In this document: positions 1 to 54,417 of the stretch, one piece after another | Layout: every line of letters begins with the position of its first letter | How positions within the stretch are numbered: the stretch's first letter is position 1 | From: a virus | Lineage: Duplodnaviria > Heunggongvirae > Uroviricota > Caudoviricetes | DNA length: 54,417 nt | Strand: one strand, 5' to 3' | Virus record (IMG/VR): IMGVR_UViG_3300009784_000001 | Location: 1 to 54,417 of that record | Made by a program: the position numbers and the translations under genes | Notes under the pieces: model-generated | What the model saw: only the letters and a program-made list of their open reading frames with translations | What the model was told of the DNA's origin: nothing | The model's database searches: none

Positions 1-59
1 CGAGTTATCGGTATACGTATGCGTCTGCGTTTGCGGGTTGCGCCTCTCGCCTACACTTG
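1..59 (+). repeat. DGR variable region VR1 (partial)
   Basis: Aligns to TR 204-256 with a 6-nt insertion; every substitution is at a TR adenine. Confidence 0.9.
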
Positions 60-137
60 CCCACAGAATGGGCTGTGAAATATGTTTATAATATAAATCA
101 AGAGTTCTTTGGTTATTGGAAAGAATATATGCGTTAA
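1..137 (+). CDS. 3' end of DGR target gene 1 (partial, cut by window start)
   Basis: Frame from nt 3 reads SYRYTYASAFAGCASRLHLPTEWAVKYVYNINQEFFGYWKEYMR*, homologous to the C-terminus of ORF 14094..14552 (AGCASRLYLP...WKEYML). Not in the ORF track. Confidence 0.85.
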   Translation, partial: SYRYTYASAFAGCASRLHLPTEWAVKYVYNINQEFFGYWKEYMR

Positions 138-166
138 ATTAAAAAGGTTGTTTGTTTTTATAGAGG

Positions 167-256
167 TGGTTTTATCTGGATTCTCCTTTTCAGTTCAATG
201 ATACGAATTATCAGAATACGAATACGAATGCAGGTTGCACCTCTCACCTAAAATTG
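167..256 (+). ncRNA. DGR template region (TR)
   Basis: Intergenic, rich in AAT/ACG triplets, directly upstream of the RT; 74/90 identical to 14394-14483 with all 16 mismatches at TR adenines. Confidence 0.95.
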
Positions 257-285
257 TTTAAGAGATTAAAATAAAGACAAAGACC

Positions 286-299
286 TTACCTCTTGGTAA
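286..299 (+). other. Hairpin in the TR-RT spacer (candidate DGR RNA structural element)
   Basis: ttacc-tctt-ggtaa stem-loop 30 nt downstream of TR; function inferred only from position. Confidence 0.45.
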
Positions 300-374
300 A
301 AAATAGCTTTTTTTGATTATGGAGTATTGGTAAATTTTATATTGAAGATTCTCTAAAAATGCAAGTGTAAATCT

Positions 375-1661
375 ATGAAAAGAGTAAATAATTTATTTAA
401 TAAAATTGTTGAAGAAGAAAATATTTACAAGGCTTATGAAAGAGCTAAAAAGCATAAAAGTAATAGAAAAGAAATAAAAATCTTTGAAAAGAATTTACAT
501 CTTAATTTAACAGAAATAAAAGATGAATTAACACATGGTGAATATAAAACATCTAAATATCATATTTTTACTCTATATGATCCAAAAGAAAGAGTAATTT
601 ATAAATTACCTTTTAAAGATAGAATAGTTCATCATGCAATAATGAATGTATTAGAAAAGGTATGGCTTTCTGTATTTATTTCTAATACATTTTCTTGTAT
701 AAAGGGCAGAGGAATTCATGCTTTAGTATATAAATTGAAAGATGATTTAAAAAATAATATAGAAGAAACTACATATTGCCTTAAATTTGATATTAAAAAG
801 TTCTATCCAAGTGTTAATCATGATATACTTAAATCCATTATTAAAAAGAAAATAAAAGATAAAAGAGTATTGAGTTTATTAGATGAAATTATTAATTCTG
901 CACCAGGTTTACCTATTGGAAATTATTTATCACAATATTTAGCTAATCTTTATTTGAGTTATTTTGATCACTGGCTGAAAGAAACAAAAAAAGTAAAGTA
1001 TTATTATAGATATGCAGATGATCTTGTAATATTACATAAAGATAAAAAATATTTACATGACTTGTTAAGTGATATTAAAGAATATTTGGCTGATAATTTA
1101 TTGCTTGAAGTTAAGCATAATTACCAGATATTTCCAGTAGAAAAAAGAGGGATAGATTTTGTAGGATATGTTTTTTATCATACTCATTTACTTTTGAGGA
1201 AAAGAATAAAGAAAAATTTTTGTAGAAAAGTAAGTAAATTAAATAAAAAAGATATATCTTTGAAACAATATAAACAAAAAATTTGTTCTTGGTTTGGATG
1301 GCTGAACCATTGTAACTCTAACAATTTAATAAAAAAAACTCTTATGAATAAATTTGCAGATTTTAATATTTCAGTGAATGATAAGACAATATTTAATGTA
1401 CCAAAAGTATCTATTACTGATTTAGTTAATAAAGAAATTGAAATATTGGATTATCAATCAAATATAACTACTTCACAAGGAAATGGAAGATATATTGTAA
1501 AGATTAAAAATGGTAATGTACAACAGAAATTCTTTACCAATGCTTCTCCCTTAAAAGATGCTTTGAAACAAGTTAAAAAAGAACAATTTCCATTTACTAC
1601 TACTATAAAGAATAAATCTTATGATGAAAATGGAAATAAAAAAACTTATTTTTTTACTTAA
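375..1661 (+). CDS. DGR reverse transcriptase with extra C-terminal domain
   Basis: Motifs LPFKDRIVHHAI, KGRGIH, CLKFDIKKFYPS, GLPIGNYLSQ, YYRYADD; adjacent TR; residues ~324-428 lie beyond the RT core. Confidence 0.95.
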   Translation: MKRVNNLFNKIVEEENIYKAYERAKKHKSNRKEIKIFEKNLHLNLTEIKDELTHGEYKTSKYHIFTLYDPKERVIYKLPFKDRIVHHAIMNVLEKVWLSVFISNTFSCIKGRGIHALVYKLKDDLKNNIEETTYCLKFDIKKFYPSVNHDILKSIIKKKIKDKRVLSLLDEIINSAPGLPIGNYLSQYLANLYLSYFDHWLKETKKVKYYYRYADDLVILHKDKKYLHDLLSDIKEYLADNLLLEVKHNYQIFPVEKRGIDFVGYVFYHTHLLLRKRIKKNFCRKVSKLNKKDISLKQYKQKICSWFGWLNHCNSNNLIKKTLMNKFADFNISVNDKTIFNVPKVSITDLVNKEIEILDYQSNITTSQGNGRYIVKIKNGNVQQKFFTNASPLKDALKQVKKEQFPFTTTIKNKSYDENGNKKTYFFT

Positions 1662-1666
1662 ATCAT

Positions 1667-2071
1667 ATGAAAATAGTTAAACCAGAAGATATTTTAAAGA
1701 AAAAAAATGAGTCTTTAAAATTTAAAAAAGAAGTAGAAAAGTTAACAGAAAAAATTAATGAAAAGATAGAAACTTATTCTAGTCTTTTATGTGATTATGG
1801 AAAATTATATTTTGAAATGGATAATAATAATTTTTGTTTTTATTCAGAAAATGTTATTAAAAACGTTCAATCTTTATTTAGAGAAGCTGGATGGAATTTT
1901 TCATATAAAATGAATAAACATGAAGAATTATTACAAAATAGTTTAACTCATAAAGAAAGCTGGGGCGTAGTAACTCCACAAACAAAAATAATAAATACTA
2001 TTGAATTTACTATTGAATCTGATTTATTAAAAAGTTCAACATTTCCACAATATATAGGAGAAGAGCAATGA
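1667..2071 (+). CDS. hypothetical protein
   Basis: ORF tightly packed after the RT. Confidence 0.7.
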   Translation: MKIVKPEDILKKKNESLKFKKEVEKLTEKINEKIETYSSLLCDYGKLYFEMDNNNFCFYSENVIKNVQSLFREAGWNFSYKMNKHEELLQNSLTHKESWGVVTPQTKIINTIEFTIESDLLKSSTFPQYIGEEQ

Positions 2072-2583
2072 AAACAAGTGATGAATTGAAATATAAAAAT
2101 TATAATGTAGGAGTAATTGTGGGAAGATTTCAAGTTCCTGAATTACATAAAATGCACAAAGATTTAATTCGATCAGTTTTAGATAGACATGAAAAAGTTT
2201 ATATATTTCTTGGAATACCAAAAAATAATGAATTAACTGTTTCAAATCCTTTACCATTTGATGCAAGGCAGGAAATGATTGTTACTGAATTTCCTGATGT
2301 AAAAGTATTATTCATAAAAGATAAAGAAAGTAATCAGGAATGGGTAAATAATTTGGATGATCAAATTCAAAGTATTACTACTTCTTTTGATAAAGTTACA
2401 GTATATGGAAGTAGAGATAGCTTTCTTAATACTTATTTTGAATGTAAAGGAATATATCCATCTACTGAATTAATTTCTACTGAAAGATTATCTGGCACTG
2501 AATGTAGACATGATATAGCTCGAAAAACAATTAATTCAGTTGATTTTAGAAAAGGGATAATTTATGCGATTTTGAATAAATGA
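2068..2583 (+). CDS. NadM-like cytidylyltransferase-family protein (putative NMN adenylyltransferase)
   Basis: GVIVGRFQ..LHKMH (HxGH-like), NPLPF, YGSRDSF, SGTECR; no Nudix domain follows. Confidence 0.75.
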   Translation: MKTSDELKYKNYNVGVIVGRFQVPELHKMHKDLIRSVLDRHEKVYIFLGIPKNNELTVSNPLPFDARQEMIVTEFPDVKVLFIKDKESNQEWVNNLDDQIQSITTSFDKVTVYGSRDSFLNTYFECKGIYPSTELISTERLSGTECRHDIARKTINSVDFRKGIIYAILNK

Positions 2584-2813
2584 AAATAATAAGAGATAAT
2601 ATAAATGATGATTGCCCATCCAATGATTTTGAGATTGGAGAGCCTAATGGAAATTGTATGGGTGATGGACATTATATGTGTGATGAATGTAAACATTTCA
2701 GGAACGATTTTCATAAAGATAAAGAATTTAGGGAAGCAGTTATGTCTCCTAAAATGTTTTATTTCAAAACTTATGATATTGAAAACAACACAATATTTGT
2801 AAATTCATTTTGA
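2580..2813 (+). CDS. small Cys-rich hypothetical protein
   Basis: CPSNDF...CMGDGHYMCDECKH, probable metal-binding. Confidence 0.65.
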   Translation: MKIIRDNINDDCPSNDFEIGEPNGNCMGDGHYMCDECKHFRNDFHKDKEFREAVMSPKMFYFKTYDIENNTIFVNSF

Positions 2814-2839
2814 AAAAACTATTTTTTAATATATATTTG
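2809..2839 (+). promoter_or_regulatory. Bacteroidota-type -33/-7 promoter
   Basis: TTTG 2809-12, 19-nt spacer, TAtaTTTG 2832-39; ATG at 2844. Confidence 0.65.
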
Positions 2840-2843
2840 TATT

Positions 2844-3242
2844 ATGGAAGATAAGAAAATGGATAAAGTAGTGATTGGAACATGGGAAGATTTTTTTCGT
2901 TGTATTTTTCAATCAAAAAAAATAGGAAATTATAAAACTTATCAATCTTTATTGAAATATTGTTTCAAAGATAATGTAGTAAAATATTATAATTTAGAAT
3001 ATTATATAAAGTATTTTCGTAGAGTTAAATTCATTTATAGCACTTATAGTTCAGTATTTGATTTTGTTATATATGAAGATTCTTATTGTAAAAATGAATA
3101 TTTGGAAATAAATCACTTCAAGAAAATAGGAAAAAATGTAAGAGAAAGAATTGAAAGAACTGTTGAAAAAGAAAAGATTATTGAAAATAATCCTATATTA
3201 AATAAAAGTTATTTTGATGATATAAAAAATATAAAATTTTAG
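2844..3242 (+). CDS. hypothetical protein
   Basis: ORF directly after promoter. Confidence 0.7.
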   Translation: MEDKKMDKVVIGTWEDFFRCIFQSKKIGNYKTYQSLLKYCFKDNVVKYYNLEYYIKYFRRVKFIYSTYSSVFDFVIYEDSYCKNEYLEINHFKKIGKNVRERIERTVEKEKIIENNPILNKSYFDDIKNIKF

Positions 3243-3245
3243 AAT

Positions 3246-3653
3246 ATGGAAGATAAAAGTAAAGAAGCAAAAAAGTATGAATTAACTATTAAAAAGTTAA
3301 GAGGAATTTTAAAATCGGATAATGTTAGTTTACCAACAAAAGTTCCTGCAAATGAATTGCAAACATTAGTAGAAGAATTATTTAAGGAAGAAAATGAAAA
3401 CAATGTAAAATTGTTAAAAGAACAATTGAGAGAACTATTGAAGAAACATGTTCAGATGGAAAGTGGAATTAAAGAGAAAGAAAAAGAATTGGCTAAATTA
3501 AAAAAAGAAAAACAAGCCGAATTTGTTAAGGCATCAGAAGAATTATTTAATAAAATATCTGATATTGACAGTCTTACTTCTCAATATGGTGAATCTCTTA
3601 AAAGTGCTATGGGAGAGGATACTGAGGAAGATATAGAAGTAGATGCGGAATAA
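3246..3653 (+). CDS. coiled-coil hypothetical protein
   Basis: E/K/L-rich heptad pattern, acidic tail. Confidence 0.7.
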   Translation: MEDKSKEAKKYELTIKKLRGILKSDNVSLPTKVPANELQTLVEELFKEENENNVKLLKEQLRELLKKHVQMESGIKEKEKELAKLKKEKQAEFVKASEELFNKISDIDSLTSQYGESLKSAMGEDTEEDIEVDAE

Positions 3654-3673
3654 TCCATGTTTGTTTATTGTTG

Positions 3674-3710
3674 AAGAACATTTCTTGAAAAGGGGATGTT
3701 CTTTTTTTTT
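3674..3710 (+). terminator. intrinsic terminator
   Basis: aagaacat...atgttctt stem followed by a T-run. Confidence 0.6.
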
Positions 3711-3718
3711 AATGTTAT

Positions 3719-3764
3719 TTAACACTTTATATATTTGATAATTGAAATATTTTTTGTATCTTTG
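3719..3764 (+). promoter_or_regulatory. promoter with upstream TTAAC element
   Basis: TTAAC 3719-23, TTTG 3734-37, 19 nt, TAtcTTTG 3757-64. Confidence 0.75.
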
Positions 3765-3768
3765 TAGT

Positions 3769-4911
3769 ATGTTAGAAAATATAATAAATAAAGAAACTTT
3801 TGAAGTTAATTGGAATTTGGTTGAACAACTTCCAGATTTTGTTTTACTTAAAAAAGGTGGCTATCATGCTGATTGGCATGGTGAAGGAAATTCTTATATT
3901 CATACGCAAAATGTAGTAAATGCTGCTTATACTTTACCTGAATGGAATGAATTAGTTAATAGAGAAAAGTATATTTTAATATGTGCTTGTTTATTTCATG
4001 ATATTGGTAAAGGAGTTTGTAATACAATGAAAGAAGATGGTAATTGGTCAGCTCCTCATCATGCAAAAACAGGAGAAAAAATAGCAAGATATTTGTTATG
4101 GGATGAACCTTTTGAATTAAGAGAAATGATTTGTTCTTTGATAAAATATCATATGAAATTTACTTATTTAATTGAAAAGGAAGCAAGTGAGATTGATAGA
4201 ACTGTTGTTGAAATTTCATTAAATTCCAATGTTAAATTACTTTATTTATTAAATAAATGCGATAGTTTAGGGGCAATTTCTATTGATAGAGAAGATACAT
4301 TAATCAAAAAGGAATTATTGAAAGAAAGAGCAATTGCATTACATTGTTTTGATGAACCATTTGAATTTCATAATGATATAAGTAAGTTTCATTATTTCAA
4401 TAGTAATGAAAATAATTCTTCCCCATATCTTCAATTATTTGATGATACAAAATTTGATATTTATATAATGTCAGGAATTGCAGGTAGTGGAAAAAGTTAT
4501 TACTTAAAAAACAATTTATCTTCTTTGCCTATTATTTCAAGAGATATAATTAGACAAGAACTTGGTTTTGTAGATGCTAATGGTAAATTCAAAGGCGATA
4601 AACAACAAGAAAGTAAAGTAACTGAAATAGAAGAAGAAAAAATAAAGGAATGTTGTAGAAATAAACAATCCTTTGTATATGATAATATGTCAATTAAAAA
4701 GATGTGGAGAGATAAATTTATTAATCTTGTTCTTCCTTATAATCTTAAAATTCATATTGTGTATGTTGAAACTTCTAAAGAAAATAACATTATGAGAAGA
4801 AAAGGACAGATTGCAAAAGATGCTATTATTAAGATGCAAAGGGATTTAGAGATGCCTCATTTAACTGATTGTCATAAAATTATTTATTCTTTAAATGATA
4901 GAAAAATATGA
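3769..4911 (+). CDS. HD-domain / P-loop kinase fusion (polynucleotide kinase-phosphatase-like)
   Basis: HADWHGEG..YIHT, CLFHDIGK (HD), then GIAGSGKS Walker A and SRDIIR. Start moved from 3742 to ATG 3769 because the promoter overlaps 3742-3764. Confidence 0.8.
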   Translation: MLENIINKETFEVNWNLVEQLPDFVLLKKGGYHADWHGEGNSYIHTQNVVNAAYTLPEWNELVNREKYILICACLFHDIGKGVCNTMKEDGNWSAPHHAKTGEKIARYLLWDEPFELREMICSLIKYHMKFTYLIEKEASEIDRTVVEISLNSNVKLLYLLNKCDSLGAISIDREDTLIKKELLKERAIALHCFDEPFEFHNDISKFHYFNSNENNSSPYLQLFDDTKFDIYIMSGIAGSGKSYYLKNNLSSLPIISRDIIRQELGFVDANGKFKGDKQQESKVTEIEEEKIKECCRNKQSFVYDNMSIKKMWRDKFINLVLPYNLKIHIVYVETSKENNIMRRKGQIAKDAIIKMQRDLEMPHLTDCHKIIYSLNDRKI

Positions 4912-5156
4912 AAATATTATTTAGTAGAGTTGATGCAGATGAATGTTATGAAGTAGAAGATATGAAGTTTTTACCTCAAAAGGGAAACTTCATCTTCTTT
5001 GATGCTATTTGTTATAAAATAATTAATACAAAATTTGTTATAGAAGACAATGTTAATACTGATGTAGTAATTTATATGGAACTAACTACACAAAAACATT
5101 ATATGAAAAAAATTGGATTTTTAAAATCTATAAAAATAAGAAAAAATGGTAAATAA
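4908..5156 (+). CDS. hypothetical protein
   Basis: Overlapping start/stop with neighbours. Confidence 0.65.
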   Translation: MKILFSRVDADECYEVEDMKFLPQKGNFIFFDAICYKIINTKFVIEDNVNTDVVIYMELTTQKHYMKKIGFLKSIKIRKNGK

Positions 5157-5403
5157 CATTTTTTATGATGAAATAGCTGATACCATTCTTGATATTTTGA
5201 TAGGATATGATGTTGATAATATTCAATATAAAGAACATGTTGCATATACTAAAAAATTTATGCAATATGTTCCTGTTGAACTTGAAAATGAAATAAAAGA
5301 AACATTTATAGAAAATGGAAAAAATCTATGTAGTGGAAGTTATAATGCTTTATACAAATATTATAGAAATAAAATAAATGATTTAATAAAAGACAAATTA
5401 TGA
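5146..5403 (+). CDS. hypothetical protein
   Basis: Overlapping start/stop with neighbours. Confidence 0.65.
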   Translation: MVNNIFYDEIADTILDILIGYDVDNIQYKEHVAYTKKFMQYVPVELENEIKETFIENGKNLCSGSYNALYKYYRNKINDLIKDKL

Positions 5404-5813
5404 AGAATAAAAATATATTAAAAGAAGAACAATTATTTGAAAAAATAATTCCATATTGTTCAGAGAATTTTGTAACAATTCCTTTGTGGGAAGAAGGGGA
5501 TCTACGTCCAAATTTGAATATATGGCAAGTTCCACAAGGTAATACTCCTTCTGATTGTTATAATTCTTACAATAAAATTATCAATTCAATATATGAATTT
5601 TTTGTGGATACTGGATTTGATTATGAAATAGAGGATGATTTTTCTTTTGAAGATAGATTATTGCCTTGCAATATGAAGAATAGTTTCAATATTAAAATAT
5701 ATCAAATAGGTTATATTTTGGATGAAGATATAATACCAAATTATTCGATAATTGAATTAATGAAAATTGCAGTAGATTTATTAGATTATTTGAAAAGTGA
5801 AGATAGAAAATAA
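5400..5813 (+). CDS. hypothetical protein
   Basis: Overlapping start/stop with neighbours. Confidence 0.65.
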   Translation: MKNKNILKEEQLFEKIIPYCSENFVTIPLWEEGDLRPNLNIWQVPQGNTPSDCYNSYNKIINSIYEFFVDTGFDYEIEDDFSFEDRLLPCNMKNSFNIKIYQIGYILDEDIIPNYSIIELMKIAVDLLDYLKSEDRK

Positions 5814-6615
5814 TAAATATTATACACCTGATGAAGTTGCTCAACAATGTATTGAATGGGTATATGACTATATTGATGGGAATGATATAACTGAATGGGT
5901 TGAACCTGCTGCTGGAAGTGGTTCTTTCTCTAAAAAGATTATAGGCTGTAAAGCATATGATATTGAACCAGAAGATTCATCTATTATTAAACAGGATTAT
6001 TTAACATTAGAAGAAACTTATAAAAAAGGAAGAATATATATTGGCAATCCACCATTTGGAAATAGGAATTCATTATCATTAAAATTCTTGAAAAAGAATA
6101 TGTTTTATGGGGATTATATTGCTTATATTCAACCAATATTATCATTGGGCGGTTCTTTACAATTTTATGAATTTGATTTAGTATTTTCAAGAGATTTAGG
6201 AATAATTAATTTTAGTGGAGTTAAATTACATTGCTGTTACAACATCTGGCAAAGAAGAAAGGATGGATTATTAAATAAAAAACCTAATCATAAATTAAAT
6301 TCTGTCATAATTAAGGAATATAGAAGAAACAAGAAAAATGATAATGATCATTTTTGTTATAATGTTAATTCTATTGATAAGAATTATGATTATGCAATGT
6401 GTAATTGGGGAAGTGGCACATTGGGAAAAGTTCCAGAATATGTGGGGCAATATGCACAAGAAGTTTATTTTTATCTTAAAGATAAATCAAAGTTACCATT
6501 ATTAAAACAGTTATTAGAATATAATACAATCCGAAGTTATTGCAAGAATATTTCAATGAAAAGATTATGTGTTTCCCGCATTTATATATATTTATATAAA
6601 AATGGTTTTATTTAA
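5797..6615 (+). CDS. SAM-dependent amino-DNA methyltransferase-like protein
   Basis: YYTP, WVEPAAGSGSF (motif I), GNPPFG (motif IV). Confidence 0.75.
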   Translation: MKIENNKYYTPDEVAQQCIEWVYDYIDGNDITEWVEPAAGSGSFSKKIIGCKAYDIEPEDSSIIKQDYLTLEETYKKGRIYIGNPPFGNRNSLSLKFLKKNMFYGDYIAYIQPILSLGGSLQFYEFDLVFSRDLGIINFSGVKLHCCYNIWQRRKDGLLNKKPNHKLNSVIIKEYRRNKKNDNDHFCYNVNSIDKNYDYAMCNWGSGTLGKVPEYVGQYAQEVYFYLKDKSKLPLLKQLLEYNTIRSYCKNISMKRLCVSRIYIYLYKNGFI

Positions 6616-7601
6616 TGAAAAAATGTTCTAATTGTAAGAATAATATTGAAGCTAATAATAGTGAAGTAATTAAAATTAATACACGAACTTTTTGTTGTAT
6701 TAAATGTAAAGAAGAATTTTTTAAAAAATGGTCCAAAAAAATTAAAGAAAAAAATTTAGAAAAATATGGAAATGAATGTAGTTGGAAAGCAGATAAGATA
6801 AAAGAAAAAATAAAATATTCTAATTTTAAAAAGTATGGAGTAGAATATTCTAATCAATGTAATAGAGTGATTGAAAAAAGAAAAAAAAGTAATTTAGAAA
6901 AATATGGAGTAGAATATGGATTTCAATCAAAAGTAATAAAAGATAAAATAATAAGCACAAATATTAAAAAAAGAGGGGTGAAAAACCCAATGCAAGATGA
7001 AGAAATAAGGAATATAGTAAAATCTACTTGTTTAAAAAAATATGGTGTTGAAAACCCAATGCAAGATGAAGAAATAAGAAATAAACTTTCTTTAATTATT
7101 GAAGAAAAATATGGTAAGAAATATTATTTTCAAACGGATGAATTTTTGGAATATTGGAAAAAGAATGAAGAAAATATTTTAAAAAAACAATTTGATGCAA
7201 AAAGAAAAAATAATTCTTTTCATATTTCAAAAATAGAAGATAGATGTTATGAATTATTAATTAACAAATTTGGTAAAGAAGATATTGAAAGAAATTATAA
7301 TAAAGATAGAAGATATTTATTTTTATGCGATTTTTATATCAAGTCGTTAGATTTATTTATAGAATGTAATTTTCATTGGACGCATGGAAAAGAACCTTTT
7401 GATGAAAATAATATACAACATCAGGAAATATTAAATATTGCTAAAATAAAATCGTTGAAATCAACATATTGGAAAACTTTCATAGATATTTGGGTAATAA
7501 GAGATAAAATGAAAATAAGAATAGCAAAAGAAAATAATATAAATTATTTAATGTTTTACACATTTAAAGAATTTGAAAATTGGTTTAATAAATTAAAATA
7601 A
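6615..7601 (+). CDS. putative homing-type endonuclease (Zn finger, KKYGV repeats, C-terminal PD-(D/E)XK)
   Basis: CxxC...C-C-C N-terminus, repeated EKYGVEY/KKYGVENPMQ units, CDFYIKSLDLFIECN. Confidence 0.65.
   Translation: MKKCSNCKNNIEANNSEVIKINTRTFCCIKCKEEFFKKWSKKIKEKNLEKYGNECSWKADKIKEKIKYSNFKKYGVEYSNQCNRVIEKRKKSNLEKYGVEYGFQSKVIKDKIISTNIKKRGVKNPMQDEEIRNIVKSTCLKKYGVENPMQDEEIRNKLSLIIEEKYGKKYYFQTDEFLEYWKKNEENILKKQFDAKRKNNSFHISKIEDRCYELLINKFGKEDIERNYNKDRRYLFLCDFYIKSLDLFIECNFHWTHGKEPFDENNIQHQEILNIAKIKSLKSTYWKTFIDIWVIRDKMKIRIAKENNINYLMFYTFKEFENWFNKLK
6982..7078 (+). repeat. 28-bp direct repeat inside CDS (69-bp period)
   Basis: aaaacccaatgcaagatgaagaaataag at 6982-7009 and 7051-7078. Confidence 0.9.
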
Positions 7602-7604
7602 AAG

Positions 7605-8099
7605 ATGAAAAAATTAGTTTTAATAATTGGATTGTTATTAACAGCAATTATGTTTGTAAATGCTCAAACTGGTGATAACATGGTAGCTGGTTGTAAAGGT
7701 GTAACAGCTAATATAAATGGATTGAATGGGCAATTAGGATTTGGAGAAGATAAAACAAGAGATATATCTGTTGGATTCAGTGGCTATTATGTATTAATAG
7801 ATAATATTGCACTTAATGTTGGGGTTAATTTTGATTATAATAATACAAGTAAATTAACATTTAGTCCTTCTATTGGATTGAAAAAACATTGGAAAAATGA
7901 TTTTCTTGCAGCTATTTCTTATGAAGGAATGACTTATAATGGTGATTCTTATAAAAATAGTATTAAACTTGAAGGAGGTTATGATTATTACTTTACTAAA
8001 ACATTTTATCTTGAACCATCAATTTATTATCAGAGGTCTTTAGGAGTAAACAGTATAGATAGAATAGGATTATCAATAGGAATTGGATTTTGCTTATAA
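7605..8099 (+). CDS. outer-membrane beta-barrel protein with signal peptide
   Basis: MKKLVLIIGLLLTAIMFVNA signal peptide, alternating Gly/aromatic strands, terminal IGIGFCL. Confidence 0.7.
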   Translation: MKKLVLIIGLLLTAIMFVNAQTGDNMVAGCKGVTANINGLNGQLGFGEDKTRDISVGFSGYYVLIDNIALNVGVNFDYNNTSKLTFSPSIGLKKHWKNDFLAAISYEGMTYNGDSYKNSIKLEGGYDYYFTKTFYLEPSIYYQRSLGVNSIDRIGLSIGIGFCL

Positions 8100-8701
8100 T
8101 AAAAAACATGGAAGAAGAAAAAATTGTACCAAAAATAGGAGATATATATTATCAGTATTATGAGGGAAAAGGATTAATAAAGTTTGAAATAACTAATATT
8201 AAGGAAGGGAACCTTTATCCCATACGTTTTAAAGCATTAGATCATCCTGAATTTGATTATACATTTGAAACAATGGTTTCTGAATGGAGTTTGAAAGAAA
8301 ATTATTCTAGGGATGAAATAGATGCTTATCGTCAATATTATCAAGAATTAGGTGAAAAACTTAAAGGATATAAAAAAATTGTTGATGATATAAAAAATGA
8401 AAGAAATGCAATATATGAAACTATTCAAAGCATGATTTCATTGGAATTAATAAGAAATGGATGTTTTTTTAGATTTGACAATTTAAATTTCTTTGAAATG
8501 TGTGCTGATAAAGCAAGAGAAGATGCAAAAGATACTATTAAGAATTATATGCACTCATTTCAAGAAGTAACAAAAAGTTTTAGCCCTACTAATGATACAC
8601 AAGAAGAATTTGATACTCTTGTTAAAGAAATATCAGAGAAAGTAGTTAAAGAAGAAAAAATAATTTCTCATGAATATATAATGAGATATGGAAGATTATA
8701 A
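8090..8701 (+). CDS. hypothetical protein
   Basis: Long ORF in operon; start may be 8108. Confidence 0.65.
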   Translation: MLIIKNMEEEKIVPKIGDIYYQYYEGKGLIKFEITNIKEGNLYPIRFKALDHPEFDYTFETMVSEWSLKENYSRDEIDAYRQYYQELGEKLKGYKKIVDDIKNERNAIYETIQSMISLELIRNGCFFRFDNLNFFEMCADKAREDAKDTIKNYMHSFQEVTKSFSPTNDTQEEFDTLVKEISEKVVKEEKIISHEYIMRYGRL

Positions 8702-9368
8702 AACAAAATATCCAAGAACTTATCATTTACCATTTTCGTTAGGATTACAAAATGATGATAAAATGGTAAAGGAAGGATGGGAAAAGTATATAATAGGAGA
8801 GAAAAATGAAATAGTAATTACAGAAAAACTGGATGGGGAAAATGTTGCTATCTCAAAATATGGCGCTTTTAGTAGAAGTCATGCAGCATCAACACTGCAT
8901 CCATGGACAAAGAATATATGGGAACAAAATGGAATTTATGAACAGGTTAAAACTTGGTTAGATGAAGATGTTATGATATATGCTGAAAATTTATATGGGA
9001 TTCATTCAATAGAATATAATAAATTATCTTCTTATATTTTTATGTTTGCATTAAGAGAAAGAGAAATATGGAAATCTTGGGATGATGTCTTAGAAATGAG
9101 TAATATATTAGAATTACCTACTGTTCCTATTTTATATAAAGGAAAAGTTTCTTCTTCAAATGAACTGGAAAATATTATAAATGAAATAATGAAAGGTAAA
9201 TCTGAATATGGTGATACTATTGAAGGAGTAGTTGTTAGAAATATAAATGAATTTCATTATAATGATTTCTCAAAATATGTTGTTAAATATGTAAGAAAAA
9301 ATCATGTTCAAACTGATGAACATTGGAAGAAAAATTGGAAAAGAGCAAAATTAATTTATGAAATCTAA
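8688..9368 (+). CDS. RNA ligase family nucleotidyltransferase
   Basis: KYPRTYHLP, ITEKLDGEN (motif I), EGVVVR, KYVR. Confidence 0.85.
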   Translation: MEDYKTKYPRTYHLPFSLGLQNDDKMVKEGWEKYIIGEKNEIVITEKLDGENVAISKYGAFSRSHAASTLHPWTKNIWEQNGIYEQVKTWLDEDVMIYAENLYGIHSIEYNKLSSYIFMFALREREIWKSWDDVLEMSNILELPTVPILYKGKVSSSNELENIINEIMKGKSEYGDTIEGVVVRNINEFHYNDFSKYVVKYVRKNHVQTDEHWKKNWKRAKLIYEI

Positions 9369-9528
9369 AACTTGGATTGAAAAAGTAAGAAAAATGGCAA
9401 TGATTTTTATTGAAGATTTTTCAGATTATGATAAATTAACAAAAGAAGAAATTAAAATGATTGGTTGGATACAGACCAGTATTTTTAATGATTTGGGCGA
9501 TTGGGATGATTTAAAAGAAAAAAAATGA
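9358..9528 (+). CDS. small hypothetical protein (56 aa)
   Basis: MKSKTWIEK...DLKEKK*, fills the gap with overlaps on both sides; below the ORF-track cutoff. Confidence 0.55.
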   Translation: MKSKTWIEKVRKMAMIFIEDFSDYDKLTKEEIKMIGWIQTSIFNDLGDWDDLKEKK

Positions 9529-10343
9529 TTAATAAAATAAAATTTGAAAATATTATAGGGTTAAATTTCTGTGGTGATATTCATGGAGAATTTGAAAATC
9601 TTGTATATCAAATTACTGATAGATATAAGATGGAAAATACTGTAACTATTTGCTGTGGAGATATAGGTATGGGATTTAATAAAGATGAATATTATTTTCA
9701 AGTATTTCTTAAATTAAATAAAAAATTAATTAAGGATAATAATTATGTTATTTTTTTAAGAGGAAACCATGATAATGCTGATTATTTTAACAATGAAGGA
9801 AAAACAAATCTATTCAGAAAATATAAACAAATCCATTTAATTCCTGATTATACAATTATTGAACTTAATAATATTATTAATGTTTTATGTATTGGTGGCG
9901 CAACATCAGTTGATAGAGTTGATAGAATAGCTGCTGAAAGACGAAAATGGGGAAAGAAAATATATTGGGAAAATGAAATAGTTATATATGATGAAGACAA
10001 ATTAAAGGAAATTAATGAATTATATCCATGTAATATACAAATAATTGCCACTCATACTTCACCAGATTTTTGTTATCCGACTACAAAACAAGGAATTATG
10101 GGGTTTTTGTTGAAAGATAATCAATTAAATGATGATTTAAATATTGAAAGGGGATTAATAACTAATATATTTAATTATTTAGTAGATAATGGGCAAGTAA
10201 GTATATTAGAATGGTGGTACGCTCATTTTCATGAGTACAAAAGAGAAAATATTAATGGTATTAATTTTATCTTGTTAGATTGTAATCAAATAATGGAAAG
10301 TCCATTATTTAGAAGTTTAAATAGTAAAAAAGATGAATATTGA
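9525..10343 (+). CDS. metallophosphoesterase (calcineurin-like)
   Basis: GDIHG, CGDIG, RGNHD, THT, AHFH motifs. Confidence 0.9.
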   Translation: MINKIKFENIIGLNFCGDIHGEFENLVYQITDRYKMENTVTICCGDIGMGFNKDEYYFQVFLKLNKKLIKDNNYVIFLRGNHDNADYFNNEGKTNLFRKYKQIHLIPDYTIIELNNIINVLCIGGATSVDRVDRIAAERRKWGKKIYWENEIVIYDEDKLKEINELYPCNIQIIATHTSPDFCYPTTKQGIMGFLLKDNQLNDDLNIERGLITNIFNYLVDNGQVSILEWWYAHFHEYKRENINGINFILLDCNQIMESPLFRSLNSKKDEY

Positions 10344-10692
10344 AACAATTATATTATGTTTATTTAAGAAATCAGAAGCAATTATTTCTAAGCCTTCTCA
10401 AATTCATAAAGCCTTTTATAAAGTAAAATATTTACCTAAGTACAGAGACTTACTTAAAACCTTATTATTTACTGGCTCTCCAGTCAATCCATTTTCAGAA
10501 AAATTAAATGAAATATTCTTTAATTTACAGTATGTAGATGCTATTCATTTACATGGTAATGAATTAGGAACTTATGTTATTACAGAAAATTTTAAAGAAT
10601 TATATGAAGATTCAATAAAAGATATAGATTCAATAACATTAGAAAGAATTGGAGAAATGTGTGAGTATATTTTGGAATATATGAGAAATTAA
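10333..10692 (+). CDS. hypothetical protein, possibly winged-helix
   Basis: IHKAFY...PFSEKL pattern loosely resembles SocA/DUF4065-like proteins; weak. Confidence 0.45.
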   Translation: MNIETIILCLFKKSEAIISKPSQIHKAFYKVKYLPKYRDLLKTLLFTGSPVNPFSEKLNEIFFNLQYVDAIHLHGNELGTYVITENFKELYEDSIKDIDSITLERIGEMCEYILEYMRN

Positions 10693-10738
10693 AAAATATG
10701 TTTTCAATATATTAATGGTAATAATTAAAAAGAATATT

Positions 10739-10770
10739 TTTGTTATTACCATTTTTTATTTATATTTTTG
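10739..10770 (+). promoter_or_regulatory. -33/-7 promoter
   Basis: TTTG 10739-42, 20 nt, TAttTTTG 10763-70. Confidence 0.6.
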
Positions 10771-10787
10771 TACTAAATGTTAAAAGT

Positions 10788-11306
10788 ATGGAAAAATTAA
10801 AGTATAGAATGTATTTTTTGGTAATGTATAATCTTTCACCAATTCAACAAGGGATACAAGCGGGGCATGTAAGTTTAGAATATGTTGATGAATATGGAGA
10901 TACTAAAGAATATAAAGATTTTTTTGAAAATGATAAAACATGGATAGTTTTAAATGGTGGCACATCTAATGATATGTTACAACATTATAGTTATTTAAAT
11001 AATGAACTTGAAATTAATGTTTCATTTTTCTTGGAACCTGATTTAAATGAATCAATGTCAGCTATTTGTTTTTTAGCTGATGAAAGAATTTGGGATAAAG
11101 AAAAATATCCTGATTTTTTAGATTACTGTGATACAGAACTAAAAAATTGTATTCACCCACAAGAGCCATCAAAATTATTATTAGGAATGTCATTAGTATA
11201 TGATCCTATAGAAAAAGATGAACTTTATAAAAAATGGGTTGAAAGTATTGGTGGAGAAACTAATGCAAAATTAAGAGAATTTTTAAAAAATAAAAGATTA
11301 GCTTAA
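10788..11306 (+). CDS. phage peptidyl-tRNA hydrolase 2-like protein
   Basis: MYFLV..LSPIQQGIQAGH, KTWIVLNGG, FLEPDLN..MSAICF. Start moved to ATG 10788. Confidence 0.6.
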   Translation: MEKLKYRMYFLVMYNLSPIQQGIQAGHVSLEYVDEYGDTKEYKDFFENDKTWIVLNGGTSNDMLQHYSYLNNELEINVSFFLEPDLNESMSAICFLADERIWDKEKYPDFLDYCDTELKNCIHPQEPSKLLLGMSLVYDPIEKDELYKKWVESIGGETNAKLREFLKNKRLA

Positions 11307-11310
11307 ATAT

Positions 11311-12051
11311 ATGAATAGAATTTTTAATATTTTAGTAGTTGGAAATAATCCCCAAGAAATAGTTGAAAAATATGATCTTAATAGAGAAATAGAACCTTAT
11401 ATTTTATATAAGCTAGATGATATGAATAAAATTTATGAGAACAAAGTTTATTTATATGAATCTGTTTTAGCTTCTAAAGATAGAATTGATATTGAACTAT
11501 TAAAACAAGCACAATTATGTTTAAAGAGAATTAAACAATTAACTCCTTTTACATATTATCAAGAAATGTCACAATATTATATTCTTGATGAAAAAACAGG
11601 AGATTTATTAACTACTGAAAATCCATTAGGAAAATATGATACTATTGGACAAGATACTTTACTTTTAGTTGGAGATGAAGAAATATCTCAAGCATATAAA
11701 AGAGATATTAATTTTGATAAATTGCATAGAAATCAAAATAGATTAAATCTTCAAGAAAGAGCTTATGATTTATGTGTAAATCTTCTTGATCCAGAAGATG
11801 AAACAGATAAATTAATTCTTCAAAATATGGGGGATTTGAACTCTCAAAGTTATTTTGATAGATTTGATGACAAAGAAGAATATGCCTTATATTGTGAATC
11901 GATGGGATTTTATGCTTTTGTAACTGATAAAGAATGGATTGAAATTCCATCTATTCAAAATGAAATTCCATGGAAAATTAATTTTTATGATAAATTTATA
12001 AAAGATTTACCAGATAATGATTTATTAACCACTTATGTATGTACGAAGTAA
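11311..12051 (+). CDS. hypothetical protein
   Basis: Long ORF in operon. Confidence 0.7.
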   Translation: MNRIFNILVVGNNPQEIVEKYDLNREIEPYILYKLDDMNKIYENKVYLYESVLASKDRIDIELLKQAQLCLKRIKQLTPFTYYQEMSQYYILDEKTGDLLTTENPLGKYDTIGQDTLLLVGDEEISQAYKRDINFDKLHRNQNRLNLQERAYDLCVNLLDPEDETDKLILQNMGDLNSQSYFDRFDDKEEYALYCESMGFYAFVTDKEWIEIPSIQNEIPWKINFYDKFIKDLPDNDLLTTYVCTK

Positions 12052-12353
12052 ATATAATTCCACCAGCTCAATGGATTGAAAATGAATATGAAATAAAAGA
12101 TGAATATTGTGATAGATTAAAATCTTTGAAAGATAAAATTTCTGTATTGTTAAGTGAAAACTTGGGGAAGTTTCTAACCAGATCTCAACTTACAGATGTT
12201 TATTATACTTTAGATAGTATTTTTAATGAATATAAATTAGATAATTTGAAATACAAAATAGATAGTTTAAATAATGAAGTATTTATTACTTCTTTGGATT
12301 TTAATACTTATTGTGTATTTCAAAATTTGCTTAATAATAAAATAGAAATATAG
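12039..12353 (+). CDS. hypothetical protein
   Basis: ORF in operon. Confidence 0.6.
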   Translation: MYEVNIIPPAQWIENEYEIKDEYCDRLKSLKDKISVLLSENLGKFLTRSQLTDVYYTLDSIFNEYKLDNLKYKIDSLNNEVFITSLDFNTYCVFQNLLNNKIEI

Positions 12354-12357
12354 AAAA

Positions 12358-12819
12358 ATGGAAACAATTAAATTTAGAGCTAAAGATGAAGATACTAATG
12401 AATGGTTATATGGATATTATACTGAATTTGCTACAAATGAAGGAAGACAAGTTAACGTTATTGTTACTGAAGAAAGTAAATATAGAAAGGCATTAGGAGT
12501 TATACCTTATACACTTGGACAATTTAGTAGCTTCTATGATAAAGATAATAATGAAATATATCATGGAGATATATTAGAATTATCATTAGAAAATGACAAA
12601 GTAATAAAAGTAATTTGTTGGTTTGGGAATGCTCAAAGAACATTATATTATGGAGAATTTGTGGAAATAAGAGGTTTTTCTTTTATTGTTCCTGGTGGCA
12701 AAAGAAGTTTTCCTGTAATAGAAAATTATCAGGGTAAACATGATGTAGAAATTATGAAAATAATAGGAAATATATGGGATAATTCTGATTTAATTGATAA
12801 AGATGAGTATAAATTATAA
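12358..12819 (+). CDS. YopX family protein
   Basis: IKFRAKD..W.YG, TLGQFS..DK...EIYHGDIL, IIGNIWDN. Confidence 0.85.
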   Translation: METIKFRAKDEDTNEWLYGYYTEFATNEGRQVNVIVTEESKYRKALGVIPYTLGQFSSFYDKDNNEIYHGDILELSLENDKVIKVICWFGNAQRTLYYGEFVEIRGFSFIVPGGKRSFPVIENYQGKHDVEIMKIIGNIWDNSDLIDKDEYKL

Positions 12820-13501
12820 TGATATAGTTCGTTCTATTAGCTATGACCAAAACGAAATATTATATAATATTTTGAAATTATATAATAATGGAAATGATTT
12901 TGATTGTGATCCAACTTATTCAAAAGGTGGATTTTATAATAAAAGTAAAGAATTCCCTGTTAATTCTCCTAAATATAAATTTGATGTTTTTCCTATTATA
13001 AATGGAGTTGAAAAGATTGAACCATTAGGTAAATTTCCATTGGATGATGATTCAATTCAATCAATTAATATTGACTTACCTTTTGTTTGCGCTCCGCCAA
13101 ATGCTCCTTCTATGAAAAGAGAAGGAAAAGAACATAATATTATTCAAAGAAGATTTGTAAGCTATTACCCTATTCAAGAAATGTTTAAGTCTTATTATCA
13201 TTTCCTTGAAGAAAGTTTTAGAGTATTGAAACCAGGAGGAATTTGTATATTTAAAACTCAAAGAAATATTAGTGGAAGTATTACTTATATGACACCCCAA
13301 TATTCATGGATGTGTGCAGAAAAAATAGGTTTTTATACAATAGATGAATTTATTTTATTAGCAAGAAATCGCCTTTGGTCAGGAAAAATTAAAGAGCAAC
13401 AACATAGTAGAGCATTTCATTCTTCATTTTTCGTTTTTCAAAAACCAATTAGCAAGAGATTTAGAACAGTAGATTATTTCAAATGGAAAGAAAATGTTTA
13501 A
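12803..13501 (+). CDS. DNA methyltransferase-like protein
   Basis: DCDPTYSKGGFY, IDLPF, RVLKPGGICIFK. ATG 12803 preferred. Confidence 0.7.
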   Translation: MSINYNDIVRSISYDQNEILYNILKLYNNGNDFDCDPTYSKGGFYNKSKEFPVNSPKYKFDVFPIINGVEKIEPLGKFPLDDDSIQSINIDLPFVCAPPNAPSMKREGKEHNIIQRRFVSYYPIQEMFKSYYHFLEESFRVLKPGGICIFKTQRNISGSITYMTPQYSWMCAEKIGFYTIDEFILLARNRLWSGKIKEQQHSRAFHSSFFVFQKPISKRFRTVDYFKWKENV

Positions 13502-13513
13502 TAATAAGAATAA

Positions 13514-13558
13514 TTAACATAGAATATTTGGTTATAATATAAAAAAGTTTTACCTTTG
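13514..13558 (+). promoter_or_regulatory. promoter with upstream TTAAC element
   Basis: TTAAC 13514-18, 8 nt, TTTG 13527-30, 20 nt, TAccTTTG 13551-58. Confidence 0.8.
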
Positions 13559-13600
13559 TAAAGTAAAACTTAATGAATAAAAAGATAGGTTTTGTGAAAA

Positions 13601-14092
13601 GTGAATTATATAAGAGATATTAGTGATGAACAATTAATTCAAGGAAAATTTGTGGAAAATATATTTAAAACAAAATTAAGAGAATATTTTAATACAGCAG
13701 AAGTTGTAGATGCAACTCCTGAACAAGATATGAATGAACATTGGGATATTCAAGTTAATTTGAAGTTTGATGTCAAAGGTTTGAAAAAAGTTAGAAGAAA
13801 TGATAACAAAACTGATGAAAATTTTCATTATATCGAGTTAAAAAATGTTCAAGGAAAAACTGGGTGGCTATATGGAGAAGCTACACATTTTTCATTTGAA
13901 ACTGATGATTATTGGATAATTGTAGAAAAATCTGCTCTTCAAGAATTCATAAAAATTAAATGTAAAGAGAAAATTAAGTGTACTGTTCCTACTTTATATC
14001 AACTATATACTCGAAAAAATAGAAAAGATGTTATAGTATTGGTAAAAACAATAGACTTAATGGCAATAGCAAATTTTATAATAAATAAATAA
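13601..14092 (+). CDS. PD-(D/E)XK-type nuclease-like protein
   Basis: EHWD...DVKG, IELKN..G..GWLYGEA. Confidence 0.6.
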   Translation: MNYIRDISDEQLIQGKFVENIFKTKLREYFNTAEVVDATPEQDMNEHWDIQVNLKFDVKGLKKVRRNDNKTDENFHYIELKNVQGKTGWLYGEATHFSFETDDYWIIVEKSALQEFIKIKCKEKIKCTVPTLYQLYTRKNRKDVIVLVKTIDLMAIANFIINK

Positions 14093-14093
14093 T

Positions 14094-14552
14094 ATGGAAC
14101 TGAAAATAAATGTAGATGATTGTAGTTTATCTAATAAACTTGTGAAATTTTTGAAAGATAATAACATTTGTGTAAATATAACACACAAATCTTTTAATTC
14201 ATATAAAGATATTACATCTTTTGAAGATGCTTTGGAATGTTTGGGAGAAGTGGATGAATATGTTGATTATCATGCAGTAGTTAAATCTCATCATTATGCT
14301 TTATATAAATTGGAAACAATTATTAAAGCTATCAATAAGATTGAAAATTGGGAACCAAATTGGCAAAATTACAATCAAAAAAAATGCTATCCTTGGTTTT
14401 TTCTGGGTTCTCCTTTTCGGTTCTTTGATACGTATTATCGGAATGCGTTTACGTATGCGGGTTGCGCCTCTCGCCTATACTTGCCCTCCTCAGAAATAGC
14501 AACTTATGTAGGAAAGGAATTTTTAAATTTGTGGAAAGAATATATGCTATGA
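14094..14552 (+). CDS. DGR target protein 2 (remote target)
   Basis: Contains VR2; ITSFEDA, YKLETIIKAIN, WEPNW..NQKK.YPWF; paralogous to target 1. Confidence 0.9.
   Translation: MELKINVDDCSLSNKLVKFLKDNNICVNITHKSFNSYKDITSFEDALECLGEVDEYVDYHAVVKSHHYALYKLETIIKAINKIENWEPNWQNYNQKKCYPWFFLGSPFRFFDTYYRNAFTYAGCASRLYLPSSEIATYVGKEFLNLWKEYML
14394..14483 (+). repeat. DGR variable region VR2
   Basis: 90-nt ungapped match to TR 167-256; 16 mismatches, all at 26 available TR adenines. Confidence 0.95.
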
Positions 14553-14734
14553 AAATGGAAATTGTTGGATTACATAATTTTGAATTTGAATTAGATGGTG
14601 AGAAATTTAAAATGGATGCTTCTTTTGATGAAGAAAAAAGAAAGCTAGATATCTATCTTACAAAGTATCCTAAAATCTCACATATTGATATAAAATTTAC
14701 AATAACAAAAGAAGGAGAATTTATTAATGAATAA
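14549..14734 (+). CDS. small hypothetical protein
   Basis: ATG 14549 overlapping the previous stop; in frame with track ORF 14462..14734. Confidence 0.55.
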   Translation: MKMEIVGLHNFEFELDGEKFKMDASFDEEKRKLDIYLTKYPKISHIDIKFTITKEGEFINE

Positions 14735-16097
14735 TAAATTATTTACAAAATCGAATCACTTCCAGGAAAATTATGCTTCCCAAGTGATTAAAATTGATAA
14801 TGTTAGAAATCATCCTGATCCTAATGTTCATAGCCTGGATATAGTAACTCATCAGGGAGCTGATATTATTGTGGGAAGAGGAAGTGTAAATATTGGTGAT
14901 ATAATGATTCATTGTGCAGTAGAATCAGCATTAAATAAAGATTTTTTATCTAAAAATAATCAGTTTGAAGATAAAGAATTAAATGCAGATCCTGCGCAGA
15001 AAAGTTTCTTTAATAAAAAGGGAAGAGTTCGGGCAATTTCCTTACAAAAGGTTCCATCTAGAGGCTTTTTATTTCCTCCTGAGTGGTTAAAATTATGGCA
15101 ACCTGATATTAAAGAAAATAACTGGGAAGAATATATAGGTATTGAATTTGATACTGTTAATAATATATTGTTTTCAAAGAAATATGTTATTGAAGTTTCT
15201 AAACCTAGAGAACATACAGGAAATAAAGTCAATAAAAGAAATAAAAAATTAAAAAGATTTGATAAATTGATTGAAAATCAATTTAAATTCCATTATGATA
15301 CTGGTTTCTTGGCAAAAAACTTACATAAAATTAATCCTGATGATATAATTTCTATAACTGCCAAATTTCATGGAACTTCTGGAATTTTCTCAAATGTTTT
15401 AATCAATAAAGAATTAAATTTATTTGAAAAATTATTGAAAAAATTAGGGGTAAAAATTGAAAGCAAAGAATATGGTGAAATTATTTCTTCCAGAGGAGTT
15501 ATTAAAAATCGCTATGTAAACAAAGAAGTAACTGAAGGCTTTTATAAAGTGGATGTATGGACAGAAGCTGCTAAAAAAGTAATACCATTACTTGCCAAAG
15601 GAGAAACTTGCTATGTGGAAATCTGTGGATATCTTCCAGGAAGTTCTACATATATTCAAAAAAATCATGATTACAAATGTAATGAAGGCGAATTTGAAGT
15701 TTATGTATATAGAGTAACAACTACAAATGTTGATGGGATTATACATGAATTGTCTGCTTCACAAGTTCAGCAATGGTGCAATGCAAGAGGATTAAAACCT
15801 GTTGTGGAGTTGTGGTATGGTAAAGCAAAAGATTTATATCCTGAATTAGATGTTGAACAACATTGGCATGAAAATTTTCTTGATAAATTGAAAAATGATA
15901 AAAAGAAATTTTATATGGAATGCTATTCACCTCATTCTTTTAACAAAGTGCCTCATGAAGGAATTGTAATTAGAAATGATTCTTATAATGATATGCTCGC
16001 TTTAAAATTAAAATGTGATTTACATTATCAATGGGATTCTCTTCAACTTGATAAAGGTGAAATAGATATAGAAACACAAGAAACAATAAATGAATAA
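14727..16097 (+). CDS. RNA ligase, DRB0094/Rnl2-like with N-terminal OB-like domain
   Basis: HPDPNVHSLD N-domain, VRAISL...SRG, ITAKFHGTSG (motif I), EGIVIR, ALKLK. Confidence 0.75.
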   Translation: MNNKLFTKSNHFQENYASQVIKIDNVRNHPDPNVHSLDIVTHQGADIIVGRGSVNIGDIMIHCAVESALNKDFLSKNNQFEDKELNADPAQKSFFNKKGRVRAISLQKVPSRGFLFPPEWLKLWQPDIKENNWEEYIGIEFDTVNNILFSKKYVIEVSKPREHTGNKVNKRNKKLKRFDKLIENQFKFHYDTGFLAKNLHKINPDDIISITAKFHGTSGIFSNVLINKELNLFEKLLKKLGVKIESKEYGEIISSRGVIKNRYVNKEVTEGFYKVDVWTEAAKKVIPLLAKGETCYVEICGYLPGSSTYIQKNHDYKCNEGEFEVYVYRVTTTNVDGIIHELSASQVQQWCNARGLKPVVELWYGKAKDLYPELDVEQHWHENFLDKLKNDKKKFYMECYSPHSFNKVPHEGIVIRNDSYNDMLALKLKCDLHYQWDSLQLDKGEIDIETQETINE

Positions 16098-16099
16098 TT

Positions 16100-17050
16100 G
16101 TGTCTAAAAAATTAGATATTAAAGAATTTATTGAAAAAGCCAAAAAAATACATGGTGATAAGTATGATTATTCTAAAGTAAATTATACAAATTCAAAAAC
16201 AAAAATATGTATTATTTGTCCAAAACATGGAGATTTTTTTCAATGTCCAAATAAACATTTAAGTGGACAAGGATGCCCTGTTTGCGGAAAAATAGATTCT
16301 AATAAAAAAAGAATTATATTATCAACACAAGAATTTGTTAATCAAGCAAATTTGATACATGAACATAAATATCTTTATTTAAATACTCATTATAAAGGAA
16401 GGCATAAAAAAATAAAATATCTTTGTTGTAGACATGGAGAAATAGAACAAGAAGCTAATTCTCATTTAAAAGGAAAAGGATGTCCTTTTTGTGGACAATT
16501 AAATTTAGGAAATTATAAAAAATTAAATAAAAGAATATTTGAAAAACGCTCTAATTTAATTCATAATAGTGAATATGATTATTCACAGGTTAAATATTTA
16601 AATAGTTCAATAAAAGTTTTAATTAAACATAAAAAATGTGGAAAATATTTTTTTCAACTACCTTCTCATCATTTGAATGGAGTAGGTTGTCCTTATTGTA
16701 AAAAAAGTAGATTAGAAAAGAAAGTTGAAAATATTTTAATTAAATTTAATATTAAGTATGAAAATGGTTATAGAAAATTTAAATGGTTAAAATATAAATC
16801 TTATTTGGAACTTGATTTTTATCTTCCAGAATATAATATTGCTATTGAATGTCAAGGAAGGCAACATTTTGAGAATGAAGATTTTTTTGGTGGAAAAAGT
16901 GAGTATAAAAAAATAAAAAAAAGAGATAATATAAAGAAAAAGTTATGTGAACAACATAATCTTCCCTTATATTATGTTAATTATGATGATAATGTAGAAG
17001 AAAAAATGGGAAAAATTTTATTATTTAAAAATAAAGTATTATCTTTGTAG
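16100..17050 (+). CDS. putative homing-type endonuclease with three Zn-binding repeats
   Basis: Three F...A..IH..KY.Y....C..HG...Q...HL.G.GCP.C units, then LELDFYLPEYNIAIECQG. Confidence 0.7.
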   Translation: MSKKLDIKEFIEKAKKIHGDKYDYSKVNYTNSKTKICIICPKHGDFFQCPNKHLSGQGCPVCGKIDSNKKRIILSTQEFVNQANLIHEHKYLYLNTHYKGRHKKIKYLCCRHGEIEQEANSHLKGKGCPFCGQLNLGNYKKLNKRIFEKRSNLIHNSEYDYSQVKYLNSSIKVLIKHKKCGKYFFQLPSHHLNGVGCPYCKKSRLEKKVENILIKFNIKYENGYRKFKWLKYKSYLELDFYLPEYNIAIECQGRQHFENEDFFGGKSEYKKIKKRDNIKKKLCEQHNLPLYYVNYDDNVEEKMGKILLFKNKVLSL

Positions 17051-17069
17051 AGAAATTAAAATAATATAT

Positions 17070-17660
17070 ATGAAATTTGAAATAAAATCATTACCTTATG
17101 GATTAGGTGATTTGGAACCTGTCATAAGCAAAAAAACAATGGAATACCATTATGGTAAACATCTACAAGGTTATGTAGATAAGTTAAATGAATTAATTCC
17201 TGGAACTAAATACGAAAATCTTTCTTTGGAAGAAATAGTTAAACAAGCAGATGGCAAGATTTTTAATAATGCTGCCCAGGTATGGAATCATGACTTTTAT
17301 TTTGAACAATTTTCTAAAAAGAGAGAAGAAATGCCAAAGGTAAATTTACTTGATTTAGTTAATAAAACTTTTGGAAGTTTTACTGACTTTAAAACAAAAT
17401 TTAATACAGCATCCACTGACTTATTTGGTTCAGGGTGGGCATTTTTAGTATATGATAAATCAGATAGAAAATTGTATATTAATAGCTACGAAGATGCTAA
17501 AAATCCATTAGAAAGTTCAGTTTTAGTTCCTTTGTTGACCTTTGATGTATGGGAACATGCTTATTATTTAGATTATTATAACAAACGTGTTGACTATGTA
17601 AAGAAACTATGGGATATTATTGATTGGAGTGTAATTCAAAAAAGATTTGATGTAATATGA
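17070..17660 (+). CDS. sod: Fe/Mn superoxide dismutase
   Basis: HYGKH, FNNAAQVWNH, FGSGW, DVWEHAYYLDY. Confidence 0.97.
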   Translation: MKFEIKSLPYGLGDLEPVISKKTMEYHYGKHLQGYVDKLNELIPGTKYENLSLEEIVKQADGKIFNNAAQVWNHDFYFEQFSKKREEMPKVNLLDLVNKTFGSFTDFKTKFNTASTDLFGSGWAFLVYDKSDRKLYINSYEDAKNPLESSVLVPLLTFDVWEHAYYLDYYNKRVDYVKKLWDIIDWSVIQKRFDVI

Positions 17661-17998
17661 AAAATGCAGATGATTTTGAAATAGGGAATGTTATTATAAA
17701 TACACATACTAAAGAGAAATATGTTGTTATTGGAATTAATAATAAAGAAGATTCAAGTTCTTGTAGTTATGATAGAAATATAGAACTGGCTGAATTTGAT
17801 ATTATTGAGGATTATTGCGATTTAATAAAACCTTTTAAATTAAGTGATGAATTATGTCAAACAATTCCATTAAGAGGAATAGATATTAAATCTACATTGG
17901 AACATTGGGAACTGGCTACAGATGAAGTTCCATTTAAGTTTCTTCCTAGTGATTCCTATATAGCTATAAGAAAGAAAAAAGTAGTTACTTATATTTAA
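17657..17998 (+). CDS. hypothetical protein
   Basis: ORF in operon. Confidence 0.65.
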   Translation: MKNADDFEIGNVIINTHTKEKYVVIGINNKEDSSSCSYDRNIELAEFDIIEDYCDLIKPFKLSDELCQTIPLRGIDIKSTLEHWELATDEVPFKFLPSDSYIAIRKKKVVTYI

Positions 17999-18009
17999 AT
18001 AGAAAAAAT

Positions 18010-18192
18010 ATGAATAAGTTTTTAAATATGATTAAAAATAATTGGTTTTATATTGTAATGGCTATTGTAATTTTATTTGTTTTAGCATTTATAGTTATGA
18101 ATATTAAATGGATTATTATTGGTATAATTTCAATAGCAGGTGGCATATTTTTATATGTTTATATTAAATCATTTTTTGTTAAAAAACAATAA
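18010..18192 (+). CDS. small membrane protein
   Basis: Two hydrophobic stretches. Confidence 0.65.
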   Translation: MNKFLNMIKNNWFYIVMAIVILFVLAFIVMNIKWIIIGIISIAGGIFLYVYIKSFFVKKQ

Positions 18193-18194
18193 AT

Positions 18195-18809
18195 ATGAAA
18201 GTTGCATGTATATTTGGCACATTTGATCCAATTCATAATGGTCATTTGATGATGGCTACTACTTGTTTAAATTATGATTTTGATCAAGTATGGTTTATCC
18301 CATCTTATAATCCTTTCAAAGTGGGGAAAGAATTTATTACACCTTATAATATAAGATATGAGATGATAAAGAAAGGTATAATTTATGGTTGTAATATATT
18401 TGTCAATAATATTGAAATGGCAATGTATCATGAGTTTTGTGAAAGGAACGTTATGAATGAAGGATTATTTCCAGGTAATTATACTTATGATGTTTTAAAT
18501 AGATTGAAAGAACAATTTGAAGACATTGATTTTTCTTTAGTAGTTGGTTCAGATTGTTTTTTTGATTTATATAAATGGAAAAACTATGAAAAGTTAGTAG
18601 GAGAATACCCTATTGTATGGATTAATAGAAAAGAAGAAAATAAAATTTATTGTTACACTGATTTTATTAATCTTATTAAATTAAAAATGCCTAGAATTGA
18701 TATCTCTTCTTCAATGATTAGAGAAATGATAAAAAATGAAGATAGAATAACTTTTTATGTACCTACAGAAGTTGAAAAATATATTAAGGATAATAAATTA
18801 TATAATTAA
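18195..18809 (+). CDS. nadD: nicotinate-nucleotide adenylyltransferase
   Basis: GTFDPIHNGH, V.FIPS.NP.K, VVGSD, LYKWK, ISSSMIR. Confidence 0.9.
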   Translation: MKVACIFGTFDPIHNGHLMMATTCLNYDFDQVWFIPSYNPFKVGKEFITPYNIRYEMIKKGIIYGCNIFVNNIEMAMYHEFCERNVMNEGLFPGNYTYDVLNRLKEQFEDIDFSLVVGSDCFFDLYKWKNYEKLVGEYPIVWINRKEENKIYCYTDFINLIKLKMPRIDISSSMIREMIKNEDRITFYVPTEVEKYIKDNKLYN

Positions 18810-18815
18810 ATAAAA

Positions 18816-18944
18816 ATGAATTGGATAATAATTGGTAGTATAGCTGTTATTGCATTTTTTACATGTATTTTAATTCTGTTGAATAAATTTTTCAAACATT
18901 TTTTCAATATATTTGATAAACTTATGCAAGATGAAGAATTTTGA
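18816..18944 (+). CDS. small membrane peptide (42 aa)
   Basis: MNWIIIGSIAVIAFFTCILILL...; sits between nadD and nadE and overlaps the nadE start. Confidence 0.5.
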   Translation: MNWIIIGSIAVIAFFTCILILLNKFFKHFFNIFDKLMQDEEF

Positions 18945-19815
18945 AAAAATACTAAATGGAATAAGAAATAATATTAAAGATTATGTTGTAAAAAATGATC
19001 TAAAATCTTTAGTGTTAGGTATTTCAGGTGGAGTAGATTCTGCATTGGTAGCAGCAATTGTTAAACCTGTATGTGATAAACTTAATATTCCTTTAATTGG
19101 GGCATGGATTGAAATTGAAGGAAATAAAATAGAAGAAAGGGAAAGAGCAATAAAAGTAGGTGAAGAGTTTTGTACCCATTTTTTAAAAGTGAATTTAAAA
19201 GCAGAATATAATTCTCTGAAATATAACTCAAGTGGAAATTGTGATGAAATAATTGGCTTATTTTCAATGTTAGATTTACCTTATATACCTTCTATTGAGA
19301 AAGAAACAGAAAATGAAATGAAAATTAGATTAGGTAATATTAAAGCAAGAATGAGAATGATATATCTTTATAATCTTGCTCAAAAATACAGAGGTTGTAC
19401 TTTAAACACTGATAATAAAACTGAATATGAACTAGGTTTTTGGACTATTCATGGAGATGATTTTGATGTAAATTTATTGATTAATTTATGGAAAACAGAA
19501 GTTTATCAATTAGCTAATTATGTATTAACTACATTAAAAACTGATGAAGAAAAAGAAGCATTACAATTATGTATTAATGCAGTTCCAACTGATGGATTAG
19601 GTATTACCAACAGTGATTTTGAACAATTTGGTTGTAATAGTTATGATGAAGTTGATGCTATTTTACAACCTATTATAGATAGATTTGCCGATATTGATGA
19701 ATGGCATATTCTATATAACAGGTATGGAAAAGAAAAAGTAGATAAGATTTTCCAAAGACATCTTAATAGTGCTTTCAAAAGAAGATTACCTATTGATTTA
19801 ACTTATAAAGAATAA
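18931..19815 (+). CDS. nadE: NH3-dependent NAD+ synthetase
   Basis: LGISGGVDSA, GNIKARMRM, TDNKTE..LGFWTIHGD, WKTEVY, PTDGL. ATG 18931 preferred. Confidence 0.92.
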   Translation: MKNFEKILNGIRNNIKDYVVKNDLKSLVLGISGGVDSALVAAIVKPVCDKLNIPLIGAWIEIEGNKIEERERAIKVGEEFCTHFLKVNLKAEYNSLKYNSSGNCDEIIGLFSMLDLPYIPSIEKETENEMKIRLGNIKARMRMIYLYNLAQKYRGCTLNTDNKTEYELGFWTIHGDDFDVNLLINLWKTEVYQLANYVLTTLKTDEEKEALQLCINAVPTDGLGITNSDFEQFGCNSYDEVDAILQPIIDRFADIDEWHILYNRYGKEKVDKIFQRHLNSAFKRRLPIDLTYKE

Positions 19816-19837
19816 TCATATAAATACAATTAGTTAT

Positions 19838-20473
19838 ATGGAAACTTCAGAACTAATTGAAGAATGGATTAAGAAAAATACAGAAGAGATTTTAACATTA
19901 ATTAGAACTAATTTACCAGGATGGTATAGAAGTTCTTTTAATGAGTTTTTAGAAGAAGCAGCACAAGATTTAATTGAAAAATATACAAAAATGGAAAACA
20001 AAGAAAACATAAGTTATGTAGTTCAATCTTATGGTGGAGAATGGGAAGATAGTTGGGAAAGTATTGTAGGAATTTTTACAGATAAAGAAAAAGCTATTAT
20101 AGCAGCCGAAGAAGAATGGGATAGACAGGGAAACTGGCAAAGTAAAATGAAAGTCCCTTTCAAAATATATGTTCAAAACATAGATAATTTTGATTATAAA
20201 GAATATAATGATGAATTATTTGATGAAGAAGATGAAATTGATTACATTTTTCATGATTATTTAGGATATACCAAAGAAGAATGGGAAGAATCAAGTATCT
20301 TATATGAACGAAATTATTATAGTAGTTATGCTTGGACTGACATATATGAATATCCACTTAATTCCACTATAAAAACATATAATGAAAAAATATGGAGTAA
20401 ATCTACTGCTAGTGAAACTACAAGTGATTGGGATTATGAAGTCACAGATACTTTTGATGATGAATTAGTATAA
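19838..20473 (+). CDS. acidic hypothetical protein
   Basis: ORF in operon. Confidence 0.65.
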   Translation: METSELIEEWIKKNTEEILTLIRTNLPGWYRSSFNEFLEEAAQDLIEKYTKMENKENISYVVQSYGGEWEDSWESIVGIFTDKEKAIIAAEEEWDRQGNWQSKMKVPFKIYVQNIDNFDYKEYNDELFDEEDEIDYIFHDYLGYTKEEWEESSILYERNYYSSYAWTDIYEYPLNSTIKTYNEKIWSKSTASETTSDWDYEVTDTFDDELV

Positions 20474-20475
20474 AG

Positions 20476-20838
20476 ATGGAAAAGTTTGAAGAAAAAAGAT
20501 ATACTTTAATTGCATTTAGTAAACTTTCGTTTGCCATTTTTGATGAATATCCTGTGAGTACTGGTCATGTTTTAATTATTTCAAAAAGATATGTTTCATC
20601 CTATTTTGATTTAACTGAAGAAGAACAAAATAATATGTGGCATGTAGTTAATATATGTAAAGCAATTATTCAAAGAGATTATAATCCTGATGGTTTTAAT
20701 ATTGGTATCAATATTGGTGAAATTGCTGGTCAAACTGTACCTCATGTTCATATTCATTTAATCCCTCGTTATAAAGGAGATGTTGAAAATCCAAGAGGTG
20801 GAGTAAGAGGAATAATTCCAAATAAGCAAAATTATTGA
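20476..20838 (+). CDS. HIT family hydrolase
   Basis: D.YPVS.GH.L, GFNIG.N.G..AGQTVPHVHIHLIPR. Confidence 0.95.
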   Translation: MEKFEEKRYTLIAFSKLSFAIFDEYPVSTGHVLIISKRYVSSYFDLTEEEQNNMWHVVNICKAIIQRDYNPDGFNIGINIGEIAGQTVPHVHIHLIPRYKGDVENPRGGVRGIIPNKQNY

Positions 20839-20839
20839 A

Positions 20840-21493
20840 ATGAAAGAAAAAATAAGGGAATTAATTACTCAACTTGATGAAACTAATTGCATTATTAATC
20901 TGGAAGAAAATGGATTACATTTTACTCCTGCCCTTTTTAGATATGATAATACATATCAAATATATTGGAATAGTTTGTCCCAATGTAGAGAATATAATTT
21001 AGAACATTTAATAGAAGAATATGATAGGCTATTAAAAATTTTAAGTGGAACTTTTGAACTTAAACTTGTTCCAAAAGAAGATTTTTATAATTTAAGAAGA
21101 TACCAAATAAAAGAAGATATTGAAAATGAACGAAATTCAAAAGATGAAAATAACTTAAAAAGTATTACTAGAAAAGTAGAAAAGTATGGGGGTACTTATG
21201 TTATTAATAATTCAAAAGAAATCAAACTTTTAGTAGCTGCTTGTTCAAGTGATGAGGATTATTATTATGTTTATTTGGATATCAAAAATGGAGAATGGCA
21301 TATTGAATATGACACTTGTGTTGGAGGATTTATCCCTTTAAAAGGTGTTCTACCTGATTGCCATTATCAAAAAATAATTAATTTGATAATGGAAAAGGCA
21401 AGGATAGATTACAAAGAAAATTTAATTAAATATATACAAGAATGTTTTGAGAAGTTAGATTCCGATATGTTATTTACTTCAATTTATATATAA
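20840..21493 (+). CDS. hypothetical protein
   Basis: ORF in operon. Confidence 0.65.
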   Translation: MKEKIRELITQLDETNCIINLEENGLHFTPALFRYDNTYQIYWNSLSQCREYNLEHLIEEYDRLLKILSGTFELKLVPKEDFYNLRRYQIKEDIENERNSKDENNLKSITRKVEKYGGTYVINNSKEIKLLVAACSSDEDYYYVYLDIKNGEWHIEYDTCVGGFIPLKGVLPDCHYQKIINLIMEKARIDYKENLIKYIQECFEKLDSDMLFTSIYI

Positions 21494-21552
21494 AATTAGT
21501 TTAGGTTAATTTATTCATTTTTGTAAATATTTATTCATGAAATTTTCTTAAA

Positions 21553-22752
21553 ATGAAGTTAAATATTTTAAAAGGAGTAAAAGATAACCTTGGAACATTA
21601 CCAACAGATAACCCTAATAATGTGTATGTTACAACAGATGATGGGGAGATATATTTAGGAAATAAAATATGGAAAGCTATTAGTACAGAAGTAACAGCAC
21701 ATAGACAGGCATATATTAAAGAAACTGATGGTACAAATATATTAGTTGATTTAACATCTGAAAACATGATACCTGATGGATTTAGTTACACTTTATTAAG
21801 AAATCCAGTTGGCCCTAATCAAGACAAAGTATTGGTAGCAAGTTGGGATGGGACATTTAGCTTACAACCTCCATTAATCACAGGATTTACAGATCCAAAT
21901 CATACTTCATTAGGTGAAGGAATGTCTGTAAATGGATATGGTGGAACAGGAATTGGTATAGGCAGCAATGCAGATGGATGGCATTCTGTAGCATTAGGGA
22001 TTTACTGTAAAGCACCCACTCAATATTCAATTGCAATAGGTGATACTGCTGAATGTGTTCCCAATGAATGTATATCTATAGGTTATTTTGCTAAGTGTGA
22101 TGAAAATGCTGATGGAAGTATAGCTTTGGGAGAACATTCATATACTGATGAGCCTGATGTATTATCAATTGGTAGTGATAGTAAAAAAAGACGTATAACA
22201 AATATGGCTGATGGAATTAATCCAACAGATGGAGCAACAAAAAATCAAGTAGATAATATTCAACTTGCATTTAGCCCTCATTTATGGGAGTTTGCAACTG
22301 AATATGATCTTGGAGATGGAAGTTATGGTCAAAGATTCGAGAATGATCCTTCTTTTTCTTTACCACTTGGTACATCTTCTACAACTGTAGAGATTGCTTC
22401 TGATATTATTATTGATAATATTATTTTGATGGGCGGATATTATCAAGTAGATTTTGGAGAACCTGCTGGACTTATAGTTAAATATATAATTGGTCAATAT
22501 TATAGTCCTGATAATTATACTTCTATCATATATACAAATTTTAATGGTATTGGTGATAAAGGATTACATTTAAATATAACAGATTCCAGTTCTTCTAATA
22601 TGGGTGATATTACAACTTTCAAATTTAGTTATGATGTATGGATAAGATATACAAAATCAGCTATAGCACAAGCAAACACAGCAATAATAGGGGGTAATAA
22701 AATAACTCCAGATCCAGTGATAAAAAATGATAGTATAACAAATCCAAGTTAA
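21553..22752 (+). CDS. fibre-like protein with YadA-type head repeats and neck/stalk motif
   Basis: SVALG/SIAIG/SIALG repeats, then VLSIG...RRITNMADG..TDGATKNQV; no signal peptide or barrel anchor. Confidence 0.7.
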   Translation: MKLNILKGVKDNLGTLPTDNPNNVYVTTDDGEIYLGNKIWKAISTEVTAHRQAYIKETDGTNILVDLTSENMIPDGFSYTLLRNPVGPNQDKVLVASWDGTFSLQPPLITGFTDPNHTSLGEGMSVNGYGGTGIGIGSNADGWHSVALGIYCKAPTQYSIAIGDTAECVPNECISIGYFAKCDENADGSIALGEHSYTDEPDVLSIGSDSKKRRITNMADGINPTDGATKNQVDNIQLAFSPHLWEFATEYDLGDGSYGQRFENDPSFSLPLGTSSTTVEIASDIIIDNIILMGGYYQVDFGEPAGLIVKYIIGQYYSPDNYTSIIYTNFNGIGDKGLHLNITDSSSSNMGDITTFKFSYDVWIRYTKSAIAQANTAIIGGNKITPDPVIKNDSITNPS

Positions 22753-22770
22753 TTAAAAATATAGTTGATA

Positions 22771-23703
22771 ATGGAGTTATATTTAGGAGATTGTCTTAAA
22801 ATAATGAAAGAAATAGATGATAAATCTATTGATTTAATTCTAGTTGATCCTCCTTATAACACAAGTGGTTGTTCTTGGGATATTATCATTCCATTTAATG
22901 AAATGTGGGATAGAATTAAAAGAATAATTAAACCAAAAGGAATTATATGTATATTTGGTTCTGAACCATTTTCTTCTCTTCTTCGTTGTAGTAATCTTGA
23001 ATGGTTTAAATATGATTGGATATGGGAAAAGAATAATGCAGGTAATTTCCAATTAGTAAATTATCAGCCATTAAAAATTCATGAAATAATATCTGTATTT
23101 TATAATGAAACTCCTAACATGCAATTCGCTGATATTATGAAGTTTCACATGAAAAGACTAAACCTTAAACAAATAGATATATCCAGATTGGAGTTATCAA
23201 GAACTGGTGGATTAACAGGATGGGTAACTAATAAATTAAATGGCTCTCAATTACCAACTCCTGAGCAATGGTTAAAAATATGCAATTTATTTGGTATTGA
23301 AAATGAATATGAAGAAATATTATCTAATGTTGAATATCCAACTTATAATATGAATTTAAATGACACTAATTTAATATTATCTAATAAAAATAAGGGTGGG
23401 ACATTAGGTCATTTATCAAGTGAAAATAAAAGAGATAAGTATACTCAAAATAAAACAGGCTATCCAAAATCAATAATTAAGTTTGATAGAGAAACAGGAT
23501 TACATCCAACACAAAAACCAGTGAAATTAATGGAATTTTTAATTAAACTTTATAGCAATGAAAACGAAACAATATTGGATTTTTGTATGGGTTCAGGGAC
23601 GACAGGAGTAGCATGCAGGAATTTGAATAGGAATTTTATTGGAATTGAAAAAGAAAAAGAATATTTTTGTATTGCAAAAGACAGAATAAATGGATGCAAT
23701 TAA
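22771..23703 (+). CDS. N4C/N6A DNA methyltransferase (beta class) with inserted HTH-like segment
   Basis: GDCL, DPPY, HPTQKP, LDFCMGSGTTG; insert at 23119-23301. Confidence 0.9.
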   Translation: MELYLGDCLKIMKEIDDKSIDLILVDPPYNTSGCSWDIIIPFNEMWDRIKRIIKPKGIICIFGSEPFSSLLRCSNLEWFKYDWIWEKNNAGNFQLVNYQPLKIHEIISVFYNETPNMQFADIMKFHMKRLNLKQIDISRLELSRTGGLTGWVTNKLNGSQLPTPEQWLKICNLFGIENEYEEILSNVEYPTYNMNLNDTNLILSNKNKGGTLGHLSSENKRDKYTQNKTGYPKSIIKFDRETGLHPTQKPVKLMEFLIKLYSNENETILDFCMGSGTTGVACRNLNRNFIGIEKEKEYFCIAKDRINGCN

Positions 23704-23902
23704 TGAAGAAATATGGGGTACTTATCTTTTTTATGTAAAAAAGAAAAATGATACTAAAGCTGGAAATGGTAAAAGAATGAAAGCTAGAGGAATTAATTCG
23801 GAAGATGCTAAATCAAAAATTATAAGATGGCTTGGCAGAGAATATGGCAAAGATAATTATATCTTAAGTGTTGATGGAAGTTATGGATTATTAAAAATAT
23901 AA
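23690..23902 (+). CDS. hypothetical protein
   Basis: ORF in operon. Confidence 0.6.
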   Translation: MDAINEEIWGTYLFYVKKKNDTKAGNGKRMKARGINSEDAKSKIIRWLGREYGKDNYILSVDGSYGLLKI

Positions 23903-23904
23903 TT

Positions 23905-24423
23905 ATGTTAGAAAGTTTTGAAGAAAAAATGAAAAGTTGTGTCTTTTTTATTGAAGCAAATGATAATGAAAGGCATGAACTTTGGTCTAAATGGGTAAGA
24001 CCAACTACTGATACTTTTGAAGAAATATGTAAAATACTTGAAAAAAGCAAAGAAGAATCATTTGAAAATTGGAAATTAATTACCAAATTCTCTAAATTGA
24101 AATATAATATGTGGGGATATGGATTTAATAGAGAAGATTGGGAAGAAGATAGTTTTGGAACCTTGCTTCAAATAGGAAAACTTTATGAGGATGAAGATAA
24201 ATTTAGCCCTGTTTGTGTTTCTTTCAGTTTTGCAAAATGGTTTGGTCAAAGAGTTTGTTTTTATTACCCAACTTCAAGATATGTTGATAATACAATGATA
24301 GAAGAATGGATTAAAACAAATTATCCTAAAAAATACGATAATGATAGAAGATGGGCAATGACTGATTCTACTAATGTTCATCATGCTATTAGTGAATGTG
24401 AAAGATTAGTTAACATTAAATAG
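23905..24423 (+). CDS. hypothetical protein
   Basis: ORF in operon. Confidence 0.7.
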   Translation: MLESFEEKMKSCVFFIEANDNERHELWSKWVRPTTDTFEEICKILEKSKEESFENWKLITKFSKLKYNMWGYGFNREDWEEDSFGTLLQIGKLYEDEDKFSPVCVSFSFAKWFGQRVCFYYPTSRYVDNTMIEEWIKTNYPKKYDNDRRWAMTDSTNVHHAISECERLVNIK

Positions 24424-24424
24424 T

Positions 24425-25078
24425 ATGGGAGTTAAAGTAAATAAAAATAAATTAACTAATTATGAACTTTTTTCTGGGGGTGCTTTTGGCAGTGATGCTT
24501 ATTTTGGTATTATAGGTCAAGAATATGGTATTCAACAATATCATTTTAGACCTCCTGGAAATGAAAGATTATCTAAATTATTAAGAGATAATAATATTCA
24601 ACCTGTTGTCTTATCTAAAAAGGAAATGGATGAATGTTATAAGGAAGTTGCTCATATATATGGAAAAGATAACCTTGAACATAATATTGGAAATGATTTA
24701 AAAGCAAGAAATTATTATCAGGTTAAAAATGCAGATGCTGTATTCGCTATTGCAAAAATTACAGGGAAAGCAGTAAAAGGTGGAACTAATGTAGCTGTTC
24801 AATTAGGAATATTACAAAGTAAGCCTGTATATGTTTATGATTATGATGATAAAAAATGGTATTTATGGTCCGTTGCTGAAAATAAATTCATAGTATATAA
24901 TGACGTTCCAATTTTAACTAAAAAGTTTGCAGGAGTTGGAACAAGAGGATGTCAAAAATATCAAATTCAAAAAAATGGAGAATGGATTGATACACCAGAT
25001 TATCTAGGAATTAGTATTGAAACAGAAGTTAAAAGTGAAATTAAAAAATTATTTAATAAAGCATTAAAATTAGCATAA
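24425..25078 (+). CDS. SLOG-superfamily (YspA/DprA/LOG-like) protein
   Basis: SGGAFGSD, ARN..QV..ADAVFAI, GGT..AVQL. Confidence 0.6.
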   Translation: MGVKVNKNKLTNYELFSGGAFGSDAYFGIIGQEYGIQQYHFRPPGNERLSKLLRDNNIQPVVLSKKEMDECYKEVAHIYGKDNLEHNIGNDLKARNYYQVKNADAVFAIAKITGKAVKGGTNVAVQLGILQSKPVYVYDYDDKKWYLWSVAENKFIVYNDVPILTKKFAGVGTRGCQKYQIQKNGEWIDTPDYLGISIETEVKSEIKKLFNKALKLA

Positions 25079-25082
25079 AAAC

Positions 25083-25113
25083 TTTGAAAATTAGAAAATT
25101 ATTAGTATCTTTG
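25083..25113 (+). promoter_or_regulatory. -33/-7 promoter
   Basis: TTTG 25083-86, 19 nt, TAtcTTTG 25106-13. Confidence 0.7.
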
Positions 25114-25135
25114 TATTATATAAAAATATAATAAT

Positions 25136-26116
25136 ATGTTTAGTAATCAATTAAAAAATAGATTTATTTCAGATTACAATTTGAATATGATTCAAGTTTT
25201 ACAATCTCCATATTTTGAGTATTATCTTGATTTATATGAACCCTATAATCAAGCCCGAACCAAATGGAATAAATTGGTTTTATTAATAAATGAACATTTT
25301 AATGGCAATGAACATTTATTTTTAGAAGAATATGCTAAACAAAGAGATAATATAATTACTTCCATTGAGAAATCAGAAACATACAAAGAATTTAATATTT
25401 TTGATATGTCAGCTTATAATGGATTAAATGTAGCTTTTCATAAGTTACCAAAATCATCTGTTTATATTGAATCTAATAATGGGAAAAAATTCATTTCTAT
25501 TGATTTAAGAAAAGCTAATTTTCAAGGATTAAAATTTCATAATAATGAATTAGTAAATAATACAGAAAGTTATGATGAATTTATTGAATCATATCTTGGA
25601 ACAAATCATCCATTACTAAAATATTTTCAAGAAAGTAAATATTCAAGACAAGTGATATTTGGAAAGTTAAATATGTCAAGAAATATTACCATTCAGAAAT
25701 CTATTATGGAAAGTGTTTTTGAATCTTTAAGTGATTTAATGGAAGAATATTCCACAGTTCTTAAATATTATTCATTTTCTACTGATGAACTTATAATTGA
25801 AGTATTACATCCTTCTGATATTCCTGAAATAATTCAAGAAATGTATTATTTAATAAATAATAAAGCAAATGTAAAAATTCAATATTATAAATTGGAATTA
25901 GTTAATTTTTTAACAAGTAATAATTCAACTCTTTCTGTTTATTTAAAAGATAATATAGTTCCTTTTGTAGATGGAAAAGAAATAATGTGTTGCCCTACAA
26001 CTTATTTTAGTCAAGTATATAAACTGTTAAATGAAAGAGAAATTGAAGAAAATGATATGATATTTTATTATGAACATCAATTAGCAAAATTTTTAACGCC
26101 ATTAAAAATTAAATAA
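25136..26116 (+). CDS. conserved-looking hypothetical protein
   Basis: 326-aa ORF with its own promoter. Confidence 0.75.
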   Translation: MFSNQLKNRFISDYNLNMIQVLQSPYFEYYLDLYEPYNQARTKWNKLVLLINEHFNGNEHLFLEEYAKQRDNIITSIEKSETYKEFNIFDMSAYNGLNVAFHKLPKSSVYIESNNGKKFISIDLRKANFQGLKFHNNELVNNTESYDEFIESYLGTNHPLLKYFQESKYSRQVIFGKLNMSRNITIQKSIMESVFESLSDLMEEYSTVLKYYSFSTDELIIEVLHPSDIPEIIQEMYYLINNKANVKIQYYKLELVNFLTSNNSTLSVYLKDNIVPFVDGKEIMCCPTTYFSQVYKLLNEREIEENDMIFYYEHQLAKFLTPLKIK

Positions 26117-26117
26117 T

Positions 26118-26384
26118 ATGAAATTAAATTATTTTGATATTAACAAACATAGGAACGAATATCCTTGGAATAGGCAACAAGAAATAAAAACAAAAAAATT
26201 GCTTTCATTATATTTCAATAATAAGTATATGGATTCTATACAGATAGAAATTTCAAATAGAGGCAAACTTTTTTGGTTCAATACAAAAAATAAAGTAAAT
26301 GTATTTGGATTTTGGAATAAAAAAGAGCGTCCTGAAGGTAAATTTTATGAATCTTGGGGAAATGATGGTACAATGTGTAGTTAA
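26118..26384 (+). CDS. hypothetical protein
   Basis: ORF in operon. Confidence 0.55.
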   Translation: MKLNYFDINKHRNEYPWNRQQEIKTKKLLSLYFNNKYMDSIQIEISNRGKLFWFNTKNKVNVFGFWNKKERPEGKFYESWGNDGTMCS

Positions 26385-26431
26385 ATAAAAATTATATAAA
26401 AATAAGTTAAATAATTAAAAATTAAGAAGTT

Positions 26432-26914
26432 ATGTCGGTTAATAAAGTGATTCTAGTGGGCAACTTAGGTAAAGACCCAGAAGTAAGAGAAGTAGGACAA
26501 AATAGAGTGGCGCAAGTGCCATTAGCAACTACTGAAAGAGGATTTAAGAAAGCAGATGGTACAGAAGTACCTGATAGAACAGAATGGCACAATTTGGTTG
26601 CTTGGAATGGTTTGGCTACTATTTTAGAAAAATATACATCAAAAGGTAGCAAGATTTATGTAGAAGGTAAAATTAGAAATAGAAGCTATGAAACTTCAAG
26701 TGGAGAAAAGAGATATATAACCGAAATATTTGTTGATAATATTGATTTATTGTCTTCAAATAATAATGGTAATAGCAATGGCTCTGTTCCTCCTCCACCT
26801 CCTGCTACTGCATCTACAACAAAACAAAGTAGTAATAAAGATACAAAACAAACTAAATCATCATATACTCCTCCACCTGTTGAGGATACAAATGATGATG
26901 ATTTACCATTCTAA
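26432..26914 (+). CDS. ssb: single-stranded DNA-binding protein
   Basis: VNKVILVGNLGKDPE, TEWH, VEGKIR.R.Y, terminal DDDLPF. Confidence 0.97.
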   Translation: MSVNKVILVGNLGKDPEVREVGQNRVAQVPLATTERGFKKADGTEVPDRTEWHNLVAWNGLATILEKYTSKGSKIYVEGKIRNRSYETSSGEKRYITEIFVDNIDLLSSNNNGNSNGSVPPPPPATASTTKQSSNKDTKQTKSSYTPPPVEDTNDDDLPF

Positions 26915-26927
26915 ATTATTAGAAAAG

Positions 26928-26965
26928 AAAATCCCAAGTCATTTAATTGATTTGGGATTTTTTTA
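26928..26965. terminator. bidirectional intrinsic terminator
   Basis: aaaatcccaagtc / gatttgggatttt stem between convergent genes. Confidence 0.8.
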
Positions 26966-27813
26966 TTATGTTTTTGTATATTTTACTACTATATTATAAG
27001 TTGAAACAGGATTACCATATGATGATGTATAATTATTTTGGACTGCAATTCCGTAAAGAACAGGAATACCTTGTGTTTGAGTAAAGTAAAGAGATAATCC
27101 TACTCCTGGTGTATTTGAAGTAGATGGAATAAAATGGTGGGGAAGAGGCTGATTTGTCATTACAATGCAAGGTTCACTGAACCAAGCAGTATGAGAAGAA
27201 GGATTTATTCCATATATACTAAGATCATTAACTAAAATAGTATTTGAACCAGGGGATAAACTATTAAAAATTCCAGTAAATACTTGTAAATAAACAGGTT
27301 TCCCATTATATGTTTCATTTGTTAGTTGCTCATAAGGGTAAGATGTACCTAAATCAATAATTGGAGATACTGGTTGCCAATAACTCCATATTCCTGTTCC
27401 TCCTGTATTATCTATAAATCTATATTCATACATAGGAGCTTTGGAACCACCACCAGTTGGATTTCCTATTCCAGCTCCCCATCTATATTGTACTGTATAA
27501 GTTCCTTGCCAAGAAGCAGTATTTTGTATTAAGATAAATTGTGCTACAAAAGGAGGAGGCGAAAGTAGTTTAAAATCTCTATATGTGTAAACTCCATCAG
27601 TTAAATTATCTAAATTTGGAGATTGCCCTAAATCAATAATTCCATTAAAGCTATAAACATTCGCTCCATCTGGATTTCCATATAATCTCATAAGTGTTTC
27701 TCCAGATTTCACTCCGAAAGCTATTTCCCCTTTATTCAATCCATTAGCACCATTAAGGGGGGGGGGTAATTAGAAGTTGGTGCTATTACTTTTAAATTTG
27801 TTGGTATATTCAT
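26966..27813 (-). pseudogene. fibre/receptor-binding-like gene frameshifted at a C10 tract (likely phase-variable)
   Basis: ATG 27813 is 74 nt from the TTG of track ORF 26966..27739; C8 or C11 joins them into MNIPTNLKVIAPTSNYPP(P)LNGANGLNKGEIAFG... Confidence 0.75.
27757..27766 (-). repeat. homopolymer G10 (+) / C10 (coding strand)
   Basis: cattaa-gggggggggg-taatt; the only such run seen in this AT-rich window. Confidence 0.95.
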
Positions 27814-27890
27814 AATAACATTTATTTTAGATATAAATATTCAATTCCTTTAATTTAGGAACTATTTATATAATATATAATAAAGGAATT

Positions 27891-28484
27891 ATGATAGAAA
27901 AACAAGATTTCAAAAAATTATTTCCACAAGCAAAAGAGGGAGTTTATGAAGCAATAGTTAAATCGCAAGAAAAATATAACTTACCTGATATTAATTATTT
28001 CTTATCTAATGCAGCACATGAAAGTGGTAGCTTTACAGTTTTTATTGAAAATTTAAATTATTCAGCAACAAGATTGTTACAAGTATTCCCCAAATATTTC
28101 AGTGGGGTAAGTCTTTCTTTGTATGCTAATAAACCTGAAAAGATCGCTAACAGAGTTTATGCTAACAGAATTGGTAATGGTAATGAAGCATCTGGAGATG
28201 GATGGAAATTCCGTGGACGTGGAGCCATTCAGATCACTGGACGTGCTAATTATCAAATGATAGGGGTATTAATGGGGTTAGATTTAACAAATAAACCTGA
28301 ATTGTTAGAACAATTAAATTATGCAGTAGAAAGTGCATTTGTGTGGTGGAGAAAAAATGCTTTAGGAAAATATAATACTCTTGCAGAGTCTAGAAAAATT
28401 GTGAACGGTGGAACTAATGGTTTAACAGAAGTAACTGGCTATTTTAACAAATTAAATAATTGTAATCAAATATTAATGGCATAA
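27891..28484 (+). CDS. glycoside hydrolase family 19 endolysin
   Basis: AHESG, ENLNYSA, IANRVYANR.GNG, DGWKFRGRG.IQITG..NY, NGG.NG. Confidence 0.9.
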   Translation: MIEKQDFKKLFPQAKEGVYEAIVKSQEKYNLPDINYFLSNAAHESGSFTVFIENLNYSATRLLQVFPKYFSGVSLSLYANKPEKIANRVYANRIGNGNEASGDGWKFRGRGAIQITGRANYQMIGVLMGLDLTNKPELLEQLNYAVESAFVWWRKNALGKYNTLAESRKIVNGGTNGLTEVTGYFNKLNNCNQILMA

Positions 28485-28485
28485 A

Positions 28486-28514
28486 AAAGGGACAACTTAT
28501 TTAAGTTGCCCTTT
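28486..28514. terminator. bidirectional intrinsic terminator
   Basis: aaaggg(a)caactt / aagttgcccttt between convergent genes. Confidence 0.75.
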
Positions 28515-30821
28515 TCTAATATTAATTAGTAAATCATTTACAAAATCAATGTTTACTGTTTCAGGTAATGAACAAGTTGGAATCAAATCTTCAATTTCTT
28601 TCTTAAGATTTTCAGCATAATTGATTAAATAATCATAATCCATTTTACCTAATCTAATTTCCATTAACATTTCTTTATCCCATGTTCTGATAACATTGAA
28701 ACCTTGTCCTTGTGCAATTTCTTTTGCCATGTGCATTAAACGAACCATGTGCATCAAATTTTTGCAATTTCCATGAAAAGCAAACTTGTTTTTATTTTTT
28801 GTAATTAAAGTTCCTTCAGTTGTTTCAAAACATACAACTCTTTTATTTTCTACTTTTTCTATATCCCATCCAGTATTTTTTCTTTTTCCTGTTTTATTAA
28901 ATAATTTTGATAAAGTTGTATAGTGAATTTTCTTTTTTGATATAAAAACTTGATAGGAAGGTCTATATGTTTGTTCTGTTATTTTATCTTTATATTGATA
29001 AATTTTATTCTCTCCATAAAACTGAGAAGCATAACCATTTAGTATTAATAAAGTATGAAGTTGCTTTGCCATTGAAACTGATGTTGTAAAATATACAGAA
29101 TGTCCATTTTTATGATAATTACCATCACCACATAACATACAATCAAGAAGCAAATCAAACTGTCTTTTAGAGAAAGTATTAACATATTTTGGAATATTTT
29201 TTTCATAACAATAAACCCCATTACATTCTTTCAACATAGACATTATGTTTCTATCTCTAATAGTCCATGTACATTCAATTCTTCCTTTTCTTTGAAATTC
29301 TGTTCTCTTTAATGGAATGGTAGTTATACTTTCCATAATGTTGTAACCACAATTATTTTTTAATTGACTTACTTGTAATGCTTGATTGCTTTCTGTACCA
29401 TCTTTCAATGTTCTCCAAACATAATTTCCTTCTGATAAAAACATTCCTAATAATTTAATAAAATCATCAGAATAAAATTCATTATTTTTTTGAGTATTGA
29501 TGAGATTAATTATTTGATGATAATAACTTCTTTTCCCATTAAAATAATCATTAACAGAAATTAATTCCCATTTTGCAGTTTTTTCATTATATTTAGTCGA
29601 AAAATTAGTAGTTGGATTCCTGTGTAAATTACTAATAAAAAGATTATGATTTTCTGTAATAGAAAAACGAATATAAAGACTTTCAAAAGTATATTTCCAT
29701 CCATTATATATTTTATCTGTTTTAGATAAAATTGGAGAATATATTAATTCTCTATTTTTATTAAAACACCCAATTAATTCATCATCATTTATATCATCAT
29801 ATTTTTTCCATCCATCTTGAGTTAAAAATTCTGTTTCTTCTTCAAAATAACAATCATACCCCTTTCCTGCTTTAATAGTATTTTCATATCTTAAAGGATT
29901 ACGTTTTTCTTCCCATTCCTTAAATTCTCTATAATCTTTACAATGCAAAGAATAACCATCCTTGTTAAAAGATAATTGACAGATTGGTTTCTCACCCTTT
30001 GGAATTGAAGATAATCTTACTTCATTTGATTTACTATCTTCTCCAACAATCCCTGCATAACCATTCCCTAAATAAGATGAATCTATAAAAGTATCTCTTA
30101 AAGTGGTATAAGCATTGTCAGATGTCCAATGCAAATGTTCTCTAAAATTAAGAAGAAAGTCCTGTAAATTCTTATATTTTTTTATTAAAGTATAATAATC
30201 ACTAACATAAAAATCATTTAGAAATTTTTGTCGCATTTTATATTCATTGTTGAAATGATTACCCCAGTCATAATATACATGATACATTTCATACATATTA
30301 TTAACTTTTACGAGACCACAATATTGCTGTAATAATCCTCTTTTCTCTAACCAGTTTTTAATACCAGTTGAACCACCCTCATGAAATGTGTAACAAAAAT
30401 CAAGAACATCTTTTCTTTCAATCATTGGATGAAATACTTTTTTATTCATTCCTCTTGCTTTCTTAATTTGCGTATAAGCATAACCAAGGAAAGGCTCAAA
30501 ACACTGCTTGGTAAGAAACTGTTCTTTATTATCAAATAAAGATTTTAGTAGGGGAGAAGGTTTTATAATCATTTTATCTTCTGGACAAAATAAAAATTCC
30601 AATATATTTGGATTTGAGACAATTAATAAATTTAAAAATTTTTTTAGACTATAATACTTTTCATCTTTACTAATTTCTATTTCTTCTTCTATCTTGTGAA
30701 TCCCCAATATATCTTCAATATTTTCCAAATATATTCCGCCAATATCTAAATCACTATCTTTTGTATTTAAACCATAAAGAGTACTTCCTTTAATGTATTT
30801 GTAAATAATATTTTTTACCAT
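28497..30821 (-). CDS. RlaP-like DNA polymerase beta-superfamily nucleotidyltransferase, intein-containing
   Basis: GSTLYGL.T.DSD.D..GIY, NPNILE.L, and GYD|CKNLMHMVRL once the insert is removed (412-aa extein). Confidence 0.8.
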   Translation of the reverse strand: MVKNIIYKYIKGSTLYGLNTKDSDLDIGGIYLENIEDILGIHKIEEEIEISKDEKYYSLKKFLNLLIVSNPNILEFLFCPEDKMIIKPSPLLKSLFDNKEQFLTKQCFEPFLGYAYTQIKKARGMNKKVFHPMIERKDVLDFCYTFHEGGSTGIKNWLEKRGLLQQYCGLVKVNNMYEMYHVYYDWGNHFNNEYKMRQKFLNDFYVSDYYTLIKKYKNLQDFLLNFREHLHWTSDNAYTTLRDTFIDSSYLGNGYAGIVGEDSKSNEVRLSSIPKGEKPICQLSFNKDGYSLHCKDYREFKEWEEKRNPLRYENTIKAGKGYDCYFEEETEFLTQDGWKKYDDINDDELIGCFNKNRELIYSPILSKTDKIYNGWKYTFESLYIRFSITENHNLFISNLHRNPTTNFSTKYNEKTAKWELISVNDYFNGKRSYYHQIINLINTQKNNEFYSDDFIKLLGMFLSEGNYVWRTLKDGTESNQALQVSQLKNNCGYNIMESITTIPLKRTEFQRKGRIECTWTIRDRNIMSMLKECNGVYCYEKNIPKYVNTFSKRQFDLLLDCMLCGDGNYHKNGHSVYFTTSVSMAKQLHTLLILNGYASQFYGENKIYQYKDKITEQTYRPSYQVFISKKKIHYTTLSKLFNKTGKRKNTGWDIEKVENKRVVCFETTEGTLITKNKNKFAFHGNCKNLMHMVRLMHMAKEIAQGQGFNVIRTWDKEMLMEIRLGKMDYDYLINYAENLKKEIEDLIPTCSLPETVNIDFVNDLLINIRKGQLK
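28767..29852 (-). mobile_element. intein with LAGLIDADG homing endonuclease (362 aa)
   Basis: Starts CYFEEETEFLTQDGW, LLGMFLSEGN and LLDCMLCGDGN blocks, ends FHGN followed by +1 Cys. Confidence 0.9.
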
Positions 30822-30840
30822 AAAAATAAATTTAATAATA

Positions 30841-30869
30841 AAAAGATGAAGAATTAAACTTCATCTTTT
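30841..30869 (-). terminator. intrinsic terminator
   Basis: aaaagatgaag-aattaaa-cttcatctttt, 11-bp stem. Confidence 0.65.
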
Positions 30870-31486
30870 AATAAATCTTTAAAATCCTCTACTGCAATTA
30901 AATCTATATCTTCAGGATATGGTCCTGATTCATCACTATGACAGATGAATACAATCTTGTCATCTGATATAACTTTTGTTATAATATTATATACTTCTTC
31001 TTTTGTATATTTGTTTTCTTCATCATTCCAACCCCATCCTATTAAATTATTTATGAAGTTTGTTTCAGCATATCCTTCTTCTTTAATAACATCAATATAA
31101 TAAATGTCATATTTTTCTTTTATATAATCTCCAATTGCTTTTCCTATTTGATTGAAATATGGTAATTGGGAAGGTGTTAAATCTATTTCAAGAGAATGAT
31201 TAAAATAGCTTAATGAGGAAACAAGAAATTGTATTTTTTCTAAATCTCCTGAAATATAAAAATAGCCATTAGTTCTTTTGTACCAATTAGAAGTAGTGAT
31301 TACACAAGTTTTGACTGAATATTTTTTATTTAATCCTTCTCTGACTTCAATAGGAATATATGGGTCTTCATCATCTCGTTCAAATCCATTATGCACTACA
31401 TAATCTTCCCATCCTTCAGGAGTAATTGCTATTGAATGTGTTGAACTGCTATTAGTTTCAAACACTGATTTTCTAATCTTTTTCAT
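30854..31486 (-). CDS. phage protein with FETNSSSTHS motif
   Basis: MKKIRKSVFETNSSSTHSI; ATG 31486 preferred over 31513. Confidence 0.7.
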   Translation of the reverse strand: MKKIRKSVFETNSSSTHSIAITPEGWEDYVVHNGFERDDEDPYIPIEVREGLNKKYSVKTCVITTSNWYKRTNGYFYISGDLEKIQFLVSSLSYFNHSLEIDLTPSQLPYFNQIGKAIGDYIKEKYDIYYIDVIKEEGYAETNFINNLIGWGWNDEENKYTKEEVYNIITKVISDDKIVFICHSDESGPYPEDIDLIAVEDFKDLLKDEV

Positions 31487-31487
31487 A

Positions 31488-31673
31488 TTATCTAAAAGGA
31501 TTATGTTTTGCATCCATTCCTGAATCAGTCCATTTTCTATCCCAAGCGTTTGCTTTTTCAGTAGCTAATTGAACATCACTATCATAAGGATTATGACTTG
31601 GTGTAAATCCTACTTCTTTACATTTATTTTCATATCTTAATGCACTCTCTTTACAATCGTTAATAGTTCTCAT
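31488..31673 (-). CDS. hypothetical protein
   Basis: ORF in operon. Confidence 0.55.
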   Translation of the reverse strand: MRTINDCKESALRYENKCKEVGFTPSHNPYDSDVQLATEKANAWDRKWTDSGMDAKHNPFR

Positions 31674-31677
31674 TATT

Positions 31678-31929
31678 TTAATTTTCTTTATCTGGATTAA
31701 TACTAATTCTTACTTGTCTTTGCCCACCATAAGGTCTTGCATATCCAATGCCTTTTACATTGAAGTTTTCTTTAATTAAATTATTAAATTCTTCAACTTT
31801 ATGTAAGGTTTCATAATCATATATATGATTATATACAATAATTCCTCTTGTATTTTTTAATACTGCTGGAAAAAAATTCATTTTCTCCATTATCTCTTTT
31901 AACTTTACTTCTACTTTATTTACTTTCAT
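31678..31929 (-). CDS. hypothetical protein
   Basis: ORF in operon. Confidence 0.6.
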   Translation of the reverse strand: MKVNKVEVKLKEIMEKMNFFPAVLKNTRGIIVYNHIYDYETLHKVEEFNNLIKENFNVKGIGYARPYGGQRQVRISINPDKEN

Positions 31930-31933
31930 ATTT

Positions 31934-32185
31934 TTATTTATTTATTGAAACTATTAAAGAATCAGAAGTATATTTTTCAAAAATAATAAAACCTTTGTTT
32001 TTCAAAAAATATAAATCATTTTCATTTATATATCTCTCTACTGGTTTATTTATTTCCATTTGTGCAAACCAGTAATTACCATTTTTTTCTTTGAATAATA
32101 ACTCATTAGCTCTAACTTTACTTAAAATGAATCTTTGTTCTTTTGTAAGAAACAATGATCTAATGTATAATATAATTCTTTTCAT
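31934..32185 (-). CDS. hypothetical protein
   Basis: First ORF after promoter. Confidence 0.6.
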   Translation of the reverse strand: MKRIILYIRSLFLTKEQRFILSKVRANELLFKEKNGNYWFAQMEINKPVERYINENDLYFLKNKGFIIFEKYTSDSLIVSINK

Positions 32186-32204
32186 ATTATTTTTATTTAT
32201 AAAA

Positions 32205-32249
32205 CAAAGATCCAGAAAAATCCTGTACCCTCAAAATTTTTTAGGTTAA
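32205..32249 (-). promoter_or_regulatory. promoter with TTAAC element (variant -7 box GAtcTTTG)
   Basis: + strand caaagatc 32205, caaa 32232, gttaa 32245. Confidence 0.6.
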
Positions 32250-32362
32250 AAAATCTTAATCATAATAGCATTTTTTTGGAGTTGAGAAATATTTATATTA
32301 AAAATATTATATTATACAAATATTGATGAAGAAAAAATTCCATTAAATTATATAGATAAAAT

Positions 32363-33124
32363 TTACACAAACAAAGAAGAAATTTTAAAAATTCTTTCTT
32401 TTCCTATTTTAAAATAATTCTCATCTTTTTCTATTCCTATAAAATTTCTATGAGTATTTATAGCTGCTACTCCTGTTGTACAAGAGCCAAAACAAGAATC
32501 TAATATTGTTTCTCCTTCATTACTATAAGTTTTGATAAGATATTCTAAAAGGGGAATGGATTTTTCAGTAGGATGTAATGCAACAGAAGGATGGGGTTTT
32601 TTAAAATTTAATATGGAAGTTGGGAATTTCTGTGTGCTTCCTTTCCTTATATCAGAAGATATTTTAAAATTACCATAATTACTATTTTTTAACTCATAAT
32701 TATCACTAAATACTTTATTTCCTTTTCCATGTAAAGGAGCACCCTCTGTAAATTGAGGATTATAAGTACATAATTTTTTATAAAAAATACAAATATCTTC
32801 ATGGATTCTTAAAGGCATTCTATTGCTGTTAAGAAAAGAAGAAGATAATTCTTTATTCCACACCAAAAAATATCTAAATAATTTTCTATTAGAATTGACA
32901 AGATCAACTGTAAATAATCCTTGTGCAAATAATGCAATACAACCATTATCTTTGATTATTCTTTCATATTGTTTCCATAATGGTTCAAATGGAATAACTA
33001 TATCTTTTGAATTTTGAGTTTTTCCATAAGGCAAATCAACGAGTATCATATCAATAGATTTATCTTTAATATCTTTCATTACTTCAAGACAATCTCCACA
33101 ATATAATTTATATTCTTCTTTCAT
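32363..33124 (-). CDS. N4C/N6A DNA methyltransferase (beta class)
   Basis: GDCL, DLPY, HPTEK, LDSCFGSCTTG. Confidence 0.9.
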   Translation of the reverse strand: MKEEYKLYCGDCLEVMKDIKDKSIDMILVDLPYGKTQNSKDIVIPFEPLWKQYERIIKDNGCIALFAQGLFTVDLVNSNRKLFRYFLVWNKELSSSFLNSNRMPLRIHEDICIFYKKLCTYNPQFTEGAPLHGKGNKVFSDNYELKNSNYGNFKISSDIRKGSTQKFPTSILNFKKPHPSVALHPTEKSIPLLEYLIKTYSNEGETILDSCFGSCTTGVAAINTHRNFIGIEKDENYFKIGKERIFKISSLFV

Positions 33125-33127
33125 ATT

Positions 33128-33310
33128 TCATAAAATATAATTTTTATCTAATATTACTTCATCTATTCTAAATTCAGCCATAGAATATCTGCGATTTAAT
33201 TTTTCACTCATCTCTTTAACAGCATCATGCACTTTTTCAATAGTTGAAAATACTCCAATTACTTCTTGAGTTTGATTTCTGTATCTTAATAAATAAAATT
33301 TATCATTCAT
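33128..33310 (-). CDS. hypothetical protein
   Basis: ORF in operon. Confidence 0.6.
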   Translation of the reverse strand: MNDKFYLLRYRNQTQEVIGVFSTIEKVHDAVKEMSEKLNRRYSMAEFRIDEVILDKNYIL

Positions 33311-33842
33311 TTATTATTCTTTTTATAATATTTTTTTGTGGAATAAAAATTTCTCTCATTGGTTGATTAATATAACTTTCCAAAGTATATATTACTCCTA
33401 ACGATTCAAATGCAGTATAAATATTATTATCTATTAATTCAACTTGGAAATGTTTTTCTTCATCTAATGCTGCTTTGAATTTTTGCCATATTTCATTATC
33501 ACCAAAAGAATTATTATATTGTATTTCTCTATCTAAATCTTCTACAATTTGTTCTTTTTGTTGGGAAGTTAATCTATGGTAGTAATTTTCAATTACATCT
33601 GCTGGAAATGTAGCACTTGCAATAGTTTTTCTATTGCAAAAATATCTCATTGAAGCCCATAATGTTTCCCATTCAAAATTAGATAATTCTTTTGTTTTTA
33701 GTGGGTATAATTCTTCAATTCTATCATATAAAATAGCTGTGATATGTTCTTTTGCTATTGAAGTAATATTGCTTTTATCAAGTTCTTCCATATCATATTC
33801 CAACCATTTTTTATATTCTTTTTTTGTTAGTTTCTTTTCCAT
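33303..33842 (-). CDS. hypothetical protein
   Basis: ORF in operon. Confidence 0.65.
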   Translation of the reverse strand: MEKKLTKKEYKKWLEYDMEELDKSNITSIAKEHITAILYDRIEELYPLKTKELSNFEWETLWASMRYFCNRKTIASATFPADVIENYYHRLTSQQKEQIVEDLDREIQYNNSFGDNEIWQKFKAALDEEKHFQVELIDNNIYTAFESLGVIYTLESYINQPMREIFIPQKNIIKRIINE

Positions 33843-33847
33843 AATTA

Positions 33848-34219
33848 TTAATCTAAATTTAAGTTATAATCTGCTTTTTGTTCATGAAGGTAGTCCCTTA
33901 TTGTTTGAAAAGGATCCATGTCAATCATACTAGTTAAATAAGCTAAAAATAATTCTACTACATTTTCTGTTTCTTCTATTTTTATAGGCTTAGCACCTTC
34001 TAATTTAGATGATTCATCTTCATTCTTTTTTTGAAGAGTGAATTGTTTTTCAAAAAGTTCTTTAATTGCTGATTCTATTCCATGATAATCATATTTAATA
34101 TGTTGTCTAAGTTCCTGGTCAATATCCCAAACCAGTAATTTCCATTTGTAACCATTCACTGCGGTTTCAAAATCACTTTGTTCTTCTTCTAAATTGTACT
34201 TTAAAATTCCTTGTGCCAT
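33848..34219 (-). CDS. hypothetical protein
   Basis: ORF in operon. Confidence 0.65.
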   Translation of the reverse strand: MAQGILKYNLEEEQSDFETAVNGYKWKLLVWDIDQELRQHIKYDYHGIESAIKELFEKQFTLQKKNEDESSKLEGAKPIKIEETENVVELFLAYLTSMIDMDPFQTIRDYLHEQKADYNLNLD

Positions 34220-34225
34220 AATTTT

Positions 34226-36430
34226 TTACATTTTATTTAATAATTCAAGTTCTTCTTTTAATTTATCTCTATAACCAAAATTAGTGATACTGATTAACTT
34301 ATCAATATTTATGTTACTATTATTTTGAATAATTTTAATTAGCATTTTTTTATTAATACTTGGATGTTCAGCAAGGTATTCTCCTAATTTCAACAATAGT
34401 TTTTTTTGTGAAGAAAGAATAGTTTTAATTTCTCCCATTTGAAATAATAATTCTCTATTTACTTTATCAGCGATTGTTTCAGTAATTTCTTTTGCAACAT
34501 CATTATTTTTTGGAAGAATATTATTTTTTACTAAATATTCTCTCATTCCCCATTCTCTGTATGCTTTAAAAAGATAATCATTTGCTTTACTTAAATCATT
34601 TGAAGCACCAGAGGTTATTTTATCTTCCCCAAACACTATTATTTCTGCTGCTCTTCCTGCAAGACATAATTTTATTTTATCTAATAAAATATTTTTGTTT
34701 AAAATATCTACATCTTCTACACCTGTCCATGTAAAGCCATTACTATCTGAATCAGCAGTTATTGAACGAACTTGAAGTGGTAGTTTATTAAATAACATAA
34801 TTTGAGCCATAGCATGCCCTGCTTCATGAATACCAGTAACTGCTTGTTGATCATCTTTTTTATTCTGACGTAAACTATCTACTCTTGAATTTATTTTGTG
34901 AGTAGTATGAGCAACAATTTTTTCATTTTTAATAAAATCAACATGAATATTTTTATTTTTATACTTATATAAAATAGTATCATATTGAATATCATTATCA
35001 ATTGTATATAGAAGTGAATTAGCCACATTGGATTTAATCATATCATTAATAGTAGTTGTAACATTTCTAACTCCTAATGTTGGAAATACTGCTTCTTTAT
35101 ATAGGATTTTATGAATAGTGTTATCAAATTTTAATGTAAATTTGTAATTTTCTTTAATGAAAATTGAATAATCATTTAATTGTTTAACAATAATTTCTTT
35201 ATAGGCTTTAGAAGTTAAAGATGGATATATGATATGAGTGTTTCCCAATCTTGCAATATGTTCAATTCTAAATCTTTTAATTAATGCTTCCTTAATATTA
35301 ACAATATTAACCTTTTTACTAATCTTATAAAATTCATCTGCACTTATATCAGGGTTCATATCATCATGAATTCCATAGGCTTCATCAACATTTCCTAAAA
35401 CAAATATGATAGATTTACTGTAATCTAATGTTGCTTTTTTATTTGAATTAACCAAGTTTTCTGTAATTAATTCAGAAAATTCAATAAATTCATTAAAAGA
35501 AAGCTCTAATAAACTTTCTTTTAAACTATCTCCATATTTAATTTCATATAAATCTAAAAGCATGGTTAATCCAACAATAAATTTATCTTTTAATGTAAAA
35601 GTAATTCCATCATTATCAAACCATGTTTCTATATCTTTCATAATGTGTTGGTAAATATGAACAGTATCATATTTATCTCCTTTTTTCACAATCTTTACTT
35701 TTGTTTTTTGTTTGGGCCTAACAATAACTTTTCCTGTTGGATAATCATCATCTTCCTCACAGTCATCATCTTCTATATCATCTTCATCTTCTTCTTTCTC
35801 ATTATTATTTGTTATTTTAATAATATCTAATTCTTCAGAAGTTAAGGTAAAAGATAATTTATTGAATGTATTATTTTCTAAATAAAGTAATGTATCAATA
35901 ATTCTCCCAAGTGCATAAATACCAAATTTATCTTCTGCATTTATATAGTAACTATTCTCATAATCACATAAGCCATTATCAATGAAATCCCAAAGAGTAG
36001 AATTATATTTTTCATATTCTTCTCCATCTGAACTTTTACATTTATAATTTTGAAATTCATCAAATATTACAACAGGAAAATTATTTTTTGTGAAATGTCC
36101 TGAACAAAGTGATCTTAATGGTTTTTCTGCATTTAACTCTGATCCATTTAATCTATATGAATTATTTTTAAGAGATAAGAGTTCTAATAATCTATCTATT
36201 AATTTAGTTTTTCCACAACCTGTCATACCCCAACCATTAACTACAAGGGGTTTAGATAATGTATCTCTAAAAAATAGCCATGGTTTGATGCTTTCAATCC
36301 ACATATCAATTTGTTCATCAATCCCAATAAATTCTTTTTTTAATATTATTTTTATTTCTTCTAGAAAGTCTTGGGTAATTTTTAAATCAAAATTAAAATC
36401 TCCTTTTATTTGTTTTTTAATATCAAACAT
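34226..36430 (-). CDS. AAA+ ATPase fused to peptidase M41 (FtsH-type) domain
   Basis: GMTGCGKT, IFDEFQ, ARLG; C-terminal HEAGHA, LAGRAAE, SGASNDL.KA. Confidence 0.85.
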   Translation of the reverse strand: MFDIKKQIKGDFNFDLKITQDFLEEIKIILKKEFIGIDEQIDMWIESIKPWLFFRDTLSKPLVVNGWGMTGCGKTKLIDRLLELLSLKNNSYRLNGSELNAEKPLRSLCSGHFTKNNFPVVIFDEFQNYKCKSSDGEEYEKYNSTLWDFIDNGLCDYENSYYINAEDKFGIYALGRIIDTLLYLENNTFNKLSFTLTSEELDIIKITNNNEKEEDEDDIEDDDCEEDDDYPTGKVIVRPKQKTKVKIVKKGDKYDTVHIYQHIMKDIETWFDNDGITFTLKDKFIVGLTMLLDLYEIKYGDSLKESLLELSFNEFIEFSELITENLVNSNKKATLDYSKSIIFVLGNVDEAYGIHDDMNPDISADEFYKISKKVNIVNIKEALIKRFRIEHIARLGNTHIIYPSLTSKAYKEIIVKQLNDYSIFIKENYKFTLKFDNTIHKILYKEAVFPTLGVRNVTTTINDMIKSNVANSLLYTIDNDIQYDTILYKYKNKNIHVDFIKNEKIVAHTTHKINSRVDSLRQNKKDDQQAVTGIHEAGHAMAQIMLFNKLPLQVRSITADSDSNGFTWTGVEDVDILNKNILLDKIKLCLAGRAAEIIVFGEDKITSGASNDLSKANDYLFKAYREWGMREYLVKNNILPKNNDVAKEITETIADKVNRELLFQMGEIKTILSSQKKLLLKLGEYLAEHPSINKKMLIKIIQNNSNINIDKLISITNFGYRDKLKEELELLNKM

Positions 36431-36507
36431 TTTTTATTTTTTTTTTTAATATTTAATAAAGAAAAAAAAGACAAATTATTTTTTAATCTGTCTTATTTAA
36501 TGGTATA

Positions 36508-37101
36508 TCATTTGTTTTCGTTTTTCTTTCTTCTTTTCAAGTTGATTGGTTTAGCTTTATCATAGTTAAATCCTTCAAGACCAATACTAAACTTGCCATC
36601 ATGCCATCCTAAAAATAATGTAGAATGATAGTAACTTTTAACTTTATTAATTGGTTTAAATTCAATTATAATTTTATTATCTCTCCTATGTCCTGTAACT
36701 TCTTCAAATTTATTTAATAATTTTTCTCCAAATTCTTCAAGAAGATCATGTTCAGGAGTTTTACCATTATGACTTTGTTCTAGTAACCGAACCCTTGTAG
36801 CAGAAGGATAATAAAAAAAAGAGATGAATTCAAAGTCTACTGCTTCAAGTAACATTTGAAGTATTGCTTTCTTATTAGAATAATTTTCCCAATTTCCAAC
36901 AATTGCTTCATAAAGATTATCATCTTCTTTATCTACCTCTTTTTTAAGTTCTTCAATTTTTTCTCTTGCTGCTTCACCTTCTTCTACTCTTGAAGATTGC
37001 CAACCATGTGAAAAAGCAAGACCCATTAAATCATTCAATTCTTCTCCCAATAATTTAATGTATTCATCATATGCTGTAAATAAATTGTTATGTGCTTCCA
37101 T
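36508..37101 (-). CDS. hypothetical protein
   Basis: ORF after promoter. Confidence 0.7.
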   Translation of the reverse strand: MEAHNNLFTAYDEYIKLLGEELNDLMGLAFSHGWQSSRVEEGEAAREKIEELKKEVDKEDDNLYEAIVGNWENYSNKKAILQMLLEAVDFEFISFFYYPSATRVRLLEQSHNGKTPEHDLLEEFGEKLLNKFEEVTGHRRDNKIIIEFKPINKVKSYYHSTLFLGWHDGKFSIGLEGFNYDKAKPINLKRRKKNENK

Positions 37102-37126
37102 ATTATTTCTTTAATTTTTTATATTA

Positions 37127-37157
37127 CAAAAATACATATATTTTTTATACTTTCAAA
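37127..37157 (-). promoter_or_regulatory. -33/-7 promoter
   Basis: + strand caaaaata 37127, 19 nt, caaa 37154. Confidence 0.6.
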
Positions 37158-37170
37158 ATATTTTAAAATA

Positions 37171-37200
37171 AAAAAGGGAAAAATTTACTCTTCCCCTTTT
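37171..37200 (-). terminator. intrinsic terminator
   Basis: aaaaagggaa...ttcccctttt hairpin after the ParB-like gene. Confidence 0.55.
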
Positions 37201-37218
37201 TCTTCTATTTTAATTTTA

Positions 37219-38220
37219 TTAACTTCCTGTTTGAGCATCTTCCTCATCAACAGTAAAAACAGATTCAATACTATCTTCAAGTGAATGTCCAGCTTTCAGC
37301 AGTTTAACAAATAATACAAATTCATCTCTCAAATAACGTTTTTTATTTGGTAAAATTGATAATAATTCTTCTACATTATCTGAAATAACTTCTTCTCTTG
37401 ATTTTTCTTCAACTTTCAGAAATTTTCCAATTTTTGTTTCTTCTCCTTCCAGTCTTGCTTCTGTTAAAGCATTTATAAGTTTTTCTTCTACTGCCTTTCT
37501 TCGTTCTGTCTTATCTTTAATTTCTCCTTTTAAAGAATTATCAATTTGACGTACATTATTGGCAGTTATTTTTCCCTTACTCATCTCCTTTTGAATTTCA
37601 TGCCCTAACCCCAAAAGGTCTAAACAATCTTTAACATGTTGAACATTGGGTTTACCATTGGTTAATTTCTTGCCCATTGCACTTGCAATTTCTTCTTCAT
37701 TGTAACCCATATTGATTAATTTCTGATATGCTTTACCTAATTCTAAAGGAATAAACCTATGGCTTTTGTTTGCTGTAATCATATCAATCACTTTATCTGC
37801 CTCATTTGAATTAGCAGGGGCTAAAAGTACAGGTACACGAGCAACTATAACACCTTCTTCTAAAAGTTCTCTAACTGCCCTTAAACGAGTTTCTCCATCT
37901 CCTACAAAGTATTTAAATACATTGTTTCCATTTTTATCAACTCCAATCTTTTCACGACTACACTTCAAAGGAGTAATAACTCCTCTTACACGAATACTTT
38001 CTCTTAATTCATTCAATTGCTCAATAACATCAGGTCTTGAAAAATCTCTTACATTATGACCAGGTACGACAAAAATAAAACGTGGATCCACTTTAAGAAT
38101 ATCATTTCTTTCAGTTTTAAATGCTTCATTGCTATCTGCAATTTGCAACAATTCTTGATTCACTTCTTCACTTGTTTTCACTACCGCTTCTTCAGCTTTT
38201 ACTAAATCTTCACTTTCCAT
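37219..38220 (-). CDS. parB: ParB/Srx-family protein with HTH
   Basis: HNVRDF, LRESI...GVITPL, GDGETRLRA, then ELGKAYQKL..MGY.EEEIA..MGK. Confidence 0.75.
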   Translation of the reverse strand: MESEDLVKAEEAVVKTSEEVNQELLQIADSNEAFKTERNDILKVDPRFIFVVPGHNVRDFSRPDVIEQLNELRESIRVRGVITPLKCSREKIGVDKNGNNVFKYFVGDGETRLRAVRELLEEGVIVARVPVLLAPANSNEADKVIDMITANKSHRFIPLELGKAYQKLINMGYNEEEIASAMGKKLTNGKPNVQHVKDCLDLLGLGHEIQKEMSKGKITANNVRQIDNSLKGEIKDKTERRKAVEEKLINALTEARLEGEETKIGKFLKVEEKSREEVISDNVEELLSILPNKKRYLRDEFVLFVKLLKAGHSLEDSIESVFTVDEEDAQTGS

Positions 38221-38256
38221 TTTTTTATTTATTAAATTATTATTTTAATTATATTA

Positions 38257-38311
38257 CAAAAGTACAAAAAATTATGTAATTTATAAAGGAAAAAAAGTTA
38301 ATTAATGTTAA
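38257..38311 (-). promoter_or_regulatory. promoter with tandem TTAAC elements
   Basis: caaaagta 38257, taaa 38284, gttaa 38297 and 38307. Confidence 0.75.
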
Positions 38312-38601
38312 TTAATTTCTTTTTCTATTTTAATAGAAAAATAGCCTACGAATGGGGCTGACATTCTATATTTATGCGAAACTGGAGAAACAGTAATATG
38401 AAGTATTGATTCATTACGATTAATTAAACTATGAAAATCAATATCTTCTATTTCTTCAAAATCAAATTCTTTAAAATCTTTTATATCTTTTAGATAATCT
38501 ATATGGCTAATGCTTTCAATATTTATTATCTTATAATTTTTTTCTTTTAATAGAACTGAATATTTTTGTTCTACCATTTTTAACATTTCTTCTCTTTTCA
38601 T
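38308..38601 (-). CDS. hypothetical protein
   Basis: ATG 38601 preferred over 38637. Confidence 0.6.
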   Translation of the reverse strand: MKREEMLKMVEQKYSVLLKEKNYKIINIESISHIDYLKDIKDFKEFDFEEIEDIDFHSLINRNESILHITVSPVSHKYRMSAPFVGYFSIKIEKEIN

Positions 38602-38614
38602 TTTTTTTCCTATT

Positions 38615-39442
38615 TTAATTTTCAATAAATTCAACAATATCCTTTACATAATTCTCAGTTAATTCAATAATATTTACATTTTCTAATTTAGATAATTTAT
38701 AAATCATTATTGGATTATGAATAGCTGCAATAATTTGGGTATCTTCTCTCGCTTTAGATAATATATGATAAACTTGCTTTGAATTAATCAAATCCAAATT
38801 TCTGTCAGGCTCATCCATTAAAATAGTAAATTGTTTTCCATCTTTTTGATTAGCTTCATAATATTGTAAAAGTGCTTTAATTCTATTTACCCATAAATCA
38901 TTTACTCCTTTTGTAAGTTTTTTGATTTCTTCCATAGGAAATTTTCCATCATTTGTTCCACCAAACATTTCTTTAAATAATAAACCTAATGCATCCATAT
39001 TCTTTTCTCCATCACTAGTTCTTTTACTGTAAAATGCTTGACCTAAATTTACAAGTGAATTTAATGTATCATGATTTTCCATATCATTTACCCCTCTTAA
39101 ATTAAAAGTAAGAACACGATAGTCAGCTACAATTTTAACTCCATCTAAAAACTTTTCGCTATTAAAATAATCACAAAAACTAATGTTTCTTACATTTTCT
39201 ACTGTAGAAGCAAAACTCTTTTTACATAAAGTATAATGTTTAATCAAATTTAATAAAGTAGATTTACCACTTCCATTAGAACCAACTAAAATATTAACGC
39301 CCTCCTTAAATTCATATCTTTTTTGAAGTCTAAAGTTAGGAGATTCTTTTGTATATTTTCTTCCTTTTGAAGAAACAATTCCATCTTCTAAATAAGATAT
39401 AGGAGATTTTTTTGCATTTGTTATTTCAAGTAAATGTATCAT
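38615..39442 (-). CDS. stand-alone ABC-type ATPase
   Basis: GSNGSGKST, SDGE signature variant, LMDEPD, IH. Confidence 0.8.
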   Translation of the reverse strand: MIHLLEITNAKKSPISYLEDGIVSSKGRKYTKESPNFRLQKRYEFKEGVNILVGSNGSGKSTLLNLIKHYTLCKKSFASTVENVRNISFCDYFNSEKFLDGVKIVADYRVLTFNLRGVNDMENHDTLNSLVNLGQAFYSKRTSDGEKNMDALGLLFKEMFGGTNDGKFPMEEIKKLTKGVNDLWVNRIKALLQYYEANQKDGKQFTILMDEPDRNLDLINSKQVYHILSKAREDTQIIAAIHNPIMIYKLSKLENVNIIELTENYVKDIVEFIEN

Positions 39443-39463
39443 TTTTATTTATTTATTATACAA

Positions 39464-39518
39464 CAAAGGTATGAAATAAACCTCATACTCACAAGTTTTC
39501 AGTGTTAATTTTAGTTAA
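39464..39518 (-). promoter_or_regulatory. promoter with tandem TTAAC elements
   Basis: caaaggta 39464, caag 39492, gttaa 39504 and 39514. Confidence 0.8.
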
Positions 39519-39763
39519 AGATCGGAAGTATCTATATCCAATTCTTTCATTATAGCAAAACTTGGATTGAAACCAACAACTTCTCCCTTTTTTTTAGTAA
39601 CAACTTTTGAAGGAAATTCAGTAACTGCTTCTCCCATTAAAATTTTACCATGCACAATTTCTTCATTCTTTTTAGTTACAAGAATAGCGAATGTTCCTTT
39701 TTTCAAGTGTTTAACTACATAAACTCTCCCTACTTTAATTTCTTTAATTTCTAATCTTCTCAT
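39515..39763 (-). CDS. hypothetical protein
   Basis: ORF in operon. Confidence 0.6.
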   Translation of the reverse strand: MRRLEIKEIKVGRVYVVKHLKKGTFAILVTKKNEEIVHGKILMGEAVTEFPSKVVTKKKGEVVGFNPSFAIMKELDIDTSDL

Positions 39764-39789
39764 TATATTTATATTCTTTTATAATTTTT

Positions 39790-40944
39790 TTATTCTCTGG
39801 AAATATTCTCTTCTTTATTAAATAATAAAATCCCAATACTTATTCCAATATTAATAATGATTAACAAAATACTTAGCCACATTAATTGTTTTTGTGTTAA
39901 TACTGGTTTCAAATAATCAAAATCTTTAAATTCTTTTCTCTTCCAATATTTTGGCACATCACTTAATAAAGTCTTTGATAAATCAGTGAGATTAAGTTCC
40001 TTTTCTTTATATGAAAATAGATAATCATTTATCATTATTTCTAGAGTTTTATCATCACTCCATGAAAAACTATTTCCCCATAATAATTTATTACTTATAC
40101 TATCAAGTCCTACACAAATAATAAATTCATTTTTATTGCTTCCTTTCCAATAGCTTCTTTGTTTAAAAGAAACTTCCTGGGATTTATCATAAAAAGCAAG
40201 CAAATAAGTTCTGAATTGGTATGATTTTCCTAAATAACCATTAAGAAAATTCATATATTTTCCTTCTTCTGCATTACAATTCATTCCTATTATATTATTT
40301 TGACTATATCCCTTAACTTTAGGATAATCATATAACCCATATAATTTAGCTTCTTCTTTTGTTATTTTTTCTAAATTGAATATACTATAAGTTGCTTGTA
40401 TTTTATTAGTATATAAATGGGGTATTGTAATAGTCATAGAATGTTCTATCTTATTATCCCAATTATATTTTTGACAATCTCCATCAATACTGTAATAATC
40501 TCTGTGCATATCAATGAATAACATAGGAGTTTTCCATTGATTTAATAAATCATTAAAAGTACCCCTTTCAATTTCATATTCTTCATTACTGTTATCTATC
40601 ATAGTCCAGTGTTCAGGATGAGTATCTACATAAGAACAATCATAAGTTTCTGTTGTATATGTAGTATGTCCTTCTGAATCAGTCCCACTTGGTACTTCTC
40701 TTGTACAAGTTTGATAAATATATTCATCCCATCTGTCATAATGCTTGATAGAAGTAATATAATATCCCAAATATTCTGTCTTTGAAGTATTATAACTTAT
40801 CATAATAAAATTCAATAAAATACCAAATAAAACAGAAGGACCTAATATTAAAGCATATTGATAAAACAATATCTTTTTATTAAAAAATAATAACAATATA
40901 ACAATTGTTAAAATAGGTATTGTAAATGAAATTAATATATACAT
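39790..40944 (-). CDS. membrane-anchored hypothetical protein
   Basis: Two N-terminal and one C-terminal TM segments; soluble part with WDE...C...YDCSYVD.HPEHW. Confidence 0.75.
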   Translation of the reverse strand: MYILISFTIPILTIVILLLFFNKKILFYQYALILGPSVLFGILLNFIMISYNTSKTEYLGYYITSIKHYDRWDEYIYQTCTREVPSGTDSEGHTTYTTETYDCSYVDTHPEHWTMIDNSNEEYEIERGTFNDLLNQWKTPMLFIDMHRDYYSIDGDCQKYNWDNKIEHSMTITIPHLYTNKIQATYSIFNLEKITKEEAKLYGLYDYPKVKGYSQNNIIGMNCNAEEGKYMNFLNGYLGKSYQFRTYLLAFYDKSQEVSFKQRSYWKGSNKNEFIICVGLDSISNKLLWGNSFSWSDDKTLEIMINDYLFSYKEKELNLTDLSKTLLSDVPKYWKRKEFKDFDYLKPVLTQKQLMWLSILLIIINIGISIGILLFNKEENISRE

Positions 40945-40946
40945 TT

Positions 40947-41117
40947 CTAATATTCTAAATCAACTGCTTCATTAACTTCTTTTTCAATCTTTTCATAATC
41001 CCAATAAACAGAATCAGATCCATCACCATCAGCAATAAAAATATCATAAATACCATTTTTTGCTATTTCTACACCTATCATTATTAATCTTTTAATTTCT
41101 TCTTTTGTAATACCCAT
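40947..41117 (-). CDS. small hypothetical protein (56 aa)
   Basis: MGITKEEIKRLIMIGVEIAK..., first ORF after a promoter. Confidence 0.6.
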   Translation of the reverse strand: MGITKEEIKRLIMIGVEIAKNGIYDIFIADGDGSDSVYWDYEKIEKEVNEAVDLEY

Positions 41118-41140
41118 ATTATTTAATTTTAATTATACAA

Positions 41141-41185
41141 CAAAGGTACGAAATAATTCCGTACCTTACAAGATTTTAATGTTAA
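41141..41185 (-). promoter_or_regulatory. promoter with TTAAC element
   Basis: caaaggta 41141, caag 41169, gttaa 41181. Confidence 0.8.
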
Positions 41186-41199
41186 AAAATATTAATTAT

Positions 41200-42099
41200 T
41201 TATTTACATACCTCGTTCATAATTGTATCAATATCATCTACATATCTATGAAATTTATCACTTTTTCTAATGTCAGGAGTTCTTCTATCAAAATTTATAT
41301 CAATTATTTTATAAATTGTACAAGGATTTGCTGTTAAGATATATATTCTGTTTGACATATATACATTTTCTTCTATATTGTGTCCTACATTAATAAATGT
41401 TCGATCCAAGTCAGGATAATTGTAACATAAATCTACAAGAATATCTTGAAATTCTCTCTTCATCTTTATATCCAGTCCTGAACTTGCTTCATCAAGTAAC
41501 AAAATTCTACTATTACAATTTAATGAACGCCCAATAGCTACTCTTTGTTTCTGTCCTCCTGATAATTGATTAGGATATTTGAAAGCGTGTTCTTCCAATC
41601 CCACTAATCTTAACATTTGCCAAGTTTTTTCTTCTCTTTCTTTTTTAGGTACTTTTTGAATTTCCAAAGGAATAACAACATTATCAAATACATTTCTCCA
41701 AGGATAACTACTATAATTTTGAAAGATTAATGGGACAGATTGATCATCTTTCAGGCTTTCTCCATTTATTTTAATAAAACCTTGATCTGGTTCTTGTAAT
41801 CCAGCTATCATGTTCAATATGGTAGATTTTCCACATCCTGATTGTCCCATTATAGAAATAAATTGGGGTTCATTTTGAAAATCTTCTATATTTAAATTGA
41901 AATTTTCAAAAACAACTTTCTTTTTTCCATCAGGCATGCTAAAAGAAAGATTGATATTCTCCAAATTGATTATATCATTTTTTCCTGAATCCTTTTCTTT
42001 AACTTCAATAGTTTGTGAAGGAACAGTTTCTTTTTCAGGGACTGGGGTGGAAGAAGATTGAATTAAATCCTTAAAACTATTACTACTAAGTGTTGCCAT
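41200..42099 (-). CDS. ABC transporter ATP-binding subunit (NitT/TauT-like)
   Basis: GQSGCGKST, FQ.YS..PW, LSGGQKQR, LLLDEA, VGH. Confidence 0.9.
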   Translation of the reverse strand: MATLSSNSFKDLIQSSSTPVPEKETVPSQTIEVKEKDSGKNDIINLENINLSFSMPDGKKKVVFENFNLNIEDFQNEPQFISIMGQSGCGKSTILNMIAGLQEPDQGFIKINGESLKDDQSVPLIFQNYSSYPWRNVFDNVVIPLEIQKVPKKEREEKTWQMLRLVGLEEHAFKYPNQLSGGQKQRVAIGRSLNCNSRILLLDEASSGLDIKMKREFQDILVDLCYNYPDLDRTFINVGHNIEENVYMSNRIYILTANPCTIYKIIDINFDRRTPDIRKSDKFHRYVDDIDTIMNEVCK

Positions 42100-42104
42100 A
42101 TCTG

Positions 42105-42470
42105 TTATTTTTTATCAACTAAAATTATTTTTTTAACTATTGAAATAAACTTTCTTATTAAAGAAAGTTTTTCATATTTGTAAGGAAAAAATGTTGCATC
42201 TAATTCTCTCAATATAAAATCTTGTGTAATACCAGTTAATACAATTGTAAATAATACACCATATACCAATGGAACAAGTGATTGCCTGTTTAGATTATAA
42301 ATCATTGCTCCTACTCCGCCTTCTTTATTTAATGTTTCACAAATTACCACATACGTCCAAGATATAGCAGTGAGATAAATAATATCTGTAAAAACTTTTC
42401 CAATTACATAAGGAAAATAAACTTTTGTGAACTTTTGTAAATCATTTTCTCTTGGTCTGTACCAATTTGA
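42105..42470 (-). pseudogene. C-terminal remnant of an ABC permease (NitT/TauT-like)
   Basis: Frame reads *SNWYRPRENDLQKFTKVYFPYV...ISWTYVVICE...GGVGAMI; the N-terminal half and start codon are missing. Confidence 0.75.
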
Positions 42471-42528
42471 TTATGTAGATTTTTATGAATTAATCTATTA
42501 GATATACAAAACATTTATTCTTTAATTT

Positions 42529-42708
42529 TTATTATATTATTTTCGCTTTTATAATTAAAATAGTCAAAATAGTACAAAGAATAGTCATACCAATCCAAAA
42601 AGCTATCACCTTTTTCTTATTTTCTATTATTCCTAAGAAAAATAAAAAAATTCCATTAATTCCACTTACAAATGCACATATTAAAAATATCCCAATCCAC
42701 TCTTTCAT
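42529..42708 (-). CDS. small membrane protein (59 aa)
   Basis: MKEWIGIFLICAFV..., two hydrophobic stretches; below the ORF-track cutoff. Confidence 0.55.
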
Positions 42709-42720
42709 ATTTTTTTCAGT

Positions 42721-42996
42721 TTAAAATACCCACCTATATTTTTTTTTCAAGTTAAAAAATTTGCCTTTAAAAATAAAACCATGTTTTCCATTTTTCATAT
42801 CTTTTTTTAATAGAAAATGAGGTCCAATTTTACATAATTTATTATTTCGATAAGCTGCCACATAATGAAGACCATAATCATCAATTAAAACAAGTTCCTT
42901 ATCCTTATTAGTAGAATGTTTTATTCCTGGATAATATAAGGGGCATATAAAATATAGTAATGGTACACTTCTATTTTTATCAAATTTCTTACTCAT
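42721..42996 (-). CDS. hypothetical protein
   Basis: ORF in operon. Confidence 0.55.
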   Translation of the reverse strand: MSKKFDKNRSVPLLYFICPLYYPGIKHSTNKDKELVLIDDYGLHYVAAYRNNKLCKIGPHFLLKKDMKNGKHGFIFKGKFFNLKKKYRWVF

Positions 42997-43001
42997 TTTT
43001 A

Positions 43002-44375
43002 TTATAATTTAAATGTTCCTTTTAAATGCTTAAATGCTTCTTCCTGTGTTAAATTAGGATTACTATAGCATAATTTTTTTACATAATTCAACATTTCTTT
43101 AATTTCTTTTCCTGGAGATAAATTGAAATAACTCATTATTATATTTCCATTCAAAGGTAAATCAATTTTATATTTAAGATTTAATCCCAATTCATTAATT
43201 TTCATTATTAAATGAAGTATCTGATGAGGTAAACAATATTCAGGAGCATGACTATTGTTATCAGCATCAATTAATTGAAAAACTTCATTTCTTCTTTCTC
43301 CCAAATCATCTACTAATTTTCTGATACTTTTATCTTTTACCTTTTCACAATCAGTTCCAAATGACTTTGTTCTCATATGGTTTTCAATAAGAAAACACAC
43401 ATCTTCTATATACTCATTTGAGTATTTCAGACGCTTTAAAATAGCTTTTGCCATTTTTGCTGATTCCAATTCATGTTTATAGAAATGAATATCCCCATTT
43501 TCTTCAACAGTTTTACATTGAGGCTTTGCAATATCATGTAATAAAGCAGCCAATCTGACTTTTAAATTTGCAGGGGTTTTATCTAAAACATCCATTGTAT
43601 GTTCAAATACATCCTTATTATGATATTTGTTCTGTTTTACTCCTTCACATAATTCTAATTCAGGAATTATGTAATGCATCAAATTTCTATTAATTAAATA
43701 AATTATTCCTTGACTTGGAAGAGGTAAAAGTAAAATTTTATTTAACTCATCCTGGATTCTTTCAATAGATATTGAAGATAAACGGTAAGCATTTTTCTTT
43801 ATTCCCTCATCAGTTTCTCTACTTATACAAAAACCAAATTTGCGAGCCTGCCTAACCGCTCTCATTAAACGCAAAGGATCATCAAAAAATACCCTGTCTG
43901 GATTCCCAATACAAGTTATTACTCCTTTTTTAATATCTTCTCTTCCTTTTCCTGTCAAATCTAATACTTCTCCTGTTGAAACATTCTTCAATAAAGAATT
44001 AATTGTAAAATCTCTTCTTTCAACATCTTCTATTAAACTTCCTTGTGATGTTTCAGGTTTTCTTGAATCTTCTGTATATATTTCTTTACGAGGCATCACA
44101 CATTCAATATCTTCTCCTTGAAATACAAATTTCGCAGTTCCAAATCTTGGAAAGATAACAGGATTACTTTCTTCTTTATAGATACCTTTTTCTTTACAAA
44201 ACCATTCCGCAAATTCAATACCACCATTAGGACAATTAATGAGTAAATCCATATCTTTTGGAGGTAATCCCATAATTTCATCTCTAACAAAACCCCCAGC
44301 AAGATACACTTTATTTTCATAAATTGTACCTTTAATTGTATCTTTTATATCCTTAATTATCGTTGTTGTATTCAT
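43002..44375 (-). CDS. cca: CCA-adding tRNA nucleotidyltransferase with HD domain
   Basis: AGGFVRD...KDMD, D..RRDFTINS, DDPLRLMRA, ERIQDE, DVFEHT, LLHDIAKP. Confidence 0.88.
   Translation of the reverse strand: MNTTTIIKDIKDTIKGTIYENKVYLAGGFVRDEIMGLPPKDMDLLINCPNGGIEFAEWFCKEKGIYKEESNPVIFPRFGTAKFVFQGEDIECVMPRKEIYTEDSRKPETSQGSLIEDVERRDFTINSLLKNVSTGEVLDLTGKGREDIKKGVITCIGNPDRVFFDDPLRLMRAVRQARKFGFCISRETDEGIKKNAYRLSSISIERIQDELNKILLLPLPSQGIIYLINRNLMHYIIPELELCEGVKQNKYHNKDVFEHTMDVLDKTPANLKVRLAALLHDIAKPQCKTVEENGDIHFYKHELESAKMAKAILKRLKYSNEYIEDVCFLIENHMRTKSFGTDCEKVKDKSIRKLVDDLGERRNEVFQLIDADNNSHAPEYCLPHQILHLIMKINELGLNLKYKIDLPLNGNIIMSYFNLSPGKEIKEMLNYVKKLCYSNPNLTQEEAFKHLKGTFKL
43410..43425. repeat. 16-bp near-palindrome, copy 1 (inverted)
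   Basis: ATACTCATTTGAGTAT inside the cca CDS. Confidence 0.85.
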
Positions 44376-44378
44376 TTG

Positions 44379-44807
44379 TTAATATTTGAGAATTTTATCA
44401 ATAAAATCATCAGAAAATTCAAGTTCAGATAATATATCAAGTTCTTTTGCTACATAGAATAAAAATTCATGTATAGTAAATTTATAAGAATTGGTATAAG
44501 GAGTTTTAGGCATTTCTTTTCCCTTTTCTTGATAAAACTTATAAGCATCTCCTATTTTTTCTTTTGGTGTATAATCTTCCAAAATAAAACCAATATAATC
44601 TTCATTGTTAATTACATCTTTAATTCCAGGAAATGCTTCAAATGCTCTTGTATAGGAATTTATATTTTCATAACGATTATAACACCATTCTACAAGTTCT
44701 TTATATTTTTCTTTTGAAATTCCTGCCAGAGAAGGAGAAAATAATTTAAATCCTTTTCCATGTAATTCTTTATTGATATGAAGTGCCTTATTAAAATTAT
44801 CTTCCAT
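44379..44807 (-). CDS. hypothetical protein
   Basis: ORF in operon. Confidence 0.65.
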   Translation of the reverse strand: MEDNFNKALHINKELHGKGFKLFSPSLAGISKEKYKELVEWCYNRYENINSYTRAFEAFPGIKDVINNEDYIGFILEDYTPKEKIGDAYKFYQEKGKEMPKTPYTNSYKFTIHEFLFYVAKELDILSELEFSDDFIDKILKY

Positions 44808-44973
44808 ATTTTTGTTTTAATTCTGTATAATTATTAATTACATAACAATATTCATTTCTTGAACAGTGCATCATTACTGCCACAGAAGCCCATTCAATAA
44901 TCATATTGAATTGACCACTTTTACGAATTTTTTCATATGCCTTAAACAATTCTTCTTCTTTTTTTATTTCCAT
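44797..44973 (-). CDS. small protein, DUF5049-like (58 aa)
   Basis: YEKIRKSGQFNM motif; below the ORF-track cutoff. Confidence 0.55.
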   Translation of the reverse strand: MEIKKEEELFKAYEKIRKSGQFNMIIEWASVAVMMHCSRNEYCYVINNYTELKQKYGR

Positions 44974-44984
44974 TTTTTTTTATT

Positions 44985-45000
44985 ATACTCAAATGAGTAT
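44985..45000. repeat. 16-bp near-palindrome, copy 2
   Basis: ATACTCAAATGAGTAT, intergenic. Confidence 0.85.
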
Positions 45001-45001
45001 A

Positions 45002-45247
45002 TTATCTTGTTATACTTTCTACTAATCCTTCAATTCCCTGTTTCACCCATGCCAGTTTTCCTATTTGAATTAAATCTTGTAAGAAAACACTGGCATTATC
45101 TTTATAAGATTGTTTTATATCACTTCTTCCATTGGAAATAATAAGTCTTAATACTTGCTCATATTCTCCATTTTTAACAAGTTCTTTTAAAGCTCTGTTA
45201 GCCCTTTTTATTCTAATTCTTTTTTGAATTTTTTCTAAATCACTCAT
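45002..45247 (-). CDS. hypothetical protein
   Basis: ORF in operon. Confidence 0.6.
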   Translation of the reverse strand: MSDLEKIQKRIRIKRANRALKELVKNGEYEQVLRLIISNGRSDIKQSYKDNASVFLQDLIQIGKLAWVKQGIEGLVESITR

Positions 45248-45833
45248 CTATAAATTTTATTCTTTGATATTCATTATTACTTACAATTCTTTTTTCTATA
45301 AAATCTTGTGATACATAATCCCTATTACATGCTCTTTCTGTCTTATAATAAGTAGTATATCCATTTGAAGTCAATACATAAATTGTTTTATCTCCTCCAT
45401 CTGTTTTATTGTTAGCATAATAAATATCAAATTCATTTTTTATCCATTCTGCCATTTGTAAGAATTTTCCATATTTTACTTTGAAAGAAACATCATATTT
45501 ATCTTGATAGATTGTTCCTTTAGTGTCCATATTAACAATTCCAATGCTGTTCATAGAAACTTGTTCCCATTTTACAGCACAAATTTCATCACTGTTTCTA
45601 TGTTCAAAAAAACAAATATTTAACTGTTTAGCAAATGGAACTACAAGAGAACAAATATAACCTTGTTCTCTACCATTTTCCCAACGAGCTACTTCAATAG
45701 TAACATCATGTTTATTTGTTTTTTCATTATAACTTGCTTCAATTTTACCATCATTTAATCCTTGTAAACAGACTAAAACTGCTCTTGATTGCCAATGGGC
45801 GCCATCTTGCATGTAATTACTTAATTCTATCAT
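45240..45833 (-). CDS. hypothetical protein
   Basis: WENGREQGY, EHRNSD motifs; first ORF after promoter. Confidence 0.7.
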   Translation of the reverse strand: MIELSNYMQDGAHWQSRAVLVCLQGLNDGKIEASYNEKTNKHDVTIEVARWENGREQGYICSLVVPFAKQLNICFFEHRNSDEICAVKWEQVSMNSIGIVNMDTKGTIYQDKYDVSFKVKYGKFLQMAEWIKNEFDIYYANNKTDGGDKTIYVLTSNGYTTYYKTERACNRDYVSQDFIEKRIVSNNEYQRIKFIDE

Positions 45834-45857
45834 ATTTTTTATTTTTTAATTGTAATA

Positions 45858-45903
45858 CAAAGGTAAGAATTTATTTTAAATTATCTCTTATTTTAAGAGT
45901 TAA
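45858..45903 (-). promoter_or_regulatory. promoter with TTAAC element
   Basis: caaaggta 45858, gttaa 45899; -33 box poor. Confidence 0.6.
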
Positions 45904-45917
45904 TTAATCTTAATAAA

Positions 45918-46289
45918 TTATAAATCAATGTTTTCTTGAGAAAAATTTCCATCTTTTACAGAAATACGTTCAACAGTATCTCCGCCTTCCCATATTGCTA
46001 CTGCTTCCAACTCTCCTGTAGATTGTTTAAGAGCATCTTTGAAAACATCATGTATATAACTACCTGAACATTCCCCATACATATCTATTTTAGAAACATA
46101 CAAATTTCCTTCTTTCAACGTTCCTTCAATACTTTGTTCTCCACCACATTCTACCATTACTTCCATAGTATCAACATTTTTAACATTTACAGTAGCTTCC
46201 CACTTTTTACTTTTATTTTCTAATGCTTTTATTGGAATAATCAAGTTATTCAATTTCTTTACTTTGAATGATGTAATATTATAACTCAT
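45918..46289 (-). CDS. hypothetical protein
   Basis: ORF in operon. Confidence 0.65.
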   Translation of the reverse strand: MSYNITSFKVKKLNNLIIPIKALENKSKKWEATVNVKNVDTMEVMVECGGEQSIEGTLKEGNLYVSKIDMYGECSGSYIHDVFKDALKQSTGELEAVAIWEGGDTVERISVKDGNFSQENIDL

Positions 46290-46294
46290 AATTA

Positions 46295-46456
46295 TTATTT
46301 TTCAAAACATTTTTCTGCAAATTCTTCAATTTCTTTTTGAATGTAATCATCATCAAAATCTACTGTATGAAATCCTTTTACTTCTATAACAAAACTATTT
46401 TCTTTTGCTATGTCTACTCCATACTTCAAAATCTCAAGTATTAATTCTTTTGTCAT
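46295..46456 (-). CDS. small hypothetical protein (53 aa)
   Basis: MTKELILEILKYGVDIAK..., resembles 40947..41117. Confidence 0.55.
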   Translation of the reverse strand: MTKELILEILKYGVDIAKENSFVIEVKGFHTVDFDDDYIQKEIEEFAEKCFEK

Positions 46457-46476
46457 TATCTTTATTATTTATACTA

Positions 46477-46521
46477 CAAATATAATACTTTAGTTTCATT
46501 CCACCAAGGGAATAATGTTAA
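46477..46521 (-). promoter_or_regulatory. promoter with TTAAC element
   Basis: caaatata 46477, caag 46505, gttaa 46517. Confidence 0.75.
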
Positions 46522-46560
46522 ATAATCTTAATAATTAAATATTTATATCTAAAACTAAAA

Positions 46561-47625
46561 ATGAAAAAAGTTATTATCACTGAACAACAATATAAAAATA
46601 TTATACTACAATTAAATGAAAATGAACAAGATGAGGGTTTTGGTTTTCAAAATAATAATGGTATAACTACTATGAAGTATTTACCAAACAAAAATTCAAA
46701 AGCTGATACCCATATGTTTGATGATAATAAAAATTTCAAATATAATATTACTGTTCTTCCAAAAAGTGGAGTTACTTCTATAAATCTTTATGATATAACC
46801 GCAGGCTCACAAGTTACTCGCCCATTAAAACATCACCAAACAGATGATCCAAGAAATCCTCAACCTGTTGAGTTTGATAAATCAATGGATCAATTTTTCA
46901 GCAAAACTATTTCATATATCTATCATATAATTAGAAATAAATCAATAGATTATATGGTAAGTCCTCAATCTTCTTCTACTTTTAATAAGGATATTTTAAC
47001 AAAAGTAAAAGCAAAGTTTGGAAATACTGTGGGTATTCAAGTTATTCCTGAATTATTACAAAAAGATATTAAACAAATCTATGTAAATGTAGATATTGCA
47101 AAAGAAATAGGTTTAACTGACCAAGAAATTTATGAACTTCAATCAAAAATTGAAAAATGGAAAAGAGATGAAGATATAAGAAAAGTAAGAAAAGAAATAG
47201 AACAACTTAAACAAGAAGTATCTCAAATGGTTACAGGAAAAAGAGGACGACCTTCCGCAGAACTGGTTAATAAACGTAATTTAATTCAAAATAAAACAGA
47301 ACAAATTCCATTATTAAGAAAAGGACAAAAAGGGGTAGATCCTACAATAAGAAATGGAAAAGTAAGGGATTGGCAAATAAAAAGTTTGGATGATAAAACA
47401 AGAAAAGCAATAGAAAATATTTTTTCAATTGCTCCTGCTTATCAAAATAAATTATATAAATTTAAAGGGAAAAATATATTTGTTTGGGATGATAACATTT
47501 CTTCAGGTGCTACATTGGATGACATATGTTTAACACTTCAAAAAATTGGAGCTAATGAAATTACTGCAATGACATTAGGAGTAATTAATCCAACAAAATA
47601 TGGTAAAGATAGATGGGGAGGTTAA
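46561..47625 (+). CDS. type I phosphoribosyltransferase-domain protein
   Basis: C-terminal IFVWDDNISSGATL PRPP loop; lone + strand gene in a - strand block. Confidence 0.7.
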   Translation: MKKVIITEQQYKNIILQLNENEQDEGFGFQNNNGITTMKYLPNKNSKADTHMFDDNKNFKYNITVLPKSGVTSINLYDITAGSQVTRPLKHHQTDDPRNPQPVEFDKSMDQFFSKTISYIYHIIRNKSIDYMVSPQSSSTFNKDILTKVKAKFGNTVGIQVIPELLQKDIKQIYVNVDIAKEIGLTDQEIYELQSKIEKWKRDEDIRKVRKEIEQLKQEVSQMVTGKRGRPSAELVNKRNLIQNKTEQIPLLRKGQKGVDPTIRNGKVRDWQIKSLDDKTRKAIENIFSIAPAYQNKLYKFKGKNIFVWDDNISSGATLDDICLTLQKIGANEITAMTLGVINPTKYGKDRWGG

Positions 47626-48116
47626 CTAATTCTTTTAAAGAAATCCCAAAATTTTTCTTTTTCCTCTTTTATTGATAAAGGAATAGCAGCTTCTGGTTTA
47701 TTTGTACCTTTTGGAAATTTTATATTTTTAATATTTTCTACTGAATTCAAAAAATTTTCTGGATTACTCAAAGTATCTTTTATTAACATTTCAATTTTTA
47801 TTCTTCCATTTGGATTAGCAGATTGAATACTATATGGTGGAAAATTTATTGAATGAGTTAAACAATACTTTAATAAAAATACACAACAATCAAATCCATT
47901 TCCATTTGGATCTCCTAAATCATGATCAAAGCAAATTGCAGCAGGAACCCCATTTTCCTCAATCCAATTACAAAAGTCATCATAACTCTTAATCCATTCT
48001 ACTTTTACATTTTTCCCTATTGGACTAAACATATTAATCCAAGTGTCAGGTTTTCCTACAGGTTTTTTAAAAGGATTTCTTTTATCATCTAACCATAAAA
48101 GTATATTTATTATCAT
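47622..48116 (-). CDS. cyclic-phosphate-processing receiver-like domain protein
   Basis: LWLDD.R.P, FDHDLG, GFDC...L, IQSANP.GR..I. Confidence 0.7.
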   Translation of the reverse strand: MIINILLWLDDKRNPFKKPVGKPDTWINMFSPIGKNVKVEWIKSYDDFCNWIEENGVPAAICFDHDLGDPNGNGFDCCVFLLKYCLTHSINFPPYSIQSANPNGRIKIEMLIKDTLSNPENFLNSVENIKNIKFPKGTNKPEAAIPLSIKEEKEKFWDFFKRIS

Positions 48117-48138
48117 CTTTTATAATATAAATAGATAA

Positions 48139-48561
48139 TTATAACTCATCATTATAATTATCTATTGCAGTTTGAATGCCTCTATAAATTTCCTGTAAAG
48201 TATATTTTAAATTCAAATCTTTTTCTCCCTCCCATTCATACATCCAATAAGATACAGTATCAGTTTCTTCTTTTCCAAAATCATCATTATAATCATTCAA
48301 ATAATCATACAAATCACATAACAAATTATAAATTCTTCTTTTTTCTTTCCAATACTGTCCATCATTTCGCAGAAACATAATTCCATTTTGCGTTTCATTA
48401 TCAAAGATATCATTTATCCATCCATTCAATTCTTTGAATGAAGGATGAGCATCACTAATAGAATGTTTCTCTTCATAATTAATCAAATTGTTTTCTGTAA
48501 TTATGTTTCTAACTATTCCTAAAACACTATTAACTTTTTCTCTTATTTCTTGATAATTCAT
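48139..48561 (-). CDS. hypothetical protein
   Basis: First ORF after promoter. Confidence 0.65.
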   Translation of the reverse strand: MNYQEIREKVNSVLGIVRNIITENNLINYEEKHSISDAHPSFKELNGWINDIFDNETQNGIMFLRNDGQYWKEKRRIYNLLCDLYDYLNDYNDDFGKEETDTVSYWMYEWEGEKDLNLKYTLQEIYRGIQTAIDNYNDEL

Positions 48562-48591
48562 TTCTATAATTTTTTAATTGTTTCTATAATA

Positions 48592-48646
48592 CAAAGGTAT
48601 GAAAAAATATTCATAGCTACAAATTTTCAGGGTTAATTAAAGTTAA
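48592..48646 (-). promoter_or_regulatory. promoter with tandem TTAAC elements
   Basis: caaaggta 48592, caaa 48620, gttaa 48632 and 48642. Confidence 0.85.
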
Positions 48647-48648
48647 AA

Positions 48649-49272
48649 TTATCCAAAAAATTCATTTAATTTCTTATCAGTCATTTCTTGTTTACGAGGT
48701 AAAACATTTTTATAATCAGGTTTGGGTAATTTTCCACCTATATATTTCACTTCAAGCATACATAAATAAGATAAAATATACCAAGCTAATGCTTCATCAG
48801 GGTCGTATTCATTTGTACAATCCTTTGCTCTATTCCACACACTTCCCTTGAAATAGTATCCATATTTATGACAATTATATTTGCTAATTCCTTCTCTAAC
48901 ATTCAATAAACTTAATGGATTATTTCCAGAATAAGCTATATCAAATAAATCATTACATTTCCTAATTAAAAAATTAAGAATGAAATCTACATCAGGAATA
49001 ATAATTTCACTAGGATTATGAGCATAAAAATTAATATAATATTTCTCACTTACATCAACTGTTAAAGTTTTAGCTAAATCCCACCATATCCCTCTAAATT
49101 TGTTGTTATACTCAAATGAGTATTCTTCATTTCCAACAACTTCTTTATCATAGTAAAGAGGCATATACTTATCACTTAAATATCTTCTTTCTTTATACCA
49201 ATGTTTGGCATATAAAAGTGTATGTAATAATTCAAATTTCATATTATTCGTAAACAATTTGATAGTTTTCAA
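48649..49272 (-). CDS. hypothetical protein
   Basis: ORF in operon; start uncertain. Confidence 0.65.
   Translation of the reverse strand: MKTIKLFTNNMKFELLHTLLYAKHWYKERRYLSDKYMPLYYDKEVVGNEEYSFEYNNKFRGIWWDLAKTLTVDVSEKYYINFYAHNPSEIIIPDVDFILNFLIRKCNDLFDIAYSGNNPLSLLNVREGISKYNCHKYGYYFKGSVWNRAKDCTNEYDPDEALAWYILSYLCMLEVKYIGGKLPKPDYKNVLPRKQEMTDKKLNEFFG
49108..49123. repeat. 16-bp near-palindrome, copy 3
   Basis: ATACTCAAATGAGTAT inside ORF 48649..49272. Confidence 0.85.
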
Positions 49273-49495
49273 ATATTATCTTATCAGCATCTTTTCCAAT
49301 AATTACATTGTTTCCATACATTCTATCCAAAAAATCTCTTTCATCTTCAAAAATGCAAAGATTATCTTTATTGGTATTAATTTGTGGACACCAATATCCT
49401 TCAAAACCAATAGCTTTTACTAATAACCAATGAGCATGATTCCAATCCTTTATTGAAATTCCCACAGGTGTTTTTTTTATTTTTATTGTTCTCAT
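49244..49495 (-). CDS. hypothetical protein
   Basis: ORF in operon. Confidence 0.6.
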   Translation of the reverse strand: MRTIKIKKTPVGISIKDWNHAHWLLVKAIGFEGYWCPQINTNKDNLCIFEDERDFLDRMYGNNVIIGKDADKIIFENYQIVYE

Positions 49496-49507
49496 TCTTA
49501 TAAATTT

Positions 49508-49825
49508 TTAATTGATTGAAAAAACCCCATTTTGAACAAAAGTAACTCGGCTATCTTTCATACTTAATGAACTTTGATACAATTGCCACTGAATCATATA
49601 ATGCAATTTTGAAAGAGTCCATTCATTACTCCACTCATCACAAACTTTCCAAGATTTACCTTTTTTATAAACTTTCTTTAATTCATGCACTACTGGTTTA
49701 TTAATTGAATCTTCTTCACATCCTTTTATATTTGGATTAAACATCACTTTCACTGGAATTTGTAATATTATATCCGCATCATAAAAAATATTTTCCAAAA
49801 CATGCTTCAAATCAGATGAAATCAT
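49508..49825 (-). CDS. hypothetical protein
   Basis: First ORF after promoter. Confidence 0.6.
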   Translation of the reverse strand: MISSDLKHVLENIFYDADIILQIPVKVMFNPNIKGCEEDSINKPVVHELKKVYKKGKSWKVCDEWSNEWTLSKLHYMIQWQLYQSSLSMKDSRVTFVQNGVFSIN

Positions 49826-49856
49826 AACTTTTAATTTTACTTGTTATTTAATAATA

Positions 49857-49901
49857 CAAAGATACAAAAAATTATCTAATCTATCAAATTATTTAAGTTA
49901 A
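49857..49901 (-). promoter_or_regulatory. promoter with TTAAC element
   Basis: caaagata 49857, caaa 49885, gttaa 49897. Confidence 0.85.
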
Positions 49902-49915
49902 TAATTATTAAAAAA

Positions 49916-49944
49916 AGAAAGGCAGTCATTATAACTACCTTTCT
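49916..49944 (-). terminator. intrinsic terminator
   Basis: agaaagg(c)agt / act(a)cctttct hairpin with an A-run on its left. Confidence 0.5.
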
Positions 49945-49977
49945 CTCCCCAAACAAAACAATAAAAAGACTACAGAA

Positions 49978-50268
49978 TTATATTTCTTTAACAAACCATT
50001 CACTATATTCATTGAACACTTCTTGTTTTTGCAAATCAGTCATTTTCTTCCAGGAACTTTTAATATATGCTTTCCCAACAGTATTCCAGGTAGAAGGAGT
50101 ATTTAATTTTCTAAAATCACAAGCATATTTTTCTCCTAATCCTCTAGTTTCCCTACAAGAACGAGCTATATCTCTTATTTCATCAGTAGCTTGTCCCCAA
50201 TTTTGTGCATCATTTGGAAACTTATCTAAAAACTTGGATATGTGTCCCCACATTTCTTTATTACTCAT
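49978..50268 (-). CDS. hypothetical protein
   Basis: First ORF after promoter. Confidence 0.65.
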   Translation of the reverse strand: MSNKEMWGHISKFLDKFPNDAQNWGQATDEIRDIARSCRETRGLGEKYACDFRKLNTPSTWNTVGKAYIKSSWKKMTDLQKQEVFNEYSEWFVKEI

Positions 50269-50301
50269 CTTATTTAATTTTTTTAGTTTGTTATTGTATT
50301 A

Positions 50302-50356
50302 CAAAGATAAGAAAAAATTATCTAATATCAAAATATATTGTGTTAATTAATGTTAA
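50302..50356 (-). promoter_or_regulatory. promoter with tandem TTAAC elements
   Basis: caaagata 50302, caaa 50329, gttaa 50342 and 50352. Confidence 0.85.
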
Positions 50357-50568
50357 TAATTTTCTATTTTTTGTTTGGTATTTGTAAAAAAGGTTTTATT
50401 AGTTCCTTTCAATTTTATTTCACCAGCAGGTTCCCAATTACCATTTGCCCATACTTTTGTAATATATCCTCTGGCATTGTTATTTTTCATAGCTTGCTTT
50501 GCAGCAGGAAGATTATAAAATGTTTCCTGGTAGCCTATTTCACTATTTACTACATTGTAATATTTCAT
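50353..50568 (-). CDS. hypothetical protein
   Basis: ORF in operon. Confidence 0.65.
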   Translation of the reverse strand: MKYYNVVNSEIGYQETFYNLPAAKQAMKNNNARGYITKVWANGNWEPAGEIKLKGTNKTFFTNTKQKIENY

Positions 50569-50569
50569 T

Positions 50570-50773
50570 TTATTTAATATTTGAATATTCTTTTAGTATA
50601 TCAATATCAACATCTTTCAAATCGAAAGCCTCTCCCTTTCCATTTTCATATAAGACAAGATTTTCATAATTATAATGCCAAATGCCTTCATCACTGTCAT
50701 CATTTTTAAGTATGCAGCCATCAGCTTTTGCAATTCCTGTTAGTTCCTGTATTAATTCTTCTTTTGTTTTCAT
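50570..50773 (-). CDS. hypothetical protein
   Basis: ORF in operon. Confidence 0.6.
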   Translation of the reverse strand: MKTKEELIQELTGIAKADGCILKNDDSDEGIWHYNYENLVLYENGKGEAFDLKDVDIDILKEYSNIK

Positions 50774-50785
50774 ATTCTTTTTTAC

Positions 50786-51067
50786 TTAAAAAGTAAACCA
50801 TTCTCCATCATCAGAGAAATTAAGTTCTTCGCCATAAAGTAAATCTCCATAATAATTTAAAAATTCTTGTTCTAAATCTTTATGATAAGATACATTGTCT
50901 TCAAACTTCTTTTTTGTAAGGTAGTTTTCAAAACTTTTTATATTATTAAATAAAGTGGAATGCTTTTCAAATATACCACCAACTCCTAAAAAATATTCCC
51001 CTTTTTCATCCTTTTTTGCAGGACGTACACGAATTTCCCAATATCCAACTTCAACTATGACTTTCAT
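50786..51067 (-). CDS. hypothetical protein
   Basis: First ORF after promoter. Confidence 0.6.
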   Translation of the reverse strand: MKVIVEVGYWEIRVRPAKKDEKGEYFLGVGGIFEKHSTLFNNIKSFENYLTKKKFEDNVSYHKDLEQEFLNYYGDLLYGEELNFSDDGEWFTF

Positions 51068-51104
51068 ATTATATAATTTTTTATTTGTTTTTTTAACTTT
51101 AATA

Positions 51105-51149
51105 CAAAGGTAATAATTTTTATCTAATTTACCAAAGAAATTATGTTAA
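51105..51149 (-). promoter_or_regulatory. promoter with TTAAC element
   Basis: caaaggta 51105, caaa 51133, gttaa 51145. Confidence 0.85.
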
Positions 51150-51155
51150 TAAAAA

Positions 51156-51677
51156 TTAATTTTCATGAATTTCCCAATTCCCTGTAAAACGATGTTTGAT
51201 AACAAAATCAATTGTTTCTCTTACTTCTTCCTCTGTTTCAAAGGCAACTACTTTATCGCCTTCTTTATAATATTTCCATCTGTCAGTATCAGCATCAATT
51301 TCACTTTGAGTTAAATCTCTAACAACTTCAATTTCTTTACTTTTACATTCGTCTGGTTTATATTTATCAAATGCCCCACCTATACTTGAAATTCGTCCTG
51401 TGGATTTTTTCATTAAAGGAGGATCACTAAACCAAATCCTTCCATAATAATGAATTGCGCCAAATGATACCCCTCTAAAAGAGGTTATGCTTATATATAA
51501 AGTTCTTTCTTTTTCCCATTGACTTATAACACTTGTATATTCTTCCCTTTTGTCATCAGAAAAAGTAATTCCAATGCCATAATTAGTGTCAATAATTTCA
51601 GGTAAAGTATCTTGATCTCGGCACATATCAAGTGCCTTCTGTAAATCTTCATTCATATTAATATCTTCTTTTTCCAT
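51156..51677 (-). CDS. hypothetical protein
   Basis: ORF in operon. Confidence 0.65.
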   Translation of the reverse strand: MEKEDINMNEDLQKALDMCRDQDTLPEIIDTNYGIGITFSDDKREEYTSVISQWEKERTLYISITSFRGVSFGAIHYYGRIWFSDPPLMKKSTGRISSIGGAFDKYKPDECKSKEIEVVRDLTQSEIDADTDRWKYYKEGDKVVAFETEEEVRETIDFVIKHRFTGNWEIHEN

Positions 51678-51915
51678 TATAAGATTCTCCCATTCTTAAA
51701 GATCTTTGTTTATCTTTTTTTGGTAATTCCCACTCAATCATTTCAATTTTAGGAATTTTTTCTTTCAGATCATCTATGTTAGTAGGTAATTCATTTTTAT
51801 TTACATATACAATTTCAATATCATTTAATTTATTTTCTAATCCTAATCTTATAATTTCAGATTTAAAATATTCCTGGGTTAATGCTCCCATTCCCATTAT
51901 AACTACTCTTTCCAT
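51658..51915 (-). CDS. hypothetical protein
   Basis: First ORF after promoter. Confidence 0.6.
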   Translation of the reverse strand: MERVVIMGMGALTQEYFKSEIIRLGLENKLNDIEIVYVNKNELPTNIDDLKEKIPKIEMIEWELPKKDKQRSLRMGESYNGKRRY

Positions 51916-51941
51916 TGTTTTTACTTGTTATTATTATACAA

Positions 51942-51996
51942 TAAAGGTGCGAAATTTTTTCCATCCCTACAAATTTTTGATGTTAATAAGTGTTAA
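51942..51996 (-). promoter_or_regulatory. promoter with tandem TTAAC elements (variant -7 box)
   Basis: taaaggtg 51942, caaa 51970, gttaa 51982 and 51992. Confidence 0.65.
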
Positions 51997-51997
51997 A

Positions 51998-52252
51998 TTA
52001 TTGCCTATATTTTACATATCCTTTCTCTCTTAATTCAAAAGAAAATTCATGAATAATTTGATAAGCTGCATAATTTTCTTCTGAAGCAAAATAATAAAGA
52101 AATTCACTAATAAACAAATCATAAACTAATATTTGAATAATTCTTTCTAACCCTGCTTCACTATTTAATAATGCTTCATAATTCTTTTCCTTATCTACAA
52201 TTTTAGAAAGAGTTAAAATTGCACATTTTACTGATTCTTTTGAATAATTCAT
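51998..52252 (-). CDS. hypothetical protein
   Basis: ATG 52252 preferred; the track start 52327 lies inside the tRNA-like gene. Confidence 0.6.
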   Translation of the reverse strand: MNYSKESVKCAILTLSKIVDKEKNYEALLNSEAGLERIIQILVYDLFISEFLYYFASEENYAAYQIIHEFSFELREKGYVKYRQ

Positions 52253-52284
52253 ATTATTTAATAAATTATTAATATTTTTTAATT

Positions 52285-52412
52285 TGGTAAGGTAATGGGA
52301 CTCGAACCCACAGAAATACATACCCACAAGTGATCAAATCCTGCCTCTCTGTACCGATTGCATCTGACCCAGATTATTGTCTGGCGCTTTTTCCTGTTTA
52401 GCTATACCTTAC
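52285..52412 (-). tRNA. atypical tRNA-like gene (identity undetermined)
   Basis: 8-bp acceptor GTAAGGTA/TACCTTAC, T8A9, D-arm GCT...GG...AGC, T-arm GTGGG-TTCGAGT-CCCAT; anticodon loop only 6 nt and extra region 57 nt. Confidence 0.7.
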
Positions 52413-52419
52413 AATATTT

Positions 52420-52435
52420 ATACTCAAATGAGTAT
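52420..52435. repeat. 16-bp near-palindrome, copy 4
   Basis: ATACTCAAATGAGTAT, 7 nt from the 5' end of the tRNA-like gene. Confidence 0.85.
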
Positions 52436-53037
52436 TATACTTTCTTTTCAACAGCTTTTTTCACTATTTCATCCAATGCTTTATTTGCTTCTTCTTTGGT
52501 AAGAAAATAGTTTCCTGTTAATTTCTTAAAGTCTAATCCCCTTAATCCTCCAAGTTTAATTCTTTCCTCATAATCACTCTGGACATCTCCACTTGAATTA
52601 ATGAAATAGAATCTTTTTATAATCTTTATTCTTGAATTATCAGCTTTCGTTCTTTCTTTTGCTCCGTCTTTTTGTTCCAACATATAGCTCAATTTTCCAT
52701 TTGGCTCAACTATATGGAAATCTACTGCCCATAATTTATCTCTGTAAATTACTTCTGTTCCTTTTGCAAACAATTCCCCTTGATTTATTTTCAAAAAATA
52801 ATTTTCATCTGAAAAATTAATTGCTTTATAATTTTCATTAAGAGAAAGATTATTATTGATTTCAATAGTATATCTATCAGAATAAACTTTCAAAATATCT
52901 CCCTTTTCAAATCTTATTCCTTTCAAAAATGAAAAGGAAAAATCTTTAATAACTACATAACTTTGTTCCATATCTTTATTGATTTTCTTCGTCATACAAT
53001 TCTTCTCCTGTAAAGGTAACATCCACAATTTTATCAT
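52435..53037 (-). CDS. hypothetical protein
   Basis: True start probably 52971 or 52995. Confidence 0.65.
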   Translation of the reverse strand: MIKLWMLPLQEKNCMTKKINKDMEQSYVVIKDFSFSFLKGIRFEKGDILKVYSDRYTIEINNNLSLNENYKAINFSDENYFLKINQGELFAKGTEVIYRDKLWAVDFHIVEPNGKLSYMLEQKDGAKERTKADNSRIKIIKRFYFINSSGDVQSDYEERIKLGGLRGLDFKKLTGNYFLTKEEANKALDEIVKKAVEKKV

Positions 53038-53398
53038 TTACATAGAAATAAATTGTACCATCTTCACAATATTCAATGCAGGTACTTTTTACTTCATCAA
53101 ATTCTCTTACATTACCCAATCTTTCAGCTTCTTCCCAATTAGATATTAAATAGTCAGGTACAATTCCTAACATCCCACTATCAACCCCATATCCATTTTT
53201 ACAATAAGAAGAAGGAAAAACTCCATCCCCAAATTGTGTAGCATGGGCTACTAATAAGCCATCTTCAAACTCATTCCAATTATTAGCTGCTTTCATTTGA
53301 TCACAAATGAGTTCCCATTTTGATTCACTTACTACATAAGAAGGGTCGCCAATATAGACTTTCTTTACTGTACCCATATAAGAATAACTGTTTGTCAT
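52976..53398 (-). CDS. hypothetical protein (DUF4241-like motifs)
   Basis: VYIGDPSYV, FGDG.F, GVDSG.LG. Confidence 0.6.
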   Translation of the reverse strand: MTNSYSYMGTVKKVYIGDPSYVVSESKWELICDQMKAANNWNEFEDGLLVAHATQFGDGVFPSSYCKNGYGVDSGMLGIVPDYLISNWEEAERLGNVREFDEVKSTCIEYCEDGTIYFYVNDKIVDVTFTGEELYDEENQ

Positions 53399-53444
53399 AA
53401 TTTTTATTGTTTTTAATTGTTTAATTTTGTTTTTAATTTCAATA

Positions 53445-53489
53445 CAAAGATAAAAAATTTTTTTGATACCCGAAAGAAATAAATGTTAA
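53445..53489 (-). promoter_or_regulatory. promoter with TTAAC element
   Basis: caaagata 53445, gttaa 53485. Confidence 0.7.
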
Positions 53490-53499
53490 ATAATCTTAA

Positions 53500-53736
53500 T
53501 TATTTACATTCATCAATAAAATCACTTTGAGGCTTTCTTATAAACTTTCCTTTGCTATTTACAGCAAAACATTGAAAAACAACAGGCTTTCCAAATTGAT
53601 TATAAATAAAACAATATCTTGTCATATGCTCTTGTGCAGCACGCCCTAACTTGTATTGGTCCTCTACAAATTTCAATCCTTCTTTAATTCCATTCACTTC
53701 TTTCAAATCACCATTATAAGATACTATTCTTTTCAT
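53500..53736 (-). CDS. hypothetical protein
   Basis: ORF in operon. Confidence 0.6.
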   Translation of the reverse strand: MKRIVSYNGDLKEVNGIKEGLKFVEDQYKLGRAAQEHMTRYCFIYNQFGKPVVFQCFAVNSKGKFIRKPQSDFIDECK

Positions 53737-53748
53737 ATTATATAAGTT

Positions 53749-53973
53749 TTAACCTTTACTAACTCTAAATCCATTTTCTTTTAACTCATCAATCTTAGCT
53801 TGATATTCATTCTCACTTTCATAAGAGGTTAAAGACATACTACCATATACACAATTTTCTTTAGCTTTGGCATCTTTCTTTGTTAATTGCCCATAAGCTA
53901 CATAATAACTTTTTAATTGAGGATTGGTTCTTAAACCAATGTAATAATTTTTTGTTCTTGTTGCCATATCCAT
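53749..53973 (-). CDS. hypothetical protein
   Basis: First ORF after promoter. Confidence 0.65.
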   Translation of the reverse strand: MDMATRTKNYYIGLRTNPQLKSYYVAYGQLTKKDAKAKENCVYGSMSLTSYESENEYQAKIDELKENGFRVSKG

Positions 53974-53991
53974 AAATTTTATTTGTTATAA

Positions 53992-54046
53992 CAAAAGTAC
54001 AAAAATTATTCCAGATAATCTAATTTATAAAGTTAATAATTGTTAA
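53992..54046 (-). promoter_or_regulatory. promoter with tandem TTAAC elements
   Basis: caaaagta 53992, gttaa 54032 and 54042. Confidence 0.7.
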
Positions 54047-54417
54047 AAATTCTTATCTTATCTAATATTAAATTCTATTCAAAAATTATTAAAGATATTT
54101 TAACATTCTTAATTTCTACAAAAAAATATAGTAATTAATTAACTTTGTATTGTTTTACCAAAAAATCCAAAAACCACAACTATTGACAATTTTTATGTGA
54201 ACTAATCACTTGGAATTTTTCTTAACAAAATTAACTAATTACTATACACAATTTTGAGTTTTACTTCTCACTTATTTTCCCCTTAATCTAAACCCTACTT
54301 TCGTTCACAATATCTATAAAAAATTTCAGGGAAACAGCACAGCTATTATTATTTTTCTCAATCTAATGTAGGCTTCTTTAATACTCAAAACAATAACTGA
54401 CTTCTTATCTATTTTAT

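Follow-up and report, generated by a model that had tools for sequence, protein, structure and literature searches.

The window, that is, the whole stretch of 54,417 nucleotides analyzed here (IMG/VR record IMGVR_UViG_3300009784_000001, positions 1 to 54,417), carries at its start a complete and genuine DGR, which belongs to a circularly assembled 360-kb phage. The record is 359,943 bp long, begins with the window, and its end repeats its start in an exact 123-bp overlap. The whole genome showed a single RT, a single TR, and three members of the phrog_11581 family, each with a VR (family HMM and tblastn), in agreement with an earlier note on this DNA, which had proposed that one RT serves dispersed small paralogs in trans. 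Taken as a whole, the explanation that this complete DGR diversifies three small proteins acting off the virion, inside the infected cell, is given a somewhat better than even chance of being correct.

The Template Repeat and Its Three Variable Repeats

The TR (167..256, plus strand) is the only one of the genome and is non-coding. It contains 26 adenines and five AAT codons in the frame of the targets, and stops are possible from one of its codons only. VR2 (14394..14483, plus strand), which encodes residues 101-130 of the 152 residues of the second target (T2), matches the TR over 90 nt without gaps, and its 16 mismatches are all at TR adenines (16 of the 26), exactly as the earlier note had described. 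The search of the whole genome for further VRs, which had been proposed in the same note, revealed VR3 beyond the window (genome 71261-71350, minus strand), with 17 mismatches to the TR, 17/17 at A.

The 3′ part of VR1 is located at 1..59 (plus strand). Due to the 123-bp terminal overlap, VR1 and the gene of the first target (T1) continue from genome 359247-359943 into window 1-137, with VR1 itself lying across the circular junction (genome 359782-359943 and window 1-59). In full, VR1 is 96 nt long and begins 37 nt before the junction. The previous description of 1-59 as differing from the TR at adenines only is valid for the substitutions, but it needs a 6-nt insertion to be allowed, as VR1 has one extra 6-nt unit (ACGAAT-type). 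Compared with a third template unit, this extra unit differs at A only, and an indel of a whole repeat unit with A-only differences fits slippage in cDNA synthesis.

When the three VRs are pooled, 0/64 non-A template positions are changed, whereas 21/26 A positions are changed in at least one copy. The proteins around the VRs are only ~40% identical to one another, and therefore this pattern is explained neither by chance nor by ordinary paralogy. The VRs are found 0.1, 14, and 71 kb from the TR, the third one on the opposite strand. Between the stop codon of T1 and the TR there are only 30 nt.

A GC-rich, IMH-like block of 19 nt has the same sequence in all three VRs (33..51 in VR1 and 14457..14475 in VR2, both plus strand). 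The respective IMH*-like block of the TR (230..248, plus strand) carries A at three sites that are G in all of the VRs, and the same A(TR)/G(VR) pattern is found in related cassettes. All TR/VR differences in this block are at A, so that both an IMH role and selection for the GSRL motif fit. In total, seven A positions show an identical change in all three VRs and can be read either as IMH differences or as the outcome of selection. Four of the seven fall within the GC-rich 3′ block or further 3′; these are probably fixed differences of the IMH/IMH* type and not fresh mutagenesis.

The spacer of 118 nt between TR and RT (257..374, plus strand) is known by position only and is presumed, after the BPP-1 model, to be part of the TR RNA. 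An Rfam search of 1-16000, including this spacer, returned zero matches, and a promoter scan performed no better than on shuffled sequence. Exact-word scans of the VR2 flank against viral contigs and of the IMH-like block against metagenome contigs retrieved no near-identical copies.

The Target Proteins and Their Family

The three targets are proteins of 152, 174, and 236 aa. The 3′ end of the T1 gene occupies 1..137 (plus strand) of the window; the gene starts at genome 359247 and encodes 236 aa in all (family HMM E 6.6e-30). T2 (14094..14552, plus strand) encodes 152 aa (family HMM E 1.3e-41). All three match phrog_11581 (E 1.2e-19 for T2, 2.8e-12 for T3, and 4.1e-6 for T1), and in each the VR occupies the same place near the C-terminus. 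Downstream of the VR, 22-25 residues keep a common pattern, but they are not invariant as had been stated before for some 20-25 residues. A candidate for a fourth paralog at 36700-37077, found by tblastn at E 0.12, did not pass the family HMM.

The phrog_11581 family is un-named, has no Pfam entry and no function annotation, and its profile matches span a core of ~115 aa. At E≤1e-3 the family has 3997 cluster representatives, of which 2328 remain at E≤1e-10, and most of these proteins are 120-160 aa long. This large family of soluble proteins has no solved relative. Among 121 family members, no shared Pfam family was found and 0/121 match any Pfam model, in contrast to the small target nd12_tgt2, which carries DUF6273. 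At HMMER-level sensitivity, none of the 121 showed a lectin-type Pfam domain (FGE-sulfatase, DUF1566, DUF6273, Mtd) at E≤0.1, and when PDB sequences were searched with the family profile, no hit had an E value under 0.26 and no such lectin-type sequence was matched at E≤10. The structure of T2, whose prediction had been suggested in the earlier note, was modeled by AF2 with a pLDDT of 84, and no solved fold was found to match the model.

A hydrophobic segment is absent from 120/121 family members. In accordance with what had been noticed before about fiber features and signal peptides, T1-T3 have no fiber features, Pfam domain, or hydrophobic leader. No longer, fused forms of the family were found among the relatives listed, which is weak evidence. 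The GSRL motif at the end of the VR recalls lectin-fold VRs. When the family was compared by hhalign with the fiber of LoVEphage (a Bacteroides phage resembling Quimbyvirus), the alignment was confined to the 24 columns encoded by the VR.

Gene Neighborhoods and the Place of Action

T2 has two RNA ligases, a metallophosphoesterase, a hydrolase, and a DNA methyltransferase as neighbors, in agreement with the methylase and RNA ligase genes which the first reading had placed around it. T1 is preceded by genes for an exonuclease, a sigma factor, a kinase, and an RNA-binding protein, and T3 is located within a block of small unknown ORFs. According to the gene neighborhoods of all three, none is placed in a tail or structural module. 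Upstream of related cassettes there are primase, RecT, or ParB genes, and downstream of them methylase, Ant, or head genes. The VR-bearing homologues of Bacteroides phage Versailles and LoVEphage are found in recombination and methylase/RtcB regions.

Action off the virion and inside the cell seems most likely because the targets occupy early, DNA/RNA-metabolism, and accessory regions and because virion-anchoring and export features are absent. In the mechanism proposed here, the RT would copy the TR RNA with random misincorporation opposite adenines, and the cDNA would replace ~20 codons close to the C-terminal end of every target, giving ~2e11 peptide variants. Homing would be guided by the GC-rich 3′ block which is common to the VRs and absent from the TR. 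The products would then work away from the virion, within the infected cell, as variable binders, for example of host defense or takeover targets, and not as receptor-binding tail tips. It is the gene neighborhood that suggests both the intracellular action and the binding of host defense or regulatory proteins.

The main alternative, which we regard as rather unlikely, is that the small proteins bind ligands on the virion or after release, as minimal lectin-like receptor-binding or adhesin modules on fibers, on the capsid, or outside the cell. In that case, the DGR would serve the recognition of host or environment as in BPP-1, with genes that are merely unlinked. One TR serves both an RT-adjacent tail collar fiber and a small protein in LoVEphage, and an RT-adjacent gene and a small protein in Versailles. 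The two LoVEphage products have ~40 VR-coded residues in common, ending in GSRL. A TR shared with an RT-adjacent gene, together with the GSRL ending, would also fit an extracellular ligand. Furthermore, the Versailles protein WAK79127 is annotated as a "tail protein" (HHpred vs PHROGs), the distal, non-structural DGR target of Quimbyvirus has been called lectin-fold (Benler et al. 2021, Microbiome 9:78, PMC8008677), and small DGR targets of another family have been modeled as C-lec domains (PMC10743442). On the contrary, 0/3 genes are found in the structural module, related cassettes stand at the end of replication modules, phrog_11581 has no assigned function, and the relatives listed show neither an anchoring domain nor a fusion to fiber domains.

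Phage DGRs are usually explained as tail-fiber tropism switches. A bolder version of the intracellular explanation, which we hold to be doubtful and offer as speculation, is that the family is an unrecognized, non-lectin DGR scaffold of intracellular, pre-diversified binders against host defense or takeover targets, and that cassettes with small targets only represent adaptive counter-immunity and not tropism switching. If this were true, a large class of phage DGRs would serve counter-immunity instead of tropism. In cultivable carriers such as Bacteroides phage Versailles, the role of targeted hypermutation outside the tail could be worked out.

It seems improbable that the proteins are variable sensors whose role is superinfection exclusion or defense, protecting an infected cell or a lysogen from competing phages, and not tools against host immunity. 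Many carriers are temperate, with genes for a CI-type repressor and an integrase adjoining the cassette in one related locus (L008) and in LoVEphage, and cellular DGR targets have been linked to defense or signaling (discussion in PMC8008677). However, the family members listed show no effector domain and no fusion, and the targets of the present phage adjoin RNA-repair and methylase genes, which usually counter host defenses.

Related Cassettes and Activity

The VR is placed inside a gene of the family in 70/80 related viral loci; in the sequence scanned at these loci, the targets detected are small, soluble proteins whose genes accompany those for replication and accessory functions. As a rule, two or three of these targets stand in tandem immediately before TR and RT. 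Between near-identical loci, almost all differences fall on template-A positions within the VRs, which shows that this type of cassette is active. For instance, over 2846 nt L022 and L024 have 20 differences; every one of these falls in one of the two VRs, and 19 are at template-A positions. Similarly, 13 of the 14 differences between L036 and L021 and all six between L058 and L059 are found inside VRs. On the evidence of such comparisons, the phrog_11581 family is the regular target of the same RT clade in other phages and is being rewritten there in nature.

The perfect non-A identity between TR and VRs and the behavior of the relatives suggest that the element is currently active in this genome as well. 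That it is a recently inactivated relic, with VRs recording past homing and genes that are now ordinary paralogs, would agree with the 6-nt indel of VR1, but it has little probability given the intact RT frame with its catalytic motifs, the lack of drift at the non-A positions despite diverged flanks, the demonstrable activity of closely related cassettes, and the explanation of the indel through slippage.

Comparison with Known Systems

The element resembles that of BPP-1 (Mtd, Avd, TR, Brt) in the A-specific transfer from TR to VR, the position of the VR near the 3′ end of the target ORF, the GC-rich 3′ block of the VR which differs from the TR, the GxxxSQ motif of the RT, and the adjacency of the first target, TR, and RT. 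It differs in having small soluble targets and not a trimeric fiber-tip protein, three targets of which two are remote and one is on the other strand, and an OB-like domain in place of Avd. In addition, a hairpin or cruciform was detected only after VR1, where it is weak (z -2.1), with none convincing after the remote VRs.

LoVEphage is a closer relative. Its distal target belongs to the same family (T2 matches QVQ57199 by tblastn), with the VR 15 kb from the TR, methyltransferase, nuclease, and RNA ligase neighbors like those found here, and an RT of a related clade. LoVEphage, like Quimbyvirus in its published description, diversifies a tail-fiber target and has the small protein as a second one, whereas the present genome has no structural target and carries three paralogs up to 71 kb from the TR in 360 kb. 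In Roseburia phage Shimadzu, a second, non-tail VR was experimentally shown by sequencing to be diversified (bioRxiv 10.1101/575076). The target of this VR2 (orf43/44) is likewise a second target outside the tail module with unknown function, as is nd12_tgt2, but both belong to other protein families.

The novelty implied by the earlier note was consequently overstated, since LoVEphage carries a distal target of the same family, Shimadzu provides a precedent, and the cassette with small targets only is common in public viral contigs. The idea of a small, non-tail DGR target is already known. What is added here is its presence in 70/80 loci, the activity of the relatives, the lack of a match to solved folds, and the OB-like domain. 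In this way, the odd, remote second target of Quimbyvirus becomes the main target of a common cassette.

The Reverse Transcriptase and Its Accessory Domain

The RT ORF (375-1661) has an intact frame. Its DGR RT core (375..1343, plus strand) matches RVT_1 (E 3.6e-21) and phrog_1423 (E 1.3e-128) and contains the DGR-type [I/L/V]GxxxSQ motif 4 and YxDD as IGNYLSQ (915-935) and YADD (1011-1022), respectively. The RT is 50-63% identical to the RTs of related cassettes and crAss-like phages, the core showing 50-58% identity to the latter. The RT of Hankyphage (Bacteroides phage p00) is 36% identical over the full length, including the fused C-terminal domain. The targets differ in both cases: that of Hankyphage is a very large virion-type protein and that of cr52_1 an Mtd-like tail protein, neither being of the small family.

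No Avd-type Pfam match was found in the RT, the ORF at 1667-2071, or the neighbors, and Avd is not universal among DGRs. The C-terminal accessory domain fused to the RT (1344..1661, plus strand; 105 aa; phrog_19665) is OB-fold-like. This conserved domain, placed after the RT or fused to it, is present in place of an Avd gene, and it may bear on how this RT clade works. The RT of LoVEphage is split over three frames, in contrast to the single ORF fused to the accessory domain found here. In L022 the OB-like domain is a separate, overlapping ORF after the RT, and most related cassettes apparently have it in this separate, overlapping form as well.

One Template, One Reverse Transcriptase, and Three Targets

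The whole genome has one reverse transcriptase gene (RT, 375–1661) and one template repeat (TR), and they serve three target genes with variable repeats (VRs), as expected from the earlier note's claim that a single diversity-generating retroelement (DGR) acts in trans on several small non-fibre paralogs. The TR (167–256) aligns with VR2 (14394–14483) over 90 nt without gaps, and all 16 mismatches are located at template adenines (16 of 26). A search of the whole genome for more VRs, tolerant of changes at A, detected exactly one additional full-length copy, VR3 (genome 71261–71350, minus strand), with 17 mismatches to the TR, all at A and 0 elsewhere.

The source IMG/VR virus record (359,943 bp, 26% G+C, with the window as its bases 1–54417) begins and ends with the same 123 bases, which marks it as a circular or circularly permuted assembly with an arbitrary cut. 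The cut falls within the first target gene, and BLAST places VR1 across this junction, from genome 359782 onwards and then in window 1–59. The adenine-only differences described earlier for window 1–59 hold provided that a 6-nt extra unit, absent from that description, is taken into account. Within genome 359819–359943 and window 1–59, VR1 has six extra bases, the ACGAAT units being two in the TR and three in VR1; against a three-unit template, every difference is at A. Such a pattern suggests slippage of the RT on the repeat during cDNA synthesis.

When the three VRs are pooled, none of the 64 non-A template positions differs in any copy. The 26 template A positions are divided into 14 which vary among the VRs, 7 at which all three share one change, and 5 unchanged. 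Because the three target proteins are only ~40% identical outside the VR, the perfect non-A identity must have been imposed by TR transfer after the divergence of the paralogs. We regard it as settled, with hardly any doubt, that the element is a genuine DGR and diversifies several small non-fibre paralogs in trans. A jumbo phage in which small non-structural proteins are the only DGR targets, three in number, located on both strands and at distances of up to 71 kb, is new.

The Target Protein Family

T1 (genome 359247 to window 137, 236 aa), T2 (14094–14552, 152 aa), and T3 (genome 71192–71713, minus strand, 174 aa) all match phrog_11581, a family of no assigned function, and none of them matches Pfam. 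The family HMM over the 360-kb genome retrieves only these three. T1 has an extra N-terminal part of ~110 residues (genome 359247–359579; 966–1298 of L003, the stretch holding the start of T1), missing from T2 and T3; this domain shows a weak match to phrog_13450 and no match in Pfam.

A search with the family profile matched 3997 of 1.8 billion cluster representatives at E ≤ 1e-3, of which 2328 reached E ≤ 1e-10. Most of the 150 matches listed are 120–160 aa long and some are tandem doubles of 250–350 aa; proteins P0005–P0016 of this search include such doubles, with two domain copies within one protein. A weak search for longer fused forms of the family turned up none. A hydrophobic segment is absent in 120 of the 121 aligned members.

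The earlier note had asked whether T2 resembles a C-type lectin or adopts a new fold. The AF2 model (pLDDT 84, pTM 0.75) has helices at residues 14–22, 43–50, 65–83, and 133–151, and the VR (pLDDT 64–74) lies within a long irregular stretch (84–132). No convincing match to a solved structure was obtained, and in libraries of predicted structures only uncharacterised relatives match. The lack of any solved-fold match for the target model is a further novelty. A cellular relative (AFDB A0A6A2FL84) is automatically named SMI1/KNR4, an immunity-protein superfamily; such an identity for the family is supported neither by Pfam nor by structure searches.

Related Cassettes and Their Activity

Among the best 80 related loci in IMG/VR, the RT is 50–63% identical to that of the window in 69, and a VR is found inside a family gene in 70. 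Usually, two or three tandem small targets are followed by the TR and, ~100–200 nt further, by the RT; in two loci a target is located 6–9 kb away. Primase, RecT/HNH, or ParB genes are found upstream, and methyltransferase, PAPS-reductase, Ant, and head genes downstream. In L008, a metagenomic phage contig of 70.8 kb, a single TR (14248–14330) precedes a 302-aa RT, and VRs at 7819–7901, 8316–8388, and 14069–14140 lie in small genes of 131–157 aa, one of which is a family member. Two of these VRs, with HTH and repressor genes as neighbours, lie 6 kb away from the TR (region 7493–15407).

Near-identical relatives differ almost only in their VRs. The related loci L022 and L024 show 20 differences in 2846 aligned bases, all 20 in two VRs and 19 at template-A positions. 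Respective comparisons placed 13 of 14 differences (L036 vs. L021) and 6 of 6 (L058 vs. L059 and L060) in VRs. Hence, this type of cassette rewrites the protein family in nature, and it is new that a widespread, active cassette has this family as its primary target. Exact-word scans of viral and metagenome contigs retrieved no near-identical contigs of the window's own phage. Its DGR is likely still active, judging from the sequence identity of its repeats and from its relatives.

Site of Action of the Target Products

T2 is flanked by genes for an RNA ligase (8688–9368), a metallophosphoesterase (9525–10343), a hydrolase (10740–11306), a DNA methyltransferase (12794–13501), and a second RNA ligase (14727–16097). 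This set (8688–16097) resembles a module for RNA repair and anti-restriction, such as those that counter anticodon nucleases. The genes upstream of T1 code for an exonuclease, a sigma factor, a kinase-like protein, and an RNA-binding protein, and the neighbours of T3 are a series of small unknown ORFs on its own strand. The best-supported reading of these contexts, which we hold as somewhat probable, is an intracellular action of the target products, away from the virion.

With T2 as tblastn query, the Bacteroides phages Versailles and LoVEphage each yielded a single gene. The Versailles gene (WAK79127) belongs to the recombination module, and the LoVEphage gene (QVQ57199) has methyltransferases and RtcB as neighbours. 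Each carries a VR matching an RT-adjacent TR, 44 kb away in Versailles and 15 kb in LoVEphage, and the same TR also serves an RT-adjacent gene, which in LoVEphage is a tail collar fibre. In LoVEphage, the fibre and the small protein have in common only the ~40 residues coded by the VR. In part because one TR can act on a fibre and on this protein alike, a minimal lectin-like binder, virion-associated or extracellular, is a serious rival to an intracellular role, if a rather unlikely one.

The LoVEphage RT (MW660583, 47660–48984, minus strand; L012–L014) was matched as three pieces in three frames, which the record annotates as separate hypothetical proteins. An RT split over three frames, with two presumed programmed frameshifts, is a published hallmark of Quimbyvirus (PMC8008677), and in this LoVEphage is alike. 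Since its small target sits in a Quimbyvirus-like phage, the literature offers the earlier idea a direct precedent within this protein family, which limits the novelty of remote non-structural targets. Such phage DGR targets are already published (PMC8008677; 10.1101/575076), as are small targets from a different family (PMC10743442).

The RT and Its Accessory Domain

The RT matches RVT_1 and phrog_1423 and has the motifs IGNYLSQ and YADD. The closest annotated RTs are those of crAss-like phages (50–58% identity over the core); with the Hankyphage RT, the identity is 36% over the full length. The RT and the neighbouring ORFs showed no Avd-like protein against Pfam. Residues 324–428 (1344–1661, plus strand, 105 aa) match phrog_19665, and a domain of this type is likewise fused to the RT in Hankyphage. 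In locus L022 it is a separate ORF in another frame, overlapping the RT stop, an arrangement that most related cassettes seem to share, judging from coordinates. The AF2 model of the domain is a beta-barrel, with OB-fold ssDNA binders as best neighbours at modest Z (5–6). We count as new this predicted OB-like domain, which would stand in place of Avd.

The 3′ Block of the Repeats

All three VRs have a common 19-nt GC-rich block (window 33–51 in VR1 and 14457–14475 in VR2), and three positions of its TR counterpart (230–248) hold A. Related cassettes have the same pattern, A in the TR and G in the VR, at equivalent places. In the established BPP-1 model, the IMH/IMH* pair (the GC-rich 3′ end of the VR and its TR counterpart) has such an appearance, and a pair of this type would account for the invariance of the residues AGCASRL. 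Alternatively, the differences may be due to selection rather than IMH, since these changes also create the nearly invariant Arg of the family. With either IMH or selection, some of the 16 mismatches of VR2 probably represent fixed differences. Diversification is free approximately in repeat codons 3–21, which allow, as computed, ~2e11 peptides.

Among the three VRs, only VR1 is followed by a hairpin, and a weak one. It is located at window 62–77, in the terminal part of the T1 gene, as a short GC stem followed by a T-rich run, and is the sole terminator-like site in 1–2200.

Follow-up and report, generated by a model that had tools for sequence, protein, structure and literature searches.

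The DGR of Bordetella phage BPP-1 (mtd-avd-TR-brt; PDB 8ub7 series) comprises a target with a 3ʹ VR, a TR with adenine-specific differences, and a DGR-type RT (bRT) preceded by a spacer RNA. Handa et al. (bioRxiv 10.1101/2023.10.23.563531) place the contact of Avd with bRT at the N-terminal extension of the latter. In their 2018 survey, Wu et al. (PMC5758913) describe unexplained extensions at the C-terminus of ~20% of DGR RTs, a Lineage 3 devoid of avd, and 29% of DGRs without an accessory gene. In that survey and in PMC7290462, no fold or role is given for the RT extension, and a separate gene of ~100 aa is not listed as an accessory. The RT of hankyphage (Bacteroides phage p00, BK010646) ends in a domain of this kind, as we show below; the hankyphage paper (Benler et al. 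2018, PMC6199706) mentions a small ORF of Avd-like size and pI and does not describe the domain. In the library that was searched, literature searches on DGRs with OB-fold, Avd or Lineage 3 accessories returned no paper describing it. Here we report that the RT of a jumbo phage DGR carries this 105-aa domain, and that the domain is a strong candidate, on sequence and model evidence, for the helper subunit of an Avd-less DGR RT.

The window, i.e. the whole stretch of 54,417 nucleotides that was analysed, opens a record of 359,943 nt (26% G+C, 123-nt terminal repeat), which corresponds to a complete 360-kb genome. Because of the terminal repeat, the sequence upstream of the window is the genome end. 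Target gene 1 begins near the end of the record, at genome position 359232, and runs on into the start of the window, with a frame that stays open across the 123-nt repeat, so that only its 3ʹ end (1..137, + strand, stop at 137) lies at the beginning of the window. The C-terminus of the wrapped ORF contains VR1 (genome ~359781 to 359943, continuing to window ~60), followed by the TR (~164..262, + strand). With the TR adenines read as N, the TR matched VR1, a second target at VR2 (~14391..14483, + strand), and a third VR outside the window, ~71 kb away (genome ~71260-71353, - strand). The DGR is thus a multi-target one, with three VRs matching one TR, and its targets are small, C-type-lectin-like genes. 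VR1 differs from the TR at TR adenines; it also has 6 extra nt (two codons) relative to the TR, located at a hexamer repeat of the TACGAA type, whereas VR2 has the TR length.

Adenine-specific TR/VR pairs, a VR at the target 3ʹ end and a DGR-type RT beside the TR make this a working-looking DGR. Its target-TR-RT order without avd is that of "Lineage 3 / Architecture A" of Wu et al. (PMC5758913). It differs from the BPP-1 element in the absence of Avd from the genome, in an extra 105-aa predicted beta-barrel on the RT, in having several small targets, and in an RT-17-type spacer. Two further genes follow the RT. The ORF at 1667-2071 (134 aa, pI 5.8) was considered as an equivalent of Avd or CH1 and rejected: it had no Avd match, is unlike the hankyphage DUF4376 gene, and is not conserved beside related RTs. 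The next gene, at 2068-2583 (+ strand), encodes a 171-aa cytidylyltransferase-like or NMN adenylyltransferase-like protein.

The RT is encoded by an ORF of 428 aa at 375..1661 (+ strand, stop at 1659-1661). Residues 1-323 (375..1343) constitute the DGR RT core, with an N-terminal extension, fingers, a palm with YADD, and a thumb. The YADD and IGNYLSQ motifs are readable in the core sequence, which ends with ...WFGWLNHCNSNNLIKKTL, directly before Met324 (ATG at 1344). The core matched RVT_1 (E 3.6e-21) and the phage RT family phrog_1423 (E 1e-128), and it is 32-33% identical to BPP-1 Brt over 98% of its length; its closest relatives are the RTs of crAss-like phages (50-58% identity). The best structural match was BPP-1 bRT (8ub7_A; E 2e-24, TM 0.90, rmsd 2.1 Å, 326 columns), on the whole of which the core superposes, and the next-best matches were group II intron RTs.

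A fused C-terminal domain of ~105 aa beginning at Met324 had been proposed in a sequence-only reading of this DNA, and both its coordinates and the end of the core proved correct. The domain (1344..1661, + strand; residues 324-428 plus the stop; 105 aa), hereafter called the module, corresponds end to end to phrog_19665, a family of unknown function (E 3.1e-26, with residues 1-105 aligned to positions 2-105 of a 105-position profile). Among 1.8 billion cluster representatives, 169 relatives were recovered at E < 1e-3, including about 100 stand-alone proteins of ~100 aa and about 20 located at the C-terminus of RVT_1 proteins of 430-580 aa. Thus, the tail is not a chance extension of the ORF. 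Sequence searches of Pfam, NCBIfam and the PDB gave no match to the module. A weak PADLOC match to Cas2 (E 0.0016) was taken as chance, as was the match to P0123, a 1001-aa NHL-repeat protein. The module is basic, with a pI of 9.55 (family median 8.7), and its residues M1 and F4 are at least 90% conserved.

The tail had also been expected to be beta-rich, which is borne out by the AlphaFold model (pLDDT 86.8, from a 73-sequence alignment). The model contains five strands and one helix in the order E31-43, E46-56, E59-65, H68-76, E84-92 and E100-104, i.e. an OB arrangement with the helix between strands 3 and 4. Foldseek found no significant match for the model (E of at least 0.16), and its top rows were almost all OB folds. 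An independent structure search pointed to the OB domain of RuvBL2 (2cqa, Z 5.8), the PRD1 SSB P12 (9gfq, Z 5.6) and the Rim1 SSB (6cqk, Z 5.4), and further neighbours were bacterial SSBs, PriB, RPA70N, editosome OB folds, gp32, HIN domains and Teb1. Almost all of these neighbours are single-strand binders with an OB fold. These scores are modest (best Z 5.8) and within the range of common arrangements, the small beta-barrel being a common one. In one nearby cluster of the ESM Atlas, 44% of the members were labelled as Phi29 SSB. The module resembles small OB binders (PRD1 P12, Rim1, bacterial SSB, PriB) and telomerase partners (Teb1, RPA70N) in predicted barrel topology and size (Z 3.8-5.8); it differs from them in showing no sequence similarity and in being dedicated to a DGR RT and not to replication. 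Taken as a prediction, the fold is probably of the OB type, and we refer to it as OB-like rather than proven OB. The module is not Avd itself, as a beta-barrel without a match to Avd profiles is distinct from the ~120-aa four-helix bundle of Avd.

In the model of the full-length RT (pLDDT 88.1, pTM 0.69), residues 325-337 (1347..1385, + strand), which form the conserved N-terminal peptide of the module, have a pLDDT below 50. We therefore read the module, as modelled, as a separate globule tethered to the thumb C-terminus by a flexible linker of ~13 residues; in the full-length monomer model it was not docked confidently on the RT. The tether site differs from that of Avd, which sits at the N-terminal extension of bRT, and it is close to the place where a single-stranded "Thumb Ring" RNA wraps bRT, as described in the preprint (bioRxiv 10.1101/2023.10.23.563531).

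The module adjoins a DGR-type RT in all of the 126 related loci, which come from phages, proviruses and Bacteroidales genomes. For the close subfamily 80 viral loci were fetched, and in 80/80 the module follows immediately 3ʹ of an RT whose core shares ~60% identity with that of the window; the same position was found in 31/31 loci of the distant subfamily (~30% identity to the module of the window) and in 15/15 loci of bacterial genomes, all Bacteroidales. The nearest cellular homologs of the window's DGR module are likewise all found in Bacteroidales. TR/VR pairs with adenine-only mismatches were present in 82 of the 87 viral module loci that had enough upstream flank. The linkage spans different phage backbones, proviruses and an archaeal virus, and conservation of further neighbours is limited to small target paralogs, ~3 per locus, the target of the window included.

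A family HMM recovered fused modules in hankyphage and BKO1-TP3, a module within the split RT of LoVEphage, and a separate protein in a Methanosarcinales virus; it found none in BPP-1, VP585, Perkons, fEV-1 or two crAss-like phages. The hankyphage RT (434 aa) has the same fused C-terminal module (40% identity by tblastn, family HMM E 1e-36). The RT cores of the two phages are 35% identical, and the DGR of hankyphage has a single giant target, with a DUF4376 gene downstream that is absent in the window. In the Methanosarcinales virus vir525 (BK063673, L119:3492-3779) the module is a 95-aa ORF overlapping the RT stop (HMM E 2e-18), so that the family reaches archaeal viruses. The RT of LoVEphage (MW660583, L003:2799-4342) is annotated as three ORFs (271, 29 and 194 aa), the last of which carries the module; the RT may be broken or frameshifted, or the split may be one of annotation only. 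In BPP-1 and VP585, small ORFs (bbp4 of L116 and gp21 of L121, respectively) also overlap the RT 3ʹ end, and they fall outside the OB family.

The sequence-only reading had interpreted the tail as an accessory that replaces Avd, having noticed no Avd-like ORF between target 1, the TR and the RT. Indeed, no ORF fits into the stretch that leads from the target stop (137) through the TR (~164-262) to the RT start (375). The ORFs at the genome end that precede target gene 1 are unrelated, and no avd is among them. PF05635 alone would be an unfair test, as it misses the BPP-1 Avd; hence PF22296 was added, which recovered the Avd proteins of BPP-1 (E 2e-37) and VP585 (E 1.5e-32) as positive controls. 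In a six-frame search of the whole 359,943-nt genome, neither profile gave a match at E <= 1. No Avd match with either profile was found in 23 module-bearing viral records, nor with PF22296 in hankyphage, BKO1-TP3, LoVEphage and the archaeal virus. Conversely, in a sample centred on the Avd-linked VP585 RT, the module was present in 0/79 loci and Avd in 37/41 records. Overall, Avd occurred in 0/28 records with the module versus 39/46 without it (Fisher p 3e-14, a statistic uncorrected for phylogeny and confounded by the shared ancestry of the sampled loci). The module and Avd are thus mutually exclusive in the sampled records, in line with the anti-correlation that had been suggested as a check. 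At one locus with a crAss-type RT (L201), a clear module homolog (30% identity, E 9e-12) is placed after the last target and ahead of the TR, in the slot that avd occupies in BPP-1; the order in L201:2533-5011 is target, target, OB gene (3464-3796), TR (3818-3928) and RT.

Among crAss-like DGRs, 73/80 loci were without the module, which was present in 0/15 complete genomes, and Avd was likewise absent. This agrees with PMC7290462, where one crAss-like RT is assigned to Lineage 3. The module is therefore no general requirement of Avd-less DGRs. As a side observation, the RT gene of the crAss-like phage cr52_1 (L117:2501-3526) has 6 in-frame stops under table 11, most of them aligned with Q of the window's RT; the gene is open under code 15 (TAG=Q), which indicates stop-codon recoding in that phage. 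Because the crAss-like RT relatives have neither protein, and because the tether geometry differs from that of Avd, we regard the Avd-replacing interpretation as partly supported, even though each computational check suggested with it turned out in its favour. What is well supported by comparative evidence is a dedicated, RT-linked accessory, probably with an OB fold, whose presence excludes Avd.

Between the TR and the RT, a structured spacer RNA (282..363, + strand) resembles the Rfam family RT-17 (RF03020), with 33.2 bits (gathering score 40.4) and E 5.8e-4 over the full model length. It is conserved in 25 related DGR spacers and has two helices, with compensatory changes in 7/9 pairs, which flank a conserved A-rich single strand. 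This strand is a plausible candidate ligand of the module. We infer that the module would bind the RT and nucleic acid and that retrohoming may require it. As the most likely mechanism, the module would hold single-stranded DGR RNA, e.g. the A-rich spacer stretch, or the emerging cDNA, and its binding would give order or stability to the template-primer complex from which adenine-mutagenic cDNA is made. It would then take over, in this lineage, at least part of the job of the pentameric Avd of BPP-1-type DGRs. That the module is the nucleic-acid-binding accessory of the RT and takes over part of the Avd function is the reading we favour, as a moderately probable one. Given its tether to the thumb, as opposed to the N-terminal contact of Avd, the module may also do a different job from Avd, e.g. 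bind single-stranded RNA or cDNA.

The fused state of the window is the exception among related loci. The module is a separate ORF in 110/111 related viral loci and in 15/15 bacterial loci, and it is fused in 1/111 and 0/15. Separate genes of ~100 aa just 3ʹ of RTs, which the sequence-only reading had mentioned for Bacteroidota phage DGRs, were in fact the commonest form among the 126 loci. They lie mostly in the +1 frame and overlap the RT stop, usually by 17, 14, 29, 23, 8 or 4 nt (range 4-41); the overlap suggests that translation is coupled, with the RT and the module made in roughly equal amounts. At the fusion junction of the window (1331..1343, + strand), an A8 run (1331-1338) is followed by ACTCTT and abuts the ATG of the module; related loci have a stop or a frame change at this point, and the layout of the window is that of its relatives minus one nucleotide. 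As we read the sequence, loss of one A would make the RT terminate as ...IKKLL-TGA and its stop overlap the ATG, which is how four relatives are laid out. The closest homolog found, P0001 (91% identical), is recorded as a stand-alone 105-aa protein starting from the same Met; a degenerate DNA pattern for very close relatives had no match in the viral collection. The separate ORFs of the relatives, the P0001 record and a junction just after the A8 run, at which one base switches the state, would be expected if the fusion in the window had arisen by an error of assembly or sequencing, or by a neutral mutation of very recent date, and the phage made two proteins. We consider this improbable: other lineages commonly carry in-frame fusions, among them hankyphage genomes derived from isolates, so the fused form is viable, and the frame through KKTL agrees with the conserved RT tail KK[VI]L. 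Fusions were found in the window, in L052, in hankyphage (434 aa), in BKO1-TP3 and in 20 fused cluster representatives, so that recurrent fusion to the RT, which had been named with RT adjacency among the suggested checks, was also seen. When the fused state was mapped on a quick tree built from 110 domain sequences, it required ~19 changes, as many as shuffled labels need, with at least 8 forced by supported branches; fusion and fission have thus happened many times. A -1 ribosomal frameshift at the A-run was rejected as a general route to fusion in the relatives, as the module is mostly in the +1 frame of the RT. A sequencing error at the junction would leave the identity of the module unaffected.

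Whether fused or separate, the module could act at another step than the one we favour. Group II intron RTs, which come next after bRT among the structural matches of the core, have their D domain directly C-terminal to the thumb, where the module also sits; the D domain, like the module with its predicted binding, is an extra nucleic-acid-binding part. The D domain is helical, with a fold unlike that of the module. Since the nearest folds of the module are ssDNA binders, it might work after cDNA synthesis, binding ssDNA or target DNA for retrohoming, and not as an Avd-like RNP organiser. The crAss-like DGRs, which manage without the module, would be expected if host factors could cover such a step, and bRT has no additional subdomain, according to its authors (bioRxiv 10.1101/2023.10.23.563531). 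However, mutual exclusion with Avd would be surprising if the two proteins served different steps, and the module homolog of L201 sits in the avd slot, so that we think a role confined to retrohoming unlikely. More remote still is a generic small phage protein, such as a replication SSB, that accompanies the RT gene by chance and contributes nothing to the DGR. The fold class is indeed common to small phage SSBs, and phrog_19665 has no assigned function in PHROGs. Such a protein would hardly adjoin the RT in 126/126 loci across diverse backbones while other flanking genes are not conserved, nor would it be fused to the RT repeatedly and be absent from 79 Avd-type DGR loci and 15 complete crAss-like genomes; we judge this explanation very improbable.

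Beyond the preferred reading of a nucleic-acid-binding accessory that does part of the Avd job, a bolder version is conceivable, and we put it forward tentatively, as somewhat doubtful. The module would be an obligatory nucleic-acid-handling subunit of a whole Avd-less DGR branch that includes hankyphage, an archaeal virus and many phages and proviruses of Bacteroidales. Its ligand would be the A-rich single strand of RT-17-type spacers or nascent cDNA, and it would be needed for priming or processivity. The fused and separate forms would interconvert by single-base changes at the overlap, and slippage at an A-run such as A8 might yield both RT and RT-module. If this were true, the module would be a second, structurally unrelated solution to the Avd problem.

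The window is distinguished by the rare fused state, which occurs here in a phage of 360 kb whose DGR has several targets. A self-contained polypeptide of RT plus helper would be of interest for DGR-based targeted protein diversification. The module is small, naturally fused to the enzyme, and present in the cultivable hankyphage-Bacteroides system, and its role is therefore directly testable. How the roughly one quarter of DGRs that are without Avd make mutagenic cDNA has been a standing question since the 2018 survey (PMC5758913), and the module provides a concrete, clonable candidate for the answer.
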